Made by a program: the position numbers and the translations under genes
Source: an uncultured candidate division WWE3 bacterium
Lineage (GTDB): Bacteria > Patescibacteriota > WWE3 > UBA101185 > UBA10185
Length of the DNA: 64,000 bases
Direction of reading: 5' to 3'
Assembly (NCBI GenBank): GCA_903879985.1
Contig: CAIRNR010000006.1
Span: 32,505-96,504 of the forward strand
Notes under the pieces: generated by a model
What the model was told of the DNA's origin: nothing
Database searches by the model: none
The model's input: the letters and a program-made list of their open reading frames with translations, nothing else
In this document: positions 1 to 64,000 of the stretch, one piece after another
Position numbering within the stretch: the first letter of the stretch is position 1
How the letters are laid out: each line of letters starts with the position of its first letter

Positions 1-2
1 GA

Positions 3-494
3 CCAAACGGTGCCGGTAAATCAACCATCGTAAAAATAATAATGGGAGACGAACAGGCCATAAGTGGACTCTCAAAAGTCGGAGACAATATTAAAGTTGG
101 GTATTTTGCCCAAAAACAAACACATTTGGATTACGACCAAGACTTGTTCGAACATTTTATAGCCAGCACAGGATGCCCTTATTACGTGGCATATAAATAC
201 TTGGATAACTTTTTATTCAGTAAAGACGACATAAAAAAGCGCGTACGAAACTTAAGTCCTGGCGAACGTGCCCGTTTTGCTTTTGCGATATTCGCATACA
301 AAGATTACGACATGTTAATTTTAGACGAACCTTCTAACCATTTGGATATTGAGGCTAAAGAAGTTATTGAAGAAAGTTTGTCTAAATTTAAAGGAACCTT
401 ACTTTTAATTTCTCACGACCGATATTTTGTTGAGAGAGTAGGTATTGATAAAGTCTTGAATTTAAAAGATGGTATATTGAATTCGTATGCGTAA
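3..494 (+). CDS. ABC-F family ATPase, C-terminal ABC domain (5'-truncated by window edge)
   Basis: Frame 3 from nt 3 reads GPNGAGKSTIV (Walker A), then LSPGERARFAFA (ABC signature) and LILDEPSNHLD (Walker B). The gene continues upstream of the window. Confidence 0.6.
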   Translation, partial: PNGAGKSTIVKIIMGDEQAISGLSKVGDNIKVGYFAQKQTHLDYDQDLFEHFIASTGCPYYVAYKYLDNFLFSKDDIKKRVRNLSPGERARFAFAIFAYKDYDMLILDEPSNHLDIEAKEVIEESLSKFKGTLLLISHDRYFVERVGIDKVLNLKDGILNSYA

Positions 495-2596
495 CATATA
501 TAAAGCAGTCCTTATAATACTTGCGCAATACGTTTTATTTTTTTATCCGATTTTTTTACCACACAATATTTTAACTGGTTCATTTACTACAGATGCACTG
601 AGTTTGCACTATCCTTCACGGGCATTTTTATACGAAAAACTTCACCATGGCACACAGTTTTTTTGGACCGAAAGAATATATGGCGGTTTTCCTGTTTATA
701 CCGATTTGGAGCGCGGTTTTTTAAATCCCATAAATATTTTGTCGCTTTATTTATTTGATCCGTATACGTCTTACAAGGTTATTCACTTTATATATTATTT
801 TATTGGCGCGGTTTTCCTATATTTATTTTTAAAAGAAAAAAAGCTTGGGTTGATTGCCTTTGCTGTAGCGAACTTGATTTTCTTCTTTTCCTTTTACAGC
901 ATGGTACGGCAAGAACTATTTAATACTGTGCTTATTGTGTACCTGTTACCCGTGGGATTATATCTTTCGGAGAAACTTATAAATACACAAAAACAACGCT
1001 ACGCAATATTAAAAGGTGTGTGGCTTTGGGCAATGATTTCGTGGGGACAGTTTAACTTTATAACCATACTTTTAATGATTGACGGGCTGTATCTACTTAT
1101 ATATTCGTACAAAACACTTAAAGTAAAACACTTCTTCGCTAATTTAGGGTTAATTGGATTAACCGCAACTATATTATGTTTGCCGTTATTATATCCATTC
1201 CTAAATGTATTTCTGGCAGGTGCTAGAGGTGGGGGAGACTTAAATTATTTAGAAGGATCTTATTCGCCAATTGTGGCTCTAACAAATCTTTTTCCATTTA
1301 TATGGGGAATACCCAACAATTACGTTGGCGACTTGATTAAAAACGGATATTACTTAAACGAGGTTTATAACTATTTAGGAATTTCTTCGGTAATATTGGC
1401 GACACTTGCTTTTTTATTGCTAAAAAAAAACAAAGGACAAAATATTTTTTGCTGTCTTAATAAGCATATATGTTTGTTTAGCGTTTATAAGATACGTGCC
1501 AATACTAAACAACGTAAACATACCTTTGATATCTTCATTTAGGTATTGGGGCAGAGCGTCATTGTTGCTCACATTTTCTTGTGCATACTTAGCCGCATTT
1601 GGTGTTGAAGAGCTAGGAAAATTAAAACTGCAGATTAAAAATCTAATATATTTAGCACCAGCAGGAATTATTTATTTAGGAATCACGCTTGCTAATTTAA
1701 ATAATATCGAAACTACAAAAACTCTTTCTTTTATGTTGCATGGAGGCATTGCTAAGGATTATGTTTTATATGCTTATTTGGGCATAACAGCTATAGTGCT
1801 GGCCGTTAGCATCTTTGCGATTATCAAAAAAACCAACAGCTCTACAATCAAACTAATATTAGCAATAGTCATCTGCCTGGATTTATTCGTGCCGGCAACC
1901 CAATTAACAAAATCATACTATGTAACGAAACAAAACTTTGAACAAAATATTAAGCTCGGTTTAGATAAATATAAAAACGAACGCATAATATTTTTAGACG
2001 ATAAGAAAATATTTGGTAACACCATGATGTATCAACAAAGCTGGGGAATGTTTGGATATAGCGCGCCACTTGAATCTACAAACTATATCAGTTATATAAA
2101 TTCTCTTGGTTTTGATAGCGTCCGAAGACCAAAACTGGATACGTCTCCTGAATTATGGAATCAATCGCAGATTTACAATTTATCTCACGCAGGCATAACA
2201 ACGATAATTAAAAAAGACGGCAAGGTTTTTCCACTGCGTGACACAAACGTTTTAGACATTTTGCAAAATACAAGCCCCGATGTAGCAGCACAATATCTAG
2301 CAAAGGAAGAAGGCAACGTTACATTAGCAATTAACACAAAAGGAATACGTCAGATTCAAACATCAATAAGAAATTACCAAGGTTGGCAGCTATATATAAA
2401 TGGCGTCCGCCAAAACTTTATAAGTAAACCAACTGATTTATTTTTAAAATTCGAAGTCCAAACAGGGAACAGTGTTGTGGAACTTAAATATATACCGGTA
2501 GGTTTTTACAAAGGCTTATATTATTCACTATGTTTGTTGATTGTTAGCGCAATATCCTACCTAATTTACCGTGATAAAATAAGAACGAATGCATAA
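487..2596 (+). pseudogene. YfhO-like polytopic membrane glycosyltransferase-family protein, split by a +1 frameshift in an A9 tract (1422-1430)
   Basis: ORFs 487..1542 and 1496..2596 are both highly hydrophobic multi-TM proteins, and the second ends in a soluble domain plus a final TM. Deleting one A from the A9 run joins frame 1 to frame 2 as ...LLKKTKDKIFFAVLISIYVCLAFIRYVPIL..., whereas the present frame-1 tail (NKGQNIFCCLNKHICLF...) looks non-native. Confidence 0.5.
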
Positions 2597-4085
2597 ATTC
2601 CTCAAAAATAACTGGAAACTAAAACTGGTTATATTCATAATTTCTTTGACTTTGTTTTTATATAAACTGGATTACACCTCAATCTTCACGGATGAAGTAG
2701 TGTACTGGGACGCGGGACGAAATTACATACTCAAAAATGAAGTAATAGCTAATTTACAACACCCGCTAATAGCAAAATATATAGCAGGGCTTGCGTCGTT
2801 ACCACAAGAAAACAATATATTTTTAATTCGTTTACCATTTGCAGTAATGGGAGCCATGGCAAGCGTTGTAGTTTTTGCAATCGCCGCTGAGTGGCTATCT
2901 GTTGGGTGGGCACTTTTTGCGTGCTTATTATATTTAACCTACCCATTTATCTTTTCGTCGGAACGCATGGCCATGATGGAAGCACCAATGCATTTATTCT
3001 GGTTACTGTTTAACTTATTCTTTTTGAAATATTTAAAAAGCAAATCGAAAAAAGACGTTATAATTTCAGGCGTTTTTTTGGGTTTAAGTTTGGCAACAAA
3101 ATTTACGTCCATCACGCTAATTCCATTTATTCCACTGGCAATCCTTTTATATTGTTATTTAAACAAACAGAAATTAAGCGAATACAAAAATATCTTTCTT
3201 ATTATTTTGCCGGCTATAATTGTTTTTGGACTTTCTTACACTCAACTTATTTTCAAACGAGGTTTTTATTTTGCAATTACCGATGTATTAAGAGCGAATA
3301 AAGATATTATCTTTGACAGAAACAGCGAAGGTAAAATTCATATTATCGGTAACAAGATTTACACCAAATCACCATGGTGGTTCTATTTTTATTACATATA
3401 CCAAGCATATTCGATTCCACAGATAATACTTACGATAGCAGCAACTTTAACAAACTTTTTTAAGAAAACATTCTTTGGTGCGTATTGGGGATTATTTTTG
3501 TTATTAAACGCCGTTTTGTTTTTTAACATGGGTTTGAAGAACGCGAGATACATTGGTTCTATGGAAATCGCATTAGTATTTTTGGTAGCCGCAGGTTCAA
3601 AGATATTACTGGAAAACATAAAAGTCCGCTGGGTAAGAATACTTTTTATCTCAGTTGTAATAGCCACAGTAATACTCCGCGTGTCTAATATTATTTCGAT
3701 GGAACCAACTTCATACAACGCGCTTAAAAATTACTTAATCAAAGAAACAAATAACTTCACAACAGGGGATCGTACATTTGCTTACGGTTCCATAAATAGC
3801 GGAAGGTGGACATTTAGAGAATACCAACAATATCAAAACTCACCGGTGTTATTTAGAAAAGACTTTGAACTCCGCTGCGACTTTGCCGACTTTAAATATA
3901 TAGTCTTTGATGACGTAGAACTTATAAAAGTTCAAGACAACGAGCTTTATAATTATATAAATGCTAACCGCGAACTTTACACCGAAGTACCAATGTCGGG
4001 TTTGACCTTATTTAAGAAAAAAGATAACGTCGCACCACTGGTGGATTCAAGCTGTTATCTACTGCCAAACAAGGGTTTTAACTAA
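2589..4085 (+). CDS. GT-C fold membrane glycosyltransferase (PMT/ArnT-like, GT39/83-type)
   Basis: Multi-TM protein with the DE-motif FTDEVVYWDAGRNY in the first extracytoplasmic loop. It overlaps the upstream gene by 8 nt (ATGCATAA), consistent with an operon. Confidence 0.5.
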   Translation: MHKFLKNNWKLKLVIFIISLTLFLYKLDYTSIFTDEVVYWDAGRNYILKNEVIANLQHPLIAKYIAGLASLPQENNIFLIRLPFAVMGAMASVVVFAIAAEWLSVGWALFACLLYLTYPFIFSSERMAMMEAPMHLFWLLFNLFFLKYLKSKSKKDVIISGVFLGLSLATKFTSITLIPFIPLAILLYCYLNKQKLSEYKNIFLIILPAIIVFGLSYTQLIFKRGFYFAITDVLRANKDIIFDRNSEGKIHIIGNKIYTKSPWWFYFYYIYQAYSIPQIILTIAATLTNFFKKTFFGAYWGLFLLLNAVLFFNMGLKNARYIGSMEIALVFLVAAGSKILLENIKVRWVRILFISVVIATVILRVSNIISMEPTSYNALKNYLIKETNNFTTGDRTFAYGSINSGRWTFREYQQYQNSPVLFRKDFELRCDFADFKYIVFDDVELIKVQDNELYNYINANRELYTEVPMSGLTLFKKKDNVAPLVDSSCYLLPNKGFN

Positions 4086-4136
4086 AACCCTCACAGTCTA
4101 GCAATCCAACCAGGTTCGTGCTAATATTTACAAACT

Positions 4137-5027
4137 ATGCAAACAAAAGTAGAAAAAACACCAAAAGCTACCATTAAACTCACCGTAACGGTTGAGGCGG
4201 ATAAAGTTAAAGAAGCCTATGAAAAGGTTCTGGATAAAGCCGTTGCTGAAACCACAATCCAAGGTTTTAGAATAGGTACAGCTCCAAAAGAGTTGGTAAA
4301 AGACAAAGTCGGCACCGATACTTTGTATGGTGATGCCGTCAATATCATTTTACAAACCTTTTACCCACAGGCACTTAAGGAAAACTTAATAATGCCAATT
4401 TCCAATCCTCATGTAGAAATTAAGGAATTTAGTTTAGATAAAGACTTTGAATTCACTGCAACAGTCGCAACAATGCCCGAAGTTAAAATGCAAGAATATA
4501 AAGAAGAGTTAAAAAAACGTTACGCCGCTAAAATTGAAGAAGCAAAAAAGAACTTAAAAGAAGGCGAAGAACTTCACGTACATATTGGACCAAACGAAAT
4601 AATTGAGACTTTAATGGAAAAATCAGAGGTTGAATTTTCTGATTTATTATTAGAAGAAGAAACCGAAAGATTGTTATCCAGATTAGTTAACCAAGCACAA
4701 TCCATCGGTTTATCCGTAGAACAATACTTAAAATCACAAAACAAAACACCAGAAGAATTACACAGTGATTATCAAAAAATTGCTGAACGTAACTTAAAAG
4801 CCGAGTTTGTATTGGCCCATTTGGTAAAAACCGAAAAAGTCGAAGTTTCCGACGAAGAAATCCAAGAAGCTATAGCCGCAGTATCCAGTGAAGAACAAAA
4901 ATCCTTATTAGACGACAAAACTCAGATGATTTATGTAAAAAGTATCTTGCAGAAAAATAAATTAATTACTAAATTAATTGAAGAGACAGAAGGTGAAAAC
5001 CACCATGAACATGAACATAAAGAATGA
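4137..5027 (+). CDS. tig: Trigger factor, short form apparently lacking the FKBP/PPIase domain, with a His-rich tail
   Basis: The N-terminus MQTKVEKTPKATIKLTVTVEADKV...IQGFRIGTAPKELV matches the trigger-factor ribosome-binding domain. It lies in the classic tig-clpP arrangement. The C-terminus is ENHHEHEHKE. Confidence 0.6.
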   Translation: MQTKVEKTPKATIKLTVTVEADKVKEAYEKVLDKAVAETTIQGFRIGTAPKELVKDKVGTDTLYGDAVNIILQTFYPQALKENLIMPISNPHVEIKEFSLDKDFEFTATVATMPEVKMQEYKEELKKRYAAKIEEAKKNLKEGEELHVHIGPNEIIETLMEKSEVEFSDLLLEEETERLLSRLVNQAQSIGLSVEQYLKSQNKTPEELHSDYQKIAERNLKAEFVLAHLVKTEKVEVSDEEIQEAIAAVSSEEQKSLLDDKTQMIYVKSILQKNKLITKLIEETEGENHHEHEHKE

Positions 5028-5037
5028 AAAAAATAAT

Positions 5038-5634
5038 ATGAAAAATCAATTAGTTCCTATAGTCGTAGAAAAAGAAGCAAACGGAATGGAAAGATCTTAC
5101 GATATCTATTCACGTCTTTTACGCGACTACGTAGTATTTGTTACAGGCCCAATCGATATGGGAGTAGCAAACACTTTTATAGCACAACTATTATTCTTAG
5201 AAAGCCAAGATCCCGACAGAGATATTAGTGTTTACATCAATAGTCCAGGCGGAGACGCTTATGCAGGACTTGCCATGTACGACACAATGAAACACGTTAA
5301 AAACGATATCGTCGCCATAAACGTAGGACTTGCCGCATCAGCCGGAGCTTTAATATTAGCCGCAGGTACAAAAGGTAAAAAGTACGCACTTCCAAGTTCA
5401 TTCACAATGATCCACCAAGTATTGGGCGGAGTTGAAGGCCAAGCAACAGAAGTTGAAATTACAGCAAGACACATGTTAAAACTTAGAGAGCTTTATGCGG
5501 AATGCCTAGCCAACGGAACAGGCCAAAGCGTAGAAAAAGTTAAAAAAGATATAGACCGCGATTACTGGATGGACGCAAAAGAGTCGTTGGAATACGGTAT
5601 TATCGATAAGATTATGACTCCTAAGAAGAAGTAA
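5038..5634 (+). CDS. clpP: ATP-dependent Clp protease proteolytic subunit
   Basis: ERSYDIYSRLLRDYVVFVTGPID...YINSPGG...MIHQVLGG motifs. An alternative start is ATG 5005, which has an upstream AAGGTG and overlaps the tig 3' end. Confidence 0.85.
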   Translation: MKNQLVPIVVEKEANGMERSYDIYSRLLRDYVVFVTGPIDMGVANTFIAQLLFLESQDPDRDISVYINSPGGDAYAGLAMYDTMKHVKNDIVAINVGLAASAGALILAAGTKGKKYALPSSFTMIHQVLGGVEGQATEVEITARHMLKLRELYAECLANGTGQSVEKVKKDIDRDYWMDAKESLEYGIIDKIMTPKKK

Positions 5635-5754
5635 GAGGCGAGTAACCCGGGGCGAGGCGACAAGCTGCGGGCGGGGAGTAGGCGCGATTGTACAGCTTTT
5701 GTGGCTTTCGAAAATTGGTTTAGTACGGTAGAATATACCCGTTATTGCTTTCAT

Positions 5755-5831
5755 GGGCGGTTAGCTCAGTTGGTTAGAGCGCCACATTGACATTGTGGAG
5801 GTCATAGGTTCAATTCCTATATCGCCCACCA
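5755..5831 (+). tRNA. tRNA-Val (anticodon GAC)
   Basis: The cloverleaf was folded by hand. Acceptor stem GGGCGGT/ATCGCCC, D-stem GCTC/GAGC, anticodon stem CCACA/TGTGG with loop TTGACAT, T-stem ATAGG/CCTAT with a TTCAATT loop, and a 3' CCA. An upstream TAGAAT -10-like element is present. Confidence 0.85.
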
Positions 5832-5948
5832 TGAATTAATTATAGGGTCAGTTATTTCCACTTTATCTTTTACTAACCACAAGTCGGCTTGTCGCTATAA
5901 TATAATTGTTCTACCAGAATCACTCCTATATAGGCAGAGAGCAACGTT

Positions 5949-5961
5949 ACTAGGTATAATC
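5949..5961 (+). promoter_or_regulatory. Promoter-like -10 (AGGTATAAT) upstream of the first island gene
   Basis: ttactaggtataatc lies about 8 nt before ATG 5969. A second TATAAT occurs at about 5897. Confidence 0.25.
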
Positions 5962-5968
5962 TAATCAA

Positions 5969-6490
5969 ATGAAAACTTTAACAACCAACACAACTGAACT
6001 AGATAAAAACTCCATATCCCTCGCAGGAGAATTTGCCGTTCTTTCCCAATTAGCACTACGAGGATACGACGCAAATTTAACTCTTGGGCATACAAAAGGT
6101 GTTGATATTCTTATCTCTAATCCTAAAACAAATAAAATGTTTAAAATGGAGGTTAAAACCTCCTATAAAAATGTTCCTACGACATATAAATTATTTGGTC
6201 ATTGTTTAGCCTGGGTAATGGGAGAGAAAAACGAAAATATAGCCGATCAAAATTTATTCTACTGCTTTGTTAATATAGAACATCCTGATTATAAATTCCG
6301 ATTCTTCATAATACCAAGTGCTGTGGTAGCAAAATATGTGAAAGAGCAGCATCAATATTGGATTTCAACAAGGACAGAAGATGTTGAAACTACAACAATG
6401 CGCCAATTTAGAATCGGACTGGAAGAAACGAAATACAACATAGATACGCCATTAGCAAGAGACTACGAAGATATGTGGGACCTTAGTTAG
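5969..6490 (+). CDS. Hypothetical protein with a YraN/Hjc-like PD-(D/E)XK nuclease signature
   Basis: GEFAVLSQLALRGYDANLTLGHTKGVDILIS...MFKMEVKTS reproduces the UPF0102/Holliday-junction-resolvase pattern GE..A..L..GY...D-I/L...hEVKt. Confidence 0.35.
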   Translation: MKTLTTNTTELDKNSISLAGEFAVLSQLALRGYDANLTLGHTKGVDILISNPKTNKMFKMEVKTSYKNVPTTYKLFGHCLAWVMGEKNENIADQNLFYCFVNIEHPDYKFRFFIIPSAVVAKYVKEQHQYWISTRTEDVETTTMRQFRIGLEETKYNIDTPLARDYEDMWDLS

Positions 6491-6580
6491 TAAAACAGTA
6501 ATAATCAGATACTCCCTAACACATTCTTCAGATAATTTAACTTCATATAAAGCCCAAAAGAAAAGGAATACAATTTAACT

Positions 6581-6778
6581 GTGAAAATAACCTTCCAAAT
6601 CGATCCTCAATACGACTACGATATGGTGTTACATATGTTGCGAGGAAAAGATTGGCAAAATAGGGCTAAACGCATGGGTTTAGATTTCTCTTTGGTTGAA
6701 AAAATTAATCAGGCAACCGGCACCGATATGTGTATTTTACTACAGACTAATCCTGCACAAAAAGGCAGCTATATCTAA
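6581..6778 (+). CDS. Hypothetical small protein
   Basis: ORF only; no recognisable motif. Confidence 0.2.
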   Translation: MKITFQIDPQYDYDMVLHMLRGKDWQNRAKRMGLDFSLVEKINQATGTDMCILLQTNPAQKGSYI

Positions 6779-6812
6779 TTATTTATACTAAAGATATCCG
6801 TTAACTCATGTT

Positions 6813-7616
6813 TTGTTGCCAGATGACACAAACCCCACTATAGACTATCCTATAATCAACATGTCCGAATACTACAACAACCAAAGAACACCAAAAAACT
6901 GCTACACAAAAGGCCAAACCGAACCATTTAAACTAAGCCGCTCCAAAATAGACAGCTTCCTCAAATGCCCCCGCTGCTTCTACATCGACCGCGTACTAGG
7001 CACAGGACAACCTCCGGGATTTCCATTTGCATTAAACAGTGCGGTAGACCATCTATTAAAACTAGAATTCGATATTCATAGGGCAGCTGGCTCAAAACAC
7101 CCACTAATCGAAAAATATGGTGTTGATGCAATACCTGCAGCTCACAAAGACTTAAATATATGGCGTGAAAACTTTAAAGGCGTTCAATTTCTACACAAAC
7201 CAACAAATTTATATGTATTTGGAGCCATAGATGACCTCTGGATCAACTCTAAAGGCGAATACATAGTTGTAGACTACAAATCCACAAGTAAGGACGAAGA
7301 AATAACAACATTAAATAAAGATTGGCAGGACGGCTATAAAAGACAAATGGAGGTTTATCAATGGTTGCTAAGACAAAATGGTTATAAGGTTTCGGAGACC
7401 GGTTACTTTGTATATTGTAACGGCGACACCGACAAAGCTGCCTTTGATGCAAAACTTGAGTTTGATATTACCTTGATTCCTTATGTTGGGGATGATAGTT
7501 GGATTGAAAAGGTTCTATTTGATATTAAAAAGTGCTTGGAGTCGGATGTGTTACCGGCCAGCGGTGAGGATTGTGATTATTGCGCATATTTTTATGCTAG
7601 GAAGGGACACGAATGA
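6813..7616 (+). CDS. Cas4-like / RecB-family PD-(D/E)XK nuclease with four Cys (probable Fe-S cluster)
   Basis: N-terminal CPRC, GAIDDLWINSKGEYIVVDYKS (D...E-hDYK), RQMEVYQWLL (QxxxY) and C-terminal CDYCAY. A possible internal start is MSEYYNN at 6861. Confidence 0.6.
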   Translation: MLPDDTNPTIDYPIINMSEYYNNQRTPKNCYTKGQTEPFKLSRSKIDSFLKCPRCFYIDRVLGTGQPPGFPFALNSAVDHLLKLEFDIHRAAGSKHPLIEKYGVDAIPAAHKDLNIWRENFKGVQFLHKPTNLYVFGAIDDLWINSKGEYIVVDYKSTSKDEEITTLNKDWQDGYKRQMEVYQWLLRQNGYKVSETGYFVYCNGDTDKAAFDAKLEFDITLIPYVGDDSWIEKVLFDIKKCLESDVLPASGEDCDYCAYFYARKGHE

Positions 7617-8119
7617 CTGAAATAACAATGTTTGCACCATCAGAAGACTTAATCTTTAACAAAGATATAAACGCTTTAAAAGAAAGAACTCGCCGCGGAA
7701 TCATGTGTATCTTAGGCCGAAAATTAGAAGATCCTAAAAATGAGTACTGGGTTAATTACTGCGTATGCATAAAGAACAATTACTTTATACAAATAATGAC
7801 AACAGAAAAAGAAGATGGGTTATTAATAGAACTAAGCAGCAGCCATTATTCTTCAGGCAGACTAAATCAAGCTAAGCTAGACATTATTTCAAGTTATGGC
7901 TATGAATTTGGAAATAAAATGAATCCAAACTTTCATAAAACCGTAACATTAACCCCGGACTTATTGTTCGAATTAGGTGACGAACTAACCGACATAATGT
8001 ATCGCGTCTTTGACCTTGAACAGCATCAGCCATTGAAGATTGAGTATGATCAGGATGTTTATCGGGCACCTTCACCATTTGCATCACGTTTATTTGGTTG
8101 GTTAAGAGGTATTAAATGA
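7613..8119 (+). CDS. Hypothetical protein (operon member)
   Basis: 4-nt ATGA overlap with the upstream gene; no known motif. Confidence 0.4.
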   Translation: MTEITMFAPSEDLIFNKDINALKERTRRGIMCILGRKLEDPKNEYWVNYCVCIKNNYFIQIMTTEKEDGLLIELSSSHYSSGRLNQAKLDIISSYGYEFGNKMNPNFHKTVTLTPDLLFELGDELTDIMYRVFDLEQHQPLKIEYDQDVYRAPSPFASRLFGWLRGIK

Positions 8120-8754
8120 ACCCAAACAACAAAACACTTTGCGCAACATGCAGCGGATTATTACCAGAAAACAAATGGCGACCTCGCCCAATAAACGAAT
8201 GGCGTGAAGTCATTTTATCCAAAGTATACAAATACGAAAACAACGACACCGATCCTAGATACGCCATATTCTCAAATGTCGCCTACAACCTTCAGTATTT
8301 AGAGTACTTACATAAATGCCTAGAAGAACAATATTTAACATCTGTTATTAGATCACAACTAGTAAAAACATTTACCTTAACATCTTCCCAAATTATTGAA
8401 TGCCTTTTGTATATCAAACTGCTTGATATGAAAGTAAACGAAAGCGAGATTTGGGAGTTTTCTAGAGCTTTGAAAATTGCCGAGCAAAAAAACGCGTACG
8501 GCCTTGGACCAATGTTTTATAAAAACGAATTGAAGAAAATTAAAGAGCTTAGAAATAAAGTTCATTTACAAACTTCTGAGGGTATCGCCGATGCTGATTA
8601 CGCTGTGTTTGCAAAAATTGAAGTGTTAAACGAAGTCAAAAAGATTTTGTTTAGTTTCATCCAAAAGTGTCTTTCGTTGCCAACGCCAACTATGAATGAA
8701 GTTTTTTATTTTTTGTTGCCTCTTGAGGATTATTTGCATTCGAGGAAGGATTAA
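8116..8754 (+). CDS. Hypothetical protein with an N-terminal CxxC (operon member)
   Basis: 4-nt ATGA overlap with the upstream gene; CATCSG near the N-terminus. Confidence 0.4.
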   Translation: MNPNNKTLCATCSGLLPENKWRPRPINEWREVILSKVYKYENNDTDPRYAIFSNVAYNLQYLEYLHKCLEEQYLTSVIRSQLVKTFTLTSSQIIECLLYIKLLDMKVNESEIWEFSRALKIAEQKNAYGLGPMFYKNELKKIKELRNKVHLQTSEGIADADYAVFAKIEVLNEVKKILFSFIQKCLSLPTPTMNEVFYFLLPLEDYLHSRKD

Positions 8755-8759
8755 AAACT

Positions 8760-9686
8760 ATGAAAAATTATTATAGAGTAATGTTAGGTCAAAAAAGCAT
8801 TTATGCTAAAGAAGCCTTTGAGGGTAACTTTATTGGAGCAGGATGGTTAGAAGATATTGATTTTACACATAAATTTCCGGATAACTGGCGCGAATTTAAC
8901 AAAAAATACATTCCTATCTACATAGAAGAGAACCCAGATAAAACAAAAGTTGCAGCCGGATTGGCCTGTGGGATGCTCTATACAATAACTAAAGGTATTC
9001 TTGTGGGTGATATTGTTTTATGTCCAGATGGTAAAGGAAACTACCTTGTAGGTGAAGTAATAGGTGAATATGAATATTTTAAGGGTGCGAATTTACCACA
9101 TAGACGAAAAGTTAGATGGTATCAAGATACGCTATCTCGAGATGAAATAAGTGAATCACTTAAGAATTCCGCTGGAAGCATTGGTACATTAAGTAATATT
9201 TCCAAATACGGAGCCGAAATTGAAGCTTTAATTTCGGGTAACCGTCCAGCTTCCATAATCTCTACGGACGAAACAATAGAAGATCCAAGCCTTTTTGCAC
9301 TTGAAAAACACTTAGAAGACTTTTTGGTACAAAATTGGCACCACACGGAACTTGGGCAACACTACGATATTTATTCAGAAGACGGAGAAATAGTAGGTCA
9401 ACAATACCCAAGCGACACCGGTCCAATTGACATTTTAGCTATAAGTAAAGATAAAAAAGAAATCCTTGTTGTAGAACTTAAAAAGGGAAGAGTAAGTGAT
9501 GTTGTAGTAGGTCAAATTCAAAGATACATGGGTTATGTTAAAGATGAATTAGCTGAAGAGAACCAAACAGTTAAAGGGGTTATTATAGGCTTTGAAGATG
9601 ATGTAAAGATACACAGAGCGTTATCTGTTGCACCCAACATTGATTTTTATACATATAAGATTCATTTTAAGTTAGAGAAAAAGTAA
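8760..9686 (+). CDS. Two-domain protein: N-terminal possibly PUA/EVE-like domain plus a C-terminal NucS/DUF91-like PD-(D/E)XK nuclease domain
   Basis: The C-terminus LEKHLEDFLVQNWHHTELGQHYDIYSEDGEIVGQQYPSDTGPIDILAISKDKKEILVVELKKGRVSDVVVGQIQRYMGYV fits E...D(IDIL)...ELK...Q..RY. The N-terminus has GAGW...ILVGDIVLCPDGKGNYLVGEVIGEYEY, which suggests a PUA-like fold. Confidence 0.5.
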   Translation: MKNYYRVMLGQKSIYAKEAFEGNFIGAGWLEDIDFTHKFPDNWREFNKKYIPIYIEENPDKTKVAAGLACGMLYTITKGILVGDIVLCPDGKGNYLVGEVIGEYEYFKGANLPHRRKVRWYQDTLSRDEISESLKNSAGSIGTLSNISKYGAEIEALISGNRPASIISTDETIEDPSLFALEKHLEDFLVQNWHHTELGQHYDIYSEDGEIVGQQYPSDTGPIDILAISKDKKEILVVELKKGRVSDVVVGQIQRYMGYVKDELAEENQTVKGVIIGFEDDVKIHRALSVAPNIDFYTYKIHFKLEKK

Positions 9687-9759
9687 TTATGGTGGATAAC
9701 GATGTCAGCTTGCTTAATATAAGAAATTTCAGAAATCATTTGGTATATAATGAAGCAGC

Positions 9760-10899
9760 ATGTTAGAAAACAATATTATCAACTCATTTAATGAATTTTT
9801 AACTTACTACGACGCATCCTCAAAGGATGAGCTTTGGAAAAATCAAAGCATAATTTTCCATAATTACTGGACAAGCAAAATCTTAAACAACAGTGATGAA
9901 TTAAACGACTTCGAAACTGATGAAATTGTTAAAATATTAGACAGAAACGGAAAAGGTAATACACACTCTAGTGATGCCATAGCCAAGGCTATGATACCTC
10001 AAGGCGCCTGGAGAAGGATGTTTAATGAAATTAAAAGCGAAGCTAGACTAAAGGAATTATTGAACAATATCTTCTCTGAAAACGATAACTCCAAGAAAAT
10101 TGAATATGTAAATCAATTATATAAATACAACGAAAAAAATAGAAATAGCCTAACAGGTAATAGCGGTACAGCAATAAATTGTATGGTTGCAGCTTGGGAC
10201 CCATTTAAAAACATAAGTGCTGTTTCTCTCAAGCATAGAAAGAAAATTTTTGAATTTCTGCAACTATCGGGGCTTGATTTTGATGAAGATACTCAAGGAA
10301 AAAAGATTGTAGTATCCAACGAACTAATATTAGGTTTTTTTGAAAACAAGGGCATAACAGCATCGGCAAGAACAATTTCTGCCTTCCTCTACAGTGACCC
10401 CATTAAAAAATTATGGGAAATAGACACAGGTGACGAAATTGTTCCTTATACAGAAGAAATACCCATATCCGAAACTGAGGGAACGACAAATCCTTCAATA
10501 TTTTATATGGAAAGCCAACTTGAGGATTTCATTATAGAAAACTGGGACAATACAGAATTAGGTAAAAGTTACGATTTGATTGAAGAAGAGGGTGAAATTG
10601 TAAGCCAACAATATCGCACACCAATAGGCATAATTGATATATTAGTTAAAGAAAAGAAAACAGACCGCTATGTCGTGATTGAACTAAAGAGGGATCAAAC
10701 TAGCGACTCTACTGTAGGTCAGTTAGCACGATACATGGGTTGGATTGAAGAAAATAAAGGCAAAGGCTTGCCACCCAAAGGTATCATCATCACTGCCAAA
10801 TATGACGAGAAATTGTTTTATGCACTTAAAAAAATCAAGGACACCGAAATTTATTTATACGAGGTTAAGTTTAAATTAAACGAATTCAAAAAATCCTAA
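9760..10899 (+). CDS. Two-domain protein: unknown N-terminal domain plus a C-terminal NucS/DUF91-like PD-(D/E)XK nuclease domain (paralog of the previous gene's C-terminus)
   Basis: MESQLEDFIIENWDNTELGKSYDLIEEEGEIVSQQYRTPIGIIDILVKEKKTDRYVVIELKRDQTSDSTVGQLARYMGWI aligns motif-for-motif with the C-terminus of 8760..9686. Confidence 0.5.
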   Translation: MLENNIINSFNEFLTYYDASSKDELWKNQSIIFHNYWTSKILNNSDELNDFETDEIVKILDRNGKGNTHSSDAIAKAMIPQGAWRRMFNEIKSEARLKELLNNIFSENDNSKKIEYVNQLYKYNEKNRNSLTGNSGTAINCMVAAWDPFKNISAVSLKHRKKIFEFLQLSGLDFDEDTQGKKIVVSNELILGFFENKGITASARTISAFLYSDPIKKLWEIDTGDEIVPYTEEIPISETEGTTNPSIFYMESQLEDFIIENWDNTELGKSYDLIEEEGEIVSQQYRTPIGIIDILVKEKKTDRYVVIELKRDQTSDSTVGQLARYMGWIEENKGKGLPPKGIIITAKYDEKLFYALKKIKDTEIYLYEVKFKLNEFKKS

Positions 10900-11024
10900 G
10901 AAACTTTAAAATTTAGTTACAACCATTTATAGATCCGTAAAACAGCATAATCAATGTAATTTTCTTATTCCAATGCTACCATTACTAGTATCGCTAATTG
11001 TTTTGTACACAATAGGATCACTTT

Positions 11025-12140
11025 ATGGCCATAGTGTATAACCAAATAGGTTCATTAACTGAGTTATTAAACAGATGTAGAGAAAAAGGGATTACATTCG
11101 ACTCCATGGAGCAGGTAGAGGAATTTTTAAACAGCTACCATGAAAATATAAAAGTCGCCGCCGAAAAAGCAGAAGAAAACTTCAATAAAACCATAGGAGA
11201 GGCTAACAACACACTGAATATCGCCGTGGAAAATTATGAGGTAGAAAAGAAAGCTATAGTTGCTTTAATTGATAACAAATTAGCAGCTTTGTCTGTTGCA
11301 ATAGCTACGTCACAAAGTACCACCACAAATCCTATTAGCAAAATATTGAATAATCTACGTGTTAATAAATATACACAGGCGCGAGTCAAACTAGAAAACA
11401 ATTATGATGCTGAAATCGAAAAACATCTTAAAATATTCACTGAAGAAATCAACAATGCAAGATCAGACCTTAACTATAAACTTATTAATCACGATATCTT
11501 GACCACTAAATATAAAGACGACTACATAAACAAGCTACAGCATACTTATGAAATTTTAATGGAAAATGGTGCTTTCCTTTACGGTGCTAAAGGCGAACAC
11601 ATGGCCTTAATAGAGCTTAAAAAACTCCCTGACACATATACTGTTATTAACAATGCCTGCTTCAACTTTCGACCGGGAATTCATGATAAAGGAAACAATG
11701 ATTGGATATATTCCGCACAAATTGATCACGTTGTAGTAGGACCAACAGGTATTTTTCTTATAGAAACTAAGAATTGGCGCCAAGAATCTACAACCAATAA
11801 AGATTTCTTTTCTCCGGTTAAACAAATTAATCGCTCGGGACTTGCTATATACGTGCGTCTAAATAATGCAATTAAAGATGGATATTTAATAAGCTTCAAC
11901 ATTCAGTGGGGGACACAAAAGATAACCATGAAAAAGTTGGTATTATTAACAGGTTACAGTCAAAGCGACGAATACGATTTTGTTAAATTAGTAACATTAA
12001 GGGATTTAAGATCGTATATTACTTACGGTAAACTCGTTTATAACGAGACACAAATTAAGGATATTGTGAGGTTCTTTCGTGAAGAGGGCTACGGGAATAA
12101 TACTTCAAGGTCAATCGGAATGGGCGATTTTAGGAGGTGA
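11025..12140 (+). CDS. NERD (nuclease-related domain) protein with an N-terminal coiled-coil
   Basis: GAKGEHMALIELKKLPDTYTVINNACF...QIDHVVVGPTGIFLIETKNW matches the NERD signature G.KGE...L..L......V.N.......IDHVVV...GIF.IE.K. Confidence 0.55.
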   Translation: MAIVYNQIGSLTELLNRCREKGITFDSMEQVEEFLNSYHENIKVAAEKAEENFNKTIGEANNTLNIAVENYEVEKKAIVALIDNKLAALSVAIATSQSTTTNPISKILNNLRVNKYTQARVKLENNYDAEIEKHLKIFTEEINNARSDLNYKLINHDILTTKYKDDYINKLQHTYEILMENGAFLYGAKGEHMALIELKKLPDTYTVINNACFNFRPGIHDKGNNDWIYSAQIDHVVVGPTGIFLIETKNWRQESTTNKDFFSPVKQINRSGLAIYVRLNNAIKDGYLISFNIQWGTQKITMKKLVLLTGYSQSDEYDFVKLVTLRDLRSYITYGKLVYNETQIKDIVRFFREEGYGNNTSRSIGMGDFRR

Positions 12141-12234
12141 TAAAGTAGAATAAATACAGCCCTGCTCCCTAAACTTTATAACGATTATTGAAAAAATTGC
12201 GGAATACACTGAAACAAGAAATTCACTTGCAGAA

Positions 12235-12546
12235 TTGTTACTTAAAGGAATTTTTGTTGGTGTAGTTGAAGATATATGCAGAGGAACATTCACTATAGAA
12301 AAGCTAAAAGAAAATCGATACGTATCATCACGTTTCGTTAAAAAGTGGGAAACTATTTCAAGAGAGTATACCTGTAACCCTAAGATTTCAATTCCATACG
12401 AGGTTAAGGAATTAATCAACCAACAGGCTGAAGTTACTACTTTAAACGACAATATTTTTAAGGATTTTTATGTTACTGAAGAACTTCTTGAAAAACGCAC
12501 TAAACACTTGGTAACGATAAGCTACTATCTACATCTTGCTATGTAA
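12235..12546 (+). CDS. Hypothetical small protein (weak)
   Basis: ORF only; an ORF on the opposite strand overlaps it. Confidence 0.15.
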   Translation: MLLKGIFVGVVEDICRGTFTIEKLKENRYVSSRFVKKWETISREYTCNPKISIPYEVKELINQQAEVTTLNDNIFKDFYVTEELLEKRTKHLVTISYYLHLAM

Positions 12547-12588
12547 TACAGACGCATCCCACGTGAAAAACTATAATCTGGTAAAACT

Positions 12589-13206
12589 CTAATTCATTAC
12601 CTCTGCTTCAAAATAAACCTGCTTCTTGCATTTATCGCATAAAACAAGCCAACCCATTCTCCCGGCCAATTTCCACCAAGTCCAATCGGGACTCTTAAAA
12701 TAAATCACATCAAGTGAATCTAATCCTCTATTACAACCAGTACATTTTATGTCTTTGTGTTTTGGATCATTTTTAAAATCGTCTGCAGTTCTATAAACAT
12801 GCTTTGACGATTTTTCGTTTAGACAAGCAGAAACATCAGGCCATGGAAAAAATACGGTGTGATCGTAATCCTTATATTTAATGGCTTCCTTTTCATAGAA
12901 TTCTTTTATCTGTTTTTCGTCATGGGCTTTTGCTAACTGGCGCTGGTTTTTTTCCTCTTCCCAGGATTTTATAAAACTGGTTACACCTTCTGCGGTTACC
13001 AATACTTCCCTTGGTTTATTTCCACGAGACGGTCCAACAAACCCAGCTTCTTCCATTTCATCGATAATCCTGGCAGCTCGTGCGGATCCTATCGAGAGTT
13101 TTCTTACTAAAAGGTTTGGAGAAGCTTTTGCTGCGGAAACAACTATATTTAAGGCTAAATCGAATAACTCATCATAAGCATCAAACATGGAGTAATTATA
13201 GTACAA
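12589..13206 (-). CDS. FtsK-gamma-like winged-helix domain protein with a C-terminal Zn-ribbon (CxxC...CxxC)
   Basis: DELFDLALNIVVSAAKASPNLLVRKLSIGSARAARIIDEMEEAGFVGPSRGNKPREVLVT closely resembles the FtsK gamma (KOPS-binding) domain. The C-terminus has CTGCN...CDKCKK. Confidence 0.5.
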   Translation of the reverse strand: MYYNYSMFDAYDELFDLALNIVVSAAKASPNLLVRKLSIGSARAARIIDEMEEAGFVGPSRGNKPREVLVTAEGVTSFIKSWEEEKNQRQLAKAHDEKQIKEFYEKEAIKYKDYDHTVFFPWPDVSACLNEKSSKHVYRTADDFKNDPKHKDIKCTGCNRGLDSLDVIYFKSPDWTWWKLAGRMGWLVLCDKCKKQVYFEAEVMN

Positions 13207-13227
13207 ATAGTTAGTTTATAAGGAATC

Positions 13228-13779
13228 TTAATTAGCCGACGTAGCCTTTTTAGCATTATACTCAACAGCAAACTGACTAAACTTCTCTCTGATACTTTTC
13301 ATATCGTATATTCCTAAATCCCATGAATCAAGCCCTCTTGCGTAGACTACATAGTTTGGATATTTCGTATTAAATTTTAGGTTACCATTCATTGGGTCTA
13401 CACCCCACCATTCATCTTTTATAAAACATTCAGCAAAAACATGTCCTCCGACTCTATCAGGATTGTCTGAAAAATAAGATTTAGAGATTACTTCAACATA
13501 CTTTGTGGGTATACCTTTGGCCCGTGCAATAGCTACAAACACAAGAGCAAAATCGGTGCAGCCAGTTGCAAAACCATCGTTTATTATTTGATCTGCGGTT
13601 CTTGTTCTAAAGATATCGTTTTTTTCAATACCATCTGGAGCAGGGTATTTAATATTTTTATTAACCCAGCGTAAAGCTTTAACAACAAATTCGAAATCAG
13701 TAACTTCAATAGAGTTAACTATTTCTGTAATTTTTGGTGTTATTTCAGTTTGTTTTCCTGCCTTTAAAAAGTTTTCCAT
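13228..13779 (-). CDS. Transglutaminase-like superfamily cysteine peptidase-like protein
   Basis: GCTDFALVFVAIARAKGIPTKYV...GGHVFAECF...WWGVDP gives a Cys-His-Asp arrangement. The N-terminal MENFLKAGKQTE is shared with the next gene. Confidence 0.5.
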   Translation of the reverse strand: MENFLKAGKQTEITPKITEIVNSIEVTDFEFVVKALRWVNKNIKYPAPDGIEKNDIFRTRTADQIINDGFATGCTDFALVFVAIARAKGIPTKYVEVISKSYFSDNPDRVGGHVFAECFIKDEWWGVDPMNGNLKFNTKYPNYVVYARGLDSWDLGIYDMKSIREKFSQFAVEYNAKKATSAN

Positions 13780-13794
13780 AGCAGCAGTTTAGCC
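13743..13794 (-). repeat. 52-bp repeat copy A: 15 nt of 5'-UTR plus the first 37 nt of the CDS
   Basis: tttcAgtttgttttcctgcctttaaaaagtTttccatagcagcagtttagcc is near-identical (2 mismatches) to 14316..14367. Confidence 0.8.
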
Positions 13795-13841
13795 TATACT
13801 AAATAGTTCGAATATCCCAACAGGAATCTTACCAAGAAAAC

Positions 13842-14351
13842 CTAATTCTCTTTGAAACACTTAGCCATCTCGACCATTTCAATCTTTTCGTTATCCAAAG
13901 GAAACTCAATACTCTTAACTTTTTTAAAACCAAGGGACTCGTAAAAGGGAACAGCGTTTAAGGTTGCAAATAAAGAAATCTTTTCTTTGCGGTTATTTAT
14001 AAAGTCTCTCTCAATAAAAGAGTATAGAAACTTTCCATAACCTTTACCTTGAAAACTTGGATCTATTTGGATTTGATAAAGCTCTTCGCCGTCAAGGTCA
14101 TATTGGCAAAATCCAACAGTGCTGTTTGCTTCCTTTAGGACAAGCCACTTAGTGTTGCTAAACTGATCTAACACATTTTTTTCGTTTATTTGGTTTACCC
14201 ATTCTTTGACAACGTTTTCTGAGTAAGTTTTTGAATTAGTTTTTAAGATACAGTCTTTGTGAATGTTAACAATATCAGCAACGTCTTCTTTGGTTGCTTC
14301 TAAAAGATTGACCATTTCGGTTTGTTTTCCTGCCTTTAAAAAGTCTTCCAT
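13842..14351 (-). CDS. GNAT family N-acetyltransferase
   Basis: QIDPSFQGKGYGKFLY...LNAVPFYESLGFK acetyl-CoA binding motifs. The N-terminus MEDFLKAGKQTEM is shared with the previous gene. Confidence 0.6.
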   Translation of the reverse strand: MEDFLKAGKQTEMVNLLEATKEDVADIVNIHKDCILKTNSKTYSENVVKEWVNQINEKNVLDQFSNTKWLVLKEANSTVGFCQYDLDGEELYQIQIDPSFQGKGYGKFLYSFIERDFINNRKEKISLFATLNAVPFYESLGFKKVKSIEFPLDNEKIEMVEMAKCFKEN

Positions 14352-14367
14352 AGCAGCAGTTTAGCCC
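14316..14367 (-). repeat. 52-bp repeat copy B: 15 nt of 5'-UTR plus the first 37 nt of the CDS
   Basis: See copy A. Confidence 0.8.
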
Positions 14368-14485
14368 AAAGTCGCGGGTGTGTAAAAACCAAGACATGCA
14401 AACCGCACTGCTGGTTTGGAATACTAGCCAATACATGCTATAACTACGCCAACAAATCGAAACAATAGAGAGGAGAAAAAATACT

Positions 14486-15820
14486 ATGGACACGCTGAAG
14501 CCCAAAGATTGGCTTTTTCTTATTCCATTTCCAAACCAACCGTTTTTCTTGCTATACGCTCCCTTGCATGGCCTGGTAACAAAGTTATCTCCAGCAGGAG
14601 CTGAACAGCTGCAAAATTTGCTAGATACTGTTTCGGCTGGTGGTAGTAAAGCGGAATTTAACCCAGTTATGGTCAAGTTTCTTACAGATAATAATTTACT
14701 GTCGCTTCCGGCACACTGGGCTATACCCAATAAAGTATTGCCGGGTGAACAAGGAATTACGGTATCTTTGACCAATGACTGTAATCTTCGCTGTATTTAC
14801 TGCTACGCGGGGGCCGGTTGCGATACGATGACAATTCCCTATGACGTAGCAAAGAACGCAATAATTTATGGTTTGCGTTTAGCAAAGGCACGTGGAAGAG
14901 CCCATTTTAGGCTAACATTCCACGGGGGCGGTGAATCACTAAAGCGCAAAGATCTGCTCAAAAAATGTATCATTTTTGCACTGAAAGAAGCTAAGGCGCT
15001 TGGGCTAACGTTGCATGTGAGCATTGTAACTAATGCAACGCTTATTTCTGAAAGTTTTGCACGGTGGTTAAAAGCACACAGCGTTGATAACATCACCGTT
15101 TCACTAGATGGTGTAGCACCGGTACAGGATTTACAACGCCCTCTGGTAAACGGTAAAGGATCGTTTAAAGCCGCCATGTTGGGAATATCTAACCTCAAAA
15201 AAGTTGGCTTAGATTTCTCTATTCGTGCGACTGTTACCAGAAAGAGTGTGGAGGAAATGCCGAATTTTGTAAGATTCCTTGCACACGAAGTTCTTAATGG
15301 TGTAAACGGACTCGTACATTTCGAGCCTTTATCACTTTGTGGAAAGGCACGTGGAGCTACCCATTTAGACGTTGATCCGCAGCTCTTTGTAAAATATTAC
15401 ACTGAAGCGCGCAAGGTCGGGTTAGAGCTGGGTATTCGCATTGTCTGCACGTTAGATACTTTCCGCAAGGATAAATTGCAATTCTGTGGAGCAAGTACAG
15501 GTACCATGTTTTGTGTATGTCCGGATGGTTCCATTTCAGGGTGCTCGCGCGTTACAAAAAAGCAAGATCCCGGCGCGGAGTTGTTTTTCTATGGCAAATT
15601 CAAACCCGCCATAAAGCAACCTGAAATAGACCAAGATGCACAAGCACTTATAGCAAAACATGGTCAATTACCTGAAAAGCTATGTTCAACATGCTTCGCA
15701 AGGTGGAATTGCCAAGGATTCTGTCCGATTTCAAGATTCCTGGGCGAAGATACCTTTCAAGAGTCTTGTATAATTGTGAAGCAGATGCTTCTACAAGACA
15801 TGTTGTTAGAATTCTTATAG
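14486..15820 (+). CDS. Radical SAM / SPASM-domain peptide maturase
   Basis: CNLRCIYCYA (CxxxCxxC), GGGE-like HGGGESL, and a C-terminal Cys cluster CSTCFARWNCQGFCP (SPASM/twitch). Confidence 0.8.
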   Translation: MDTLKPKDWLFLIPFPNQPFFLLYAPLHGLVTKLSPAGAEQLQNLLDTVSAGGSKAEFNPVMVKFLTDNNLLSLPAHWAIPNKVLPGEQGITVSLTNDCNLRCIYCYAGAGCDTMTIPYDVAKNAIIYGLRLAKARGRAHFRLTFHGGGESLKRKDLLKKCIIFALKEAKALGLTLHVSIVTNATLISESFARWLKAHSVDNITVSLDGVAPVQDLQRPLVNGKGSFKAAMLGISNLKKVGLDFSIRATVTRKSVEEMPNFVRFLAHEVLNGVNGLVHFEPLSLCGKARGATHLDVDPQLFVKYYTEARKVGLELGIRIVCTLDTFRKDKLQFCGASTGTMFCVCPDGSISGCSRVTKKQDPGAELFFYGKFKPAIKQPEIDQDAQALIAKHGQLPEKLCSTCFARWNCQGFCPISRFLGEDTFQESCIIVKQMLLQDMLLEFL

Positions 15821-15836
15821 AAAGGAGAAAATAACA

Positions 15837-16016
15837 ATGGGTACCGATTTCACGCAAGTTGTTCGATGGCAACCTCGGTTAGCTGTAAACGCAAACTGCT
15901 CAGCTGAGACATGTCCCTCTGATGGAAAATGCTCTTCAGATGACAGTTCCGGTCATTCTTGCAGCGGCAACACTAACGACCCGTGTCCGCACGACAGTTC
16001 CTGTCCAAAAGACTAA
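15837..16016 (+). CDS. 59-aa Cys-rich putative RiPP precursor peptide (not in the ORF track)
   Basis: An AAAGGAGAAAA RBS lies 6 nt before the ATG, immediately after the rSAM stop. It translates to MGTDFTQVVRWQPRLAVNANCSAETCPSDGKCSSDDSSGHSCSGNTNDPCPHDSSCPKD, with six Cys in C-x-x-(D/E/N) repeats. Confidence 0.55.
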   Translation: MGTDFTQVVRWQPRLAVNANCSAETCPSDGKCSSDDSSGHSCSGNTNDPCPHDSSCPKD

Positions 16017-16033
16017 CGACACCTGTCACAAAC

Positions 16034-16082
16034 AAAGGGACTACTTCTTATATACTTAGAAGTAGTCCCTTTACCTTTTTTT
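16034..16082. terminator. Rho-independent terminator between convergent genes
   Basis: Perfect 15-bp stem AAAGGGACTACTTCT / AGAAGTAGTCCCTTT with an 8-nt loop, followed by ACCTTTTTTT. Confidence 0.65.
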
Positions 16083-16101
16083 AATGAAAAATTGTGTTAA
16101 C

Positions 16102-16983
16102 TTAATATTTTATTTTATTGAGATAGTCTGTTGTCAATTTTTCGGGCTTATCTTTTTCCAAAACCTCTAAATACTTTGCAGGCAATAGCATATCTAAATC
16201 AGTTCCTACTAATGAATAATTCTGTATGTTTTCTTCTGAATGACTTAAATACACTACAAGTGCACGGATTATGGATTCCTCTACATAAGTACTTGGATCC
16301 GCGTATGATCCCAAAACTTCTTCTGGCATTTTTTTGAGATAATCAACTACATCTTCTGGAATGGTTAAGGTACATTTATCTAAATAGCTGTGAGTTAATT
16401 CGTGCAGTATTTGACTTAAATTTATTCCTTCTTTTTTCCATCCAACCATAATGTAATAACCATCTTTAGTTTTTATACATTTTCCTGATGTATCCCAATT
16501 TCTAGTTAAATAAAAAGTCTTAATATCAGGTTCGAAGTCGAAGTGATTTTTAAAAAGATTTTCTATATCACTAAAACGTTCTTCAAATTCGTTTAGGCGC
16601 TTATCAAAATCCGGTTCGTATTGTTTCCACAGATTTTGTAATTCCGGTAATAAAGATATTCGGTCAACATAATCTAAAACTTCTTTGGCAGGAAGCATAA
16701 ACTTACCGTTATCATCATAGCCAGCGGAGTTAAATATTCCCATAAGATAATGGTAGCTATGCATGGGCATATCCAGTTTTGGAGTTCCTGATTTCTCAAG
16801 TATTGCTACAACCTTATCTTTGAGTTCAGAAACCCAATCTTTGTAGCCAATAGTGCGATTATTAGCATAAAACATAGCACAGTACATGTGGAAATGTTTT
16901 TGTAACTTAACTGTTTTAAGTTCCATACCACCATGATACAACAAATGTGGGGTTTTGAACGATAAGCCCACCTCCGGCACCAA
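16102..16983 (-). CDS. Hypothetical HExxH zinc-metallopeptidase-like protein
   Basis: LHELTHSYLD motif; no other recognisable domain. Confidence 0.4.
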   Translation of the reverse strand: MVPEVGLSFKTPHLLYHGGMELKTVKLQKHFHMYCAMFYANNRTIGYKDWVSELKDKVVAILEKSGTPKLDMPMHSYHYLMGIFNSAGYDDNGKFMLPAKEVLDYVDRISLLPELQNLWKQYEPDFDKRLNEFEERFSDIENLFKNHFDFEPDIKTFYLTRNWDTSGKCIKTKDGYYIMVGWKKEGINLSQILHELTHSYLDKCTLTIPEDVVDYLKKMPEEVLGSYADPSTYVEESIIRALVVYLSHSEENIQNYSLVGTDLDMLLPAKYLEVLEKDKPEKLTTDYLNKIKY

Positions 16984-17000
16984 AATGCTAAACTACACGT

Positions 17001-17681
17001 ATGCTTAATCTAAATATTCAATATTCCTTAGAGAAAGATGCTGAAACTTACGTTAGCTACGTCTACCAATTTGAAGCTTTAGAACATGGCAGAGTAAACC
17101 CAAAAAAAGAATTACTCGAAAGACTTGATCAGGAATTACAAAATATTTTGGCTAACACAAAAGATAAGGAAACGGCATATACAGAGGTACTTTCTTACCT
17201 AACTAAAAAGAACTATGAAAACCCACAGTTGCTCAAAAATAGCATCAAAACCCTTGAAGACCGCTGGAACGCTGTAGGAAGCCAAGTAATTTATTCTTTA
17301 GAATTTTTATATAATAAACCCTTTCCGTTTGAAAACGTCACACTGTATTTAACAACCAATAATATATGTCCATATTCTTATGAAGATAAGTATTTCTTTG
17401 CAAACTACAAATATGCCTCAGAACAAATGGATATCGCAAAACATGAACTAAACCATTTTATGTTCTATTACTATTACGATTCATTAAGAAATAAACTGGA
17501 CTTAGAAAAATATGAGCTTCTTAAAGAAGCATTAACGCTTTTTTCAAGTCCTAACCAAACTGGAAAACCAAACGAACTTCCTTTAAGAAAGTTTTTTGAA
17601 ACAAAGTTATGGGCAAATCTTGATGAGGCTATTGCAGCTGGTTGTGATTTCCTATTAAAGTACTATCCTGAAGTCAAATAA
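17001..17681 (+). CDS. Hypothetical HExxH-motif protein
   Basis: AKHELNHFMF motif. Confidence 0.35.
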   Translation: MLNLNIQYSLEKDAETYVSYVYQFEALEHGRVNPKKELLERLDQELQNILANTKDKETAYTEVLSYLTKKNYENPQLLKNSIKTLEDRWNAVGSQVIYSLEFLYNKPFPFENVTLYLTTNNICPYSYEDKYFFANYKYASEQMDIAKHELNHFMFYYYYDSLRNKLDLEKYELLKEALTLFSSPNQTGKPNELPLRKFFETKLWANLDEAIAAGCDFLLKYYPEVK

Positions 17682-17782
17682 TAGGCAGGTACTGTAAGGA
17701 ATAAGGGAATTAAGCTGTAACAACGCAAAAGTTCCAAACACACAATACGCAAATAAAATACCAGTGTTATCATTAAAACCAG

Positions 17783-18163
17783 ATGCTCATATACAAATAC
17801 ATCGAAAACTACTTTGAAGATAATCCGGGTGCAGAAGCTTTCTGCGAGGAACACGACATAGTATATTTCACACCTACACCTGAGCGAAAAGCATGGCTTG
17901 AAAACTGGCTTAAAACTGCAAAACCTCCGATTATTGAATGTACGCCTGATGTTGTTTGCTATTGGAGATACTTTGGGGTTTGGGGAGAATATCACCCAAA
18001 CAATAATTCCATATCAATATGCCCAATTGAAATAGAAAAGGCCGGGGGTTTGGAGGAGGTTATTAGACACGAACTAGTGCACCTGCAACATCCTGAAGCT
18101 AACGATATGCCTCACGAGGAAAAAGAGGATTATATAAATAACGCAGGTAAAAGCAAAGAATAG
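17783..18163 (+). CDS. Small HExxH protein, SprT/WLM-like
   Basis: IRHELVHLQHPE is HExxH plus a downstream His, as in SprT-like domains. Confidence 0.35.
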   Translation: MLIYKYIENYFEDNPGAEAFCEEHDIVYFTPTPERKAWLENWLKTAKPPIIECTPDVVCYWRYFGVWGEYHPNNNSISICPIEIEKAGGLEEVIRHELVHLQHPEANDMPHEEKEDYINNAGKSKE

Positions 18164-18420
18164 CCTAGTCTTCCTAAAGAGTTTTTTAATCGATGACTCT
18201 GCAAAAGTTCCAAACATCCTCCATAATCTCCCACCAGGCTTTTCAGCTTGGTATACCAACATTATTTTTATATACCCAACTAGGAATTTAGACCTATCCA
18301 CGACCAAACCACTACCCTATAGTTTGACTATTTACCCATTTTATCCTATAATTACATCATAAATCGTTATTAAACCGCACAATTATGACGGCTAATCAAA
18401 AATAAAAAGGGAGATAAAAA

Positions 18421-18681
18421 ATGGTACGCAACACAATGATGCTACCCAAAGTAATGGGCGATGAAACAACTGACACCAGAGATGCGTTGGAAAAACTGGG
18501 ATTCATCATAACCAACGACACATATTCCGACTCATACGAAGTGTTGGCACCGGAAGGTTGGACAATAGAATGGAAAGGTCGCGATGGCGCTGTTTTTAAT
18601 GAAAAACATGAGGCTGTTGTCTGGCTTTGGAGAAAAACGGATTTCTGGCAACCGATATTTACGATGCGTCTGCATCCCTAA
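18421..18681 (+). CDS. Hypothetical small protein
   Basis: AAAAGGGAGAT RBS; preceded by a partial copy of the repeated leader. Confidence 0.35.
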   Translation: MVRNTMMLPKVMGDETTDTRDALEKLGFIITNDTYSDSYEVLAPEGWTIEWKGRDGAVFNEKHEAVVWLWRKTDFWQPIFTMRLHP

Positions 18682-18715
18682 GTCGCCAGAAATAAACAGA
18701 AGGATGTATATTTAG

Positions 18716-18843
18716 CACAAGAGGCAAACAGTAGAAATCCTTACTGCTTTGCCTCCTAACTCAAGTTTATTTTTTTAAAGTAGATTTAAGTTAGGAAGTT
18801 TAACCGCATAAATGACTGCGGAATCATAATCAAAGGAGACGAC
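18716..18843 (+). repeat. Repeated structured intergenic element, copy 1 (hairpin, T-run and conserved leader)
   Basis: GAGGCAAACAGTAG...TACTGCTTTGCCTC hairpin, then CTAACTCAAG...TTAAGTTAGG, then CCGCA...TGCGG just before the AAAGGAGA RBS. Paralogous to 19325..19457 with compensatory changes. Confidence 0.6.
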
Positions 18844-19305
18844 GTGAAAACGATAAAGGCTACAATAGAAATTTTGGATAAGTTACATCAAGTACTGATG
18901 GAATGCGGTGAAACTGCCGAGATTACTGGGGAAAATAAAAAGTTTTACTTTATTGAAAAACCCAGCAGAGTAATCTCAAAGAGATCAAAAGGATTGGTAA
19001 TTTTGACCCCGGATGAAGTCCTAAATCTTCACCTGCAAAGACTTGACGGAGAAGATTTTGAAAAGTTTCTCAAAAATAGCACACTGGGAGATCAATGGGC
19101 GCCTGCAATACACACCATCTGGAACACATACAAACAACGTGCAGGTGTGGAAACAGTGGAGGACCATGCTGATAACTATAACCTCGGGCATGGATTAATT
19201 CGATACTGGTTCAAAACAGCACGAAAGAATTTATGGTACTGCGAAGTGCGCCAGAAGGAATCAGAAACGATAATGTCCAGGTATTTTCATTTTTACGGGT
19301 ACTAA
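18844..19305 (+). CDS. Hypothetical protein (GTG start)
   Basis: AAAGGAGAC RBS; ORF only. Confidence 0.35.
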   Translation: MKTIKATIEILDKLHQVLMECGETAEITGENKKFYFIEKPSRVISKRSKGLVILTPDEVLNLHLQRLDGEDFEKFLKNSTLGDQWAPAIHTIWNTYKQRAGVETVEDHADNYNLGHGLIRYWFKTARKNLWYCEVRQKESETIMSRYFHFYGY

Positions 19306-19324
19306 AAGTAATCAGAAAATGCGC

Positions 19325-19457
19325 AGTGTAACAAGGGACAAACAGTAGCACAATTTTACTGCTTGTCCCCTAACTTAAGTCTATTTACCAAAGTAGGTTT
19401 AAGTTAGGAATTTAATCGCATACGATCTGATGCGAAATTATAAAAGGAGAGACAGCT
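19325..19457 (+). repeat. Repeated structured intergenic element, copy 2
   Basis: GGGACAAACAGTAG...TACTGCTTGTCCCC, then CCTAACTTAAG...CTTAAGTTAGG, then TCGCAT...ATGCGA before the AAAGGAGAG RBS. Confidence 0.6.
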
Positions 19458-19691
19458 ATGCCAATGAAAATCGATAGTATGAAAGTGGGCGAAAAATACA
19501 AGATAAATGTTCACGACGAAGACAACAAGCCGCTAACCCTGGAATTCACCATCCTTGAAATAGATTGGTATCCAAGTGCCACGGGCAGAGGATTTTTCCA
19601 CGGCACGAAGGTTCAATTTACAACGGGAGAAATTGAAATCCTTCCATTTCTCGTGCTTGATTCCGCTGAAAAAGTAAAGGAAGAGGCATAA
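19458..19691 (+). CDS. Hypothetical small protein
   Basis: RBS plus ORF; a terminator follows. Confidence 0.35.
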   Translation: MPMKIDSMKVGEKYKINVHDEDNKPLTLEFTILEIDWYPSATGRGFFHGTKVQFTTGEIEILPFLVLDSAEKVKEEA

Positions 19692-19709
19692 GTTAATATC
19701 TGCACTAAA

Positions 19710-19756
19710 AGGGTCTTTGACAGTTAAAATGCTGCTAAAGACCCTGATTTTTTTTA
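19710..19756 (+). terminator. Rho-independent terminator
   Basis: AGGGTCTTT...AAAGACCCT stem followed by GATTTTTTTTTATT. Confidence 0.55.
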
Positions 19757-19815
19757 TTCTTTAACAACACAAAAATTCCATTGACACTAGAAATTAAATA
19801 GAACTAAACTAAGAT

Positions 19816-20007
19816 ATGAAAAAGATTGCAATCTTACTTGGCATAATTATATTAATTTTAATGGCATATTTTTCGTATTCTTTCTTTTACATGAAATCCT
19901 TCTTAGGTAAACCTACTATTACTTGTGCCAAAGGAGAATATATACATCAAGGTCCTATTTGGCCAAATCCTAATTATTGTTGTCCAAAAGACACGATTTG
20001 TGACTAA
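19816..20007 (+). CDS. Small membrane/secreted Cys-rich peptide (63 aa)
   Basis: N-terminal hydrophobic helix MKKIAILLGIIILILMAYF, then 4 Cys (TCAKGEY...YCCPKDTICD). Confidence 0.3.
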   Translation: MKKIAILLGIIILILMAYFSYSFFYMKSFLGKPTITCAKGEYIHQGPIWPNPNYCCPKDTICD

Positions 20008-20143
20008 TAAATAAGTTAAACCTCTAATTCACGCGAACATCTTATAGCGTTTGACCTTTTATCCGAGTACAGCTACAATACCAAGCAATTGCAATATTAA
20101 CCGCAACAAATAAAGTAGCGGAATAAACGGAAACGGAGGAAAG

Positions 20144-20407
20144 ATGATCTTAAAAGATTTTGTTGAAGGAAAAGAGTACATATTATCCAATGTACCAGGG
20201 CTGACCACGTTTACCTTTGAAACAAACTCCGACAAACGTGTGCTTTTTACCGCGCCAGAAGTGCGCTTAAAGTTTTTGCAACCGAATCTGGAATTCGATG
20301 GCAATTACTTAACCTTTGAGGTTCTCGATGGCGAGCACAAAGGAAAGACAGTGGACATCATGGTGAGCAACGTCGACCGGATTTCTGAAAGCGAAAAGGA
20401 AAACTAA
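20144..20407 (+). CDS. Hypothetical protein
   Basis: GGAGGAAAG RBS; translationally coupled (taacATG) to the next ORF. Confidence 0.35.
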   Translation: MILKDFVEGKEYILSNVPGLTTFTFETNSDKRVLFTAPEVRLKFLQPNLEFDGNYLTFEVLDGEHKGKTVDIMVSNVDRISESEKEN

Positions 20408-20408
20408 C

Positions 20409-21080
20409 ATGCCTTGCATAAGAATTTGGGCAAAACAGCAGGACCTGGATAAAATTTCCACTACGCCACAACGGCTGGAAAGAATACAGGAAGCGTTGGA
20501 AGATTTACTGATGAAAACTTTGGCCGAAACATTGAGCCAAAACGGTAATGTTGTGACGCCGGATAAGATCGAAGTTGTGTGGGCCATTACTCAACGCACG
20601 CGCAACTCAGTGAATTATGCTGTGGACATTTTGTTTTCAGAACGAAGTGAAACTGGTGATCCTGGCTACATAACCGACCCGGAACTGCGACAGCAAATTC
20701 GTGATGAGATGCTGTACGCAGTAACCACGTTTCAAAAGTTACCTTTGAACGCTACGGTAGGTGTATGGGTCTGCCCGCAACTTGGTGGAGCATACACATC
20801 AGGACAATGCCAACCTGATATGGCAAAAGAAAGGTTTGTTCCAAAAAAGTATTACGTACTCCAGAATAGGGCGGGAACAAAAACCTTTGGCCTCGTGACA
20901 CGCACAAACAGTGTGGTCGCCTTGGCAGAAGGACACATAACAATGCGTTTTGTTGGATATACCCAAAAACCCGGAGAGGATCTGTTTTTGACCTTTAAAG
21001 TTGAAAGCGGCGCAAACATCGGTGAAGTCATTGATATACGACCATCAAATGCGCACAAGTTTGTTGAGTCGTACGTTTAA
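20409..21080 (+). CDS. Hypothetical protein (GC-elevated segment)
   Basis: ORF followed by a strong terminator. Confidence 0.4.
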   Translation: MPCIRIWAKQQDLDKISTTPQRLERIQEALEDLLMKTLAETLSQNGNVVTPDKIEVVWAITQRTRNSVNYAVDILFSERSETGDPGYITDPELRQQIRDEMLYAVTTFQKLPLNATVGVWVCPQLGGAYTSGQCQPDMAKERFVPKKYYVLQNRAGTKTFGLVTRTNSVVALAEGHITMRFVGYTQKPGEDLFLTFKVESGANIGEVIDIRPSNAHKFVESYV

Positions 21081-21093
21081 GTTTAGTACCAAA

Positions 21094-21131
21094 AACCCTC
21101 TACGGATGAGAAACGCAGAGGGTTATTTTTT
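21094..21131 (+). terminator. Rho-independent terminator
   Basis: AACCCTCT...AGAGGGTT stem followed by ATTTTTTCC. Confidence 0.6.
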
Positions 21132-21325
21132 CCACCTACTGTTTTCGCTATAGGTTGTAAAGCAGCAAGCCTTATGTTATATTATCCACAATCTAAACCA
21201 ACCTAGGAGGAAGGTGTATTGTTTTTAAACGTTGCGGTGACAACAGGGTTACTGCAAAGTTTGTTTTTTTTAACCCAGGTATTTAAATATTTGGGAACCT
21301 ATTCGAACCAAAAGGAAGGGTAAGA

Positions 21326-21673
21326 ATGTTATCAGCACGTATGTACTGGGACGGCAATTCATGGCATATGGAGTTGAATGAGAATAAAAAAATTCATTCG
21401 GCTACCACAACTCGAGCAAGAACAATTTCCGAGTTCCTGGGCATGGCTAAACAAACTGGATTGCCAGAAGATATTGACGCGTACGATGTTACACTGGAAA
21501 AAGTCATGGTGAAACCTCGTATCGGCGGCGATTGCATGGCAGGAAAAAGGTTGATTGTTGAAGTTTGCCCCTACTGTGGTAAGCAACACATTCACACCAC
21601 GCGCTTTGGGGCCGATGAAACAATGGATCGAATGGCAGACTGCGGGGGTGAATACACGCTAGACTGCAACTAA
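21326..21673 (+). CDS. Hypothetical protein with a CxxC...C Zn-ribbon-like motif
   Basis: AAAAGGAAGGG RBS; VCPYCGKQH...DC motif. Confidence 0.35.
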   Translation: MLSARMYWDGNSWHMELNENKKIHSATTTRARTISEFLGMAKQTGLPEDIDAYDVTLEKVMVKPRIGGDCMAGKRLIVEVCPYCGKQHIHTTRFGADETMDRMADCGGEYTLDCN

Positions 21674-21711
21674 ATTAATCTACGAAACCTTAAAAACTTC
21701 GTAGAAACAAC

Positions 21712-21757
21712 AGGGAGCTACATCAAATAAAACTGATGCCGGCTCCCTTATTTTTTG
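21712..21757 (+). terminator. Terminator-like hairpin plus T-run
   Basis: AGGGAGC...GCTCCCT stem followed by TATTTTTTGG. It is preceded by a second perfect hairpin CTACGAA...TTCGTAG (21680-21703). Confidence 0.45.
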
Positions 21758-21844
21758 GCCTTAACTATATTCTAAATATTAATGTGAAAAATTATGCAAA
21801 AAAATTGCCCCTTAGAACCATGTTATGGATTCGTTCGGGGCATT

Positions 21845-21960
21845 TAAAGAAAAAAGCAGGAGCGGTAGGAGTAGTGGTAGTGGTTTCTCTTCTGGTAGTG
21901 GTGGCGGTTCTAGTGGTAGCACTTCTATTAGCAGTAGTTTCGAATTTTACCCTTCAATCC
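21845..21960. repeat. Low-complexity GGT/AGT-rich tract (Gly/Ser-rich in one frame, poly-Val/Leu in another)
   Basis: ggagcggtaggagtagtggtagtggtttctcttctggtagtggtggcggttctagtggtagc. The overlapping ORFs 21736..22047 and 21825..22067 are of uncertain reality. Confidence 0.4.
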
Positions 21961-22244
21961 CAGGCGTGGGTGTTTTCCATACTTGCAATGTCTTTCATAG
22001 ATTTAGTATGGGACCATCACATTTCCAACCTAGAGGTTACCTGTTAAGCTTCTCTTTCACTATTTGAGGTATATTCACTCAAACACCGACATGTCGTGAA
22101 ATCAACATAATCGGGAAGCTGGGCGCCGTAGATTCAGGCTGATGTTGGTATATTACCAGAAACCTATAGGTTTCGCAACCTGTACGAAGCCGGTTGCCCC
22201 AATTTACTATTTATTTATTTTTCTCAGTGATATATCATTTATTA

Positions 22245-24416
22245 ATGAATACTGCCAAAAAGTTTATAGTATCCTTTTTAGTTCTTTCAGTAGCTTTCAC
22301 ATTATTTCCTCAAAAAACAACCAGCGCCGAAGCAGTGTTTGCCAGCGGTAACGGTACTGAAGGTACTCCTTATATGGTAAACGATTGTGTGCAACTCCAA
22401 CGAGTTGGAAATTATGTAACTTCATATTTTGAATTGGTAGGGGATATTGACTGTGCAGCAACTAATCCAAACGATCCATCTTTTGACATAACTTTACCCT
22501 GGCATGACCATTTAGGATTTAACCCAATAGGCTTCGATGCGCCATTTACCGGTCACTTTGACGGAAAAGGTTTTAAAATTAAAAATCTCTTTATAAACAG
22601 ACCAACAGAAACTGCTGTAGGACTTTTTGGAAATGTATCAGGTAGTGCGGAAATAAAAAACTTTACCATGGAAAACGGAAGTATAACTGGAGCACTACAA
22701 GTGGGATCACTAGCTGGAAATATTACTGGTTCAAGTTTAGTCCTAAACGTTACAAGTAATCTTAATGTAACAGCTTATTATGACGTAACCATACCCGGTA
22801 GTGGTGAAAAAGTTGGAGGATTAGTTGGCTATGTGGAAGACTCCCTACTAGATACAACATCATTTTCAGGTACAGTCACCGGATTACGCAGGATCGGGGG
22901 TTTAATTGGTTATGTAAATAACTGTACATTGAATTATTCACATAATTCGAGTCCTGTTTCAGGAGAGTACCTTGTAGGCGGACTAATCGGTGGAGGAAAC
23001 AGCACGAATATAAATTATTCATATAACACAGCAAAAATAACAGGAACATACACTGGCCCCACAGAAAATAAGGGAATAGGAGGGTTAATTGGTTCAGCAT
23101 TCACAATAAACATTGATAGTTCATACAACACAGGCATGGTTAAATCTATAGGAACCTTATATCTGGGAGGCCTTGCAGGTTCAGGATATTGGATCACACT
23201 TACAAAATCTTATAACGCCGGATATGTTAACGGCGACAGCGCAACACACACTGCCGGCGGTTTAATTGGGGCAAGTCTTACAGCAAATATGTCCGATTGT
23301 TATAACCATGGAAATGTTAAGGGATTTAAAAGAGTAGGTGGTTTAATTGGATTTGCGCCGGAAATAGATTTTTATAACTCATACAACAGTGGTAGCGTAA
23401 CTGCAACATTCACCGCCGAAGATACTAATACAGGTGTAGGCGGATTAGTGGGAGTAAATTCGGTAACCGGATTTAGTGGTCCGTTTAGCTATGCAAATAG
23501 CATTCAAATGGAAGGTACTTTTAATGTAGGTACAACCACAGGGGTAACACCAAACGGAGGTTTGATTGGTTCTTTGGGAGACATAGACAGCAAAGAAACA
23601 TATTTTTCCAATAATTGGTGGTTTAATACACAAACCAACGGCATCGGTAACGGAGAAGCCATTGGCTGGGACGAGCAAAGTGTTGAAGAATATGACAGAG
23701 CAAATTCTGCAGATGTATTTAAAAATACTTCTTCAAATGCCCCTATGTATGCATGGAATTTTAATGATGAACCACTATGGAGGGTAACCGATGCGTATCC
23801 TGTATTAATGGGCATCAATGCAGTTGATGTTTCTCAAGAAGATACTGCAGATATACCAGATACACAGCAAAGCACCGGTTCAACACATATAAAATTTACA
23901 ACCTCAAAAAGTTCCAGCGGAAAATACGACTTTGGAACAAAAGTAAAACTAACCAACGACGATGGTCACGAAATAAAATATCAATGGGTTAAAGGCTGGA
24001 CCAAAACCTATAATCCCGATAAATGGAAAGATTATAGTAACCCAACAAAAGCTCCAGTTGGTAAATATACATTGTATTTGAAAGTCGACGGCGATATTAG
24101 TCACAAGCATATTGAAACAAAAGCCTTAAGCACTATAAGCAATGCCAAAGCGACTATAGATTGGGTAAATAAATCAATTAAACTAACATGGGACATTAGC
24201 AATCCTAGCGCACTAAAAGAAGTTAAAATTTACCGATCGACAATTGAAAACTTTACACCAACAGCGTCCACGTTAATAGGTACAAATACTCCAACGGATA
24301 CAAACTTTTTTATGAACAGCGTGCACTCTTGGAATAACTACTACTATAAAATAGTTTCGTACGATATAAACGGAAAACAAATAGACACCAAGTCCGTGGT
24401 TGTTAAAGTACAATAG
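22245..24416 (+). CDS. Secreted GLUG-motif repeat protein with a C-terminal Ig/FN3-like domain
   Basis: Signal peptide MNTAKKFIVSFLVLSVAFTLFPQKTTSAEA. At least 10 repeats of [VIL]GGL[IVA]G at roughly 22-25 aa spacing (VGGLVGY, IGGLIGY, VGGLIGG, IGGLIGS, LGGLAGS, AGGLIGA, VGGLIGF...). Start chosen at 22245 rather than the ORF-track 22194. Confidence 0.6.
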   Translation: MNTAKKFIVSFLVLSVAFTLFPQKTTSAEAVFASGNGTEGTPYMVNDCVQLQRVGNYVTSYFELVGDIDCAATNPNDPSFDITLPWHDHLGFNPIGFDAPFTGHFDGKGFKIKNLFINRPTETAVGLFGNVSGSAEIKNFTMENGSITGALQVGSLAGNITGSSLVLNVTSNLNVTAYYDVTIPGSGEKVGGLVGYVEDSLLDTTSFSGTVTGLRRIGGLIGYVNNCTLNYSHNSSPVSGEYLVGGLIGGGNSTNINYSYNTAKITGTYTGPTENKGIGGLIGSAFTINIDSSYNTGMVKSIGTLYLGGLAGSGYWITLTKSYNAGYVNGDSATHTAGGLIGASLTANMSDCYNHGNVKGFKRVGGLIGFAPEIDFYNSYNSGSVTATFTAEDTNTGVGGLVGVNSVTGFSGPFSYANSIQMEGTFNVGTTTGVTPNGGLIGSLGDIDSKETYFSNNWWFNTQTNGIGNGEAIGWDEQSVEEYDRANSADVFKNTSSNAPMYAWNFNDEPLWRVTDAYPVLMGINAVDVSQEDTADIPDTQQSTGSTHIKFTTSKSSSGKYDFGTKVKLTNDDGHEIKYQWVKGWTKTYNPDKWKDYSNPTKAPVGKYTLYLKVDGDISHKHIETKALSTISNAKATIDWVNKSIKLTWDISNPSALKEVKIYRSTIENFTPTASTLIGTNTPTDTNFFMNSVHSWNNYYYKIVSYDINGKQIDTKSVVVKVQ

Positions 24417-24421
24417 ATCGT

Positions 24422-24994
24422 ATGGATATTTTAATAGTAGATAACGGAACGGAACATCTTAGCGAACTAGAAAAAATATTGTCTCAACATAACGTGAGTG
24501 TTATTTCCAAAGAAAAACTTAATGCTACTGTCGTAGAAAAACACGATCTACTAATTCTTAGCGGCAGTATCCAATCACCTGTAATGGAAAAGCCTGAAAT
24601 ATATGCCAAAGAGATAGCTATTATCCAAAACAGCACCAAACCAATTATTGGTATTTGCATGGGATTTGAAATAATCGCTTACGCTTTTGGCGCGGAACTT
24701 AGAGAATTGCCATTTAAAGAAGAAAGCTTAATGGAAATAAAAGTAGTAAACAACGATTCTATATTTACACAAGATACTTACAAAGTAGAAGAACGCCACC
24801 GCTGGGTTGTAACAAGCGTGGTTAAACCGTTAGTGGCAATTGCAACATCAAAAGACGGTATAGAAGCCATAAAACATGAGGGTAAAAATATATACGGGTT
24901 TCAGTTTCATCCCGAAATATTCGACAACAACAACGAAGGCGCGGAAATATTTGTGAAGTTACTTGAAAAGCTTAGTCCCGTTAATACAATCTAG
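24422..24994 (+). CDS. Class I glutamine amidotransferase-like protein
   Basis: GICMGFE (nucleophilic Cys elbow) and FQFHPE (His-Glu). Confidence 0.6.
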   Translation: MDILIVDNGTEHLSELEKILSQHNVSVISKEKLNATVVEKHDLLILSGSIQSPVMEKPEIYAKEIAIIQNSTKPIIGICMGFEIIAYAFGAELRELPFKEESLMEIKVVNNDSIFTQDTYKVEERHRWVVTSVVKPLVAIATSKDGIEAIKHEGKNIYGFQFHPEIFDNNNEGAEIFVKLLEKLSPVNTI

Positions 24995-25416
24995 TACAAA
25001 CCGTGATCGTTAAAACATTTCACGTATTTTTTATCCATATAATCCAGGTGATGCACCAACCAATCTTCGAGAAAATCCAAAAGCTCCGCACCAAAAGTAT
25101 ATACATCAGTACTATCTTTTTTTGCTATCAGCTTATCTAGTTGTGACAACAAACCTTTATGTGCGGCCTTATGTTCTGCGGTGCCTTCAAAATCAAATTT
25201 ATCAAAATATTCTTCCTCAGTTTTAAAGTGTAATACAGCATAATCGTGAATTTTGCCAAGAATATTTAGTATATCTTCAGAAGAACGTTTTTCGGCTACA
25301 AAACCATATGCTTCATTCAGTAAGGATATAAAATACTTATGCTGATCGTCGATTAACTTAACATTTACGCTGTAATCTGGAATCCATTCGAAATTTTTCA
25401 TACTAAAAGTATACAC
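24991..25416 (-). CDS. Hemerythrin-like metal-binding protein
   Basis: H...HxxxE (HFKTEEEYF), HKAAHKGL and WLVHHLDYMD ligand pattern. Confidence 0.6.
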   Translation of the reverse strand: MYTFSMKNFEWIPDYSVNVKLIDDQHKYFISLLNEAYGFVAEKRSSEDILNILGKIHDYAVLHFKTEEEYFDKFDFEGTAEHKAAHKGLLSQLDKLIAKKDSTDVYTFGAELLDFLEDWLVHHLDYMDKKYVKCFNDHGLY

Positions 25417-25486
25417 AATATTTACTCGGTTAGTGTATGTTTCACGCGATTCCTATATAATTTAATTAGGAAAGTAAACCTGCCCA

Positions 25487-27823
25487 ATGAAAATAAGATC
25501 CAAGATCGTAACAATATTTTTAGTTATATTTATAGTTATATTTGGTGTAGCAACAACAATTGAACTAAATTTTGCCAATAATCTTATATTTACCCAAATA
25601 TCTCAACACATAACTACCGCGTCAATTTGGCGATTTAATGCTCTAGAACTATACATAAAGGATCAAAAAGAAATGATTTCGTTAATGGGAGCAAGCACAG
25701 TTTTTAGAGATTTTTTAAACACAAACACTCAAGATAGGAATTATATATCCCAAAAAAACATAGCGGAGCAAAGATTGACCAGATCAATAAAAGAAACACC
25801 TCAAATTATTCAAATGTTTATCTTAAACACATCAGGCAAGGTAGTTGCATCCTCTAGTAAAGAGCATGAAGGAACCGATTTTTCCAATGACGATTTTTAT
25901 ACTCAAGCTCAAAACAAAACGTATTTTAAAGATATGTACAACTCAAAAGATGATCAAGCACTCGTATATGCGATTTCGACACCTATTAAAGATGATGCTA
26001 CAGGAAAAACCCTTGGCGTAGTTGTGGCAGAAATAGACACAACAGAATTGTACGCGTTACTACTAGACAGAAGTGGTATGGGTGATACAGGAGAAACCTA
26101 TATCGTAAATGGAAATGGCTTCTTTATTTCACCGTCTAGATTTTTGGACAACAGCATATTGTTAGCAAAGAAAAACACGACTCAAAACGTTACCGAATGC
26201 CTAAATAACAAAGATAATGATCCGAATATTGTTAAATTTTATACAGATTATCGTGGAATCCAAACAATAGGCACGCATAATTATATATCCGAAACCGGCT
26301 GGTGCTTGATTACAAAAATGGATAAATCTGAATATCTGGCTGAGAACACAAATTTATTAGAAATCGTTATTTTTATATTTTTGTGCGGCTTAACACTATT
26401 CACAATCTTTGGGTTCATTTTTTCAAAAAAGATCACTGAACCAATTGTTGCCCTTACCAAAGGCGTAAAAATAATCGAAGCAGGAGATTTAAATCACAAG
26501 GTAAGCATAAATACTAAAGATGAGACCGGAGAATTATCTGTAGCTTTTGATAATATGACTGATAAGTTTAGAGAAATTTACGACAATTTTGAAGATAAAA
26601 TTAAGCAAAGAACAAGTCAGCTGGAGCAGAGTAATAAAGAAATGTCCGAAAGAAATCACGATCTGGAAGAAACACGAAAAGCTATTCAAAATATCTTAGA
26701 TGATGTCGCTGCAGACAAAATTAAGCAAGATGTTTTACTAGCCGGAGTAGGTGAAGGCATTATAGCCACAGATAAATCTACGAACATAATTTTTGTAAAT
26801 AAAGCCGCCGAAGACGTTTTGGGATTTTCTTATCAGGAACTGATAGGAAGAAAATACAGCTCTGTTGTGAAATCGGTAGACTCCCACGGGGCAACTATAG
26901 AAGATAGTGATCGAATAATTAATAAGGTCCTAAAAACAGGTCTGTCTATTAAAACCGATGTACAGGCGGATTTATACTACGTAAAAAGAAATGGATCAAC
27001 ATTCCCTGTAGCAATTACTGTTACACCAATCATTCAAAAAAAAGAATTGACCGGAGAGATTTGCGTATTTAGAGACATTACCAAAGAAAAAAATATCGAC
27101 AGCATGAAAACAGAATTTATATCTCTAGCGTCACACCAACTTAGAACACCTTTATCGGCAATTAAATGGTACCTAGAAATGCTTATAGATGGCGATGCTG
27201 GTGAACTACAAAAAGAGCAAATGGAGTTTATAAACAACATTAACCTTTCCAACGAACGTATGATTGAACTGGTTAACTCCTTGCTAAACGTATCCAGAAT
27301 AGAGTCGGGAAGAATTATTATCGATCCACAACCAACCGATATAAAAGAGCTAATTAATAATACCGTATTTGAACTAACACAAAAATTCGAACAGAAAGAA
27401 ATAAGGCCACTATTAAGTATTAATCAAAATCTACCAGAAATTGATATTGATAAAAAACTTATCAGGCAAGTATTCTTGAATCTATTATCGAACGCTATTA
27501 AATACACGCCGACTGGCGGAGAAATTAGTATTTTTATATCAAAAGATAGCAAGGATTTAATTACCCAAATTACAGATAACGGTTATGGAATTCCAGCAAA
27601 AGATGCAGCCCGAGTATTCACAAAGTTTTACCGCGGAGAAAATATAATAAAAACCGAAACCGATGGTAACGGATTAGGATTATATCTAGTTAAAGCAATT
27701 GTTGAATCATCCGGGGGTAAAATATGGTACGAGAGTGAAGAAGGAAAGGGCACAACTTTTTGGTTTTCACTACCTTTGTCTGGTTCTACCAAAAAAGAAG
27801 GTTCTGTGTCAATTGACAGTTAG
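25487..27823 (+). CDS. Sensor histidine kinase (TM, extracytoplasmic Cache-like domain, HAMP, PAS, HisKA, HATPase_c)
   Basis: H-box SHQLRTPLSAI; N-box LLSNAIKYT; G-boxes DNGYGIP and GLGLYLVK; two TM segments flanking an extracytoplasmic domain of about 270 aa. Confidence 0.8.
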   Translation: MKIRSKIVTIFLVIFIVIFGVATTIELNFANNLIFTQISQHITTASIWRFNALELYIKDQKEMISLMGASTVFRDFLNTNTQDRNYISQKNIAEQRLTRSIKETPQIIQMFILNTSGKVVASSSKEHEGTDFSNDDFYTQAQNKTYFKDMYNSKDDQALVYAISTPIKDDATGKTLGVVVAEIDTTELYALLLDRSGMGDTGETYIVNGNGFFISPSRFLDNSILLAKKNTTQNVTECLNNKDNDPNIVKFYTDYRGIQTIGTHNYISETGWCLITKMDKSEYLAENTNLLEIVIFIFLCGLTLFTIFGFIFSKKITEPIVALTKGVKIIEAGDLNHKVSINTKDETGELSVAFDNMTDKFREIYDNFEDKIKQRTSQLEQSNKEMSERNHDLEETRKAIQNILDDVAADKIKQDVLLAGVGEGIIATDKSTNIIFVNKAAEDVLGFSYQELIGRKYSSVVKSVDSHGATIEDSDRIINKVLKTGLSIKTDVQADLYYVKRNGSTFPVAITVTPIIQKKELTGEICVFRDITKEKNIDSMKTEFISLASHQLRTPLSAIKWYLEMLIDGDAGELQKEQMEFINNINLSNERMIELVNSLLNVSRIESGRIIIDPQPTDIKELINNTVFELTQKFEQKEIRPLLSINQNLPEIDIDKKLIRQVFLNLLSNAIKYTPTGGEISIFISKDSKDLITQITDNGYGIPAKDAARVFTKFYRGENIIKTETDGNGLGLYLVKAIVESSGGKIWYESEEGKGTTFWFSLPLSGSTKKEGSVSIDS

Positions 27824-27840
27824 CGTCGTAGCAAGTTATT

Positions 27841-28230
27841 ATGGGATTAAATATGTCTATACAAATAATGGTAATTGAAGATGAAGAACTTTTATTAAAG
27901 GCTATTGTTAAAAAACTCACAATACATAACTTTGAAACTATTTCCTGTACAAGTGCAGAACAAGCATTGGACTACATGGAAAGTTTGGAAAAGAATCCAG
28001 ATGCAATTTGGCTTGATTACCACTTAAAAGGGATGAATGGCCTGGAGTTTATTGAAAAAGTTAAAGAAAATACTAAATGGGCAAATATTCCTATTGTTGT
28101 TGTAAGCAATTCTGCTGGAGATGAAACCGTAAAAACAGTATTAGCACTTGGCGCAGATAAATATTTATTAAAAGCAAAATATAAACTTGAAGACGTTATA
28201 GCCATCGTACAAGAATTAATTAAAAAGTAA
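27841..28230 (+). CDS. Stand-alone response-regulator receiver (REC) domain protein
   Basis: IMVIEDEE...WLDYHLKGMNG...IVVVSN; no output domain. The start may be ATG 27853. Confidence 0.7.
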   Translation: MGLNMSIQIMVIEDEELLLKAIVKKLTIHNFETISCTSAEQALDYMESLEKNPDAIWLDYHLKGMNGLEFIEKVKENTKWANIPIVVVSNSAGDETVKTVLALGADKYLLKAKYKLEDVIAIVQELIKK

Positions 28231-28234
28231 ATCT

Positions 28235-28597
28235 ATGAAAAAAATACTAATAGCCGAAGACGACAGATTTTTACAGAATATATATAGAGTGAAACTTACC
28301 AAAGAAGGCTTTGAAGTCCGTGTAGCAGGAGATGGCCAAGAATTTTTAGAAGAATTAAAAACTTTTACTCCCGATGTAATACTTTTGGATTTAGTCATGC
28401 CTGTGGTAGACGGATTTACTGTGCTACAAACTGTAAAATCGGACCCAAAGTTTAAAAATATCCCTGTTATTGTCACTTCAAACTTGGGACAAGACGAAGA
28501 TGTTAAAAAAGCGATGAAACTTGGAGCGAAAGATTACATTATAAAAAGCGACACAGCACTATCGGGTATAATCGAAAAAATAAAAGCTGATTTGTGA
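28235..28597 (+). CDS. Stand-alone response-regulator receiver (REC) domain protein
   Basis: KILIAEDD...ILLDLVMPVVDG...VIVTSN...K; no output domain. Confidence 0.75.
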   Translation: MKKILIAEDDRFLQNIYRVKLTKEGFEVRVAGDGQEFLEELKTFTPDVILLDLVMPVVDGFTVLQTVKSDPKFKNIPVIVTSNLGQDEDVKKAMKLGAKDYIIKSDTALSGIIEKIKADL

Positions 28598-28612
28598 TAA
28601 TATTTATTAATA

Positions 28613-30277
28613 ATGCCTGCCCCAATAGATCAACAACTTGTTAATTCCCTTATTGAATTAGAGCTTATTAAAAAAGAGCAACTGGATAAAGCTATCGCTG
28701 AAGCTAAAAGTAGTAACACTGATTTGGGCGTATATTTAGTTGAAAACGATTTTATCTCTGACGAAAACCTTGGCAAACTTATTGCCGATTTACTTAAATT
28801 TCCACTAATCAGGCTTGCGAATGTAAACATTCCGCCAAACATTATAAGCATTGTACCCGCAGAATTTGCCGAGAAATTTAAGATCATACCTTTTAAACGA
28901 GATCAAGGAAAACTTTTAGTTGCCACCACTAATCCAAACAACAAAGAGGTTATGGATAATCTTTCTAAGAAAAGTGGCTTGCCTGTTGAGGTTTATTACG
29001 CAACCGAACTTGATATTAAAGAAAACCTGCATTTGTTTAAAAAGAAATTGGAAACAGTTTACAAAGACTTAACCGTAAGTAATAAAGGAGCAAAGTTAGG
29101 AAAAATTCTCGACGACAACTTACCAATAGATAAAATTGTTATTACTCTTGTGGAATACGCCTATGATAATAGGGCATCAGATATTCATATAGAGCCTCGA
29201 GATCAGCATTCGGTAATCAGGTTTAGAATCGACGGCACACTTCACGACATGTTAACAATCCCAAAAACTACACATGACCAAATAATTAACAAAATAAAAG
29301 TGGATTCTAAGCTAAGAACGGATGAGCACATGAGTTCACAAGACGGAAAAATGCAGGAAAAAGTTAAGGAGGAAGAAATTGATATCAGAATTTCTATTAT
29401 GCCTGTAGTTGGGGGAGAAAACTGCGTTTTACGACTTTTAACGTCAACGTCACACCAATACGGATTGCAAGATTTAGGAATGAGCGAAAAAGATTTTAAA
29501 AAGGTCACAAATGGTTTTACAAAACCTTACGGAATGATTTTATCAACAGGACCTACTGGTTCAGGTAAAACTACATCCATGTATTCCATATTAAAAATAC
29601 TAAACACGAGGGAAGTGAATATAGCTACAATCGAAGATCCGGTTGAATATACTATCGAAGGAATTACCCAGATCCAAGTAAACAATAAAACCAACTTATC
29701 ATTTGCCGCCGGTTTACGTTCAATATTAAGACAGGACCCAAACATTATATATGTGGGAGAAATTCGAGATTCAGAAACTGCGGGAATAGCTATTAACTCC
29801 GCAATGACAGGACACTTAGTTTTATCCACACTACACACAAACGACGCCGCCACAGCTCTGCCACGACTTATTGATATGGATATAGAACCGTTTTTAATAG
29901 CTTCAACTGTTAACGTAATTGTTGCACAACGACTTGTTAGAAAAATTTGTGACTCCTGCAAGGTTTCTTACAGCATAACTCCAGCTGAAATAACGAAAAA
30001 ATATGGCTTAACCTTAAGTAAAACGACTGATACACTTTACATGGGAAAAGGATGTCCTGTTTGCAATAACACAGGATATGCCGACCGAATTGGTATTTTT
30101 GAAATTCTTGAAATCACGGACGCAATAAGAAAACTGATTACACAAAAGGCAACCGCAGACGAAATAGCACAACAAGCGGTAAAAGAGGGCATGACAACAA
30201 TGCTTAAAGACGGAATAGGTAAAGCCGTAATGGGAATTACAACGCTGGACGAAATATTAAGAGCAACTCGAGGATAA
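28613..30277 (+). CDS. pilB: Type IV pilus assembly ATPase PilB/GspE family
   Basis: N-terminal GSPII_E_N-like domain, Walker A GPTGSGKTT, Walker B/Asp box, and tetra-Cys CDSC...CPVC. Confidence 0.85.
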   Translation: MPAPIDQQLVNSLIELELIKKEQLDKAIAEAKSSNTDLGVYLVENDFISDENLGKLIADLLKFPLIRLANVNIPPNIISIVPAEFAEKFKIIPFKRDQGKLLVATTNPNNKEVMDNLSKKSGLPVEVYYATELDIKENLHLFKKKLETVYKDLTVSNKGAKLGKILDDNLPIDKIVITLVEYAYDNRASDIHIEPRDQHSVIRFRIDGTLHDMLTIPKTTHDQIINKIKVDSKLRTDEHMSSQDGKMQEKVKEEEIDIRISIMPVVGGENCVLRLLTSTSHQYGLQDLGMSEKDFKKVTNGFTKPYGMILSTGPTGSGKTTSMYSILKILNTREVNIATIEDPVEYTIEGITQIQVNNKTNLSFAAGLRSILRQDPNIIYVGEIRDSETAGIAINSAMTGHLVLSTLHTNDAATALPRLIDMDIEPFLIASTVNVIVAQRLVRKICDSCKVSYSITPAEITKKYGLTLSKTTDTLYMGKGCPVCNNTGYADRIGIFEILEITDAIRKLITQKATADEIAQQAVKEGMTTMLKDGIGKAVMGITTLDEILRATRG

Positions 30278-30290
30278 TTGAGGATAATTT

Positions 30291-31334
30291 ATGAGTTTTA
30301 ATACAGACAAACTTTTATTTACAAAACATTTAGCAATCATGCTTAAGGCAGGTATTCCTATTGCCGAGGCAATTGAAACTGTATCAGATCAAAGCGCCAA
30401 TTCGGGATTCAAAAAAATATTAACCAGCATTTATAAAGATGTTTCAGAGGGACGCACATTACAAACCGCTTTGTCACGATATCCAAAAGTTTTTGATGCT
30501 ATTTACATAAACCTTGTTAGAACCGGTGAAGAATCGGGCGATCTCGACGAAAGTTTAAAATTTTTAACAGAACAACTAGAACGTGACGGAAAATTCAGGC
30601 AAAAAGTAATAGCAGCATCAATGTATCCTTCAATTGTATTAATCACAGCCTTTATTGTTAGCGCGCAAATCAGCTTATATGTACTTCCAAAACTTACCGA
30701 TTTGTTTCAATCAATGGACGTGGATCTTCCGATTACAACAAAAATATTGTTATGGTTTGCAGACTTAATGAAATACCATGGATATGAAATTTTCGGCGGG
30801 ATCTTTGCACTTGGAGTACTTTTTAGGTTAACGTTGTTAAACAAAAAAATCAGATATGCTTGGCAATCTCTCATACTCAAACTTCCAACAATTGGAAACT
30901 TTAATAGAAACATAGAAATGGCAATAATATGCAGAAATATCGGAACAATGCTACGAAGTGGTGTTCCAATAGCTAAAACTCTAGATACATTAAGCTTATC
31001 AACATCAAACTTAATTTTTAGAGACTACCTTAGAGATCTTTTAAAATCCGTTACCATGGGAACAACATTTTCTTCGGAACTGCGTAACAAAAAATATAAA
31101 TACATTCCAAAAATTGCTGTAAAGATGATTGGGGTAGGGGAGAAAACCGGAAAATTGGATGAGTCATTTATTTATCTAGGAGACTATTTTGAAGATGAGG
31201 TAGATAACCTAATGAAAAATCTTTCAACAATTTTGGAACCGGCACTTTTACTGGTAATTGGTTTTTTCGTTGCATTTTTAGCACTCGCAATTATTACACC
31301 AATTTATCAATTTACCGGTAGTATACATAACTAA
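30291..31334 (+). CDS. pilC: Type IV pilus platform protein PilC/GspF family
   Basis: Two T2SSF-like repeats (LVRTGEESGDLDESL; MIGVGEKTGKLDESF) and 3 TM segments. Confidence 0.75.
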   Translation: MSFNTDKLLFTKHLAIMLKAGIPIAEAIETVSDQSANSGFKKILTSIYKDVSEGRTLQTALSRYPKVFDAIYINLVRTGEESGDLDESLKFLTEQLERDGKFRQKVIAASMYPSIVLITAFIVSAQISLYVLPKLTDLFQSMDVDLPITTKILLWFADLMKYHGYEIFGGIFALGVLFRLTLLNKKIRYAWQSLILKLPTIGNFNRNIEMAIICRNIGTMLRSGVPIAKTLDTLSLSTSNLIFRDYLRDLLKSVTMGTTFSSELRNKKYKYIPKIAVKMIGVGEKTGKLDESFIYLGDYFEDEVDNLMKNLSTILEPALLLVIGFFVAFLALAIITPIYQFTGSIHN

Positions 31335-31335
31335 A

Positions 31336-31761
31336 ATGAAAGGTTTTACATTATCAGAAATGTTATTGGTTGTTACCATTATCATAATTCTGAGTCTTAT
31401 TGGAACTCCACTTTTCAGCAGACTTATAATGCAAACCTCCGTAACACGTACGGCAGAACAAATAGTAGCCACGATGAGAAAAGCTCAAAGCTATGCTATG
31501 TCCGATAAACAAAATAGTAACTGGGGAGTAACTTACACTGGAGGTAATATGGTACTTTTCTCAGGCACTACGTATGCTACTAGAACCGCAGCCTTTGATG
31601 AAACAACAGCATTAAACCCAAATATAGCGATAACCGGATTCACGGAAACTGTATTTTTAAAACCCACAGGTAATGTTGCTGCACCTGTAACCATAAATTT
31701 GACCGAACCTGAAAGATCCGAAACAATTACAGTAAACACACAGGGAGTTGTAAGTCGATGA
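31336..31761 (+). CDS. Pseudopilin / minor pilin (prepilin-type N-terminal cleavage/methylation domain)
   Basis: MKG|FTLSEMLLVVTIIIIL: class III signal with G-1, F+1, E+5. Confidence 0.65.
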   Translation: MKGFTLSEMLLVVTIIIILSLIGTPLFSRLIMQTSVTRTAEQIVATMRKAQSYAMSDKQNSNWGVTYTGGNMVLFSGTTYATRTAAFDETTALNPNIAITGFTETVFLKPTGNVAAPVTINLTEPERSETITVNTQGVVSR

Positions 31762-33206
31762 CGATTGTAAAAGGTAAAAAAAATGGATTCTCAGTAATAG
31801 AAGTCATTTTAGCTGCAGGACTATTTGTAATGTTTGCCTCCGGAATAATGACGTTAACTGTGGATGGTTTGGGTATGGGCCGATTAGCAATAGAGCAATT
31901 ACAAGCAAGTGAATTTAATTCTGAGGGTAAAGAAGCTGTAAGGTCTATAAAAAATGAATCGTACGCGGCACTAACAGCAGGATCAAACTACGGCGTAGCT
32001 TCTTCAACTAATGGGTGGGTACTTAAAGCAGGTTCCGATAATTTTGACAAATATTATAGAGCCATATCAATCTCAACGGTACAAAGAGACGCTAACGGAA
32101 ATATAGTTGCATCTGGAGGTACCGTAGATGCAAACACAATGCGTGCGGATATCACGACTACATGGAATTATTCACCGACAAGAAGTAATTCTGTATCATT
32201 CAATAATTATTTTACAAACTGGGAATTGAAATTTATAGGAAATTATAGTTCGCCTTTGCAAGACGCCATTGTAAATTTAACCGGAAGCACAGGAGGATAC
32301 GATATAGCAGCAAGTGGTAACTTTGCGTACGTCACCGTGGTAGCGGCATCATCTAACTTTGCTGTAATAAATATCACAAATTCATCATCGCCTTCCATTT
32401 CATCAAGCATCAACTTACCAGGTAAACCTGCAGGAATTAATCATGCTATGACCGGAAACTATGCATATGTGGCAAATTCGGCCACAGCTAATGAACTAGA
32501 AGTAGTAAACGTGACCACACCAACTGCAGCCATTTTATCGGGAAGTTACAATGCTGCAGGTAATAATGCAGGTACCGATGTCTTTGTCCAAGGAACAAGG
32601 GCGTACCTTACAAGGGCAGGTTCAACACCATCACCTAATTTTATTGTATTAAATATAACTTCACCAACTTCACCAGCGCTAATGGGATCATTAACATTGG
32701 CCGGCAGTGCTGTGGCGTTATACGTATCAGGAAGTTATGCATTTGTGGCAAGCTCAACTGCACCGCAAGGATTACAAGTAGTTAATATAACCTCACCGTC
32801 ATCACCAACGCTGGCAGGGTCATTGAGTTTAACTGGAACAGCACCCAGTACAGCCATAGATGTTTACGGAAATACTGCTTTTGTGGGTAGAAGGGATGGG
32901 TCAATCGCGGTCATAAATATTACAGCGCCTTCGTCACCAACACTTATATCAACATACTCAACAGGGACTGTAGCTGTAACAGGAATAGACACGGATCCGA
33001 CGGGAACATATTTATTTGCGTCCACAGCAACCACAACGGCAGGAATAAAAATAATAGATATATCCACACTCACAGCACTGGTTCCTTATGGAAGTTATAC
33101 AACCACGTCGGCTAACAATAATATCTTTTATCATGCTGCAAAAGATAGGCTACTGGTAGCAAATTCCAACTCAGCACAAGAAGTAATTATTTTGAAACCG
33201 CAGTAG
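31758..33206 (+). CDS. Prepilin-like protein fused to LVIVD-repeat beta-propeller (putative tip/minor pilin adhesin)
   Basis: N-terminus KKNG|FSVIEVILAAGLFV. About 6 repeats of ...YA(Y/F)VA....L.VVNIT.PS.P.L.GS... (LVIVD-type). Confidence 0.55.
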   Translation: MTIVKGKKNGFSVIEVILAAGLFVMFASGIMTLTVDGLGMGRLAIEQLQASEFNSEGKEAVRSIKNESYAALTAGSNYGVASSTNGWVLKAGSDNFDKYYRAISISTVQRDANGNIVASGGTVDANTMRADITTTWNYSPTRSNSVSFNNYFTNWELKFIGNYSSPLQDAIVNLTGSTGGYDIAASGNFAYVTVVAASSNFAVINITNSSSPSISSSINLPGKPAGINHAMTGNYAYVANSATANELEVVNVTTPTAAILSGSYNAAGNNAGTDVFVQGTRAYLTRAGSTPSPNFIVLNITSPTSPALMGSLTLAGSAVALYVSGSYAFVASSTAPQGLQVVNITSPSSPTLAGSLSLTGTAPSTAIDVYGNTAFVGRRDGSIAVINITAPSSPTLISTYSTGTVAVTGIDTDPTGTYLFASTATTTAGIKIIDISTLTALVPYGSYTTTSANNNIFYHAAKDRLLVANSNSAQEVIILKPQ

Positions 33207-33226
33207 TGCAGTAATTTGAATATTAT

Positions 33227-33760
33227 ATGAAAAATGTTAAAAACGGAATTACATACATAGAATTGTTGTTATATATAGCGTTGATTGGTGTTTTAATTTC
33301 AGCTGTAATACCTTTTACCTTAGCCGTAATTCAAAATGGTGAAAAGAGTAATACTCAAAGAGAGGTTACAAATGCAGCATACGTTGTTACCGAAAAAATA
33401 AAAGCTCAAATACGTAACGGTAGAACAATTAACTCAGGATCATCTAACTTTGACGTAGATTTGGCGTCAAGTTCGGCAAACCAAATTTCAATCGGAGGTT
33501 CCGCACCAAACGATCCGATTTTAATTAACGTTACACCTCAAGGAATTGCTCAAATAAAGATCGGGGCAAATGCGGCGGTTGCATTAAATCCAGCGAGTAC
33601 ACATGTTTCCAGTTTGGTATTTAAAAATAATTCGCCCACAGATTTAAGATCGAAAAACCTGTCTTTTATACTAACAATGACTTCCTCTTACGCAGGAAGC
33701 AGTCCGTACTATACTTACAGTATTACAGTACGAAGTGCAGCGGAACTCCGGAGTAACTAA
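33227..33760 (+). CDS. Pseudopilin / minor pilin
   Basis: VKNG|ITYIELLLYIALIGVL prepilin N-terminus. Confidence 0.55.
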   Translation: MKNVKNGITYIELLLYIALIGVLISAVIPFTLAVIQNGEKSNTQREVTNAAYVVTEKIKAQIRNGRTINSGSSNFDVDLASSSANQISIGGSAPNDPILINVTPQGIAQIKIGANAAVALNPASTHVSSLVFKNNSPTDLRSKNLSFILTMTSSYAGSSPYYTYSITVRSAAELRSN

Positions 33761-34176
33761 TGAAAAATACAAAACTAATAGTACAAAAACACAAAGAAGC
33801 GCGTAAAAATGGATTTGCGGCAATGCTAACTGTTTTAATATTGTCGGCGGTTATTTTAATTATCGTGGGAACAATTTCACTATTATCAATAGGGCAGGGA
33901 CAGGCAATGCTGGCAAACACAAATGGAGCTACCGAACGGGACCAAGCTTATAGCTGCGCCGAAGAAGCGTTAGCACGCTTAAGAGTTGCTGCTGGTTATA
34001 CAGGAGGAACTATAACATTTCCTAATGGAACGTCATGTGCAGTTACAGTGACACATGTGTTAAGAGTTTATACGCTTACAGTTACTACAAACGATTCAAC
34101 CAAATACGTAACAACACTTAAGATAATAGTTACAAGAGCAAATGCAATTACAATTTCATCTTGGATAGAAATCTGA
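33760..34176 (+). CDS. Pseudopilin-like protein (no Glu at +5)
   Basis: RKNG|FAAMLTVLILSAVILIIV; hydrophobic N-terminal helix but no E5. Confidence 0.45.
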   Translation: MKNTKLIVQKHKEARKNGFAAMLTVLILSAVILIIVGTISLLSIGQGQAMLANTNGATERDQAYSCAEEALARLRVAAGYTGGTITFPNGTSCAVTVTHVLRVYTLTVTTNDSTKYVTTLKIIVTRANAITISSWIEI

Positions 34177-34183
34177 CCTAAAA

Positions 34184-34212
34184 TTGACAATCATATATTT
34201 TAGACATAGTAT
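34184..34212 (+). promoter_or_regulatory. Sigma70-like promoter of pilin 1 (TTGACA-17-TAGTAT)
   Basis: The hexamers were read directly from the sequence. A conserved AGTAGATATTTAAGGA 5'-UTR follows, shared with pilin 3. Confidence 0.4.
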
Positions 34213-34243
34213 TTATGGAGTAGATATTTAAGGAATTATTAAA

Positions 34244-34708
34244 ATGAAACTGCCTAAAAATGAGAAAGCTTTTACACTTATTGAACTTTTACTCGTAGTC
34301 GCAATTATTGCCACGTTAGCCGTAGTCGTATTTGTTGCTTTGAATCCTGCACAAAGATTAAAGGATTCCAAGGATGCCAGAAGAACTTCTGATATAGACA
34401 CAATACTGTCAGCCGTTCATGAATACATAATTGATAATAAAGGTGCATTACCAACATCTTCACCACAAGCAGAAGTCCAGCTAGGTACATCAGCGTCAGG
34501 TTGTGCAATATCAACTGGTGGTTGTTCTGCAGTAGCTGCAGCTTGCTATGATATGTCTACACTGTTAAATAAATACCTAAAATCTATGCCTATAGATCCA
34601 ACAGGAACTGCCGCAGGTACAAAGTACACAATCACAGTTGATGCAAATAACATTGTAACCGTTAAAGCTTGCGCGGCTGACACAGGTACAATTGTAGTTT
34701 CTAGATAA
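34244..34708 (+). CDS. pilA: Type IV major pilin, paralog 1
   Basis: MKLPKNEKA|FTLIELLLVVAIIATLAVVVFVALNPAQRLKD. Ala rather than Gly at -1. The C-terminal half carries 4 Cys. Confidence 0.7.
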   Translation: MKLPKNEKAFTLIELLLVVAIIATLAVVVFVALNPAQRLKDSKDARRTSDIDTILSAVHEYIIDNKGALPTSSPQAEVQLGTSASGCAISTGGCSAVAAACYDMSTLLNKYLKSMPIDPTGTAAGTKYTITVDANNIVTVKACAADTGTIVVSR

Positions 34709-34736
34709 ATTTAGAAATCTAAACTCGAATACATTT

Positions 34737-34767
34737 AAGGGTGCTGGGACAACAAACCAGCGCCCTT
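34737..34767 (+). terminator. Hairpin downstream of pilin 1 (weak T-tract)
   Basis: AAGGGTGCTGG...CCAGCGCCCTT with one G-U pair. Confidence 0.3.
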
Positions 34768-34849
34768 AATTATTCTCAGAAAAAATAAAGTTGACACTTG
34801 TTTTATACAGATCTATCCTTAACATAGTAAAAAAATTTTTCTATTTTAG

Positions 34850-35314
34850 ATGAAACTGCCCAATAACCAAAAAGCCTTTACACTTATAGAACTTCTTTTA
34901 GTCGTGGCAGTAATTGCTACCCTTGCCGTTATAGTATTTCTTGCGTTAAACCCAGCACAAAGACTGAAAGATGCAAAAGACGCTAGAAGAACTACTGACG
35001 TTGACCAGATTTTATCAGCAATACATGAATATGTTATTGATACAAAAGGTACATTTCCTGTAAGTTCGCCACAGGCCGAGGTACAACTTGGTACTGCAAC
35101 TTCTGGGTGCGGTATTGTTACCGGAGGATGCAATGCGCTATCAACAGCATGCACCGACTTATCCGTAAAACTCGTAAAATACCTAGACGTCATGCCAATA
35201 GATCCAACCGGCACACAATATGTTACAAAATACACTGTAATAGTTGATGCTAACAATATTGTAACCGTTAGAGCCTGCGCAGCCGATAATGGAAACATAT
35301 CCGCCTCAAGATAA
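34850..35314 (+). CDS. Type IV major pilin, paralog 2 (most divergent)
   Basis: MKLPNNQKA|FTLIELLLVVAVIATLAVIVFLALNPAQRLKD. Own TTGACA promoter at 34791. Confidence 0.7.
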   Translation: MKLPNNQKAFTLIELLLVVAVIATLAVIVFLALNPAQRLKDAKDARRTTDVDQILSAIHEYVIDTKGTFPVSSPQAEVQLGTATSGCGIVTGGCNALSTACTDLSVKLVKYLDVMPIDPTGTQYVTKYTVIVDANNIVTVRACAADNGNISASR

Positions 35315-35349
35315 ATACAAATATTAACTCACTTCCTACTGGATTTGAA

Positions 35350-35378
35350 TTGACATCTATCCCTTTAAGCCCTAGACT
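35350..35378 (+). promoter_or_regulatory. Sigma70-like promoter of pilin 3 (TTGACA-17-TAGACT)
   Basis: The hexamers were read directly from the sequence. Conserved 5'-UTR AGTAGATATTTTTTAAGGAG. Confidence 0.35.
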
Positions 35379-35410
35379 TTATGCAGTAGATATTTTTTAA
35401 GGAGAAAATA

Positions 35411-35875
35411 ATGAAACTGCCCAAAAATGAAAAAGCTTTTACATTAATTGAGCTTTTGTTAGTTGTCGCAATTATTGCAACGTTAGCCGTAGTAGTTTTC
35501 GTGGCTTTAAATCCAGCACAAAGACTTAAGGATTCTAAAGACGCAAGAAGAACCTCAGACGTAGATACTATATTGTCTGCAGTTCACGAATATATAATTG
35601 ATAACAAGGGTGTGTTACCAACCACATCACCACTTAACGAAATCCAGCTCGGTACATCCGCAGTAGGTTGTGCAATAGGTACAGGAACCTGCTCAGCCAA
35701 CGGAACCGCTTGTTTAGATTTAACGTCCACTTTAAACAAATACCTAAAATCTATACCTATCGATCCAACCGGAGTAGTAGGTGCTACAAAGTACACAATG
35801 GCTGTTGATTCCAACAACATTGTAACTGTCAAAGCCTGCGCTGCAGATACGTCAACAATATCAGCGTCTAGATAA
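35411..35875 (+). CDS. Type IV major pilin, paralog 3
   Basis: The N-terminal 70 aa are nearly identical to paralog 1. The central/C-terminal region diverges. The C-terminal NNIVTVKACAADT motif is conserved. Confidence 0.7.
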   Translation: MKLPKNEKAFTLIELLLVVAIIATLAVVVFVALNPAQRLKDSKDARRTSDVDTILSAVHEYIIDNKGVLPTTSPLNEIQLGTSAVGCAIGTGTCSANGTACLDLTSTLNKYLKSIPIDPTGVVGATKYTMAVDSNNIVTVKACAADTSTISASR

Positions 35876-35890
35876 TAAAGGAGAAAAAAT

Positions 35891-36667
35891 TTGTTTAATA
35901 GTGCCCTCGTCATTTTGTATGTTAAATCCCAGTCCCTGTGCGTTTACAAACAGGGGCTGGGTTTGTTAGCGAAGCTAGAACTCACCGAAGATTTGGTAGA
36001 ACATTTAGATATCATTAATCAAGATTTATTTTCAAAAACTGTAGCAGAATTTTTAATCAAACTTAAACTTAAAGGAAAAGAGGTTGGGATATTATTGGGA
36101 GATGATTGTATTTTCAGAAAAACTTTTGCTTCTATTACGCAACAAACTCAAGTAACTCAAACCGATATAGATGCTTTTTTGGAAACAGTTCCTTTAGAAA
36201 GAACAGATATTTTAAATAACGTTATCGAGGTTAGGGGAGAGACCAATATTTTTGCCACGAGTAAGATCTTTATTAATTCAATAAAAACAGCGTTATCTGC
36301 TAACAATATTTCTATAAATTATACTGCTCCTGTATGTGTAGTTTTACCCGATCCAAACAACATCATATTTGATAAAGATCAATTTAAAGAAATAAAAAGA
36401 CAAGAAGAAATTATTCATAGGGCGAGTTTTTTAGGGGAGCAAACGCAGAAAAAGAGACCTAACCCATTTGTAGTAGGCATATTTATATGTGTAGCACTAG
36501 CAGGAATAATATATGCAAGTGAAATGTATATTATTTATGCAAACAAACACCAAGCGTTATTAAAAATAAGACCAATACTGGAGCAAGTAACAGAAACGTC
36601 ACAGTCATCTCAAACGCCACAAACTTCCGAAACCAAAGAAACAAGCCCATCCGTAGACGTTAAATAG
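35891..36667 (+). CDS. Putative pilus-assembly membrane protein (PilM/PilN-like?) with a C-terminal TM and an S/T/Q-rich tail
   Basis: Position after the pilins. One TM (FVVGIFICVALAGIIYA), then SQSSQTPQTSETKETSPS. No diagnostic motif. Confidence 0.3.
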   Translation: MFNSALVILYVKSQSLCVYKQGLGLLAKLELTEDLVEHLDIINQDLFSKTVAEFLIKLKLKGKEVGILLGDDCIFRKTFASITQQTQVTQTDIDAFLETVPLERTDILNNVIEVRGETNIFATSKIFINSIKTALSANNISINYTAPVCVVLPDPNNIIFDKDQFKEIKRQEEIIHRASFLGEQTQKKRPNPFVVGIFICVALAGIIYASEMYIIYANKHQALLKIRPILEQVTETSQSSQTPQTSETKETSPSVDVK

Positions 36668-36717
36668 AAACACATATGCCATTGGCATAAATCGAGGTTT
36701 TACTTTACAATTTACGC

Positions 36718-37416
36718 ATGAACAAAAAAACTCAAGTTACATTACACTCATATTCGCTATTAATAATATTAGGTGTCGTAATTGCTTTTTCTTTCGGTGC
36801 ATGGTTCTTCATGGCTCTAAAAAGTCGCAACGAGGGGCAGTCTTCTAAAAGCAACAATAGTCCAGTGGTTGTCCAAACAGATACAAATTCTTTAACAACT
36901 AAGGACTTAACCTCAGCATCAACACCTGAATCCTCACCAACGCCACCAGCCGTTAAAACCAACGTAAGATCCGACGGAAAATTAACAACAGAAGATGGTT
37001 TTGCAATACGCTTTGACGGCACACCTTATACAAATGTTAGCGCACCAACTTCTGCAGGAACTACAAGTACTGAATATGCCGTCTCATCCGGTGGTAACGA
37101 CTACAGCGTAATAGTTTTGGTATATAACGCAATTCCACAGGCTAAAATTACAAAAACCGATTTGGATTCAATGCTAGAAAGCTCGGTGCTAGCCAACGGC
37201 TTTGAAACGGTGAAAAACTCAATTTTCTATTCAACAATGGGAGATGGCTCATTAGACTTTTTTGTATACAACAGCGCAAATAAAGACTATATGGACGGTA
37301 GAGTTGTAACCAAAAGTAGGGGATCACAATTTTATGTTTACATAGTCTCGGCTGTTTCAACAGAACAGGATCCTGTAGCCGTGACAAACTTCGTGAATTC
37401 GTTTGAGCTTCTGTAA
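36718..37416 (+). CDS. Membrane-anchored hypothetical protein (N-terminal TM, S/T-rich linker, globular domain)
   Basis: TM LLIILGVVIAFSFGAWFFMAL; low-complexity SSKSNNSP...TPESSPTPP. Confidence 0.35.
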   Translation: MNKKTQVTLHSYSLLIILGVVIAFSFGAWFFMALKSRNEGQSSKSNNSPVVVQTDTNSLTTKDLTSASTPESSPTPPAVKTNVRSDGKLTTEDGFAIRFDGTPYTNVSAPTSAGTTSTEYAVSSGGNDYSVIVLVYNAIPQAKITKTDLDSMLESSVLANGFETVKNSIFYSTMGDGSLDFFVYNSANKDYMDGRVVTKSRGSQFYVYIVSAVSTEQDPVAVTNFVNSFELL

Positions 37417-37435
37417 ACCAGAATAATAGAATAAT

Positions 37436-38983
37436 ATGAAGCGAACACAACTTTTAATTATATTACTAGTAACTGCTGTTCTATTTGCTATTCTTTTCCC
37501 TATTTCATCGAGAATTAATTTTTATCAAAACGATGACTGGATATATTACCGAACCGTAAAAGATTTTATGCATGGCTATTTTATAATAAATGGCTACATT
37601 GAAACTTCTTTTTACACTCAGGGGTTTTTAGGTTTGGGTTTCGCAAAACTTTTTGGACTTCAACATCTACCTGTACTTACGCTAATATTTTCGGTTCTTA
37701 ACTTTGGCATTTTCACTTTAATTTTAAATAAGTTTTATGTTAAAAAAACGCTGGATGCCATTTTAATTGGCCTGATTTTCTTTTTATCGCCATTGCACAT
37801 TTACGCAACCTTAGGATTTATGACCGACAATTATTTTTTGTTTTTTGCACTAGTGGCGATATACCTTATGGAAGAATTCCTTCACACTAAAAAGCAAATT
37901 TATCTAATACCTTTTTTTGTTGTAATTCTGCTGGGCTTTTTTGTCCGCCAATTGGAAATAGCAGTTCCTGTTACATTAGTCGCGTATTTGTTTATTACAA
38001 AAGAATTTAAACAGGCGCTAAAAGTAGGAATTCCAACCGCAATTTTACTAATATACTATTTCTTTTTTTACGGAAAAACCGAAGCAATGGCACAAAATCA
38101 GAACTTTGTGATTTCAAACCTTTTAGATTTTCAATATACTTTTGACACCATTTATGTCTCTTTATTTTATGCGGTATGTTTTATTTTACCCATCACAATC
38201 TTTTTACCATTTTATAATAGAGAAAAATTAAAAAGACCAGTTTACATAGTGCTATTTATAGCGGCAGTTATAGGTGTTTATTTTGCAATAACATTTTTTT
38301 ATAAACCTACCAGATTTTACATGCCTGAAATGTTCTATTTAAAAAACACAGTTACAAAAACAGGCTTTTTTACAAGCGAAAGTTTGGGAAAACACGCAAC
38401 TATAATAGGGGATAACACTTTGTATTTTTACTGGCGACTAATAACCAATATTACTTTGGCAATAACGATTGTGTGTCTGCTGCTAACCAAAAAAAAGCTT
38501 CTAAATTACTACACGGTTTTTGGTGTTTTATACATTGGTTTAATGTGTGTTATGCAAGATTTGTACGATAGATATTTTTTAATATTAATTCCCGTAATCA
38601 TACTGGCAATCATAAACGCGTCTTCACAATTTAAGCTTAATTGGTGGATACGCACAGTCTTTATTGTGTTTATCGCGACCATGACCTTTTATTTATACAA
38701 CATAAGCATGGACTTTTTACTTACAAACAATAGTGTGTGGCAAAAATCAAATGATTTAGTCGTCACAACCAACGTTAAACCAACACTTATTGGCGCAGGA
38801 TCAGGATGGCAAAGAACGTATTTTAATCCAACAGCAAGATATAAATATGTGTTTATGTTTAAGAGTCTTCCCGAAACGCCCTCAATGCAGATTACATTTC
38901 AACCTTACGATTCTTATAATATCTGGTACCCATTTGATTTTTATTCTAGCCATAATATATATGTATATAAGAGGCGTCTTTAA
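37436..38983 (+). CDS. Polytopic membrane protein, GT-C-like glycosyltransferase candidate
   Basis: At least 12 TM segments, with an acidic motif QNDDWIYY in the first loop after TM1. Confidence 0.45.
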   Translation: MKRTQLLIILLVTAVLFAILFPISSRINFYQNDDWIYYRTVKDFMHGYFIINGYIETSFYTQGFLGLGFAKLFGLQHLPVLTLIFSVLNFGIFTLILNKFYVKKTLDAILIGLIFFLSPLHIYATLGFMTDNYFLFFALVAIYLMEEFLHTKKQIYLIPFFVVILLGFFVRQLEIAVPVTLVAYLFITKEFKQALKVGIPTAILLIYYFFFYGKTEAMAQNQNFVISNLLDFQYTFDTIYVSLFYAVCFILPITIFLPFYNREKLKRPVYIVLFIAAVIGVYFAITFFYKPTRFYMPEMFYLKNTVTKTGFFTSESLGKHATIIGDNTLYFYWRLITNITLAITIVCLLLTKKKLLNYYTVFGVLYIGLMCVMQDLYDRYFLILIPVIILAIINASSQFKLNWWIRTVFIVFIATMTFYLYNISMDFLLTNNSVWQKSNDLVVTTNVKPTLIGAGSGWQRTYFNPTARYKYVFMFKSLPETPSMQITFQPYDSYNIWYPFDFYSSHNIYVYKRRL

Positions 38984-39006
38984 TAGTACAATACCCAACA
39001 TACTGT

Positions 39007-40128
39007 ATGAATACTAAATTGAGTTCACTTACAATTTTTTTTCCTTTTTACAACGACTCGGGAACAGTAGAAGAATCTATAGATTTGGCTTACAAAATAG
39101 GCCGTGAATATACAGATGATTTGGAAGTTATAGCAATCCACGGCGGTCCATCAAAAGACGATACATTCGACAAAATTAAAGAAATGCAAAAAAAATATCC
39201 CAAACTTGTTATTGTAGACAAAACTGATAACACCGAAGGCTATGCTGTAATAAAAAACGGCTTTAACGCAGCAACAAAAGATTGGGTGTTTTATACCGAC
39301 GGCGACCGACAATATCACATGGAAAACGATTTTCAAAAGCTTGTAAAAGCACAGTTTAAAACAGATGCCGATATTGTGAACGGTTATAAAAAAGAGCGTG
39401 GTGACAACGTTGTACGACTATTTCTTGGAAACGCGTACGCAACAATAAGCTCGCTTTTATTTGAACTTCCAATCCGCGACACCGACTGCGATTTCCGACT
39501 TATGCGCATGTCAAAAATGAAAAAAATAACATTGGAAAGCCACGACGCATCAATATTACCCGAGCTTATTAAAAAACTTCAAATCGCCGGTGCCAAATTT
39601 ACAGAAGTGCCTGTTAGTCATTTCGAAAGAGTTTACGGAAAATCTAATTACACAGCTTTTAGTTTGCTCAAAGAGAAAGTGCTTGGCGACTTTAAGTTGT
39701 ACATGAAAATGAGAAAAATAAAAAAAGGTGGCGGTTACCGCATAATTTCTTTTGGAATGATCGGCGTTGTAAGCGTTGTTTTACAAACCGTAAGTTTTAA
39801 CTTTTTACTTTTGTTTTCGGCAATACAACCTGCGGCTGCCACAGTTTTGTCAGATCAACTTGTTATTGTGATTTCGTTTATCTTAAATAACTCACTAACA
39901 TTTCGAAACAAGCTGGCACTTCAAGCATCATTGCTAAAAAAATTCGTTCAGTTTTATATTACAGTTATTGTGTCAACGCTTGTCCAAGCTCTAATTGTAT
40001 ATATAGGAACTTCAATGTTTGGAAATAATATTATCGTTTCAAATGTTTCGTTTGTAATTGGCTTGGGAATCGGCTTTTTGTGGAACTACACTATTCAAAG
40101 TAGAATCATTTGGAAAAAGCAGGGTTAA
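39007..40128 (+). CDS. GT2 polyprenyl-phosphate glycosyltransferase (DPM/ArnC/GtrB-like) fused to a C-terminal GtrA-like 4-TM domain
   Basis: FFPFYNDSGTVEESI, a DxD-like YTDGDRQYH, and a C-terminal run of TM helices. Confidence 0.7.
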   Translation: MNTKLSSLTIFFPFYNDSGTVEESIDLAYKIGREYTDDLEVIAIHGGPSKDDTFDKIKEMQKKYPKLVIVDKTDNTEGYAVIKNGFNAATKDWVFYTDGDRQYHMENDFQKLVKAQFKTDADIVNGYKKERGDNVVRLFLGNAYATISSLLFELPIRDTDCDFRLMRMSKMKKITLESHDASILPELIKKLQIAGAKFTEVPVSHFERVYGKSNYTAFSLLKEKVLGDFKLYMKMRKIKKGGGYRIISFGMIGVVSVVLQTVSFNFLLLFSAIQPAAATVLSDQLVIVISFILNNSLTFRNKLALQASLLKKFVQFYITVIVSTLVQALIVYIGTSMFGNNIIVSNVSFVIGLGIGFLWNYTIQSRIIWKKQG

Positions 40129-40171
40129 AAAGCTCCGTGTTTACGTTAGCACCTAAGTTAACGCGGCGACG

Positions 40172-41674
40172 CTAGGCTAAAGCTTCAAACTTATTCATCA
40201 CCTCAACCACTTTATAAATTTCAGCCTCAGTATTCGAATACGAAATAGGCAAACTCAAAATTGTTTCGTGAATCTTTTCGGCTATTGGATAATCTCCTGT
40301 TAAAATTCCTTGCATAGCTTTTTGTTTATGAGGAGGAAGCGGGTAGTGAATATCGGTTTTTATACCGTTATCCAGCAAATATTTTTTAAGTTCATCTCGG
40401 CGCTCGTGACGAATCGCGTAAATATGATAAACATCAAAGTAATCGTCATCAACAATAGGTTTTATAAATTTATCACTTAGATTTTTATTATAAATATCAG
40501 CTAGTTTTCGTTTATGGGCATTGATTTTGTCTAAACTCTTTAACTTAACCGACAAAAATCCTGCTTGTACTTCATCGAGTCTGGAATTTATTCCAACATA
40601 ATCGTTGTAATACTTTTTAAATGAACCATAGTTGCGCAAAGCCATAACTTTGTCGTAATACATATAATTTTTGCAAATAACGGCACCCGCATCACCTAAG
40701 GCACCAAGATTTTTTGTTGGGTAAAAACTGAACGCACCAAAATCACCAAATGTTCCGGTTTTAACGCCTTTGTACATAGCACCATGGGATTGCGCGCAGT
40801 CTTCGATAACAACTAAACCGTTATCGTTTGCAATCTTTAAAATCGGCGTCATATCGCAGGATTTGCCGTACAGGTGCACGGGCATTATAGCTTTTGTTTT
40901 TTTGGTTATTTTCTCAGCAATTTTTGTCGGGTCGATGTTGTAGGTAGTTATATCGGGCTCAACTAAAACAGGTTTTAGGCCGGCATTAAGTATGGCTAAA
41001 ATAGTAGCAATATACGTATTGGAAGGAACTATAACTTCGCTGTCAGCAGGCATGTCTAAATTTTTTAATGCTAACAACGAAAGTGTAAGTGCGTCCAAAC
41101 CGTTAGCTACACCTAGACATTTTCCTGATTGCAAATAGTTTTGAAATTCTTGTTCAAAGTTTTTTACGTTATTACCTAAAACAAAATATCCGGAGTTTAA
41201 AACTTCATCAAACTTTGCTTTGTAATCATTCATAAATTCTTTGTTAACCTTGTATAAGTTTTCGTATTCAATAAAGTCCGGGTATTCGTCGTCAATGTAA
41301 TCTTGTAAATTATAAAGTTCGGATGATAGAACTAATAAAACAGATGTTTCATCCAAACCAACCATTGTGTGCCAATCAGCAGGTTCTAAAAGTAAACAAT
41401 CATCAGGAGAACTTAAAACGTATGTTTCTTTTTTAACACCATTATTAGTGTAAATGCTGTAAGAACCGGACGTGCAAATTAAAGCTTGTCGTGTTTTTAT
41501 ATGTCTATGCCCACCTCGTTCAACGTGATTACTTCCGTAAATATAAAAAACTCTTTTTACTTCAAAGGGAATATCTTTGTTATTTTCTAAAATGGATAAA
41601 TATCCTCGTGCAACGTCTGCTGCTTCGCCAGTTCTTTTTGTTGTGTACGTTCTTATCTTTATAAGCTTAGCCAT
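40172..41674 (-). CDS. Bifunctional FdtA/WxcM-like cupin (sugar 3,4-ketoisomerase) fused to a DegT/DnrJ/EryC1/StrS PLP-dependent sugar aminotransferase
   Basis: N-terminal cupin [23 protein letters not shown]...; C-terminal aminotransferase with the PLP-lysine context [17 protein letters not shown]. Confidence 0.7.
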
Positions 41675-41722
41675 ATTTTGTTGGTACAGTATATCACCGC
41701 GTTTTGTGAAAACAATGCGGCT

Positions 41723-42985
41723 CTATTCTTTTTCAGCTGTGTCTATTCCAACGTACTTTGCTAAAACTTTAATTTCTCGATCCGCAAAATTTTGTTTTTT
41801 AAGCAGTTGCATACCAATAGCACCCCAACGACTTTTAACTATTTCTTTAGCAATAATATCAAGCTCAGGTCCAGATAAAGGTAGCTTTTGTATAACAACA
41901 TTTGGAAAGCCATAGTTAACAATACGTTCGCCATATTGCACTAACAAGTTGTTGGGAATATCCGCAGGAAACCTTAAAACAATTAAATTATTTTCATTAT
42001 CACCACCAGTTTCAGAGCCACCGATAAGGTCCCGCACAGTATCAATAAATGCGACTTCCTTTGCAACATCAGCACCTAAAGTAAATGATTCCATTGAAGC
42101 ACCTGCATAAGTTCTGCCAAAATCCGAGGCCTTACCGGTATACTGCACAGCGCCTGTGGGACTATTACGCGTAAGTTCCAGTAATCTGCTTAACTCATCA
42201 GCCGTATAAGCTTTGACTTCAACAACGCCGACACCCGCACCTTCAGCATTTACTAATATGCCATCCGGTATAACTGTGGAAGCAAATATTTCTCCAGCAG
42301 GAAATTTTCCCTTACCTTCTTTTACTTCACCGTAGACCATACCTTCTTTAAACTCCCTGGTAATAGTTTCTTCCGTACGTGCCAAATACTCTTGAAGTAG
42401 TCTTTGACGTTCTTCGTATGAAACTTTTGGTGCGTGATTTTTACGGCGTTCTTCCTCAAATTTTTCAATTAATATTTTGTTATGCAATGGATCGGCACCA
42501 AACAAATGCATCGGGTGTTCTTCAAAAGATGTGTTAAGGGCTGTTCCTAAAACATCACCTTTTCTGTTTGTAGGCGATTCAACATAATCTCGGGGTGAAA
42601 TTATATTTAAATCTGCCAGAGGGATCTCACGTGAAGAATATACAGTTTCAGCCATTGAAACTGGCAAACGATCACCAACATATTCAGCAAAAAAACCTCT
42701 AAGACCACCAACCATACGTTGCGTGGAAGCTTCTTCATTCCATGGAATACCTTTAACCCTACTAAAACTTAGTGACCACTTCAACCTCGAAAGTGTCTCT
42801 TCACAAGCGCCTTCATCCTTTAAAACTTCGGTATAAATTTTCTGTGCAAATTCTTGCTTAGCCTCGTCTGAAGAAATTGGTGCTTCTGTCGCAACAGGTA
42901 ACTGATCTAAAGACATGTTTATAGGTGTAGTCATACAAAAATTATGACTGTATACTAAACCTATGTCAAAACTTGTTATAAACAT
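41723..42985 (-). CDS. Hypothetical protein (420 aa)
   Basis: ORF only; no confident motif. Confidence 0.4.
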   Translation of the reverse strand: MFITSFDIGLVYSHNFCMTTPINMSLDQLPVATEAPISSDEAKQEFAQKIYTEVLKDEGACEETLSRLKWSLSFSRVKGIPWNEEASTQRMVGGLRGFFAEYVGDRLPVSMAETVYSSREIPLADLNIISPRDYVESPTNRKGDVLGTALNTSFEEHPMHLFGADPLHNKILIEKFEEERRKNHAPKVSYEERQRLLQEYLARTEETITREFKEGMVYGEVKEGKGKFPAGEIFASTVIPDGILVNAEGAGVGVVEVKAYTADELSRLLELTRNSPTGAVQYTGKASDFGRTYAGASMESFTLGADVAKEVAFIDTVRDLIGGSETGGDNENNLIVLRFPADIPNNLLVQYGERIVNYGFPNVVIQKLPLSGPELDIIAKEIVKSRWGAIGMQLLKKQNFADREIKVLAKYVGIDTAEKE

Positions 42986-43346
42986 TCAAAAAGAATCCTT
43001 AGAAAATAATTATTTCCGTAGAGTAGTTACCACGTCGCCAAACAGTCAGCTTGTAGTTATGTCCTTAAAACCAATGGAAGAAATTGGTATGGAGGTTCAC
43101 GTTGTTGATCAATTTTTTAGAGTAGAGCAGGGAAGTGGAAAAGCAGTTTTAGATGGTGAAGAATTCGTTTTAGAAAATGATTTTGCCGTAGTTATTCCTG
43201 CTGGAACCCAACATAATATTATAAATACTTCGGCGACCGAAGAAATGAAACTGTATACCATATATAGTCCGGCACATCATACCGACGGCATGGTTCATAA
43301 AACCAAAGAAGATGCTAAAGCGGATGAAGCAGAAGAAATTAATTAG
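42963..43346 (+). CDS. Cupin domain protein
   Basis: MEVHVVDQFFRVEQGSG...VVIPAGTQHNIINTS, a two-His cupin motif pattern. Confidence 0.5.
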   Translation: MSKLVINIQKESLENNYFRRVVTTSPNSQLVVMSLKPMEEIGMEVHVVDQFFRVEQGSGKAVLDGEEFVLENDFAVVIPAGTQHNIINTSATEEMKLYTIYSPAHHTDGMVHKTKEDAKADEAEEIN

Positions 43347-43353
43347 TTTATAA

Positions 43354-44262
43354 ATGCCCGTGTCTACAAAAACATATTGGATAAAATTGGGAATACTTTC
43401 TTTTCTACTCGCACTAGAAACGTACGGTTTGGTTTTTGTTATCGACCAATTCGTTTTAACCCAAAATTACTTTGGTATTGATTGGCAATTTACCTTAATA
43501 TCCATGCTACTAATGTTGGCAATTTTGCACACGTACGCCTTAACCATGGGCGCTTGGAATCAGTTTTCCCACAGCATTATTCCTGCCACCGGAATTTCCT
43601 TAGGTATTTTTGCAGCACTTTTCACACACAGCCTGTATTACACCAGCTTAATCACAGTATTTTCGTGGTTAATCTTGGTTTACGACGGTTATCAGTCGTA
43701 CAAAACTAAGAACATGCTTATTAAGTTTGATCCAAGGTTGATATTTTCGATTAGTGCACAAGGAATACTTTTAATAGTAAGTCTTTTAGCCGGGGTATTA
43801 GTGCTTTTTGAATCAGCAGGTATAACAACAGTAGATATTAGTAAAAAAGTCACAGCGTTGGTCTCACAGCCCGTAAAAACAGCGGTTGAAGCACAGCTAA
43901 AGAATCAATTTGATACTCAAATGAATAACTTCGGCGGAACCTTTGGCTCGGACGCACTTCAAAATATTCTCTCAACCTACGGTATTTCTACAGACAATGC
44001 TGATTCCTTTGTAACAACAGAGAATCTTGGGATAAACTTTGATCAAATTATTCAAGACCAAATAAATAAAGTATTGGCACCATACCAAGCTTTTATTTTA
44101 CCGGTTATAGCCCTGATTATATTCGGGCTATTACAGTTTATGGCGTTTTTTGTGATGATTTTATTTAAAATGACCAGCGGAATGGTGTTTTCGGCAGCTA
44201 TTGCCACGGGATTGCTGCACAAAAGTACGATAACGGTTCAAAAGGAAGAGTTAAACTTTTAA
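43354..44262 (+). CDS. Hypothetical membrane protein
   Basis: Multiple TM helices; no motif. Confidence 0.4.
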   Translation: MPVSTKTYWIKLGILSFLLALETYGLVFVIDQFVLTQNYFGIDWQFTLISMLLMLAILHTYALTMGAWNQFSHSIIPATGISLGIFAALFTHSLYYTSLITVFSWLILVYDGYQSYKTKNMLIKFDPRLIFSISAQGILLIVSLLAGVLVLFESAGITTVDISKKVTALVSQPVKTAVEAQLKNQFDTQMNNFGGTFGSDALQNILSTYGISTDNADSFVTTENLGINFDQIIQDQINKVLAPYQAFILPVIALIIFGLLQFMAFFVMILFKMTSGMVFSAAIATGLLHKSTITVQKEELNF

Positions 44263-44270
44263 GCCTCCCG

Positions 44271-44993
44271 TTAACCTTCAATGCTTTGCGCATTTTCCAA
44301 CCTATAATCACCAATTGCAGTACGAACCAAAGAAAACATAACACCTTCAGTTCCAAATGCCTTTGCAATATCTACAGCCAGCGAACGTATGTACGTTCCG
44401 GACGAGCAAGTTATTTTTATTTTAATCGTGGGAAGTAGCACAGCACCTTTATCCGTTACCACAGAAGTCTCATAAACGCCCAAATTTTGAATGTCAAATA
44501 TTGTTATGTGCTTAACAGGGAGCGCAATTCCTTCCATTCTGCCATGTCGGGCCTCTTTATATAAAACTTTGCCGTTAACTTTTTTGGCTGAATATGCAGG
44601 AGCTGTTTGGTCTTGCTCGCCGATAAAACTTTCTAATATGCTTCCAACTTTTTCCTGCACTTCCGTCATCGAAGGAATGTTGGCGGATAAAATCGGAATC
44701 TGTTCCATGTCATAAGTTTCAGAAAAAGCTCCAAGCACAACTTCCGAAATATATTCTTTGCGTTGTTCCATAAATTCAGTTTGTTTTTTTGTATCAGCGT
44801 CGGTAAGTATAAGCAGTACACCGGTAGCCAACGGATCAAGTGTTCCAGCATGTCCAATATGCTTTGTATTAAGTTTTTTTCTCATATAGGACACAACATC
44901 AAAGCTTGTCCATGTTCTTGGTTTGTTTATGTTTATGATCACGGGTTGATTATAGCGCACAACTTCTTTTTTATTGACTCCTTTCCCAAACAA
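44271..44993 (-). CDS. truB: tRNA pseudouridine(55) synthase
   Basis: HAGTLDPLATGVLLILT catalytic-Asp motif. Confidence 0.8.
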   Translation of the reverse strand: MFGKGVNKKEVVRYNQPVIININKPRTWTSFDVVSYMRKKLNTKHIGHAGTLDPLATGVLLILTDADTKKQTEFMEQRKEYISEVVLGAFSETYDMEQIPILSANIPSMTEVQEKVGSILESFIGEQDQTAPAYSAKKVNGKVLYKEARHGRMEGIALPVKHITIFDIQNLGVYETSVVTDKGAVLLPTIKIKITCSSGTYIRSLAVDIAKAFGTEGVMFSLVRTAIGDYRLENAQSIEG

Positions 44994-45182
44994 GCGTAAA
45001 AAATATATATGGTATTCGCCAGTCAGTTCTCAACTTTATTAACTACAACTACTACCCCTCAAAGGGGTTAATTTCGTAACTACAATTAAACTATACGTTT
45101 CAACCAATTTTCATATATATCCCTTACAGGGATGTACTCTCACCAACGTTCGAGTATAATTAGTTCAAAATAGGAAAACCTT

Positions 45183-46991
45183 ATGTCAGAACAAAAACAA
45201 AAAGTAATAGAAAAACTAATAAATGATCCATTAATGCCTTTAAGACATTCTGCAGAGCATGTACTTCACATGAGTATTGAGTCTTTGTACCCAGGTGCAA
45301 AAAAGGTTATGGGGCCCCCAATTGAAAACGGTTTCTACGGTGATTTTGATGTTGAAGCTAAAATTTCCCAAGAAGACTTTGAAAAGATTGAAGCACGCAT
45401 GCAGGAGATTATTAACGCCAAATTGTCTGTGATACTAAAAGAAGTATCCGCAGAAGACGCAAAGCAATTATTTAAAGACAATCAATACAAAATGGAGTTT
45501 GTGAACGAATTTGCTGGTCAGGGTAAAAACATTACAGTCTGTGAAATAGGTGATTCAACCTCAAAATTCCACGATGTAGACCTATGCGCCGGACCTCATA
45601 TTAACAATACAGGCGATATAAAAGCTTTTAAGATTCTAAACGTGGCAGGTGCCTACTGGCGAGGTGACGAAAAGAACAAAATGTTAACCAGAATTTACGC
45701 AACAGCCTTTGATTCCAAGGAAAATTTACAAAAATACCTGGATTTACAAGAAGAAATCAAAAAACGTGACCACCGCAAAATTGGTAAGGATATGGACCTT
45801 TTCGCCTTTTCTGATTTGGTAGGTAAAGGATTACCTTTGTTTACCGAAAGAGGAACAACTATTTACAGAGAGCTTTCCAGATTTGTCGTAGACGAAGAAA
45901 TAAAACGCGGCTACAAGCATGTACATACACCAAACGTCGCCAAAACCGATTTATATAGAAAATCAGGTCACTATCCTTATTACAAAGAAACTATGTATCC
46001 TCCAATGCAAATAGATGAAGACGAACTGATATTAAGGCCAATGACGTGCCCTCATCATTTTGCCTTATACATGAGTAAACCAAGAAGTTATAAAGAATTA
46101 CCTATTAGATATGCTGAATTAGCGCAACTTTACCGTTACGAGAAATCAGGTGAACTTACAGGTTTAATGCGTGTAAGAGAGTTTTGCTTAGCCGATTCAC
46201 ACAACTTTGTACGTAAAGAACAAGCAGCCGAAGAAATTGGATTAGTTCTTGATTTAATAGAAAGCTCCACAGGCGTTTTAGGCTTTAAAAAAGGCGAAGA
46301 CTACAGATATCGCTTATCCTTAGGCGACAGAAAAAACACCACAAAGTTCTATGATTCGCCAAGTGAATGGGATTATGCCGAAAACGTACTCAGAACTGTA
46401 TTAACCCAAAGAAATGCACCTTTTTACGAAGCTGAAGGCGAAGCCGCTTTCTATGGTCCAAAAATTGATATACAACTAGACAACGTTACAGGTAAAGAAG
46501 AAACGGCTTTTACAGTACAATATGACTTTGTTTTACCAAAACGATTTGAACTTGAATACGTAAACGAAAAGAACGAAATGGACCAACCGGTAGTCATTCA
46601 CAGATCGTCAATTGGAGCTATCGAAAGAACAATGGCATTTATGATCGAAAAATACGCAGGAGCATTCCCGGTTTGGCTTTCACCTCAACAGGTAGCTATA
46701 ATACCTATAGGCGAAAAGCATTTAGAGTATGCACAAAAGGTTGAACAGTTGTTTAGAGAAAAAAACATAAGAGTTTCGGTAGATTCAAGAAACGAGCCAA
46801 TGAACGCCAAAATACGAAATGCGCAAACCCTAAAAGTGCCTTATATGTTGATAATAGGGGATAGAGAAGTGGAAAATGGTACAGTTAGCGTAAGATTAAG
46901 AACCGAAGAAAACTTGGGAGCAAAGCCTATAGCCGAAGTTGTGGCTAAGGTAAGCGAAATGTATTTGACCAAGAGCCTATATTTATGGTAA
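45183..46991 (+). CDS. thrS: Threonine--tRNA ligase (no N-terminal TGS domain; editing-domain HxxxH present)
   Basis: RHSAEHVLHMS, RDHRKIGKDMDLF, class II motifs and a C-terminal anticodon-binding domain. Confidence 0.85.
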   Translation: MSEQKQKVIEKLINDPLMPLRHSAEHVLHMSIESLYPGAKKVMGPPIENGFYGDFDVEAKISQEDFEKIEARMQEIINAKLSVILKEVSAEDAKQLFKDNQYKMEFVNEFAGQGKNITVCEIGDSTSKFHDVDLCAGPHINNTGDIKAFKILNVAGAYWRGDEKNKMLTRIYATAFDSKENLQKYLDLQEEIKKRDHRKIGKDMDLFAFSDLVGKGLPLFTERGTTIYRELSRFVVDEEIKRGYKHVHTPNVAKTDLYRKSGHYPYYKETMYPPMQIDEDELILRPMTCPHHFALYMSKPRSYKELPIRYAELAQLYRYEKSGELTGLMRVREFCLADSHNFVRKEQAAEEIGLVLDLIESSTGVLGFKKGEDYRYRLSLGDRKNTTKFYDSPSEWDYAENVLRTVLTQRNAPFYEAEGEAAFYGPKIDIQLDNVTGKEETAFTVQYDFVLPKRFELEYVNEKNEMDQPVVIHRSSIGAIERTMAFMIEKYAGAFPVWLSPQQVAIIPIGEKHLEYAQKVEQLFREKNIRVSVDSRNEPMNAKIRNAQTLKVPYMLIIGDREVENGTVSVRLRTEENLGAKPIAEVVAKVSEMYLTKSLYLW

Positions 46992-47020
46992 TTTATCTTG
47001 CGCTTAGGAGGAATTGACTT

Positions 47021-47527
47021 ATACAACCACAACATTTATTAAACGAACGAATTAGAGAACCACAATTAATGGTAATTGATGACAATGGTAAGAGCTTGGG
47101 AGTAATGGTTACTAAAGAAGCAATCGCAGCTGCAAGAGCTAAAGATCTTGACCTGTTAGTTGTTGCTCCAAACGCACAGCCTCCAGTGGCACGTTTTGTT
47201 AATTTCGCAAAGTTCTTATACGACGAGCGAAAAAAGGCAAGCGCTGCAAGAGCTAAAAGCAAAAAGAGTGAGCTTAAAGAACTAAGATTTGGCCCACGAA
47301 CAGGTGATGGAGACATAAACCGATTTATCGAAAGAGCAAAAGGTTTCATTGAAAACGGCGATAGAGTTAAGATAACAGTTAAAATGCGAGGCCGTGAAGC
47401 AATGTTTCCGGAAGTAGCAATGGAAAAGTTAAAAAAAGTTGAGGTAGGGCTTAGCGAAGTAGCAAAACCCGAAGCTCCAATCAAAAACATTGGCGGAATG
47501 CTCTGGCAAGTTTTTGTAGGTAAATAA
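47021..47527 (+). CDS. infC: Translation initiation factor IF-3, probable non-AUG (AUA) start
   Basis: The in-frame extension upstream of ATG 47069 reads IQPQHLLNERIREPQLMVIDDNGKSLGV, matching the IF3 N-terminus (..INE.IRA.EVRLI..DG.QLGV). A strong AGGAGG lies 9 nt before ATA 47021. Confidence 0.65.
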   Translation: MQPQHLLNERIREPQLMVIDDNGKSLGVMVTKEAIAAARAKDLDLLVVAPNAQPPVARFVNFAKFLYDERKKASAARAKSKKSELKELRFGPRTGDGDINRFIERAKGFIENGDRVKITVKMRGREAMFPEVAMEKLKKVEVGLSEVAKPEAPIKNIGGMLWQVFVGK

Positions 47528-47537
47528 GGACAATATT

Positions 47538-47768
47538 ATGCCAAAAATGAAAACAAGAAAAACATTAACAAAAAGAGTAAGAGTAACCAAAAATGGTTAT
47601 TTAGTAATGAAACAGACCAGAATGGGTCACTTAAAAAGAAAATTTGATTCGAGTAGAAAATTTAGAAAGAATAAACTAGTATCACAACCAAACGCTGGCC
47701 ACGTAAAAGTCATTAAAAGAATGTTGGTCAAGTTGGGTAGAGGAGTAAAAATACATGCCAAGAGTTAA
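47538..47768 (+). CDS. rpmI: 50S ribosomal protein L35
   Basis: MPKMKTRKTLTKRVRVTKNG... Confidence 0.85.
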   Translation: MPKMKTRKTLTKRVRVTKNGYLVMKQTRMGHLKRKFDSSRKFRKNKLVSQPNAGHVKVIKRMLVKLGRGVKIHAKS

Positions 47769-48114
47769 AGGTGGAACACGCACAAGAAGAATACATAAAA
47801 AAGTTCTTAAGTTAGCTAAAGGCTACCGAGGAACAAGAAGCAGACTCTTTAAGAGAGCTAATGAGGCAGTTATAAGAGCCGGTGAACATGAATTTGCAGG
47901 ACGAAAACAAAGAAAAAGAGATATCCGCAGATTATGGATTGTCAGAATTTCAGCCGCATTAATGGGTAAAGATATAATGTATAGTCGTTTTATCAACTAT
48001 TTAGGTAAAGCTAACATTACATTAAACAGAAAAACTTTATCCGAAATGGCTATTCACGATCCAAAAGCTTTTGATGCTATTGTTGAACAAGCTAAAGCAG
48101 CTGCAACAAATTAA
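47755..48114 (+). CDS. rplT: 50S ribosomal protein L20
   Basis: MPRVKGGTRTRRIHKKVLKLAKGYRGTRSRLFKRANEAV...; overlaps rpmI by 14 nt. Confidence 0.9.
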   Translation: MPRVKGGTRTRRIHKKVLKLAKGYRGTRSRLFKRANEAVIRAGEHEFAGRKQRKRDIRRLWIVRISAALMGKDIMYSRFINYLGKANITLNRKTLSEMAIHDPKAFDAIVEQAKAAATN

Positions 48115-48192
48115 TCGCTTAGCCGGATCTAACCTAAATTTCCTTTAAATAACATACTTGTAATCGTATTTGTAAAGCTATATCTTGTTCTA

Positions 48193-50058
48193 ATGGCTAC
48201 AAAAGCTGCAAAAGACACAAAAAACGATTTTCAAAAAGTAAGTCTCAACGAATTTTTTAACATTACCAAATGGGTATTGTCTCTTTTGTTAGACATACAC
48301 CCTTGGGCTACCATTACCTACATCACAACTGCAGCCCTTGTCGGCGTTGAAGATTTGGTTTATACCTATATTTTCGCTAAAGCTATTGATCAGTTAATTA
48401 AAGTAGCGTCAACACCAAACGCGGCACTACCACAACTTTACCCATTTTTAGCCATACTTTTGATATATAACATTGCCGATACCGTACTTAGCTACGTAAA
48501 CAGTTACACGTCATTGGTTATAAGAACAGATAGTAGACCAAGAATTCGTCAAAAGTTTTATACAAAACTAAATACATTGGGTATTCAAACATTGGAACAG
48601 CCTGGAGTTAATGACAAAATATTTAGAGCAAACGACTATTTATCAAACGTAATTCCTTACCTGGAAAGTATTGTCAGATTAACAACCAGCATTTTTCGCG
48701 CTGTCACAGCAATGATAGTTTTCATATCTTTTATGCCAATATTGGCGGCATTACTCTTGGCTATAGCAATTCCATACGTCATATTTGATAAAAACATGAG
48801 AACAAAGATTTATCGCTTCGACTTTGAAAACACCGAAGGCAACCGAAAAGCTTCGAATGCAGCAAGCACATTGGTAACAAAAAACCAGCTCGAAGAAGTT
48901 ACCATTACAGGAATTTTTCCTTTCCTTGATAAAAAGTTTATTGAATATCAAAACTGGGCAAACAAAATACGACTCAACATTTTCAGAAACTGGCGTTTGG
49001 GAAGTCATTCATACGGCTTTGCCACCGACATATTTGCACTTGCAGCCTATGTTCAAATATTTGGAAAGCTAATTGCTAAAACTATTTCTGTAGGTGACAC
49101 AGTATTCTGGATGCGCGCCTTGGACATTATGCAAAGAGGTATAAATACAGCTTTTCAACAACTAAATGACTTACTAGAAACGTCACTTCAACTTAAAGAT
49201 ACATATACTTTATTTAACACAAAATCTGCATTTACTGATGGTGATGTAAACATTGGGCGTTTAGATAAAGGTCCTGAAATTGCGTTTAATAATGTGAAGT
49301 TTAAATATCCAGCTACAGAAAGATTTATATTAGACGGCATAAACTTGAAAATTAAAAAAGGTGAGAAGTTGGCAATAGTAGGACAGAATGGCGCCGGAAA
49401 AACCACATTAATTAAACTGATAAGTAAATTCTATCAAGCAAACGAGGGTGAAGTACTAGTAAACGGTGTAAACATTAACAGGATATCAGGAGCGTCTTTA
49501 GCCAATAATATGGGCGTACTATTCCAAGATTTTAACGTCTATTCCTACCTTTCTGTCAGAGAAAATATTTACGTTGGCGATACATCAAAACCCATTGATA
49601 ACGAAAACATAAAACTAGCCGCCGCTGCTGCCGACGCCAGCGAATTTATTGACCAATATCCAAACAAATACGATCAGATTTTGGGAGAAAGTTATAAAGG
49701 TGGCATAAGACCAAGTTCTGGCCAATGGCAAAAGTTAGCGTTAGCCCGATTCTTTTACCGAAACTCTCCATTGGTTATTTTTGACGAGCCAACCGCCTCG
49801 ATAGATGCCGTATCAGAATATAATATTTTTAATCGCATATATGAATTTTTTAAGGGTAAAACAGTCATTATTATTTCGCATAGATTTTCAACCGTACGCA
49901 ACGCCGACAGAATAGTGGTTTTAGACAAAGGACATATTGTTGAAGAAGGCACCCACGAGGAACTTATGGCTATGAAAGGAAAATACGCACACGGATTTAA
50001 ACTACAAGCTCAGGGATATCAAATAGGACAAGACGGCGTAGTCGACAAACAAGCCTAA
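48193..50058 (+). CDS. ABC exporter, fused TMD-NBD (MsbA-like half transporter)
   Basis: 6 TM segments, then GQNGAGKTTLIKLI (Walker A), SSGQWQKLALARFF (signature) and IFDEPTASID (Walker B). Confidence 0.8.
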   Translation: MATKAAKDTKNDFQKVSLNEFFNITKWVLSLLLDIHPWATITYITTAALVGVEDLVYTYIFAKAIDQLIKVASTPNAALPQLYPFLAILLIYNIADTVLSYVNSYTSLVIRTDSRPRIRQKFYTKLNTLGIQTLEQPGVNDKIFRANDYLSNVIPYLESIVRLTTSIFRAVTAMIVFISFMPILAALLLAIAIPYVIFDKNMRTKIYRFDFENTEGNRKASNAASTLVTKNQLEEVTITGIFPFLDKKFIEYQNWANKIRLNIFRNWRLGSHSYGFATDIFALAAYVQIFGKLIAKTISVGDTVFWMRALDIMQRGINTAFQQLNDLLETSLQLKDTYTLFNTKSAFTDGDVNIGRLDKGPEIAFNNVKFKYPATERFILDGINLKIKKGEKLAIVGQNGAGKTTLIKLISKFYQANEGEVLVNGVNINRISGASLANNMGVLFQDFNVYSYLSVRENIYVGDTSKPIDNENIKLAAAAADASEFIDQYPNKYDQILGESYKGGIRPSSGQWQKLALARFFYRNSPLVIFDEPTASIDAVSEYNIFNRIYEFFKGKTVIIISHRFSTVRNADRIVVLDKGHIVEEGTHEELMAMKGKYAHGFKLQAQGYQIGQDGVVDKQA

Positions 50059-50115
50059 TTTTAAATATAACCCAGTTTCTGCTACAATCGCACGTAATCA
50101 ACCAAAGGAGAACAT

Positions 50116-50403
50116 ATGGAAGGCTTAAAGTGGAGTTGGTACTGTATCAAAATGCTCGTACACCGGCGATCGTTTTGGGTTGGCGGCATGTTAATGTTTC
50201 TGTTGGGGCTTCTTGCAATTTTTTACGTTTACTGCGTCAAACCACAGAGCATGGTTTTTTCTTACCTACAAGGATGGTACGCCGTAGTAGCCGGGATATT
50301 TTGGTTATATCTCTCAATGATGCTCGGAGGCTTTCTTGGAGTTGAAATCAAGGATGAAGCTCAACGGGCATGGGAACTGGAACAGGAAGAAAGAGGATTG
50401 TAA
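50116..50403 (+). CDS. Small membrane protein, hypothetical
   Basis: AAAGGAGAAC RBS; two TM helices. Confidence 0.3.
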   Translation: MEGLKWSWYCIKMLVHRRSFWVGGMLMFLLGLLAIFYVYCVKPQSMVFSYLQGWYAVVAGIFWLYLSMMLGGFLGVEIKDEAQRAWELEQEERGL

Positions 50404-50462
50404 AAGCAAAACAAAAAGCGCGCAGATAATTTAAAATGTCTGTGCGCTAATTTCTTTTAAGA

Positions 50463-52337
50463 CTACTTTTTTAAAGTAATTCCAAACTCTTTTGCTAACA
50501 TTCCCACGATGTTCTCGCGAATAGTCTTGGTATCTTCACTTGTTATCTGCTTATTTCGATCCAAAAATTCAAACGATAAAGTGAGAGCGTTTTTATATAA
50601 GTCTTTAAATTCTATTTTCTCGTTACGGGAATCTACACTTTTTATCTTTAAAATAATATCCGCGTAATATTCTGTGCCTTTAACCTCAAAAGTCATGTCC
50701 TCTTTAATAGCGTTGAAATGTGTAACAGGTGTGTATGTTCCGGTATTTTTGGCCAACAAAACCATTTCTTCAAAAGGTAATTCAACACCATAAACGTTTT
50801 TTCCGTAATCTTTAATTTCAACCTGAGAAAAACCCGTTATACGCATTTCGGCATAAATGGCTTCAACAATTCCTTTAACGTTCAAATAATCCAAACCTTT
50901 TGTAACAAGAGCAAGTCGCAACGGTTGCGCTGGCAAAGTTCCAGAGACCTTATGATATGTGCTGGCCAACTCGAAAAGTTTAATCTTATCGGAGTATCCT
51001 TGGTTTTTGTCCATAACCTCTTTTAACTGAGGCAACAAAGATGTTTTCAAACTAGTTAAGTCTTCGTTTAACGGATTCGCAATTTCAACAGGATCGCTAC
51101 CAGCTAACTTTTTAGTTGTCATGGAAGTAGTGTAAATTTCAAAGAAACCTAAATTCTTTAACATGTCCTTTATACGATCTTCCCAATAAAATGAGGGTGA
51201 AGCACTTGTAAGTGGAATTGGTGTACTTAATAATGTGTTGGGCAATTTGTAATAACCATAAAGTCTAATAACTTCTTCGGCGAGATCTTCGGCAATATCA
51301 ATGTCGTCATATCTCCAAGATGGAACTAAAACCTTACCATCTCTTATAACAAAGCCTAAATCCATTAAGGATTGTTCAGCTGTTTTTTTATCTATTTCTA
51401 TACCGGCAACGTAGTTTATGCGTGCATAATCAAACGCAACCATTTTTTCTGGCTTACTCACATTCACAATATCAATAAGTGGTGAGGAAACACGTGCGGC
51501 AGCGGTTTGTTGTAACATTTCGACAGCTTCCCAAAGTGCCGGTAAAATACCAGCTGTATCAATTCCTTTTTCAAAACGTAAGGCAGCTTCGGTTCGATGA
51601 CCCAAACTCATACTAGCTTTTCTAATTCTTTGAGGGTCGTATTCTTGAACAAATAACAAAACTTTTTTGGTGTTCTCGTCGACTTCACTGTTTTTAGCAC
51701 CCATGATTCCGCATAAATCAATTAAACGACCATCGCCGTCTTCAATAACAATGACGCCTGCGGGCAATACTCGTTTAACACTGTCCAAAGTGATAACTTC
51801 TTCACCTGCTTTTGATTCGCGAACAATCATTTTGTGACCACCAATTTTGTCGTAGTCAAATGCATGCATTGGTTGGCCTTTATCAAACATCATGTAGTTT
51901 GTAACATCGATAACATTGTTAAGTGCTCTTGTACCAACTTTTAGTAACCTTTGGTGAGTTAGAGTAGGGGACTGTGCAATTTTTATGTTGTCCAAAACTA
52001 CAGCGCTAAATCGTGGAACCAAAGTTGGATCTGTTATAACAACTTCAAGTTTATCGGTTGTACCTTCGGATACTTTTAAGGCGCGCTGTTCAATCCATTC
52101 AGCTTTAAAACCTTGGCGGGGCAACACAGCTTTGAGTTCACGAGCAATTCCCAAAACGGACAAAGCATCACCTCTGTTAGGAGTAATTTCTATTTCGAAT
52201 AGAGAATCACCGTCTTCTGATTTTATTATTTTTTCGCATGAAAAAGCGTGTAACGACAAAGCGTTAGCGATATCAGCAGGTTTAGCGTCGGTCTTTATAT
52301 AATCCAATAACCATGAATGTGGAATTAGTACGTTCAT
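50463..52337 (-). CDS. pheT: Phenylalanine--tRNA ligase beta subunit (short form)
   Basis: Adjacent to and co-directional with pheS. B3/4 and B5 region motifs; about 620 aa. Confidence 0.8.
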   Translation of the reverse strand: MNVLIPHSWLLDYIKTDAKPADIANALSLHAFSCEKIIKSEDGDSLFEIEITPNRGDALSVLGIARELKAVLPRQGFKAEWIEQRALKVSEGTTDKLEVVITDPTLVPRFSAVVLDNIKIAQSPTLTHQRLLKVGTRALNNVIDVTNYMMFDKGQPMHAFDYDKIGGHKMIVRESKAGEEVITLDSVKRVLPAGVIVIEDGDGRLIDLCGIMGAKNSEVDENTKKVLLFVQEYDPQRIRKASMSLGHRTEAALRFEKGIDTAGILPALWEAVEMLQQTAAARVSSPLIDIVNVSKPEKMVAFDYARINYVAGIEIDKKTAEQSLMDLGFVIRDGKVLVPSWRYDDIDIAEDLAEEVIRLYGYYKLPNTLLSTPIPLTSASPSFYWEDRIKDMLKNLGFFEIYTTSMTTKKLAGSDPVEIANPLNEDLTSLKTSLLPQLKEVMDKNQGYSDKIKLFELASTYHKVSGTLPAQPLRLALVTKGLDYLNVKGIVEAIYAEMRITGFSQVEIKDYGKNVYGVELPFEEMVLLAKNTGTYTPVTHFNAIKEDMTFEVKGTEYYADIILKIKSVDSRNEKIEFKDLYKNALTLSFEFLDRNKQITSEDTKTIRENIVGMLAKEFGITLKK

Positions 52338-52338
52338 A

Positions 52339-53376
52339 TTAAAACTGCTCCAAAAACTTTAAATCATTACCAAGTAAATGTCTTATATCATCAATGCGTG
52401 TTCCGGATTTCATCATGTATACGCGCTCTACGCCCCAGCCAAATGCAAACCCACTGTATTGTGTAGGATCAACTCCTCCGGCTATTAAAACGTTAGGGTG
52501 AACCATTCCTGCGCCACCTAACTCAAGCCAGCCACCTTTACACAACTTGCAACCAACGCCTCCACAGATTCCACAAGAAATATCAATTTCAAAACTCGGT
52601 TCAGTAAATCTAAAGTCGTAAGGACGCAAACGAATTTGGCGATCAGGCCCGTAAAAGTTTTTAGCGAAGTAGTTTAAAACGCCTTTTAAGTGAGAAATAT
52701 TAATTCCTTTATCTACAACTAATCCTTCGAACTGAAAGAATGTTGGATTGTGACTAATATCGGATTGGCGGCGTCCGCATCGTGAAATATTTAACATGCG
52801 TATTGGTAAGTCGCCTTTTAACATTTCGCGGATTTGTCCGTTTGAAGTATGTGGAGTAATAACTTGTCGGCTCATTTTTGGGTCAACAGGCGCGTCTATG
52901 AAAAAGGTTTCCCACTCATCACGTGCCGGATGTGTTGCCGGAATATTTAATGCTTCAAAAGCGTAATATTCCCAATCAATTTCCGGATGACGAACGCGGG
53001 TAAAGCCTAATGGTTTAAACACTTCCACAATTTCGCGAATTGCTTGAGTTGTAACATGTAAGTGACCGATCTCAGGTTTTTTTCCAGGAAGTGTTTTAAC
53101 AAAATCTTCTAGAGAATCCGCTTTATGTTGGGTTGAAAGTTGTTCGGTAGCCAAAGCCAAGCCTGTTTCCACTTCCTGCTTTATTTCGTTTATAACCAAA
53201 CCAACTTGTTTTTTATCTTCAACGGAAAGTGATGCTAACTCCGCGGTAAGGCGTTTTAGTACGCCATTTTTACCGAGAAATTTTACACGCAGGTTTTCAA
53301 TCGCCGCCAAAGAATCAGCTGTTTTAAGTTCTTCTTTTATTTCGTTTTTGGCTAGTGAAAGACTGGACAAATCCAT
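52339..53376 (-). CDS. pheS: Phenylalanine--tRNA ligase alpha subunit
   Basis: Class II core FRFTEPSFEIDI...GWLELGGAGMVHPNVL...GFAFGWGVERV. Confidence 0.85.
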   Translation of the reverse strand: MDLSSLSLAKNEIKEELKTADSLAAIENLRVKFLGKNGVLKRLTAELASLSVEDKKQVGLVINEIKQEVETGLALATEQLSTQHKADSLEDFVKTLPGKKPEIGHLHVTTQAIREIVEVFKPLGFTRVRHPEIDWEYYAFEALNIPATHPARDEWETFFIDAPVDPKMSRQVITPHTSNGQIREMLKGDLPIRMLNISRCGRRQSDISHNPTFFQFEGLVVDKGINISHLKGVLNYFAKNFYGPDRQIRLRPYDFRFTEPSFEIDISCGICGGVGCKLCKGGWLELGGAGMVHPNVLIAGGVDPTQYSGFAFGWGVERVYMMKSGTRIDDIRHLLGNDLKFLEQF

Positions 53377-53440
53377 AGTGCTATTCTATCGCGTTCCCGA
53401 TGCATCGCCAATAAGAAAAGTTTACGCCACACTGGCGCAT

Positions 53441-56137
53441 TTACTGAGCTGAATAACCTACAACCTGTAATTTAACAGTATCACTTCCTTTGTTACCACT
53501 CTTATCTTCAGCCGTAGCTTCAAACTCATGTGTACCAATATCGCCAGCAGAAAGGTCAAAGCTGTAACCATAAGGGGCGCTGGAATCATCTGCAATCTTT
53601 TTACCATCCATATAAATTCGGACTTGTTTAAGTTTGTTGTATGCTGAAACTTCAATATTAAGTCTGAATTTTAAACTGACTTTGTCGTTATCATTTACCC
53701 CAACTATTTTTACGCCAACATTATCCTGATTTGTAACATCGCTGCCATCAAATTCAAGTTGAGAAGTCATTTGAGGTGGGAAGTACTTTGTATCATCCTT
53801 GTAATTTTCCTTTACCCAAGAGTCAGCCGCAGATTGCCACTCGGTATATGGAGCTGTTATCTTTACGAAGTTTTTAACACTTGTCTCGTCGGCATCTTTG
53901 CATCCTTGGTTAGCTAAACGCCCGTCAATTTTACAAACTTCTAGTTTTTGATACCAATCACTTTTAGCTGTTGGTTCCGTACCTTTTACAAACCACTCAG
54001 GTCTGGTTGGGAAATCTTCATAAGGTAAACCACCGGTTAAAGTATCTACTGTAATTTTTTGAACATCCGCAGGTGGGTCGAATTTTTCTACAGGTTTATC
54101 GGCAAGGTATGTTTTCATGAAAGTATTCCAAATTGGTGAAGCTCCTGAGATACCTGACGCAACATAAGGATTCATTTTGTCGTTATTACTATTACCAACC
54201 CATACACCAACTACTACCGAAGGCGTATAGCCAATTGCATAGTTGTCACGTTTATCATCAGTAGTTCCTGTTTTAACAGCAACTTGGCGACCCGAAATAT
54301 TAAGTAAACTACCAACGCCAAATACGGCACTTCGTGCGCCATCGTCAGACAAAACATCCGAAATTATAAAGGCAACTCCTTCGTCTAAGGCCTTTACACC
54401 TTGAGCCTGGGGTTTATAAATAACTTTTCCACTTGGGTCATCAATTTCAATAATTGGTGTAGGAGGATGATACAAACCTTTATCGGCAAAAACGGAATAA
54501 GCGTTTGTTAGCTCGAGTAGTTTTGTTTCACCACCGCCCAAAGTTAAGGCCAAACCATAACGGCTTGGATCGGTAAATGTGGTTATTCCCATTTTTTGAG
54601 CCTGCGCAATCATGTTACTAATTCCGGCAATCTTTAAAGCTTCTACAGCAGGAATATTTTCAGAATTTCCCAAAGATTTACGTAAAGACATAACACCTTG
54701 ATAAGTTCCTTCATAGTTCTCTGGAATATATGGTTGATCCGGAGCTGCGCCTTCAAAAGCAATTGGAACATCTAAAAATGGATAGGCGGCTGTATAACCT
54801 TGTGAAAGCATTGTTGCGTAAGTTATTGGTTTTATTGCAGATCCCGGCTGTCGTTTTGATATCGCAACATTAACGTACGGATCAAACGTACAACTGTTAT
54901 CGCCAGTTGTTCCCGAAACACATCCTGCAGGTTGAGGATCAAGATTGTAGCCTTTAGAACCAACCATCGCTAATATTTCACCGTTTTGAGGATTGATAAC
55001 AACCATGGAAGCATTCCAAATGTTTAAGCTTTGAGAAGATTTAGTTAATTCGTTGGTTATCGTGTCTTGCGCCAAATTCTGTGCAGTCATATCTAGAGTC
55101 GTTTTAATTTTAAGTCCGCCTTTTTCAACAACATCAGATCCAAGTAAGTCGGCTGCATATTGTTTTGCGTAATAAATAAAATGAGGTGCCGCTAAAGGAA
55201 CACGTTCAGTTTGGAAATTTAATTTTTCTTCTTTGGCTTTGTTATAAGCATCATCACTTATGAAAAAACGCTTTCCATCGGGACCAAGCCATCCGTGATC
55301 ATGCATTAAATACAAAACGTAATCTTTTCTGGCTAAACCAGCTTCGGGATTACTACCAAACTGAGAATAATAACTTGGACTTTGGGGTAAGCCCGCTAGG
55401 TAAGCAGCTTCGGCTAAAGTTAAATCTGCAGGAACTTTGTTAAAGTAAGCTTTAGCGGCAGAGTAAACTCCGTAGTTCTGGCCACCATATGGCGTTTCGT
55501 TTAAGTACATTTGTAAAATCTGATCTTTACTATAGCGACTTTCCAACTGCAAAGACAAAATAAGTTCTTTTATTTTTCTGGTGACAGTTTGTTCTTGAGA
55601 TAGGAGAGTATTTTTAATAACCTGCTGAGTTAAGGTAGAACCACTTTGCAAACTTCCACCAAAGAAAATGTTTTTGGCCGCACGAGCCATACCAACTATA
55701 GAATAGCCTTGGTGTGTATAAAAAGATGCGTCCTCAGTCGCTAAAGTAGCGTGTTGCATATCAGTAGGAATTGATTGCATGGTTACAAGCGTTCTGTTTT
55801 TGTCGCCATAAACTTCGTAAATTAAGTTGTCGTTTCGATCGTAAAAACGTGTTGAGAGCTCTAAGCTTCTTTCGAGCAAAGTGTTTGGATTAGGCAAGTC
55901 GCGCGAAAAATAAGCAAAAACAAAAATTACACCCACCAAACCTATGACCATTACCGAGAAAACAAATGTTGATAGATAAGTGAGTATTCTAAGTTTAGTT
56001 GTACCTAAATGCTTAAACGAACGTCTGGAAACGCTATCGGCATTTTTTTTAATGGTTCCTATATGTGTGTCTAGCCCGAGATTGTTTAAAAACTTTAATC
56101 TTCTGCGACTAAAAAATCCGCCTGAAACTTTTGGCAT
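53441..56137 (-). CDS. Class A penicillin-binding protein (transglycosylase plus transpeptidase) with a C-terminal extension
   Basis: GT51 motif LATEDASFYTHQGYS; transpeptidase SAIKP (SxxK) and KTGTTDD (KTG); a C-terminal domain of about 150 aa beyond the TPase. Confidence 0.85.
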   Translation of the reverse strand: MPKVSGGFFSRRRLKFLNNLGLDTHIGTIKKNADSVSRRSFKHLGTTKLRILTYLSTFVFSVMVIGLVGVIFVFAYFSRDLPNPNTLLERSLELSTRFYDRNDNLIYEVYGDKNRTLVTMQSIPTDMQHATLATEDASFYTHQGYSIVGMARAAKNIFFGGSLQSGSTLTQQVIKNTLLSQEQTVTRKIKELILSLQLESRYSKDQILQMYLNETPYGGQNYGVYSAAKAYFNKVPADLTLAEAAYLAGLPQSPSYYSQFGSNPEAGLARKDYVLYLMHDHGWLGPDGKRFFISDDAYNKAKEEKLNFQTERVPLAAPHFIYYAKQYAADLLGSDVVEKGGLKIKTTLDMTAQNLAQDTITNELTKSSQSLNIWNASMVVINPQNGEILAMVGSKGYNLDPQPAGCVSGTTGDNSCTFDPYVNVAISKRQPGSAIKPITYATMLSQGYTAAYPFLDVPIAFEGAAPDQPYIPENYEGTYQGVMSLRKSLGNSENIPAVEALKIAGISNMIAQAQKMGITTFTDPSRYGLALTLGGGETKLLELTNAYSVFADKGLYHPPTPIIEIDDPSGKVIYKPQAQGVKALDEGVAFIISDVLSDDGARSAVFGVGSLLNISGRQVAVKTGTTDDKRDNYAIGYTPSVVVGVWVGNSNNDKMNPYVASGISGASPIWNTFMKTYLADKPVEKFDPPADVQKITVDTLTGGLPYEDFPTRPEWFVKGTEPTAKSDWYQKLEVCKIDGRLANQGCKDADETSVKNFVKITAPYTEWQSAADSWVKENYKDDTKYFPPQMTSQLEFDGSDVTNQDNVGVKIVGVNDNDKVSLKFRLNIEVSAYNKLKQVRIYMDGKKIADDSSAPYGYSFDLSAGDIGTHEFEATAEDKSGNKGSDTVKLQVVGYSAQ

Positions 56138-56256
56138 AGTCCTTAGATTTTATCATTTACAAGAGTGGTGCGCCAATGCGGTAAAGGGCTTGTTGACGGT
56201 CACTTCCCATAGTAATACAATGCAGGGACAATTCATTCTAGTAAAAGGAGAGTGTT

Positions 56257-56577
56257 ATGTTAGATGCTGTTGTATTAGGCACGAAATCTACAAGCATCAC
56301 CGAGAAAAATCGAACGTCACAAAAAATCCTGTTCGATATTACCGGGGTGCCTGCACGATCGGTGGGTAATGTTGGCAATAAAGCTGAAGTTACCATTGAA
56401 GGCAAAAAGCCAACCGTTGGAAACAACCCCTGCGGATGCACAAAGGTTGTTATGATTAAGAATCATAAAGGCCGTTGGGAATTAACTCCGGAAGCATTGT
56501 TGAAACTTGCAAAATGCTTCAAAGGCCACGCAAACGAAATCGGCGAGCATATCCTGGCAACCGCCAACAGCGCGTAA
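56257..56577 (+). CDS. Hypothetical small protein
   Basis: AAAGGAGAG RBS 7 nt upstream; a strong terminator immediately downstream. Confidence 0.45.
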   Translation: MLDAVVLGTKSTSITEKNRTSQKILFDITGVPARSVGNVGNKAEVTIEGKKPTVGNNPCGCTKVVMIKNHKGRWELTPEALLKLAKCFKGHANEIGEHILATANSA

Positions 56578-56600
56578 AATTGACATCATTGTAGTGAACT

Positions 56601-56639
56601 AATCCGTCTTTTAACAAAATTAAAAGGCGGATTTTTTTG
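56601..56639 (+). terminator. Rho-independent terminator
   Basis: AATCCGTCTTTT...AAAAGGCGGATT stem followed by TTTTTTT. Confidence 0.6.
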
Positions 56640-56692
56640 TTGTATTAGACTAAAATATTGGTAACACAATATCAGTTGTAAGAGAGGGTACT

Positions 56693-56905
56693 ATGCGAAA
56701 AGCAACGACGCTTAAGAGTTTTTCGTTTGGGAGTAGGGGAACCGAATTAATATTCACAGGTTTCCAGTTAAGAAGGAACCAAATTGTCCGTTTAGGTAAC
56801 ACTGGCTGTTTTGTCCGCGTAATAAAAGGACCAACACCTGTAACCGGAGAAAATGGAGAGCACACTATCATGTACACGGTATCTAGGAATTTATGTGAAA
56901 AATAG
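56693..56905 (+). CDS. Hypothetical small protein
   Basis: GAGAGGG RBS; a CCCGC...GCGGG hairpin plus T-run follows. Its overlap with minus ORF 56650..56922 is unresolved. Confidence 0.3.
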   Translation: MRKATTLKSFSFGSRGTELIFTGFQLRRNQIVRLGNTGCFVRVIKGPTPVTGENGEHTIMYTVSRNLCEK

Positions 56906-56987
56906 GTTCCTAAAATAACCACCCGCTTTTTAAAACAAGGCGGGTCTTTTTATCCAAAATCATTCACCGTTCTGATATACTATTGTC

Positions 56988-58202
56988 ATGTCTACACCAA
57001 CATCAAAAGTCAGAACAGATCCGGAACTAATTGAAAAATTTCTCACCCGTGGTGTTGATACTGTTTATCCAACAAAAGAAGCTTTACGAAAAAAATTAAT
57101 GTCAGGCGAAAGAATCCGAGCATATCAAGGTTTTGATCCAACTGGTCCTTTTTTACATATGGGACATGCTATGGGAATCCGAGCTTTGAGAATCCTTCAG
57201 GAACTCGGTCACGAAGTTATATTTTTAGTTGGTGACTACACATCAAAAGTGGGTGATCCCGATAAACGTCGCGAGATAATGTCTGATGAAGCTATTCACA
57301 AGAATGAAGAAGGTTGGAAAACACAGGCGTCACAAATAATTAACTTTGAAGGCGAAAACCCGGTTCAATTTAAACATAACTTTGAATGGCTATCGAAACT
57401 CACACTTCACGACTTAATTCACTTAATGTCTAATGCCACAGTTCAACAAATGGTTGAGCGCGATATGTTTCAACGCCGACTTGCCGAAAACGATCCAATT
57501 AGATTGCAGGAATTTATATACCCGTTGATGCAAGGTTATGATAGTGTCGCCATGGATGTTGATTTAGAGATTGGCGGAACAGACCAAACATTTAATATGT
57601 TAATGGGACGAGAGCTTGTGAAAAAATACAACAACAAAGAAAAGTTTGTGAGAACAAATGAAATCATGGAAGCACCTGACGGATTGATCATGAGTAAAAC
57701 AAAGGGTAACGGGATTAATTTGGGTGATACATCCGAAGATATTTACGGCAAAGCCATGTCGTACCCGGATAACTTAATTTTACGCGCGATGAAATTGTTA
57801 ACGGACATTCCAATGGAAAATATTGCAGACGCCGAAGCTCAAATGAAATCAGGTGAAAACCCAATGAAGTTTAAAAAGATTTTGGCATATGAACTTGTAA
57901 AAATGTTACGTGGCCAAGCTGATGCCGAAAAAGGTGAAAAACATTTTGAAGCAGTTGTTCAGAATAAAACAGCAGATCTTGATGGCGCAACAGAAGTTAA
58001 CTTAACCGGAAATATGCAATTAGTTGAAGCTTTAAAGCGTGCCCTTGGAGATACGGAATCTGCAAGCAACATTAAACGCTTGATAGAGCAGGGTGGGGTA
58101 GAGGTAGATGGAAAAAAGGAAGCCAATCCTTTTGCAGAAATAACTTTTAAAACAGGAACAATTGTAAAATTTGGAAAAAGAAAGTATTTTAAGGTTGTAT
58201 GA
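56988..58202 (+). CDS. tyrS: Tyrosine--tRNA ligase
   Basis: YQGFDPTGPFLHMGH (HIGH), VGDPD, KMSKS-like IMSKTKGNG, and a C-terminal S4-like domain. Confidence 0.8.
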   Translation: MSTPTSKVRTDPELIEKFLTRGVDTVYPTKEALRKKLMSGERIRAYQGFDPTGPFLHMGHAMGIRALRILQELGHEVIFLVGDYTSKVGDPDKRREIMSDEAIHKNEEGWKTQASQIINFEGENPVQFKHNFEWLSKLTLHDLIHLMSNATVQQMVERDMFQRRLAENDPIRLQEFIYPLMQGYDSVAMDVDLEIGGTDQTFNMLMGRELVKKYNNKEKFVRTNEIMEAPDGLIMSKTKGNGINLGDTSEDIYGKAMSYPDNLILRAMKLLTDIPMENIADAEAQMKSGENPMKFKKILAYELVKMLRGQADAEKGEKHFEAVVQNKTADLDGATEVNLTGNMQLVEALKRALGDTESASNIKRLIEQGGVEVDGKKEANPFAEITFKTGTIVKFGKRKYFKVV

Positions 58203-58332
58203 TCGAACTTAAAAGAACATTAAGAAAAATCTGGAAAAAAATAACCAAGCGCGAATTTTTGTACAAAACGCTAATTATTGTTAGTTCATTAGCGTTAATC
58301 GCGACTTCGGTATTACCTTATATTTTAAGATA

Positions 58333-58364
58333 AAAGCCTCAGTTGTTTAGTCTGAGGCTTTTTG
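58333..58364. terminator. Bidirectional terminator hairpin
   Basis: AAAAGCCTCAG ttgtttagt CTGAGGCTTTT; paralogous to the hairpin at 58929. Confidence 0.55.
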
Positions 58365-58365
58365 A

Positions 58366-58605
58366 TTAACATCCCCCGTCATTATCTTCCATCCGGTACT
58401 CAAAGTTGGTGTTCAAAACAGCCCAGGATACAGAAAGTATTATGCATACATAGTTCTTAAGTTTCTCAGGAATTTCTACCACGAACGAAAAACCTTCTTG
58501 AGAGCTATCCTGCTTTACTTCCACAAGCGAACCCGGGTACATATTGCGCACCACACCAGCTACACCAAGAGCGGTCTCTTCGGTCTTTACAAAAAGTTGC
58601 ATCAC
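58366..58605 (-). CDS. Hypothetical small protein (second gene of a 2-gene operon)
   Basis: AAGGAGAAG RBS; 16-nt gap after the upstream gene. Confidence 0.3.
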   Translation of the reverse strand: MMQLFVKTEETALGVAGVVRNMYPGSLVEVKQDSSQEGFSFVVEIPEKLKNYVCIILSVSWAVLNTNFEYRMEDNDGGC

Positions 58606-58621
58606 TTCTCCTTACTTCTTT

Positions 58622-58855
58622 TCAGGCATAAGCCGGAACTTGAACAACCTGGCCGCTGACGATCTTGCCCAAGCGATAAACATGGCAAAACGTCCTGAAG
58701 TCGGCCTGAACTGCGACGTTTATAGAATATACAAAATACACGCCACAAGCCCGGTAAATATTCTGGTTCCTTAATATGGGGTTGGTAACTCTCCGATTGT
58801 TGTTGTATGCCAAAATGGCATCTTCAGCCTCTTGTAGTGAACTAAACTCAACCAT
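58622..58855 (-). CDS. Hypothetical small protein, paralog A
   Basis: Perfect SD AAGGAGGAG 5 nt before the second in-frame ATG (MVEFSS...). The ORF-track start at 58870 lies inside the SD. Confidence 0.4.
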   Translation of the reverse strand: MVEFSSLQEAEDAILAYNNNRRVTNPILRNQNIYRACGVYFVYSINVAVQADFRTFCHVYRLGKIVSGQVVQVPAYA

Positions 58856-58928
58856 TTTCTCCTCCTTCATCTATTCGTACACGGTTTATATCAATTAAGG
58901 AAATAATAGCATGGTTTTAAAAAGAGTT

Positions 58929-58955
58929 AAGCCCCAGGTGTTTGGTCTGGGGCTT
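58929..58955 (-). terminator. Terminator hairpin for paralog B
   Basis: AAGCCCCAG gtgtttggt CTGGGGCTT, followed on the minus strand by AACTCTTTTTAAAA. Confidence 0.5.
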
Positions 58956-58987
58956 AGGTAAAAAGTTCCAAGTAGGTCATGATGTCC

Positions 58988-59230
58988 TTATGCCATTACC
59001 ATTGACGAAAGTTGCACGGGGATTTCGTATACAACTTTTCCTAAGCGAAAAATGACACAAAAAATCCAAAAGACATCCATCACCGCGTTGTTAGCGTTTT
59101 CAACGTAGAAATGAGCATCGATTTGGCAAATGTCTGTTCTCCAGGAAAGTACGGTATCGGCGGCGGACCGGTTGTAGTTGAAGGCGATAATTGCCTTTTC
59201 AGCGGCTTCGCGCGAATAAAATTCAATCAT
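58988..59230 (-). CDS. Hypothetical small protein, paralog B
   Basis: Same AAGGAGGAGAAAATG start context as paralog A. MIEFYSREAAEKAIIAFNYNR versus MVEFSSLQEAEDAILAYNNNR. Confidence 0.4.
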   Translation of the reverse strand: MIEFYSREAAEKAIIAFNYNRSAADTVLSWRTDICQIDAHFYVENANNAVMDVFWIFCVIFRLGKVVYEIPVQLSSMVMA

Positions 59231-59277
59231 TTTCTCCTCCTTCATCTAAGATTTTGGTTTACTGGTAAAATAGTAGC

Positions 59278-61302
59278 ATGTTTTCACTCGACGCATCTAT
59301 AGGCTCTTTACCAAAAATAGGACCAAAATATAAAGTGCTTTTACAAAATCTGGAAATCTTTACTATTGAAGATCTTTTGTACCATTTTCCTTTTAGATAC
59401 GACGATTTTAGCCAGATTAAAAAAATAGGCGATTTAGTTGAAGGTGAGGTAGTTACTGTTGAAGCAGTTATGGGACCGGTTACAAATATCTTTACACGAA
59501 ACGGCAAGAAACTAACGCGGGCAAAAGCATTTGATTACACCGGAGAAATCGAAATAGTTTGGTTTAATCAACATTATATAAAAAGCATGTTAAAAACCGG
59601 GCAAACTTACATGATTAGTGGCAAGGTTGGAACTTTTGATCGTAAATTAAGTTTTACCGCACCTGAACTGGAAGAAAAGAGTGATAACAGTTTGAATACA
59701 GGTCGTTTGGTTTCTATTTATCCTGAAACGGCAGGCGTTAGCTCCAAATTTTTGCGCAGTAGAAATTACGACGTCTTACATCACGAAACAGATTTAAAGG
59801 AATTTTTGCCGGAAATGCTTTTAAAAGAAAAAAAATTAAAAGAAATTGATTGGTGTTTTAACCAAATTCATTTTCCCGACAACATTACCGAAGCAACCCA
59901 CGCGCACCGACGTTTTGAATTTGAGGAACTGTTTCTGGAACTACTAAACGTAGAAAAGCGAAAGCATGCATGGAAACTGCAGCTAAAAAGTAATCAGATG
60001 ATACCTTTTGAAGCCGAAATAAAAACGTTTATCGATAGCTTGGCGTTTGAACTAACTGATTCACAAAAAACGTCAGTACAAGAAGTCATTCAGGACTTGC
60101 TACAACCTCATCCTATGAATCGATTGCTAGAAGGTGATGTAGGAACCGGAAAAACAATTGTGGCCGTGATAGCTTCATATTTGGCTGTTTTAAACGGGTA
60201 CAAGGTATTGTACATGGCACCAACGGAAATATTGGCTAACCAACATTTTGAAACTTTCCAAAAATTGCTACCAAAAGAAAAGGTAAGTATTGCCTTAAAA
60301 ACATCAGCAACCTCGAAAACCTTTGATAGTAATGCCGACATAATTATTGGAACTCACGCCATTTTGTTCGGAGAACAACAATACGAAAAAGTTGGTTTAA
60401 TTATTATTGATGAACAACATCGCTTTGGTGTTGAACAACGTGGGAAAATCGTGGAAATGGCAACAGACGCTAAAACAAAAGCCACGCCACATTTGCTGAC
60501 TATGACGGCAACACCAATTCCACGAACTTTAGCTTTAACTTTGTACGGAGATCTTTCTATATCGGTACTTAAAACACATCCTAATGCCCATAGAAAAATC
60601 ACAACGAAAATAATTCCTGAAAGCTCCCGAGAAAAAGCCTATCAATGGATTCGTGACAGAAACGAACCAACCTTTATAGTGTGTCCATTAATAGATGAAT
60701 CCGAAAGCATTAGTTTAGAAAACGTTAAAGGAGCCCAAGCCGAGTTTGAAAAATTACGAAATGGCGTATTTAAAGATTTAGAAGTTGGCCTATTACACGG
60801 ACGTATGAAACCAGCAGAAAAGCAGGAAGTTATTGAAAAATTCCGCAAAGGTTTAGTCAAGGTTTTGGTCTCTACTCCGGTTATAGAGGTAGGTATCGAC
60901 GTTCCAGATGCAACTGTTATAGTGATTGAAAGCGCTGAGCGATACGGGCTAGCGAGTCTGCATCAATTACGAGGACGTGTTGGTAGAGGAGACAAAGAGG
61001 GTTTTTGCTTTGCCTACATGAGCAATAACGCGCAAAGCTCGTATCAGCGCTTGAAGTATCTGGAAGAAATTGATAACGGCTTGGAACTCGCGGAAATGGA
61101 TATGAAACTTAGGGGACAGGGAGATGTGTTTGGAATCATGCAACACGGAGATAAACGTTTTAGAATCGCCAGTTTGGACGACCTTGAACTATTAGAGGAG
61201 GCAAAGTTGGAAGCTCAAAAGTATTACACGCAATTGGACAAATATCCATTGCTGGATTCAACATTGACTAGGCGCGTCGGAAAGTATATATCTAACAACT
61301 GA
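59278..61302 (+). CDS. recG: ATP-dependent DNA helicase RecG
   Basis: N-terminal wedge/OB domain, GDVGTGKT (motif I), IIIDEQHRFGV (motif II) and QLRGRVGRG (motif VI). Confidence 0.85.
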   Translation: MFSLDASIGSLPKIGPKYKVLLQNLEIFTIEDLLYHFPFRYDDFSQIKKIGDLVEGEVVTVEAVMGPVTNIFTRNGKKLTRAKAFDYTGEIEIVWFNQHYIKSMLKTGQTYMISGKVGTFDRKLSFTAPELEEKSDNSLNTGRLVSIYPETAGVSSKFLRSRNYDVLHHETDLKEFLPEMLLKEKKLKEIDWCFNQIHFPDNITEATHAHRRFEFEELFLELLNVEKRKHAWKLQLKSNQMIPFEAEIKTFIDSLAFELTDSQKTSVQEVIQDLLQPHPMNRLLEGDVGTGKTIVAVIASYLAVLNGYKVLYMAPTEILANQHFETFQKLLPKEKVSIALKTSATSKTFDSNADIIIGTHAILFGEQQYEKVGLIIIDEQHRFGVEQRGKIVEMATDAKTKATPHLLTMTATPIPRTLALTLYGDLSISVLKTHPNAHRKITTKIIPESSREKAYQWIRDRNEPTFIVCPLIDESESISLENVKGAQAEFEKLRNGVFKDLEVGLLHGRMKPAEKQEVIEKFRKGLVKVLVSTPVIEVGIDVPDATVIVIESAERYGLASLHQLRGRVGRGDKEGFCFAYMSNNAQSSYQRLKYLEEIDNGLELAEMDMKLRGQGDVFGIMQHGDKRFRIASLDDLELLEEAKLEAQKYYTQLDKYPLLDSTLTRRVGKYISNN

Positions 61303-61868
61303 TGACTACACCACAAACGCAAAAGCAATTGCGTATTACAACAGGAATAGCTAAGAACAAACGCTTAAGAGCCCCGGGAATCGAGGGTTTTAGAGCAGTA
61401 CAAGAAGTTGCCAAATCAGCTTTGTTTTCTATTTTAGACAAAAGAGTTGAAGGTGCCGTGTGCCTAGACTTGTTTGCAGGTAGCGGCAACCTTGGCTTAG
61501 AAGCCCTTAGCCGTGGTGCCACCTGGTGTGATTTTGTTGACGGAAACTGGGAAAGTATTGAAGTTATAAACGACAACCTACGAAACTGCGGTTTTGAAGA
61601 CAAAGCAGGAGTATTTTTAAAGGACTCAGGAAAGTACGTTGCAAGCCCGGAAAACAACTACGACATAGTTTTTATGGATCCATTCTATGAGGATACCGCT
61701 CAAATTCACTTACTAAAGAACTTACCAAACATTTTAAACGATAACGCCGTCGTAGCCTTTTTCCATGGTCCAGCTTTAGATGTTACAACATTGCTAGGGG
61801 ACAGTGGTTTTAAGCTTGTAGATGAACGAAAGTTTGGTGGTAGTGTTTTGAGTTTTTTGAAGTTATAA
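61302..61868 (+). CDS. rsmD: 16S rRNA (guanine966-N2)-methyltransferase RsmD-like
   Basis: LDLFAGSGNLGLEALSRGA (SAM motif I) and FMDPFY (DPPY-type motif). Confidence 0.7.
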   Translation: MTTPQTQKQLRITTGIAKNKRLRAPGIEGFRAVQEVAKSALFSILDKRVEGAVCLDLFAGSGNLGLEALSRGATWCDFVDGNWESIEVINDNLRNCGFEDKAGVFLKDSGKYVASPENNYDIVFMDPFYEDTAQIHLLKNLPNILNDNAVVAFFHGPALDVTTLLGDSGFKLVDERKFGGSVLSFLKL

Positions 61869-61989
61869 CCCCAAGAAAAACTTATGGGTACCAGTGTTAT
61901 AAATAACAGAGATACCCATTTTTAGTAGCCGAATGCTCGCGAGACATAAGGCTTTTCACATAGCGTTTCAGATTGCAATAATTTGCAGC

Positions 61990-62256
61990 TTACCGGCAAG
62001 GCTCGAACGTGATATCGGTCACCCTGATCGTGCTGACATCTTTCTTGCCATTAATCTCCATGACTTCAAGTAAGCTCACCTCGATAGTCGTAGTCCCCGG
62101 ATCCACGCGCTGGTTATCAACGACGCGACCATTCAGCAAAACTTCATACGTGAGTTCAGCATCACAATGCCTGTAAAAAGAAAATCCTAATTTCTTGGCA
62201 TCATCCATCGTCATGGAAACACCCTTATATATAGAAACTGACGCTAATTTCGCCAT
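61990..62256 (-). CDS. Hypothetical small protein
   Basis: ORF only. Confidence 0.3.
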   Translation of the reverse strand: MAKLASVSIYKGVSMTMDDAKKLGFSFYRHCDAELTYEVLLNGRVVDNQRVDPGTTTIEVSLLEVMEINGKKDVSTIRVTDITFEPCR

Positions 62257-62462
62257 CTCTTACCACTCCTTCACTATTTGGTTATAACGTACACTAATAG
62301 CGCGACAATAATATCTGAAACGTAGCTAGCATACTAACACTATAGGTGTTCTTTCGTCAACTCGGGCCAAAACCACGGGGAAAACAACCAAAACCACACT
62401 AAAAACCCAAACCAAGATGCTACCTTGACAAACCACCCCCAAAACCACTATAGTGCTACGGT

Positions 62463-62609
62463 ATGGCAGTACCAAAAAGAAGACATTCATTATCAAGAAC
62501 CAGACAAAAGCGTAACGCCCATTACACTCGAGAACCTGTACAGGTTCAAAAAACCAAGGACGGAAAAGGATATAAACGCCCTCATGTTGACGAGTATATT
62601 GAGCTTTAA
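62463..62609 (+). CDS. rpmF: 50S ribosomal protein L32 (48 aa; not in the ORF track)
   Basis: MAVPKRRHSLSRTRQKRNAHYTREPVQVQKTKDGKGYKRPHVDEYIEL, a canonical L32 N-terminus. Track ORF 62425..62613 is the wrong frame. Confidence 0.7.
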   Translation: MAVPKRRHSLSRTRQKRNAHYTREPVQVQKTKDGKGYKRPHVDEYIEL

Positions 62610-62632
62610 TTAAAAGTAAGTATCATATAACA

Positions 62633-63097
62633 ATGCGATCAAAAGCAGATCCACGACATACTTCCAGAAAACTGGCTCTATCCTCAATTTTTTGCTGGCT
62701 TTTCACTGAGCCTACAAACGATGAGTGTTTACTTTTATCCAAAGATACATTGGAAACTGAAGATGTAGAGTTCGACAGAGATTTAGTCGAATATATAGTA
62801 GGTGGCGTAAAGACCCATTTAGTTGATATTGACAACATAATCGCCGATAGTGCTCCGGAGTGGCCTATTGACAAAATCGCAAAAGTTGATTTAGTGATAC
62901 TCCGCATTGCTGTTTTTGAGGTTGTCTTTGGAAAAAAGACCCCAATTAAAGTAGCAATTGACGAAGCTGTTGAGTTGTCTAAGGAATTTGGCAACGATAC
63001 ATCGCATAAATTTGTTAACGGCGTCTTAGGAACTGTGGTTGAAAAACACGCAACTCCGGCAGAAGCTGAAATAGTAGAAGAAAAAAAAGATGAATGA
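62633..63097 (+). CDS. nusB: Transcription antitermination factor NusB
   Basis: RKLALSSIF...DLVILRIAVFEV...INEAVELSKEFG...FVNGVLG. Confidence 0.75.
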   Translation: MRSKADPRHTSRKLALSSIFCWLFTEPTNDECLLLSKDTLETEDVEFDRDLVEYIVGGVKTHLVDIDNIIADSAPEWPIDKIAKVDLVILRIAVFEVVFGKKTPIKVAIDEAVELSKEFGNDTSHKFVNGVLGTVVEKHATPAEAEIVEEKKDE

Positions 63098-63323
63098 ATA
63101 TTTAACACAAATTAAAAAGGTTATACAAGAAAAAACAGGACATGAAGCTAAAGATGTTCAGGATACTTCTTATTTTGAAGATGATTTGAACATTGGAGAA
63201 ACAGAGCTTTCAGAGATCTTGGCAGAGTTAGAAGAAATTTATCAAGTCGATTTGGTTGAAGAACAGGGAAATATCGAAACTGTTCAGGACTTGGTTGAGT
63301 TAATTTCTGAGCAAATCGAGTAA
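63090..63323 (+). CDS. Acyl-carrier-protein-like small acidic protein lacking the canonical phosphopantetheinyl Ser
   Basis: DLNIGETELSEILAELEEIY aligns with the ACP motif [20 protein letters not shown], with Glu at the Ser position. It sits in the acpP-rnc position. Confidence 0.4.
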   Translation: MNEYLTQIKKVIQEKTGHEAKDVQDTSYFEDDLNIGETELSEILAELEEIYQVDLVEEQGNIETVQDLVELISEQIE

Positions 63324-63403
63324 CTGAAAAACGTAGTTGGCAATTTTTAAAGGTGTGTCGTTTCAAATTTATCTTCCTTAAGGTGGCTTTGAACTGATAC
63401 AAT

Positions 63404-64000
63404 ATGCTTATGGGATTTGATTTCGCTAAAGTCCAAGAAATACTAAAAACAGAACTTACCGACGAGAATTTATTTAAAACTTCTTTTACACACAGATCTT
63501 ACTTAAACGAGCACCAAGACTACACTAATCCATCTAACGAACGCCTAGAGTTTTTAGGTGATGCCGTTTTACAATTGCTATCCTCAGACTTTTTATTTAA
63601 AAAATATCCTAAGTCTCCTGAAGGTGATTTAACCAACTACAGATCTTCACTTGTGTGCACCACATCCATTGGCGCCGAAGCCCGAAGACTTGGCTATGGC
63701 GAAATGCTTTTATTATCAAATGGTGAGGAAGCTACAGGCGGTCGTGAAAGAGAATATATATTGGCTAACACATTCGAGGCCGTTTTAGGCGCCTTGTACA
63801 CGGAAAAAGGAATAGATTTTTGTAGGGAGTTTGTAGCCAGAGAATTGTTATATAAAATAGACGACGTTGTTGAGAACGAAGCTTACAAAGACGCAAAATC
63901 CCGCTTTCAAGAGGTTGCACAAGAAAAGTTAAACACTACACCGGTGTATCAAGTTTTGGAATCGTGGGGACCGGATCACGAAAAAATGTTTAAGGTTGGC
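63404..64000 (+). CDS. rnc: Ribonuclease III (3'-truncated by window edge)
   Basis: ERLEFLGDAVLQL RNase III signature; ...EAVLGALY. Confidence 0.8.
   Translation, partial: MLMGFDFAKVQEILKTELTDENLFKTSFTHRSYLNEHQDYTNPSNERLEFLGDAVLQLLSSDFLFKKYPKSPEGDLTNYRSSLVCTTSIGAEARRLGYGEMLLLSNGEEATGGREREYILANTFEAVLGALYTEKGIDFCREFVARELLYKIDDVVENEAYKDAKSRFQEVAQEKLNTTPVYQVLESWGPDHEKMFKVG

Follow-up and report, generated by a model that had tools for sequence, protein, structure and literature searches.

In ranthipeptides, a thioether joins the sulfur of a Cys to an acceptor residue at a carbon other than C-alpha. On Cys-rich peptides, SPASM enzymes can form C-alpha (sacti) and other links as well, and genome mining commonly turns up uncharacterised radical-SAM (rSAM)/SPASM peptide cassettes. 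PapB of the freyrasin system of Paenibacillus polymyxa (NF047865) is a ranthipeptide maturase that forms Cys-Asp thioethers, and its partner PapA carries repeated Cys...Asp motifs in which the Asp is C-terminal to the Cys. QhpD (TIGR03906), from the maturation of quinohemoprotein amine dehydrogenase, is a SPASM rSAM enzyme that makes Cys-to-Asp/Glu thioethers in the enzyme subunit QhpC. CteB, a SCIFF maturase (TIGR03974; PDB 5wgg), acts on an adjacently encoded Cys-rich precursor of about 45-60 aa, and the CXXX-repeat targets (TIGR04115/TIGR04117) and FibroRumin (TIGR04135) are SPASM rSAM-modified peptides with period-4 Cys repeats. PapB needs an acidic acceptor C-terminal to the Cys, and its cross-linking is complete for motifs in which 1-5 residues separate the two (PMC9413430; PMC12373016).

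The window, the whole 64,000-nucleotide stretch of DNA that was analysed, carries a conserved three-gene cassette of an rSAM/SPASM enzyme, a Cys/Asp-rich peptide and a rare HExxH metalloprotein (Table 1). The cassette is an uncharacterised relative of the known ranthipeptide systems and contains no new principle. We favour, with a probability of roughly 60%, a compact RiPP cassette whose maturase would form Cys-S to Asp-C-beta thioethers, by analogy with the chemistry of PapB and QhpD.

Table 1. Features of the cassette (nucleotide positions in the window; residue numbers of the encoded protein).
Feature	Position	Strand	Remarks
radical-SAM/SPASM peptide maturase	14486..15820	+	444 aa; RRE-like, rSAM and SPASM domains
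predicted N-terminal RRE-like domain	residues ~1-85 of the rSAM enzyme		
rSAM core CX3CX2C	residues 99-106, nt 14780-14803	+	CNLRCIYC
SPASM domain	residues ~334-428, nt 15485-15769	+	
SPASM motif CX2CX5CX3C	residues 400-413, nt 15683-15724	+	CSTCFARWNCQGFC
intergenic spacer	15821..15836	+	AAAGGAGAAAATAACA, 16 nt, read from the sequence
Shine-Dalgarno GGAG	15824-15827	+	9 nt before the ATG at 15837
precursor ORF	15837-16016	+	59 codons; exactly as quoted in the sequence-only reading
leader, residues 1-20	15837..15896	+	MGTDFTQVVRWQPRLAVNAN; motif F-x-Q-V-V-R-W-Q-P-R-L
core, residues 21-59, and stop codon	15897..16016	+	CSAETCPSDGKCSSDDSSGHSCSGNTNDPCPHDSSCPKD; six Cys
intrinsic terminator	16034..16082	.	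hairpin 16034-16072, then ACC and T7 (16076-16082)
HExxH partner, putatively zincin-like	16102..16926	-	274 aa; convergent to the peptide gene
HELTH motif of the partner	residues 175-179, nt 16390-16404	-	

The maturase and its relation to described SPASM enzymes

The maturase gene ends with a TAG stop at 15818-15820, and its extent, the GGAG ribosome-binding site, the 59-codon ORF behind it and the hairpin with its T-run are all confirmed as the sequence-only reading had described them. The protein scores 65.6 bits against the Radical SAM superfamily model PF04055 (cut-off 29.5), and residues 320-444 score 30 bits against the SPASM model TIGR04085 (cut-off 27); the Pfam SPASM model does not match the enzyme. 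A SPASM domain is recognised by CX9-15GX4C, CX2CX5CX3C and a last Cys together with a domain-model match, and the seven-Cys pattern is present here as C334-x13-G348-x4-C353, C400-x2-C403-x5-C409-x3-C413 and C428. C99, C103, C106, C343, C353, C400, C403, C409 and C413 are invariant in 39 homologues of the enzyme, in which C334 and C428 are nearly invariant. The earlier claim that maturase and Cys-rich precursor form a genuine pair is supported.

The AF2 model of the enzyme (pLDDT 89) folds residues 11-68 into beta(11-14), beta(21-25), beta(30-34), alpha(36-50) and alpha(60-68), and an RRE is defined as a leader-binding winged helix with a three-stranded sheet and three helices. Foldseek aligns the model over its full length, RRE included, to CteB (5wgg/5why) with a TM of about 0.7. 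Residues 1-90 have no Pfam or NCBIfam sequence-family match (PqqD, RRE), and it is the predicted structure that points to a probably RRE-like N-terminal domain. A 67-aa stand-alone look-alike of this domain is carried by one of the related loci (L174).

PapB is the top NCBIfam match of the enzyme and of three diverse clade members; the window enzyme scores 122.9 bits and the clade members 133-155 bits. As the former value lies well below the cut-off of 340, the window enzyme is not a PapB orthologue, and it differs further in its length of 444 aa with an N-terminal extension, compared with the 330 positions of the PapB model. The QhpD model ranks second to fourth for the window enzyme and the three clade members; for the window enzyme it is second, with 103.3 bits against a cut-off of 453, and the match covers residues 32-231 and with them some of the N-terminal region. 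CteB is the closest solved structure, matched in its RRE, rSAM and SPASM parts, whereas identity to it is about 18-19% and the score with the SCIFF maturase model is 75.9 bits where 425 are required. Since the enzyme attains no curated family cut-off, those for PapB, QhpD and SCIFF included, the chemistry is not transferable by orthology. A scan of metagenome contigs with the rSAM alignment, which works through generic rSAM patterns, returned only distant enzymes of at most 34% identity.

The precursor peptide and its C-x-x-D core

The window peptide has no match in Pfam or NCBIfam (none in NCBIfam at E <= 1), and a homology search with its 59 residues recovers only itself and one relative; orthologous peptides were therefore recovered from the DNA downstream of rSAM homologues. 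The identical product is already called in the NCBI, JGI, ENA and Logan gene sets, so that the ORF, earlier regarded as unannotated, is nameless rather than new. A Cys/Asp-rich ORF stands directly behind the enzyme in all ten loci whose rSAM protein is at least 38% identical, and a Cys-rich ORF adjoins the rSAM gene in 37 of the 84 loci overall, against a background of 3.2%. The small ORF is a genuine gene and evolves under purifying selection: dN/dS values are 0.05-0.29, and synonymous sites are almost saturated (pS 0.55-0.88). Both the neighbouring peptides in homologous loci and the conservation of the ORF had been named beforehand as checks on the proposal, and both are borne out.

Expression of the two genes appears to be coupled. 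The enzyme and peptide genes are spaced equally tightly (13-20 nt) in five related loci (L005-L009), and so short a gap indicates co-transcription. The terminator hairpin has a perfect 15-bp stem and a 9-nt loop and folds with -25.5 kcal/mol (z = -6.06; 0/200 shuffles fold as well); it was overlooked by a consensus scanner because the loop limit of that scanner is 8. The peptide and HExxH genes converge on the hairpin from either side, and it may act as a terminator for both. A sigma-70 promoter scan found no plus-strand site upstream of the rSAM gene, and an Rfam scan of 13700-17100 gave no riboswitch or other RNA, the matches being at chance level.

In the leader, F5, W11, Q12, P13 and L15 are invariant in five orthologues, and a motif of the form phi-V-V-x-W-(G/Q/D/N) recurs in the peptides of six further loci (L009, L010, L168-L171). 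The leader of PapA, in contrast, does not resemble this VVxW type.

All six core Cys are followed at +3 by D, E or N, as had been noted from the sequence: C26, C32, C50 and C56 stand in CxxD motifs, of which the last ends in the C-terminal Asp, and the remaining two are C21xxE and C42xxN. When the core is shuffled 200,000 times, p is 5e-6 for D/E/N at +3 (6/6), 1.7e-4 for D/E (5/6) and 1.9e-3 for D alone (4/6), and no offset other than +3 is enriched. C26, C32, C42, C50 and C56 are invariant across the five orthologues, as are the +3 Asp residues of C32, C50 and C56, while C26xxD is kept in four of the five. With three invariant CxxD motifs and a fourth in most orthologues, the regularly spaced six-ring pattern that had been proposed is overstated. 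C21xxE falls in a five-residue insertion unique to the window peptide. The residue at +3 of C42 is N or K across the orthologues, never acidic, and the orthologues have one additional Cys with His at +3; the model therefore does not account for every Cys.

The preference for +3 extends through the clade. An acidic residue occupies this position for 20/30 Cys of the window-type peptides, where any other offset reaches at most 8/30, and for 63/85 Cys of the other clade peptides; the corresponding counts at +4 are 1/26 and 9/84. Position -1 of Cys is not enriched in window-type peptides, hence the repeating unit is C-x-x-D and not D-C. The number of units in the core varies from 3 to 17 across the clade: the peptides of L009, L010 and L171 are (CxxD)n arrays, relatives reach 16-17 tandem units, and in L010 all 17 of 17 Cys have Asp at +3. 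No other feature of the cores is as strongly conserved across the clade as Asp at exactly +3, and the periodicity that was to be sought in homologues is thus found there. The spacing differs from that of PapA, which is CX3D, whereas the window peptide and its clade have CX2D throughout. An adjacent conserved ORF with a conserved leader and a variable CxxD core has the generic features of a RiPP precursor beside its maturase.

Proposed maturation, the HExxH partner and alternative explanations

In the favoured reading, the rSAM gene and the 59-aa precursor would be co-transcribed up to the strong hairpin terminator, and the RRE-like domain of the enzyme would dock the conserved leader (FxQVVRWQPRL), in keeping with the leader-dependent RRE docking model that applies to PapB/PapA as well. 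The rSAM [4Fe-4S] cluster would then cleave SAM to give a 5'-deoxyadenosyl radical, and a Cys thiolate at the SPASM auxiliary cluster would capture the radical to form the Cys-S to Asp-C-beta thioether, as in PapB and QhpD. Because PapB completes CX1-5D motifs in vitro (PMC9413430), a CX2D ring is chemically plausible. The predicted product carries three to four C-x-x-D rings, namely C32-D35, C50-D53, the C-terminal C56-D59 and usually C26-D29, with no ring assigned to C21 and C42.

The same cassette might instead install sactionine-type (Cys-S to C-alpha) or non-Asp thioethers and yield a sactipeptide- or SCIFF-like product, with the conserved Asp serving recognition or solubility rather than acting as acceptor. 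The structural proximity to CteB, the matches of the SCIFF, RumMC and StsB models (60-110 bits), and C42 and the extra orthologue Cys that lack an acidic +3 residue would all fit such a product. We nevertheless consider it unlikely: PapB is consistently the best HMM match, Asp at +3 is the best conserved feature of the clade's cores and follows every Cys in L010, and the SCIFF and sactipeptide precursor models do not match the peptides. The window peptide also differs from the SCIFF precursor in leader and core motif. In a comparison with the CXXX-repeat and FibroRumin families, the peptide of one distant relative matches both models weakly (E about 0.007), whereas the peptide scores (16 bits against 50 and 45) and the enzyme scores (71-81 against 350) remain far below cut-off, the window peptide has no match, and the +3 Asp is specific to the window system.

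The favoured cassette differs from PapB/PapA in an extra conserved partner, the convergent 274-aa HExxH protein, which putatively either cleaves off the leader or tailors the peptide. Its gene is syntenic in six related loci (L005-L010), and a distant homologue likewise adjoins a Cys/Asp peptide. Among 1.84 billion proteins this very rare family has 15 representatives, and its invariant residues include the HExxH motif, C185, E216, H56, H59, TRNWD141-145 and SGKC147-150. Searches of Pfam, NCBIfam and PDB sequences with the protein return nothing, and its predicted structure (pLDDT 88) finds no significant match in the PDB with Foldseek. A gluzincin-type zincin is defined by the zincin fold, an HExxH motif on the helix of the active site and one further metal ligand. 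The protein resembles zincin leader peptidases and the alpha-ketoglutarate-dependent HExxH RiPP tailoring enzymes ChlH, BpmH and PflC/PosC in its invariant HExxH on a putatively zincin-like fold and in its genetic link to an rSAM-RiPP cassette whose core is rich in Asp. In the favoured reading the protein belongs to the system; leader removal is its most likely role, and tailoring of the acidic core a less likely one. This gene, the leader motif and the candidate-phyla-radiation host are absent from the sequence-only reading.

Another explanation is one that we judge slightly less probable still than the sactionine one: the peptide would receive a modification other than a thioether (C-C or C-O cross-links, epimerisation, Asp/His modification or Cys oxidation), and the HExxH protein would be a ChlH-like alpha-ketoglutarate/Fe Asp/His hydroxylase, not a peptidase. 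A search found no sequence match of the 274-aa protein to the alpha-ketoglutarate HExxH beta-hydroxylase family (IPR026337-type). Last and very improbable is an unmodified, metallothionein-like peptide or an enzyme subunit comparable to QhpC, with the adjacency reflecting protein-cofactor maturation: the second rank of QhpD, the cross-linker of such a subunit, the richness in the typical metal ligands Cys, His and Asp, and the lack of a linked exporter agree with it, whereas the peptide has the leader and repeat-variable core typical of RiPP precursors, and qhpA/qhpB or other qhp-like dehydrogenase genes or conserved enzyme subunits are not found beside the cassette.

Host, genomic setting and significance

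The cassette sits on the chromosome of a Patescibacteria bacterium, probably of WWE3, a candidate-phyla-radiation host that sets it apart from PapB/PapA. We reject the idea that the window derives from a phage or a plasmid, as it encodes ThrRS, PBP1, RecG, a PilB-type ATPase and a histidine kinase. A literature search on ranthipeptides, SPASM enzymes and rSAM RiPPs in Patescibacteria and the candidate phyla radiation returned no description of the family, although one may exist elsewhere.

The elevated GC that had been read as a sign of horizontal acquisition holds for two of the three genes: GC is 0.435 in the rSAM gene (GC3 0.39 vs ~0.31) and 0.50 in the peptide gene, compared with a window mean gene GC of 0.371 (sd 0.035), and the HExxH gene is low at 0.324. 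The neighbourhoods of the cassette vary among relatives, and the window contains no mobile-element boundaries; horizontal acquisition is weakly indicated.

Patescibacteria have tiny genomes with very few recognisable biosynthetic clusters. A conserved RiPP cassette under selection in such a genome points to a function worth its cost; for an episymbiont this could be signalling, competition or the handling of metals. More tentatively, the cassette could represent a new Patescibacteria-centred RiPP family, in which a four-residue C-x-x-D thioether ring, of a size unknown in natural ranthipeptides, would be repeated three to 17 times. In one branch the obligate partner would then be a new family of HExxH metalloenzymes, whose metal site may be of the His2Cys type and which would specialise in acidic peptides modified by rSAM enzymes, among them (DWD)n peptides in a sister branch. 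The product might mediate host interaction or metal capture. If so, it would be among the very few specialised metabolites of ultra-small episymbionts. For enzymologists, the locus offers a natural CX2D substrate/enzyme pair to compare with the much-engineered PapB (CX3D), and its relatives offer tandem (CxxD)n substrates of up to 17 units. The rare HExxH family, structurally confident in prediction, is tied genetically to acidic RiPP cores.

Apart from the HExxH gene, the cassette has no linked gene for a protease, a transporter or immunity. The ABC exporter at 48193, which the sequence-only reading had rightly set aside as too distant, is 32 kb from the cassette, and the related loci share no conserved transporter; a dedicated exporter is accordingly rejected. 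Genes found next to the rSAM loci encode a GNAT protein, a transglutaminase-like protein, an FtsK-gamma protein and HExxH proteins. We also note an antisense ORF at 14275-14775 that overlaps the conserved start of the rSAM gene and is assumed to be non-coding.

The cassette and its precursor gene

The rSAM/SPASM RiPP cassette at this locus is genuine and conserved, ranthipeptide-like in its predicted chemistry, and belongs to an uncurated clade set apart by its native CX2D unit, new leader motif and novel HExxH partner. It is of interest for RiPP enzymology and for candidate-phyla-radiation biology, and brings no new principle. Each item of the locus described in the sequence-only reading, namely the rSAM ORF, the ribosome-binding site, the 59-codon ORF, the hairpin and the D, E or N at +3 (the third residue after Cys), is present in the sequence. 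The rSAM gene ends with TAG (15818-15820), and the hairpin has a free energy of -25.5 kcal/mol (z = -6.06 versus shuffles). The small ORF had also been termed unannotated, which holds only in that it has no name: gene callers already call it.

Features of the window and of related metagenomic loci (window positions unless a locus is named)
Feature	Position	Strand	Details
rSAM/SPASM gene, 444 aa	14486-15820	+	CNLRCIYC, residues 99-106; CSTCFARWNCQGFC, residues 400-413
rSAM-to-peptide spacer, 16 nt	15821-15836	+	AAAGGAGAAAATAACA; GGAG Shine-Dalgarno inside
Precursor ORF, 59 codons	15837-16016	+	product MGTDFTQVVRWQPRLAVNANCSAETCPSDGKCSSDDSSGHSCSGNTNDPCPHDSSCPKD
Terminator hairpin	16034-16072		15-bp perfect stem, 9-nt loop; then ACC + T7
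274-aa HExxH protein gene	16102-16926	-	convergent with peptide gene
226-aa HELNH protein	17001-17681
126-aa HELVH protein	17783-18163
Homologues of 126-aa HELVH protein	L006, 7559-7870; L008, 2203-2568
Nuclease-, NERD- and FtsK-gamma-domain genes	8760-13206
Transglutaminase-like gene	13228-13779	-	begins ME[N/D]FLKAGKQTE
GNAT gene	13842-14351	-	begins ME[N/D]FLKAGKQTE
Direct repeat, 53 nt	13742-13794; 14314-14366		96% identical
Type II/IV secretion ATPase gene	28613-30277
Three tandem 154-aa ORFs	34244-35875
Large serine recombinase	L007, 2625-3932
Two convergent rSAM + peptide cassettes	L168, 4001-5613; 5861-7337	+; -
Stand-alone 67-aa ORF	L174, 78-281	-	contains YLVYAPEHKVLFAVNEAGAKAFLAL
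Tandem family members, (DWD)n ORFs, rSAM start	L176, 1464-1631; 4170-4328; 1621-3374; 4694-5161	+; -; +; +

The identical enzyme occurs on ~20 metagenomic contigs. An orthologous ORF of 53-55 aa lies 17-20 nt 3' of the enzyme gene in L005, L006, L007 and L008, which are all the loci with an rSAM identity of 58-79%. Among orthologue pairs, nonsynonymous differences are low (pN 0.07-0.34) against synonymous differences near saturation (pS 0.55-0.88), and dN/dS of the peptide is 0.05-0.29 for the pairs where it could be computed. The small ORF, on whose conservation the original proposal depended, is thus conserved and is a real gene. Alignment of the orthologues reveals invariant F5, W11, Q12, P13 and L15 in the leader (residues 1-20), and invariant C26, C32, C42, C50 and C56, Asp at +3 of C32, C50 and C56, G39-H40 and P51 in the core (residues 21-59). 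The last unit, C56-P-K-D59, sits at the C-terminus in 4/5 orthologues.

The CxxD unit and the predicted thioether chemistry

Every one of the six core Cys in the window peptide has D, E or N at +3 (core-shuffle p = 5e-6, or 1.7e-4 with D/E counted and 1.9e-3 with only D counted), and no other offset from Cys is enriched in the same shuffle test. A downstream Cys/Asp-rich ORF is still kept at 38-44% rSAM identity (L009, L010 and L168-L171); it is present in 10/10 loci with at least 38% identity and in 37/84 overall, versus 3.2% of control windows, so that Cys-rich peptides do accompany the rSAM homologues as had been anticipated. The peptides of these more distant relatives retain a phi-V-V-x-W-(G/Q/D/N) leader motif, and their cores are overt C-x-x-D arrays (in L009, for example, ...CRQDCSFDCKSDCTNDCRNDC...), with D at +3 in 16/18 Cys of L009 and 17/17 of L010. 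Such arrays have D at both -1 and +3 of Cys; in window-type peptides, spacers separate the units and +3 alone is enriched (20/30 versus 6/30 at -1), which defines the repeat unit as C-x-x-D. Because the cores of the relatives are arrays of this unit, the periodic CxxD is the true hallmark of the family. The six-fold periodicity read from the window peptide itself holds only in part: three units are invariant (C32, C50 and C56) and C26 forms one in 4/5 sequences, but C21xxE falls within a 5-residue insertion found solely in the window sequence, C42 has N or K at +3, and the position of D36 is an additional Cys in the orthologues.

The enzyme matches PF04055 and, over its C-terminal 125 residues, the SPASM model TIGR04085 (30 bits, cut-off 27); CX3CX2C and the full seven-Cys SPASM pattern are conserved across 39 homologues. 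The AlphaFold model (pLDDT 89) comprises a beta-beta-beta-alpha-alpha N-terminal module followed by a TIM-barrel core, and aligns across the whole chain with CteB, which consists of RRE, rSAM and SPASM domains (TM ~0.7). The best NCBIfam models are PapB (122.9 bits, cut-off 340), which also ranks first for three diverse clade members, and QhpD (103 bits, cut-off 453). The enzyme thus probably acts like the PapB/QhpD-type thioether synthases, but its scores place it outside every curated family. [quoted passage not shown] PapB needs an acidic acceptor C-terminal to Cys and fully processes substrates with 1-5 intervening residues (PMC9413430; PMC12373016).

The HExxH partner

The gene for the 274-aa protein occupies the same place in L005-L010 (33-85% identity). 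The family is extremely small: 5.8 billion clustered proteins contain 14 homologues, and exhaustive HMM searching of 1.84 billion proteins brought up 15 representatives; it has no match in Pfam, NCBIfam or PDB sequences and is absent from the L168-L171 loci. H175-E176-x-x-H179, C185, E216, H56/H59, TRNWD and SGKC are invariant. We favour a putative leader peptidase; a less likely alternative, by analogy, is a ChlH-type tailoring oxygenase, an activity known from PMC12636437. The family is tied to acidic rSAM-RiPP precursors, and distant members too adjoin such ORFs: P0140, on L172, is likewise convergent with a Cys/Asp-rich 63-aa ORF, and small ORFs with (DWD)n repeats, along with an rSAM gene, surround another pair in L176.

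The L176 small ORFs (e.g. MAKDWDDWDDWDDWDD...) and the start of the rSAM gene flank the two tandem members, one of which has lost HExxH, and the locus resembles a sister system that lacks Cys and is based on Trp/Asp repeats. We also note that the 67-aa ORF of L174 adjoins a 274-aa-family member and resembles the putative peptide-binding-like N-terminal domain of the window rSAM. Just past the cassette lie genes for a HELNH protein and for a HELVH protein with weak M76 and SprT matches; homologues of the latter are found near the cassette in L006 and L008, and its gene may play an accessory part, with loose linkage to the cassette.

Genomic setting and relatives

The window is chromosomal, with genes for ThrRS, PBP1, RecG, a PilB-type ATPase and a histidine kinase. 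Among genomes that bear the cassette, the nearest are MAGs of candidate division WWE3 and other Patescibacteria. The elevated GC, from which horizontal acquisition was proposed earlier, holds for two of the three genes: GC is 0.435 in the rSAM gene (GC3 0.39) and 0.50 in the peptide gene, the only cassette members to exceed the window gene mean of 0.371 +/- 0.035, but 0.324 in the HExxH gene. Lateral mobility is plausible, because GC is raised in those two genes alone and every related locus has different flanks. In L007, moreover, the three-gene cassette directly adjoins a large serine recombinase (Resolvase, Recombinase, Zn_ribbon_recom), a hint that mobile DNA can carry the cassette. No transporter linked to the cassette was found in the cassette loci, and the ABC gene at 48193, 32 kb away, was rightly considered too far to be a dedicated exporter.

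Among other relatives, L168 bears two rSAM plus Cys/Asp-peptide cassettes back to back on one Patescibacteria contig, adjoined by a PRMT-like methyltransferase. In L015, L016, L018 and L048 (MAGs of Tepidisphaerales, Pirellulaceae, Cytophagia and Gammaproteobacteria), more distant rSAM homologues (~30-32% identity) have downstream peptides of 116-125 aa that combine a DRP(N/D)DR leader with Cys repeats of the CSCNKVCTC type, a different and apparently widespread kind of precursor.

Upstream of the window cassette, genes for NucS/YhcG-like nuclease-domain, NERD-domain and FtsK-gamma-domain proteins form a run that resembles a variable or defence-type island more than core genome. The 53-nt repeat spans the 5' UTR and first 13 codons of the adjacent transglutaminase-like and GNAT genes, and may serve as an expression signal or N-terminal tag common to both, or be the scar of a recombination event. 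The three tandem 154-aa ORFs, in a region that includes the secretion ATPase gene, are possibly paralogous pilins.

Follow-up and report, generated by a model that had tools for sequence, protein, structure and literature searches.

Two copies of a three-hairpin spacer with preserved base pairing between the genes of a small predicted operon in an uncultured Patescibacteria bacterium

We analyzed a 64-kb stretch of DNA (64,000 nucleotides, hereafter the window) from an uncultured Patescibacteria (CPR) bacterium, in which a spacer of about 125 bases with three hairpins occurs at both gene junctions of a small predicted operon with three genes. The likely operon consists of a promoter at 18324, ORF1, the first copy of the element, ORF2, the second copy, ORF3, and a terminator at 19710. 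Its parts, in order, are as follows:

18324..18352, + strand: sigma-70 promoter predicted for the operon, TTGACT-17-TATAAT, matching at 11 of 12 positions (promoter scan)
18421..18681, + strand: ORF1, 86 aa, no family (protein searches)
18719..18846, + strand: element copy 1, entire, from hairpin A through hairpin M, the linker, hairpin B and the Shine-Dalgarno site (SD) to the GTG (fold, blastn, nhmmer, covariance model)
18844..19305, + strand: ORF2, 153 aa, ORFan, matching only itself among 5.8 billion proteins
19333..19460, + strand: element copy 2, entire (fold, blastn, nhmmer, covariance model)
19458..19691, + strand: ORF3, 77 aa, no family
19710..19755, + strand: canonical intrinsic terminator ending the operon, a hairpin shaped like hairpin A (-19.8 kcal/mol) and then U8

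The promoter at 18324 is the best promoter match of the region. ORF1 had one weak homologue among 1.84 billion representatives, located on a 1.4-kb contig, and the single-sequence AlphaFold model of ORF2 was unusable for a fold search (pLDDT 36.7). Viral relatives were found neither for ORF2 nor for ORF 20409, and no RNA-binding domain was detected in any neighboring protein. In addition, ORF3 had no detectable relation to ORF 20144 and ORF 20409, which are C-terminal paralogues, and we therefore conclude that the leader was not duplicated with a recognizable gene.

A sequence-only reading of this DNA had noted a structured leader in two copies at this locus, and blastn, nhmmer and a covariance model (CM) all recovered both of them there. 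The copies share 76% identity over 127 nt in blastn (E 1.5e-15), score 104 bits (copy 1) and 103 bits (copy 2) in nhmmer and 134 and 125 bits with the CM, and lie 614 nt apart with a protein gene between them. Both have the same order on the + strand, namely hairpin A, hairpin M, hairpin B, a strong SD and the start codon:

18721..18755, + strand: hairpin A of copy 1, 14-bp stem interrupted by a single bulged C, AAAUCC loop, -17.7 kcal/mol, not followed by a U-tract
18756..18795, + strand: hairpin M of copy 1, stem of 17-18 pairs (3 of them G·U) with a single C·A mismatch, UUU loop
18796..18803, + strand: linker of copy 1, (G)AAGUUUAA, AU-rich, unpaired in the fold and conserved between the copies
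18804..18821, + strand: hairpin B of copy 1, CCGCA / UGCGG with an 8-nt loop
18832..18846, + strand: SD AAAGGAGA and the GTG start of ORF2
19335..19369, + strand: hairpin A of copy 2, 13-bp stem containing a 1x1 internal loop, CACAAUU hairpin loop, -16.3 kcal/mol
19370..19408, + strand: hairpin M of copy 2, continuous stem of 17-18 pairs, 3 of them G·U
19409..19415, + strand: linker of copy 2, AAUUUAA, unpaired and conserved
19416..19435, + strand: hairpin B of copy 2, UCGCAU / AUGCGA with an 8-nt loop
19443..19460, + strand: SD AAAGGAGA and the ATG start of ORF3

Hairpin A is GC-rich and has 13-14 bp, M is AU-rich and has 17-18 bp with its 3 G·U pairs, and B has 5-6 bp. Folded singly, A reaches -17.7 and -16.3 kcal/mol in copies 1 and 2, whereas the values for M are about -9 to -12 kcal/mol and those for B -4 to -5 kcal/mol. 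The whole copies have minimum free energies of -37.5 kcal/mol (copy 1, z -5.0) and -38.4 kcal/mol (copy 2, z -5.4), which none of 200 shuffles matched. Hairpins A and M directly adjoin each other and lie 30-40 nt past the upstream stop codon. The two spacers, at 152-162 nt, are unusually long for a compact genome, and both rank at the top in structure per nucleotide when the 22 intergenic gaps with a length of 80 nt or more are compared and tRNA and terminator regions are set aside. The most conserved block is the 3' arm of M together with the linker, with 25 of 27 bases identical. The 3' arm of M had earlier been read as CTTAAGTTAGG, which is wrong; the actual arm is TTTAAGTTAGG, and the position concerned forms a G·U wobble. 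Conserved loop-loop kissing between A and B was looked for by eye and was not seen.

Comparison of the copies shows where the sequence has been held constant. Identical columns make up 63 of 76 (83%) in the stems and 3 of 18 (17%) in the hairpin loops (Fisher p 2e-7), with 27 of 40 identical among the unpaired columns outside loops. The copies differ by 23 substitutions (13 transitions and 10 transversions), and despite these, 35 of 36 gap-free pairs are kept, a result that none of 200,000 random placements reached. When the test was made conditional on the 10 stem substitutions, the p-value lay between 1.5e-5 and 0.026 according to the transition bias, with a value of about 4e-4 at the observed bias. 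With these results, we conclude that base pairing is preserved well beyond the neutral expectation of the substitution-placement null, and neutral decay is rejected.

Three of the pair changes are double compensatory and two preserve pairing by wobble. The double changes lie in hairpin A at columns 4-37 (A-U to G-C) and 6-35 (G-C to A-U), and at the first pair of hairpin B (C-G to U-A), so the compensatory changes proposed for these two stems from the sequence are real. The further step, that covariation implies selection on RNA structure, stands in part: preservation of pairing supports it under the substitution-placement null, whereas a column-shuffle test of the R-scape type does not (71 of 500 shuffles, n = 2 sequences). 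Formal covariation significance is out of reach because there are only two full sequences.

The strand that folds could also be read from the pairs. On the + strand there are 4 G·U pairs per copy, while A·C pairs, the counterpart of wobble on the - strand, number 1 and 0, and the + strand fold is better than the - strand fold by 2.4-3.5 kcal/mol. This G·U pattern indicates that the sense strand folds, and the best reading of the element is therefore at the RNA level, acting in cis as part of the 5' leader of the gene that follows. This was also among the roles first suggested, and pairing preservation and the + strand G·U pairs now support it. Because the hairpins have been kept through matching mutations, the folded RNA most likely matters for processing or translation of the operon message.

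Parts of the element also occur outside the two full copies, in two leaders that each follow a predicted promoter:

18370..18414, + strand: decayed module B with its SD (GGGAGA, 18409-18414) in the leader of ORF1 (Smith-Waterman against the B region of copy 1)
20051..20079, + strand: predicted promoter of the next unit, TTGACC-17-TACAAT (promoter scan)
20090..20146, + strand: third intact module B, TTAA-CCGC-13-nt loop-GCGG-AAT, with SD GGAGG and the ATG of ORF 20144 (CM)

A partial third copy had been proposed before ORF1, the ORF at 18421. Its sequence likeness to the B region of copy 1 holds (Smith-Waterman score 26, reached by 0 of 2000 shuffles), but its hairpin does not, being down to 3 bp (z -0.8), and it was matched neither by nhmmer nor by the CMs, including CM R2. 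A far better third module B, missed in the first reading, lies before ORF 20144 and scores 46.7 bits with the CM (E 3e-8). The -10 of the 20051 promoter ends 17 nt ahead of TTAACCGCA, and that of the 18324 promoter stops exactly 17 nt ahead of TTAAACCGCA in the decayed module; in both promoter-proximal leaders, TTAA(A)CCGCA follows the end of the -10 at exactly this distance. The A-M part is restricted to cistron junctions, and B also stands alone in these two leaders at a fixed distance from the promoter, from which we conclude that B behaves as a leader module near an RNA 5' end. The proposal that the element precedes each gene of the array was not borne out, as the full A-M-B form occurs only twice.

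The same data bear on the possibility that the element is a functionless local duplication, or that it reflects antisense RNA from promoter-like sites on the minus strand (19464-19437 and 18850-18823). There are just two copies and they are adjacent, but the preservation of pairing rejects neutral decay. For antisense RNA, copy 2 carries a minus-strand TTGGCA-16-TATAAT (11/12) and copy 1 a 9/12 site in the same place. However, the region contains 16 promoter-like sites against 18.4 expected in shuffles, the third copy of B is without a minus-strand site, and the wobble pairs favor the + strand. We consider either form of this explanation highly improbable.

Searches for relatives covered the window, its flanks and public collections. 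Across the 64-kb window, motif searches, nhmmer and two CMs, the latter run with filters off, turned up no further full copies. The same models were negative for about 18 kb of flanking sequence, for a total of about 82 kb of this genome, and for the loci of two distant relatives. The CM search that had been suggested as a check thus returned no full copy beyond the two, yet the structure-preservation statistics hold under the substitution-placement null. Against Rfam 15, the sole match in the window was a tRNA at 5755-5828, and a permissive search of 18150-20200 gave best scores of 12-19 bits (E of at least 1.7), far below gathering thresholds. The element is therefore not a known curated family, and the cross-check against Rfam leaves it new in that respect.

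Exact blocks of the element matched only unrelated palindromes, CCTAACTTAAGTTAGG, of Ignavibacteria and Desulfurococcales among public genome contigs. Among viral contigs they gave 0, 1, 13 and 117 matches, which is the chance rate, none with neighboring parts, and in a metagenome contig collection that does not include the window's own contig they gave 5 chance matches. Blastn against phages and plasmids returned no matches. Orthologous copies of the element were not found in public collections. A search with the GATase encoded next to a histidine kinase placed the organism in the Patescibacteria, and the closest relatives were at most 56% identical and without synteny. All contigs with identical proteins carry identical elements; they represent one population, without variation. 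Gene content likewise did not vary among about 15 contigs from several samples.

We compared the element with known kinds of structured repeats. Folding intergenic repeat families such as REP/BIME, ERIC, BOX and Correia occur in tens to hundreds of dispersed copies per genome, and they are transcribed within mRNAs with reported effects on mRNA stability (PMC2267715). The element resembles these families in being intergenic, within the size range of about 40-130 nt and built of stable stem-loops, but it has two adjacent copies and none elsewhere in the 64-kb window and its flanks of about 18 kb, which sets it apart from them. It is not a MITE, since its inverted repeats are its three internal hairpins only and its ends are not complementary; no transposase domain was found among the window ORFs scanned, that is, the larger ORFs and the genes within 10 kb. 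Type III toxin-antitoxin, CRISPR and TIGR arrays do not fit copies that are 614 nt apart with a protein gene between them. A diversity-generating retroelement with template and variable repeats (TR/VR) does not fit substitutions that are of all kinds and paired in stems rather than confined to adenines, and a reverse transcriptase was seen neither within 10 kb nor among the further ORFs that were scanned.

Integron attC sites have R'' RYYYAAC and R' GTTRRRY ends, a length of 57-141 nt, an unpaired central spacer and 2-3 extrahelical bases, and they fold on the bottom strand. The likeness is that of a structured repeat between small, same-direction, promoterless ORFs, and M carries (T/C)CCTAAC ... 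GTTAGGA at its two ends, of which the six inner bases fit the attC cores and the outer R and Y do not. M, however, is about 40 nt and without extrahelical bases or a central bubble, copy 1 having a single C·A mismatch. Each copy of the element has 4 positions that depart from Watson-Crick pairing as G·T on the top (coding) strand and would be A·C on the bottom one; the top strand is the wrong one for attC. There are also only two sites, and no tyrosine recombinase was present in the Pfam matches within 10 kb or in the larger window ORFs scanned.

Hairpin A raises the question of transcription termination, since it is a GC-rich hairpin (-17.7 and -16.3 kcal/mol) of the same shape as the terminator at 19710, and it shares the two-tier stem and the AAGGG...CCC ends with the three canonical terminators of the island. 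As a leaky or factor-dependent terminator or attenuator, A would stop some transcripts at each gene and so set a decreasing gradient of expression. However, A is followed by CUAACU instead of a U-tract in both copies, whereas the three nearby terminators have T6-T8 directly after the stem; the terminator scan did not call A, and M and B would be left without a role. We regard this explanation as very unlikely, and the terminator role first suggested for the element is unsupported on the same point, as A is terminator-shaped without the U-tract that all three island terminators have.

An origin by recombination could also account for the repeated spacers. PeSLs (promoter-early stem-loops) of T4-type phages consist of a stem-loop, a sigma-70-like promoter, an SD and an ATG (PMC2839356, PMC4122927). 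A similar junction acting at the DNA level would be a portable stem-loop with expression signals that shuffles ORFan genes in a hypervariable island by recombination, and its hairpins would then be terminator or regulatory pieces retained by inheritance, not an RNA device in their own right. Both systems have composite intergenic modules repeated between small ORFan genes in a variable region, and the order of stem-loop, middle part, SD and ATG mirrors the PeSL layout (PMC4122927). In addition, unrelated ORFan genes are preceded by the same leader, hairpin A is like the island's terminators, and M of copy 2 has a 5' arm with a weak likeness to the -35 region of the ORF1 promoter. The island also repeats regulatory pieces, with B present 3-4 times, two alike promoter-plus-B leaders and a recurring GCAAAAGTTCCAAACA motif, and short metagenome contigs end within A or M in 6 of 16 cases.

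Other observations count against this explanation. A promoter defines PeSLs, but the full copies have palindrome M and hairpin B in the promoter's place, and neither the promoter scan nor reading of the sequence found a sigma-70 promoter on the + strand in the M region of either copy. With 76% identity and a longest identical run of 13 bases, the copies are too little alike for ongoing homologous exchange. The invariant gene content among the contigs, the lack of a recombinase within 10 kb, and the compensating stem changes and + strand wobble pairs, which shuffling leaves unexplained, point the same way. No insertions, deletions or replacements bounded by the element, as in PeSLs, were seen among the retrievable contigs, which have the same genes and identical elements and come from one population. 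The setting also differs, being a cellular CPR chromosome. We consider such a cassette junction, with hairpins that are inherited parts, unlikely. Cassette origin and RNA function are compatible and could both apply, one to the origin of the element and the other to its function.

A second possible role for the RNA is that the hairpins, chiefly B or M, bind a regulator acting in trans, perhaps one of the operon's own small proteins, which would repress or activate translation of ORF2, ORF3 and ORF 20144 as a small regulon. The stem and flanks of B are conserved (UUAA-CCGCA...UGCGG-AAU) and sit at a fixed place upstream of the SD before three genes, the 3' arm of M with the linker is the most conserved block, and the operon's proteins are without known function. 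However, the loops are not conserved, which is unusual for specific RNA-protein recognition; their sequences vary freely and the B loop is 8, 8 and 13 nt long. Because the loops vary, the element is a poor fit to a loop-reading protein or to a DNA operator with fixed spacing. The neighboring proteins are without a detected RNA-binding domain and the structure model of ORF2 is uninformative, and we consider this explanation unlikely. Variable loops with conserved unpaired linkers fit generic hairpin barriers that carry sequence-specific single-stranded sites.

We therefore favor, tentatively and at somewhat less than an even chance, a cis-acting module of sense-strand RNA inside a polycistronic mRNA with a role in operon-internal processing, stability or translation. 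Starting from an established fold, its compensating preservation, its strand, its placement within a promoter-terminator unit and the modular reuse of B, we infer co-transcription, cleavage and effects on stability or translation. In the proposed mechanism, A and M would form a 3' barrier that protects the upstream cistron, and M may also be an RNase III substrate. The conserved, unpaired, AU-rich linker (GAAGUUUAA / GAAUUUAA) would be the entry point of an endonuclease. Downstream of it, B, the conserved spacer and the strong SD would make up the 5' leader of the next cistron, in which B could shield the new 5' end, leave the ribosome-binding site free, or both. The outcome would be selective RNA processing and stabilization, in which one transcript gives rise to segments that are separately stable or separately translated.

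Candidate nucleases can be considered for the linker and for M. RNase Y has a weak preference for GA where the RNA is AU-rich and unstructured and structure lies downstream (PMC11780869), and RNase E cuts at RN|WUU ahead of a hairpin that protects the downstream fragment, papBA being an example (PMC5927463). The linker is compatible with both motifs, each of which is low in information. Hairpin B would lie 8-15 nt from the proposed 5' ends, which counts against 5' protection. This distance exceeds that in the best-studied 5' stabilizers of B. subtilis. The genome encodes RNase III (Ribonuclease_3 and dsrm domains; gene start at about 63410). RNase III sites are double-stranded stems of about two helical turns, and M, at 17-18 bp, is at the short end for this enzyme and abuts the 13-14 bp of A.

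On this reading the element would belong to a known kind, as a new case with a very narrow distribution. Protective hairpins and processing sites inside operons are known from papBA-type RNase E cleavage upstream of a 5' hairpin and from 3' protective hairpins (Dar & Sorek 2018, PMC5927463; PMC10667835). The likeness to papBA and selective processing consists of stable hairpins at cistron boundaries, with an AU-rich unstructured segment just upstream of the downstream hairpin, and of structures maintained by selection. It differs in that one three-hairpin module is used twice per operon, with B reused in other leaders, and in that the element lies in long non-coding spacers rather than in coding sequence; cleavage and differential decay are predictions here.

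Similar hairpins repeated between successive small genes on one transcript, together with an encoded RNase III, also recall a phage arrangement. In phage T7, the RNase III sites R0.3 to R1.3 separate early genes, as such sites do in the Bacillus phage SP82, and after cutting, the upstream RNA retains a 3' hairpin. There is no sequence or family relation to these sites and no phage context here. M is a plain 17-18-bp stem without the typical T7 internal loop, and A and B are without counterpart.

We also considered a more novel reading, which we judge decidedly unlikely, in which the element would be a lineage-specific CPR cistron-junction RNA with a dedicated partner (an ORFan protein or an RNase) and a small post-transcriptional regulon that includes the B-only leaders of ORF1 and ORF 20144, or else the first PeSL-like cassette that shuffles cellular ORFans.

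The reach of the favored processing and translation model is limited to two full copies in one species-level population, on genes without known function and with no relatives found for generalizing. A limited literature search found no RNA-processing data for the lineage. If the model is true, the operon would be a compact example of a streamlined uncultured CPR bacterium setting the relative output of its genes via RNA structure. The layout of 3' barrier, cut site, 5' leader hairpin and SD could also serve as a synthetic operon part.

Two copies of a structured element of about 125 nt separate three small plus-strand ORFs, ORF1 (18421-18681), ORF2 (18844-19305) and ORF3 (19458-19691). The features of the locus, with the predicted promoter that is the region's best match, are as follows.

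18324-18352, plus strand: predicted sigma-70 promoter before ORF1, TTGACT-17-TATAAT
18719-18846, plus strand: element copy 1, inside the spacer 18682-18843 and its downstream start codon
19333-19460, plus strand: element copy 2, inside the spacer 19306-19457 and its downstream start codon
19710-19745, plus strand: hairpin of the intrinsic terminator after ORF3, -19.8 kcal/mol, followed by U8

The sequence-only reading had claimed two repeated structured copies and described them well: they are 76% identical over 127 nt (blastn, E 1.5e-15), and the plus strand of each folds into three consecutive hairpins, A, M and B. Folding energies are -37.5 and -38.4 kcal/mol for copies 1 and 2 (z -5.0 and -5.4), and 0 of 200 shuffles were equally stable. 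Hairpin A is GC-rich, with 13-14 bp and -17.7 and -16.3 kcal/mol on its own in copies 1 and 2. It is adjoined directly by the AU-rich hairpin M (17-18 bp, loop of 3-4 nt), and an unpaired linker of 7-9 nt leads to hairpin B (5-6 bp, with an 8-nt loop in both full copies). The 3' part after B consists of a conserved spacer, AAAGGAGA and the start codon; Shine-Dalgarno site and start codon are unpaired in both folds. Among the window's 22 gene gaps of at least 80 nt, the two element spacers have the highest structure per nucleotide, gaps holding a tRNA or terminator excepted. No plus-strand promoter match was found inside either copy, and the simplest reading of the layout is a single putative unit running from promoter through ORF1, element, ORF2, element and ORF3 to terminator. 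The elements start 37 nt (copy 1) and 27 nt (copy 2) past the upstream stop codon, and the similarity continues as far as the start codon that follows, so the element goes with the gene downstream of it. The three ORFs have no detectable relationship with one another.

We inspected every pair in a hand-made structure-based alignment of the two copies. Paired columns were identical at 63 of 76 positions vs 3 of 18 hairpin-loop columns (Fisher p 2e-7), and unpaired columns outside the loops at 27 of 40; thus, loops drift and linkers are kept. Double changes that remain complementary occur in 3 of 38 pairs (A columns 4-37 and 6-35, B columns 87-106). The stems also hold two one-sided wobble changes (U-A to U-G, U-G to C-G), one mismatch turned into a pair between copies, and a single lost pair, which closes a loop. 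When the 23 observed substitutions were placed at random on copy 1, 35 of the 36 gap-free pairs were kept in 0 of 200,000 trials. Given 10 stem substitutions, pair retention had p 1.5e-5 with unbiased changes, ~4e-4 at the observed share of transitions (13/23) and 0.026 with transitions alone. Divergence between the copies therefore demonstrably avoided breaking pairs. The compensatory changes from which selection on RNA structure had been argued stand in this sense, but not as formal covariation: the column-shuffle control gave 71/500, and because two sequences with three double changes cannot go far below a floor of ~1/8, covariation of the R-scape type is not demonstrable from them. We conclude that the structure of the element is under selection.

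The pairs also bear on which strand folds. Each copy has four G·U pairs on the plus strand, vs one and zero A·C pairs, which would be wobble on the minus strand. Plus-strand wobble accounts for 5 of 7 distinct non-Watson-Crick columns (expected 1/6, p ~0.002 by a binomial estimate), and the plus strand folds better than the minus strand by 2.4-3.5 kcal/mol. Wobble pattern and energies together point to an RNA of the sense strand and away from an antisense RNA or a palindrome in double-stranded DNA. A neutral repeat or antisense RNA is at odds with the statistics on pair retention as well as with the distribution of wobble pairs, and we consider it very improbable.

A covariance model of A+M+B (R1), searched over the whole window with filters off, matched only copies 1 and 2 strongly. 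Its weak plus-strand matches include three terminators of the surrounding island of small ORFan genes (16035, 19709, 21711), which have the two-tier shape of hairpin A and its AAGGG...CCC ends, plus a T-run that A lacks. A leaky terminator, as A's shape might suggest, is improbable for an A without a U-tract. The island's terminator form, (A/C)AGGG..., two-tier stem, ...CCC and T-run, recurs at 16035-16090, 19710-19755, 21713-21755 and 21093-21131.

Another weak R1 match is an intact module B (hairpin B and its flanks) before ORF 20144, at 20090-20146: TTAACCGC, a 13-nt loop, GCGGAAT, then GGAGG and ATG. A second model (R2), built from this module and those of copies 1 and 2, scored its three sources at 44-47 bits (E ~1e-7) and matched nothing else in the window. 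The covariance search for further copies thus yielded this module but no further full copy in the window or ~18 kb of flanks. The partial third copy reported before ORF1 does resemble the B region of copy 1 (0/2000 shuffles), but its hairpin has only 3 bp and R2 misses it. From the end of the -10 hexamer to TTAA(A)CCGCA is exactly 17 nt in both the ORF1 and ORF 20144 leaders (promoters 18324-18352 and 20051-20079), and from -35 onward both promoter-leader regions can be aligned. At this distance B would begin ~10-15 nt into the predicted transcript and so behaves as a leader module near an RNA 5' end. A-M was found only at junctions between cistrons. The 5' arm of M in copy 2 (19368-19389, CCCTAACTTAAGTCTATTTACC) matches the region around -35 in the ORF1 promoter (18315-18336, CCCTATAGTTTGACTATTTACC) at 16 of 22 positions, which alone is not significant; given the similar place of both upstream of a module B, it is a hint that M could stem from a promoter region.

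ORF2 matched only itself among 5.8 billion proteins, and the only homologue of ORF1 among 1.84 billion representatives was a weak one. Scans for exact element blocks in genome, metagenome and viral collections gave chance matches only, blastn of phages and plasmids gave nothing, and neither ~18 kb more of the same genome nor the loci of two distant relatives held a copy. The element had been taken as potentially novel, and no curated Rfam family matched it. As far as the data reach, it is confined to a single operon in a single uncultured species. The locus lies on ~15 contigs from several samples, identical in sequence throughout. A PeSL-like DNA cassette junction would suit a region of ORFans, reused modules and the terminator-like A; it is nonetheless unlikely, as its defining promoter is absent from the elements, the copies (76% identity) have diverged too far to exchange and those contigs showed no variation bounded by the elements. 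AttC sites, REP/MITE, DGR and tandem RNA arrays each fail on defining features. On short metagenome contigs that carry this locus, 6 of 16 ends fall inside hairpin A of copy 2 or hairpin M of either copy (18782, 18789, 19358, 19385 and ~19387; loci L009, L011, L013, L016, L017), and one 607-bp contig spans exactly M of copy 1 to M of copy 2; this may reflect problems of coverage or assembly at the hairpins, or strain-level rearrangement.

The element is a structured intercistronic RNA, of a known general kind. Our preferred reading, held tentatively and built on inferred RNA steps, is an operon-internal module acting after transcription; that it works as sense-strand RNA in cis, more generally, we hold with somewhat greater confidence. 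A and M, downstream of the stop codon and beyond the terminating ribosome, would block 3' exonucleases, and M might be cut by RNase III. The following genes lie near the window end.

62633-63097: NusB gene
~63410, running past the window end: RNase III gene (Ribonuclease_3 + dsrm)

The conserved linker G-A-A-(G)-U-U-U-A-A is a candidate endonuclease site. It fits the weak RNase Y context, in which GA lies in unstructured AU-rich RNA upstream of structure (PMC11780869), and also the RNase E motif RN|WUU upstream of a protective hairpin, a layout described in E. coli for papBA and further operons (PMC5927463), although both motifs are weak. In that case hairpin B would lie at the 5' end of the downstream fragment, keeping the Shine-Dalgarno site accessible. 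A binding site for a trans factor is rather doubtful; drifting loops, a variable B loop length and conserved linkers favor processing over a loop-reading protein or DNA operator.

The window comes from the chromosome of a Patescibacteria (CPR) bacterium, with aminoacyl-tRNA synthetases, PBP1, trigger factor, ClpP, RecG and a type IV pilus cluster (GC 0.34-0.42). The best source-named homologues of its GATase are from Parcubacteria, Buchananbacteria, Daviesbacteria and similar groups, all at most 56% identical. The small plus-strand ORFs at 16-22 kb matched no family in Pfam, PHROG or PADLOC. ORF 20144 (20144-20407, 87 aa) is paralogous to the C-terminal third of the adjacent ORF 20409 (20409-21080; 30% identity, blastp E 1e-8), and ORF3 has no detectable relationship to either. 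An HExxH motif (HELTH, HELNH, HELVH) is present in each of three neighboring proteins without a known family (genes 16102-16983 on the minus strand, 17001-17681 and 17783-18163), which may be small metallopeptidase-like paralogues. A motif, AAC(G/A)CAAAA(G/A)TTCCA..., lies in three intergenic regions upstream of plus-strand genes (17710-17740, 18186-18216, 19754-19784) and is a possible regulator site or UP-like element; its third copy extends into the -35 hexamer (TTGACA) of the promoter of ORF 19816.

What looks like a RiPP maturase/precursor pair lies at 14486-16016, where a 59-aa Cys-rich ORF (15837-16016) comes immediately after a radical-SAM enzyme gene; GC there is 0.42 vs ~0.34 nearby. 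A 53-nt repeat, 96% identical, lies at the minus-strand gene starts 13742-13794 and 14314-14366 and spans ~15 nt of leader, the start codon and the first ~12 codons of two adjacent genes that otherwise differ (transglutaminase-like vs GNAT acetyltransferase); it is another duplicated translation-start region of this genome. A tRNA gene (5755-5828) is followed up to 12140 by hypothetical genes and the nuclease-domain genes below, and 5755-12140 looks like an integrated or defence-type island.

6813-7616: PD-(D/E)XK nuclease-domain gene
8760-10899: NucS/YhcG-like nuclease-domain gene(s)
11025-12140: NERD nuclease-domain gene

Three tandem paralogous type IV pilin genes at 34244-35875 also have repeated upstream regions, in 300-nt and 138-nt repeat families that are 69-77% identical.

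Follow-up and report, generated by a model that had tools for sequence, protein, structure and literature searches.

Probable lineage-specific triplication of the major type IV pilin gene in a Microgenomates-group bacterium of the Patescibacteria (CPR)

Introduction

Among the tools known to let ultrasmall CPR bacteria locate a host and attach to it, type IV pili are the foremost. The genome studied here, though reduced, has retained three major subunits under selection, each with a promoter of its own, where its relatives have one. The preliminary description of this DNA saw in the three genes an antigenic or functional-variation repertoire. The second half of that proposal is still plausible, as the genes are real paralogs with their own promoters, while the antigenic, recombination-based half is at odds with the saturated synonymous divergence, the short identical runs and the invariant middle regions reported below. 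Taken as a whole, the locus is best explained, with a probability of roughly 80%, by a lineage-specific triplication of the major type IV pilin gene in a small, uncultured Microgenomates-group member of the Patescibacteria (CPR), with mixed filaments as the most likely outcome. Judged on the sequences, this is an ordinary gene-family expansion and not recombination-based antigenic variation. No new mechanism is revealed; the analysis removes the reading of the copies as recombination cassettes and places Ala at the −1 position among the recurrent, tolerated states of the family.

The pilin array and its neighbourhood

Three open reading frames of 154 aa each lie in tandem on the forward strand of the window (the whole 64-kb stretch of DNA that was analysed), at the positions where pilin genes had been proposed: pil1 (34244–34708), pil2 (34850–35314) and pil3 (35411–35875). 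All begin MKLP(K/N)N(E/Q)KA|FTLIELLLVVA, with a 9-aa leader whose last residue is Ala (MKLPKNEKA in pil1 and pil3, MKLPNNQKA in pil2), and the mature pil1 protein counts 145 aa from FTLIELL. The stretch FTLIELLLVVAIIATLAVVVFVAL, present in all three, has Phe in position +1, Glu in position +5 and some 21 hydrophobic residues, which identifies the products as type IV pilins with a class III signal peptide (IPR012902/PF07963), as defined in PMC7212644 and PMC3244431. The N_methyl model PF07963 scored 30–31 bits (cut-off 21.2) and TIGR02532 23–26 bits (curated cut-off 16.3) in each of them. Another ORF of 154 aa, at 62633–63097, was considered as a fourth pilin and rejected, as it lacks the class III motif.

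The genes of an assembly apparatus lie 4–6 kb upstream on the same strand: a PilB-type assembly ATPase (28613–30277; TIGR02538, 520 bits, below the equivalog cut-off) and a PilC/GspF-type platform protein (30291–31334; TIGR02120, 277 bits, also below the equivalog cut-off). They are followed, still on the forward strand, by four minor-pilin-like genes (31336–34176), among which are GspH/ComGD-like and ComGE-like members, one of 482 aa with LVIVD repeats and one without Glu5. A GT-C-like protein is encoded next to the pilins and would be a candidate for their glycosylation. No prepilin peptidase (peptidase A24) candidate was recognised when the ORF translations of the window were read by eye.

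The array stands where relatives usually have a single major pilin, with pilB, pilC and the four minor-pilin genes directly ahead of it. Its products belong to a Patescibacteria/Microgenomates major pilin family of more than 1000 homologs at 60–70% identity, with which they share the syntenic slot, the TTGACA promoter ahead of the gene and the motifs FTLIELL, NPAQRLKDA.DARR, GC...GGC...AC and NNIVTVKAC; unlike most of the family, they come in three copies and carry Ala instead of Gly at −1. Copy number at the 16 related loci examined was one in 14 and two in the other two (L008 and L011). The scan of a genome collection returned 10 loci, the source genome not being among them. A metagenome scan with the family alignment was unusable for copy-number statistics, since generic FTLIELL pilins of unrelated bacteria dominated its output and only one full-length relative was returned. 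The consensus promoters, the small size, the GAST content of 34–39% and the slot of the relatives' single family pilin make it plausible that pil1, pil2 and pil3 all encode major, not minor, pilins.

The AF2 model of pil1 (mean pLDDT 85.4) has the lollipop shape of a pilin, with a long N-terminal helix region 12–64 (helices 12–33 and 35–64) on an antiparallel sheet of four strands. The N-terminal helix agrees with solved pilins, including PilE1. Solved structures include no close relative of the globular domain; the best fold match of Foldseek in the PDB was PulG, and a weak one (E 0.2, prob 0.85), with none at E ≤ 0.001.

Divergence and selection

At the amino acid level pil1 and pil3 are 82% identical, pil2 and pil1 74%, and pil2 and pil3 70%. 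Although pil2 is the most divergent copy, it does not deserve the earlier label "divergent throughout": its length equals that of the others, and none of the four Cys or of the family motifs is missing. The four Cys and the family-invariant residues are present in all three proteins.

The copies were compared by regional Nei–Gojobori pS and pN, by their longest identical runs and by a permutation test on third-codon positions. Between copies pS is 0.6–0.75, which means saturation, even where the pil1 and pil3 proteins are nearly identical; owing to this saturation the dN/dS values, 0.02–0.28 over regions and about 0.1 overall, are approximate. The near identity of the N-terminal parts of pil1 and pil3, pointed out before, is evident in a pN of 0.03 over codons 10–67, where dN/dS is 0.016 as against 0.28 over codons 68–126. 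The middle region, in turn, is less extreme than the word "hypervariable" had implied: about half of positions 68–126 differ among the copies, at a dN/dS of 0.11–0.28. The longest run of nucleotide identity between copies is 13–17 nt, and runs of identical third-codon positions are not above chance (permutation p 0.65–0.97). The saturated pS, the short runs and the low dN/dS show the three genes, at the level of sequence comparison, to be old paralogs held by purifying selection without mutual sequence exchange, and give no sign of gene conversion.

The best matches of each copy are the other two, and identity to the next homologs does not exceed 69%; being mutually closest (70–82% aa), the copies therefore trace to a lineage-specific triplication. 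The MKLPxNxKA leader is common to all three, though no other part of the proteins varies as much across the family as the leader (entropy 2.87). The 51 positions at which the paralogs differ match those that vary across the family (Mann–Whitney p 3e-8), and on this alignment the conserved ends and variable middle reflect the pattern of constraint in the Patescibacteria pilin family as a whole. The differences cluster in the region of loops and sheet, which in type IV pili faces outward; from general pilin architecture they would be exposed at the surface.

Comparison with other multi-pilin systems

The closest analog is the PilE1/PilE2 pair of Streptococcus sanguinis, two tandem major pilins, 78% identical, which form heteropolymeric filaments at a ratio of about 4:3 (PMC6497953). 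As there, adjacent, closely related and full-length major-pilin paralogs stand in the pil locus of a bacterium that lacks an outer membrane; they are three in tandem at a comparable divergence (70–82%), the assembly helix is identical with the differences in the globular part, and the globular domain is nearer to the pseudopilin PulG than to classical T4a pilins, here very weakly (Foldseek E 0.2). The array differs from the streptococcal pair in its three copies, Ala at −1 (Gly in PilE1/PilE2), four Cys and a consensus promoter for each copy. Moreover, the sequence relationship to PilE1 and PilE2 is limited to the N-terminal helix.

If the analogy holds, all three pilins would be made, cleaved after Ala at −1 and polymerised by one PilB/PilC machinery, most probably into mixed filaments. 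In such filaments the copies would diversify the surface chemistry while the assembly interface stays constant. That three major subunits are maintained suggests that pilus surface diversity matters to the organism, and the array would be a natural place to seek heteropolymeric pili outside Streptococcus.

Within the CPR, Nanosynbacter lyticus TM7x (Saccharibacteria) also has more than one major pilin (PilA1/PilA2) and minor pilins with large adhesin-like domains; its PilX2 has a beta-propeller (PMC11623550), and the 482-aa minor pilin with LVIVD repeats is the counterpart here. The TM7x major pilins, however, belong to separate loci with separate machineries and form two distinct filaments (PMC11623550), whereas those of the present array are in tandem beside one machinery.

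Promoters, leader blocks and transcription

A promoter of the TTGACA-17 type had been assigned to each pilin, and the whole-window search bears this out. The pattern TTGACA-N17-TAnnnT has exactly three matches on both strands of the 64-kb window, all upstream of pilins, at an expectation from base composition of about 0.6 per strand. All three are on the forward strand: P1 (TTGACA-17-TAGTAT; 34184–34212), the top-ranked consensus match, lies 60 nt before the pil1 ATG, P2 (TTGACA-17-TATCCT; 34791–34819) 59 nt before that of pil2, and P3 (TTGACA-17-TAGACT; 35350–35378) 61 nt before that of pil3. Of 17 related single major-pilin genes examined, 9 are preceded by a similar site of the form TTGACA-16/18-xAnnnT. 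Each copy is thus shown, as far as prediction goes, to be an intact prepilin gene with its own strong sigma-70-like promoter.

The common 5'-UTR described for pil1 and pil3 is also real. An upstream stretch of 48 nt is 75% identical between the two and contains a block with 17 of 18 nt in common, TTTATG[G/C]AGTAGATATTT, whose first base is the last of the −10 hexamer; AGTAGATATTT occurs only twice in the window. The pil1 version, TTTATGGAGTAGATATTT (34212–34229, forward strand), extends over the discriminator and the probable transcription start into the early 5' UTR; an AAGGA Shine–Dalgarno sequence comes after it, and the block is unaltered in the divergent strain L001. The pil3 version, TTTATGCAGTAGATATTT (35378–35395, forward strand), is followed by AAGGAG. 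The pil2 gene has no Shine–Dalgarno sequence and the weakest −10 hexamer of the three, and may be a minor contributor.

A terminator-like, GC-rich hairpin of 13 bp follows pil1 (34735–34769, forward strand; fold −28.6 kcal/mol, z = −6.8 vs shuffles); it went uncalled by a simple terminator scan because it has no classical T-run. A second GC-rich hairpin, of 12 bp and followed by TTTGTT (35928–35967, forward strand), is terminator- or attenuator-like and lies downstream of pil3, inside an ORF at 35891–36667 with a TTG start and an AAAGGAG Shine–Dalgarno sequence. Since no hairpin stands between pil2 and pil3, these two genes are probably co-transcribed. Transcription would then run from P1 through pil1 to its hairpin, and from P2 through pil2 into P3, pil3 and the second hairpin.

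This layout bears on the alternative that survives best, and which we regard as possible though tentative, namely that the promoters answer different signals and that homopolymeric pili of different surface type are made at different times, for example depending on hosts or surfaces or in escape from pilus-specific phages. It would suit such a scheme that every gene has its own promoter, that a strong hairpin insulates pil1, that the leader block of pil1 and pil3 is absent from pil2, that genes for a Cache-PAS histidine kinase and for two receiver proteins lie directly upstream of pilB, and that pil2 has the more acidic globular part (pI 4.9 vs 6.2). The three core promoters are, however, nearly one consensus, no regulator binding sites were identified, and the missing hairpin between pil2 and pil3 speaks against their separate use. 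Features of phase variation were also sought; no inverted repeats around the promoters, no invertible elements and no variable homopolymers were found, and the A7 tract in the pil2 leader is the same in all assemblies.

Relation to competence pili and pseudopili

The filament might serve DNA uptake or secretion and not adhesion or motility, as a short fibre of the competence (Com-like) or pseudopilus-like type whose major subunits the three genes encode, which we consider unlikely; this possibility concerns the role of the filament, not the nature of the genes. The best named sequence matches are indeed GspG, ComGC, ComGD and ComGE, PulG is the top fold match, no PilT was seen in the window, and all five leaders of the streptococcal ComG pilins, processed by ComC, end in Ala (PMC7212644). 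The sequence after Ala, FTL(I/V)E, is also shared with those pilins, and the cell is likewise of the monoderm type. All these matches, however, fall far below the family cut-offs: GspG (TIGR01710) scored 26 bits against 88.85, with the N-terminal 62–65 residues alone aligned, and the NCBIfam ComGC model (NF040999) 20–22 bits against 75. Mature ComGC, of 93–94 aa (PMC7212644), is about 40% shorter than the 145 aa found here and has another fold, and the present locus mixes Ala and Gly at −1. Furthermore, PilB scored best as a type IV-A PilB, and those Patescibacteria pili that have been studied experimentally serve in host binding and twitching (PMC11623550).

Alanine at the cleavage site

The cleavage junctions of the four pilin-like ORFs upstream read G|F, G|F, G|I and G|F, which confirms the reported split between these minor pilins and the three Ala-bearing ones. 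It does not amount to an anomaly. Ala stands at −1 in 7 of 120 close homologs and in 11 of 138 diverse representatives of the family, a share of about 6–8% next to 92–94% for Gly. Ala-1 pilins also occur in other loci that hold Gly-1 pilins, and two other Microgenomates loci (L100 and L101) have the same combination of an Ala-1 major and Gly-1 minor pilins. Strom and Lory in 1991 reportedly found Ala to be the sole −1 substitution that still permitted cleavage in P. aeruginosa. The literature describes the −1 residue as "Gly or Ala" (PMC3244431, PMC7212644), and Ala is an accepted residue in the streptococcal ComG pilins (PMC7212644). Seen against these sequences, Ala at −1 is a known, recurrent and tolerated minority variant of the pilin family, for which a special peptidase is not called for; by analogy, the prepilin peptidase of this genome would cleave after it.

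It is quite unlikely, in our estimate, that the Ala/Gly split is functional and orders assembly by means of a second peptidase or of a cleavage that is slower or comes later; it would, if true, set the processing of the abundant subunits apart from that of the priming minor pilins. The same low estimate applies, separately, to an obligate heteropolymer of the three major subunits.

Strain comparison

The identical three-gene array is present in at least seven independent assemblies, with all three copies intact in every one, and the exact pil1 protein is found on 20 or more contigs. The assemblies come from lakes, in the sample series ERZ1426xxx, ERZ27313xxx and ERR4195937. The intactness of the copies makes it very unlikely that one working major pilin is accompanied by two redundant, drifting or decaying copies. 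A single copy does suffice in most relatives, and the missing Shine–Dalgarno sequence and weaker −10 hexamer of pil2 could be taken for decay, but the absence of a Shine–Dalgarno sequence is frequent among genes of this pilus locus, and the overall dN/dS of about 0.1 in the face of saturated dS and the retained Cys and family-invariant residues contradict such drift.

Antigenic variation of the Neisseria pilE/pilS type, in which the copies would donate variable segments by gene conversion, has in its favour several tandem, pilin-related sequences per genome with ends more conserved than the central and C-terminal regions, but it is close to refuted by full-length copies that each have a promoter, ATG, leader and full reading frame, by the finding of no promoterless or truncated silent cassettes, by shared tracts of at most 17 nt, by the lack of G-quadruplex motifs (G3+N1-7 x4) on either strand of 27001–38000, and by the absence of mosaic alleles, as strain SNPs do not carry the alleles of other copies and the variable middles do not vary between strains.

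Clusters of strain SNPs sit in the conserved parts of the pilins and all along the pilus locus. They were considered as imports from other paralogs and rejected as such, the alternative alleles being mostly unlike the other copies. Equally dense clusters extend across the whole 8.5-kb locus, a pattern suggestive of either mosaicism among strains in general or mixed consensus sequences.

Organization of the Pilin Array

The window (GC content 37%) carries three intact, selectively maintained and separately promoted major pilin paralogs behind one set of PilB, PilC and minor pilins. The genes pil1 (34244–34708), pil2 (34850–35314) and pil3 (35411–35875) are arranged head to tail on the plus strand, and each ORF comprises exactly 154 codons, which confirms the tandem placement in the preliminary description. 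Their common N-terminus, MKLP(K/N)N(E/Q)KA-FTLIELLLVVA(I/V)IATLAV, constitutes a class III (prepilin) signal peptide with a 9-residue hydrophilic leader, Phe+1, Glu+5 and a hydrophobic helix, and all three proteins exceed the curated cut-offs of PF07963 and TIGR02532. The protein identity amounts to 82% for pil1/pil3, 74% for pil1/pil2 and 70% for pil2/pil3; the alignment contains no indels and four Cys residues are kept in every copy, so the view of copy 2 as divergent throughout was overstated.

PilB- and PilC-type proteins are encoded directly upstream of the array, and four minor pilin-like ORFs (starts at 31336, 31758, 33227 and 33760) are located just upstream of pil1. The minor pilin at 31758–33206 (482 aa) contains four LVIVD repeats (PF08309, E 5e-25) forming a beta-propeller-type domain, and may be likened to PilX2 of TM7x, a beta-propeller minor pilin (PMC11623550); it is a candidate tip adhesin. 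Its syntenic homologs in relatives have 476–638 aa.

The Pilin Family and the Origin of the Triplication

The search with pil1 retrieved more than 1000 homologs, nearly all of 150–175 aa and 60%–70% identical over the full length. Those that carry names are Patescibacteria, and the related genome loci come from Roizmanbacteria, Daviesbacteria and "Microgenomates group" MAGs. When 1.84 billion cluster representatives were searched exhaustively, 34 clusters passed E ≤ 1e-30 and 1725 passed E ≤ 1e-10. Four of the compared loci with a Patescibacteria-type pilus locus (L008, L009, L012 and L015, from GTDB representative MAGs) are labelled "uncultured Gammaproteobacteria" or "uncultured Pseudomonadales"; these labels are probably placeholders or wrong.

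The AlphaFold2 model based on 100 family members is of high confidence (pLDDT 85.4) and predicts the long N-terminal helix expected of a pilin (residues 12–64), followed by a small sheet. Sequence matches to solved pilins (geopilin, PilA, PilE1) are limited to the helix, and the only pilin-type match in the fold search, pseudopilin PulG, was weak. The family consensus includes the motifs FTLIELL..VIAII, NPAQRLKDA.DARR, GC.I.TGGC...AAC, KYL...P.DP and NNIVTVKAC, with 20 invariant columns among 100 aligned sequences. The 51 positions variable among the paralogs are the family-variable positions (mean entropy 1.35 versus 0.73, Mann–Whitney p 3e-8), and conserved ends with a variable middle are a property of the whole family. 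The conserved ends stand as first described, but "hypervariable" is too strong a word for middles with dN/dS of 0.11–0.28.

In 16 related loci, the family major pilin is single in 14 and present as a tandem pair in two (L008 and L011); set against these, only the organism of the window has three copies. Tandem duplication therefore recurs in the group, and three copies represent the high end. The closest database relatives of each copy are the other two, the next homologs being at most 69% identical, and the three share a leader peptide, elsewhere the most variable part of the family. Both observations point to a triplication specific to this lineage, in which the ancestral copy already carried Ala at -1. 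The nucleotide identity between the copies is 66%–75% and synonymous sites are saturated (pS 0.61–0.75), even across codons 10–67 of pil1 and pil3, a stretch of nearly identical protein sequence (pS 0.69, pN 0.03); dN/dS in the helix is 0.02–0.05. The identity of the ends hence reflects purifying selection on the protein, not recent copying.

Sequence Exchange and Strain Variation

Sequence is not exchanged among the three genes. Exact nucleotide matches between two copies reach 13–17 nt at most, and runs of identical third codon positions do not exceed the lengths seen in permutations (p 0.65–0.97), giving no gene-conversion signal. No G4 motif was found in the locus and no inverted repeats around the pilin promoters; only one A7 tract is present.

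The exact pil1 protein is recorded on more than 20 contigs. The array region could be read in seven loci, which came from different samples and assemblers; the three-gene array is the same in six of them, and the seventh, L003, ends inside the array. Five differ from the window by 1–3 bases over 1.9 kb, and the remaining two, L001 and L003, represent one strain, 96%–97% identical to the window. The SNPs of this strain cluster in codons 11–78 of pil1 (all synonymous), 12–56 of pil2 and 127–148 of pil3, leaving the variable middles unchanged, and SNP clusters of equal density occur throughout the 8.5-kb locus. This appears to be general strain mosaicism or mixing of consensus sequences rather than pilin-specific variation, and the pattern is the opposite of the one expected at an antigenic-variation locus. 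Recombination between copies is likewise not borne out, as most of the strain's alternative alleles differ from the other paralogs. The proposed antigenic-variation repertoire is essentially refuted by saturated pS, short matches, invariant middles and SNPs mostly unlike the paralogs.

Divergence between L001 and window positions 30244–38708 is strongly patchy: the greater part of the locus shows 0–2 SNPs per 200 bp, and a few dense blocks (30244–30443, 33844–34243 and 37644–37843) show 16–35. This suggests frequent inter-strain homologous recombination or a chimeric consensus assembly.

Alanine at the Cleavage Site

The residue preceding the cleavage site is Ala in pil1, pil2 and pil3, whereas the four upstream minor pilins have Gly. 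Among the 120 closest homologs, Ala occupies this position in seven, three of which are the organism's own copies, and nearly all others have Gly; 138 diverse cluster representatives with a recognizable motif comprise 127 with Gly and 11 with Ala. Three unrelated Ala-1 family members were viewed in context (loci L098, L100 and L101); in each case the locus is syntenic and has no other major pilin. The minor pilins of L100 and L101 have Gly, while several of those in L098 also have Ala. Peptidases in the clade must therefore handle both residues, and PilD is known to cut at glycine or alanine (PMC3244431). Ala-1 in these pilins is a minority state, neither the lineage norm nor an anomaly. No candidate prepilin peptidase gene was seen when ORF translations of the window were viewed by eye.

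In L098 (2086–5516, a Microgenomates pilus locus), Ala-1 is found in the major pilin, in at least two minor pilins (VKA|LTLIELM and FKA|ISVIEIL) and possibly in a third, MQKA|YAAIT, which lacks Glu5; one minor pilin has Gly. Ala-1 can thus spread through a whole pilin set.

Promoters, Leaders and Transcript Ends

As first described, each gene has its own promoter. Both strands of the 64-kb window together contain three matches to TTGACA-N17-TAnnnT, each 59–61 nt before a pilin ATG, with about 0.6 matches per strand expected from base composition; the same sites are the three top-scoring matches of a consensus promoter scan. TTGACA-type promoters precede 9 of 17 major pilin genes examined in relatives, so each duplicate kept the family's usual promoter. 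The common upstream region of pil1 and pil3 was also confirmed (48 nt, 75% identity), and both genes have an AAGGA(G) ribosome-binding site; pil2 lacks this site and the leader block described below. A 13-bp GC-rich hairpin (-28.6 kcal/mol, z -6.8) follows pil1, a 12-bp GC-rich hairpin followed by TTTGTT (35928–35967) lies 3' of pil3, and none was found downstream of pil2.

The leader block TTTATG[G/C]AGTAGATATTT (34212–34229 in pil1, 35378–35395 in pil3; 17/18 nt identical) starts with the final base of the -10 hexamer and includes a mini-ORF of three codons (ATG-GAG/CAG-TAG). It is conserved despite saturated synonymous sites, unchanged in the divergent strain and absent from related genomes, and may reflect a constraint on the transcription start or on the discriminator, or serve as a regulator site. 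The pil3 hairpin sits about 40 nt inside the next ORF (35891–36667), which starts with TTG immediately after the pil3 stop and has a good AAAGGAG ribosome-binding site. The hairpin could act as an attenuator at which most pilin transcripts end and some continue.

Possible Function of the Three Pilins

Multiple tandem major pilins are already known, and the array is a further case. The closest precedent is provided by S. sanguinis, where tandem PilE1 and PilE2 are 78% identical and co-polymerize in a ratio of about 4:3 without being functionally equivalent (PMC6497953). All three pilins would be cleaved after Ala-1 and fed to the same machinery, and would probably be assembled into a mixed filament. 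The observations fit condition-specific filaments built from different copies as well, and these are judged only slightly less likely; they stay plausible in view of the individual promoters, the hairpin that follows pil1 and the two-component genes adjacent to the locus. By analogy with cultivated Saccharibacteria, which use type IV pili for host binding and twitching (PMC11623550), the filament likely serves the same purposes; DNA uptake is a possible role.

Neighbouring Genes

Immediately upstream of pilB and on the same strand (25487–28597) lie genes for a 778-aa Cache-HAMP-PAS histidine kinase and for two stand-alone receiver-domain proteins of 129 and 120 aa that lack an output domain; the pilus may be under their sensory control. 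Three sugar-related genes directly follow the pilus locus (37436–41674). Their products are a 515-aa GT-C-like PMT_2 membrane protein, a 373-aa GT2+GtrA glycosyltransferase and a 500-aa FdtA/WxcM-DegT aminotransferase fusion, the last encoded on the minus strand. They could form a module for glycosylation of the pilin or the surface; P. aeruginosa, in which TfpW adjoins pilA, offers a parallel. At the corresponding position, relatives encode membrane proteins of the DUF2079, DUF4153 or GT2 type.

An ORF run at 5969–12140, downstream of tRNA-Val (5755–5831), is a candidate for a defence or mobile island that integrated at this tRNA. By eye, ORFs 8760–9686 and 9760–10899 have similar C-terminal ends (DILA..K.....VVELKK...SD..VGQ..RYMG), and ORF 11025–12140 is NERD-like in appearance.
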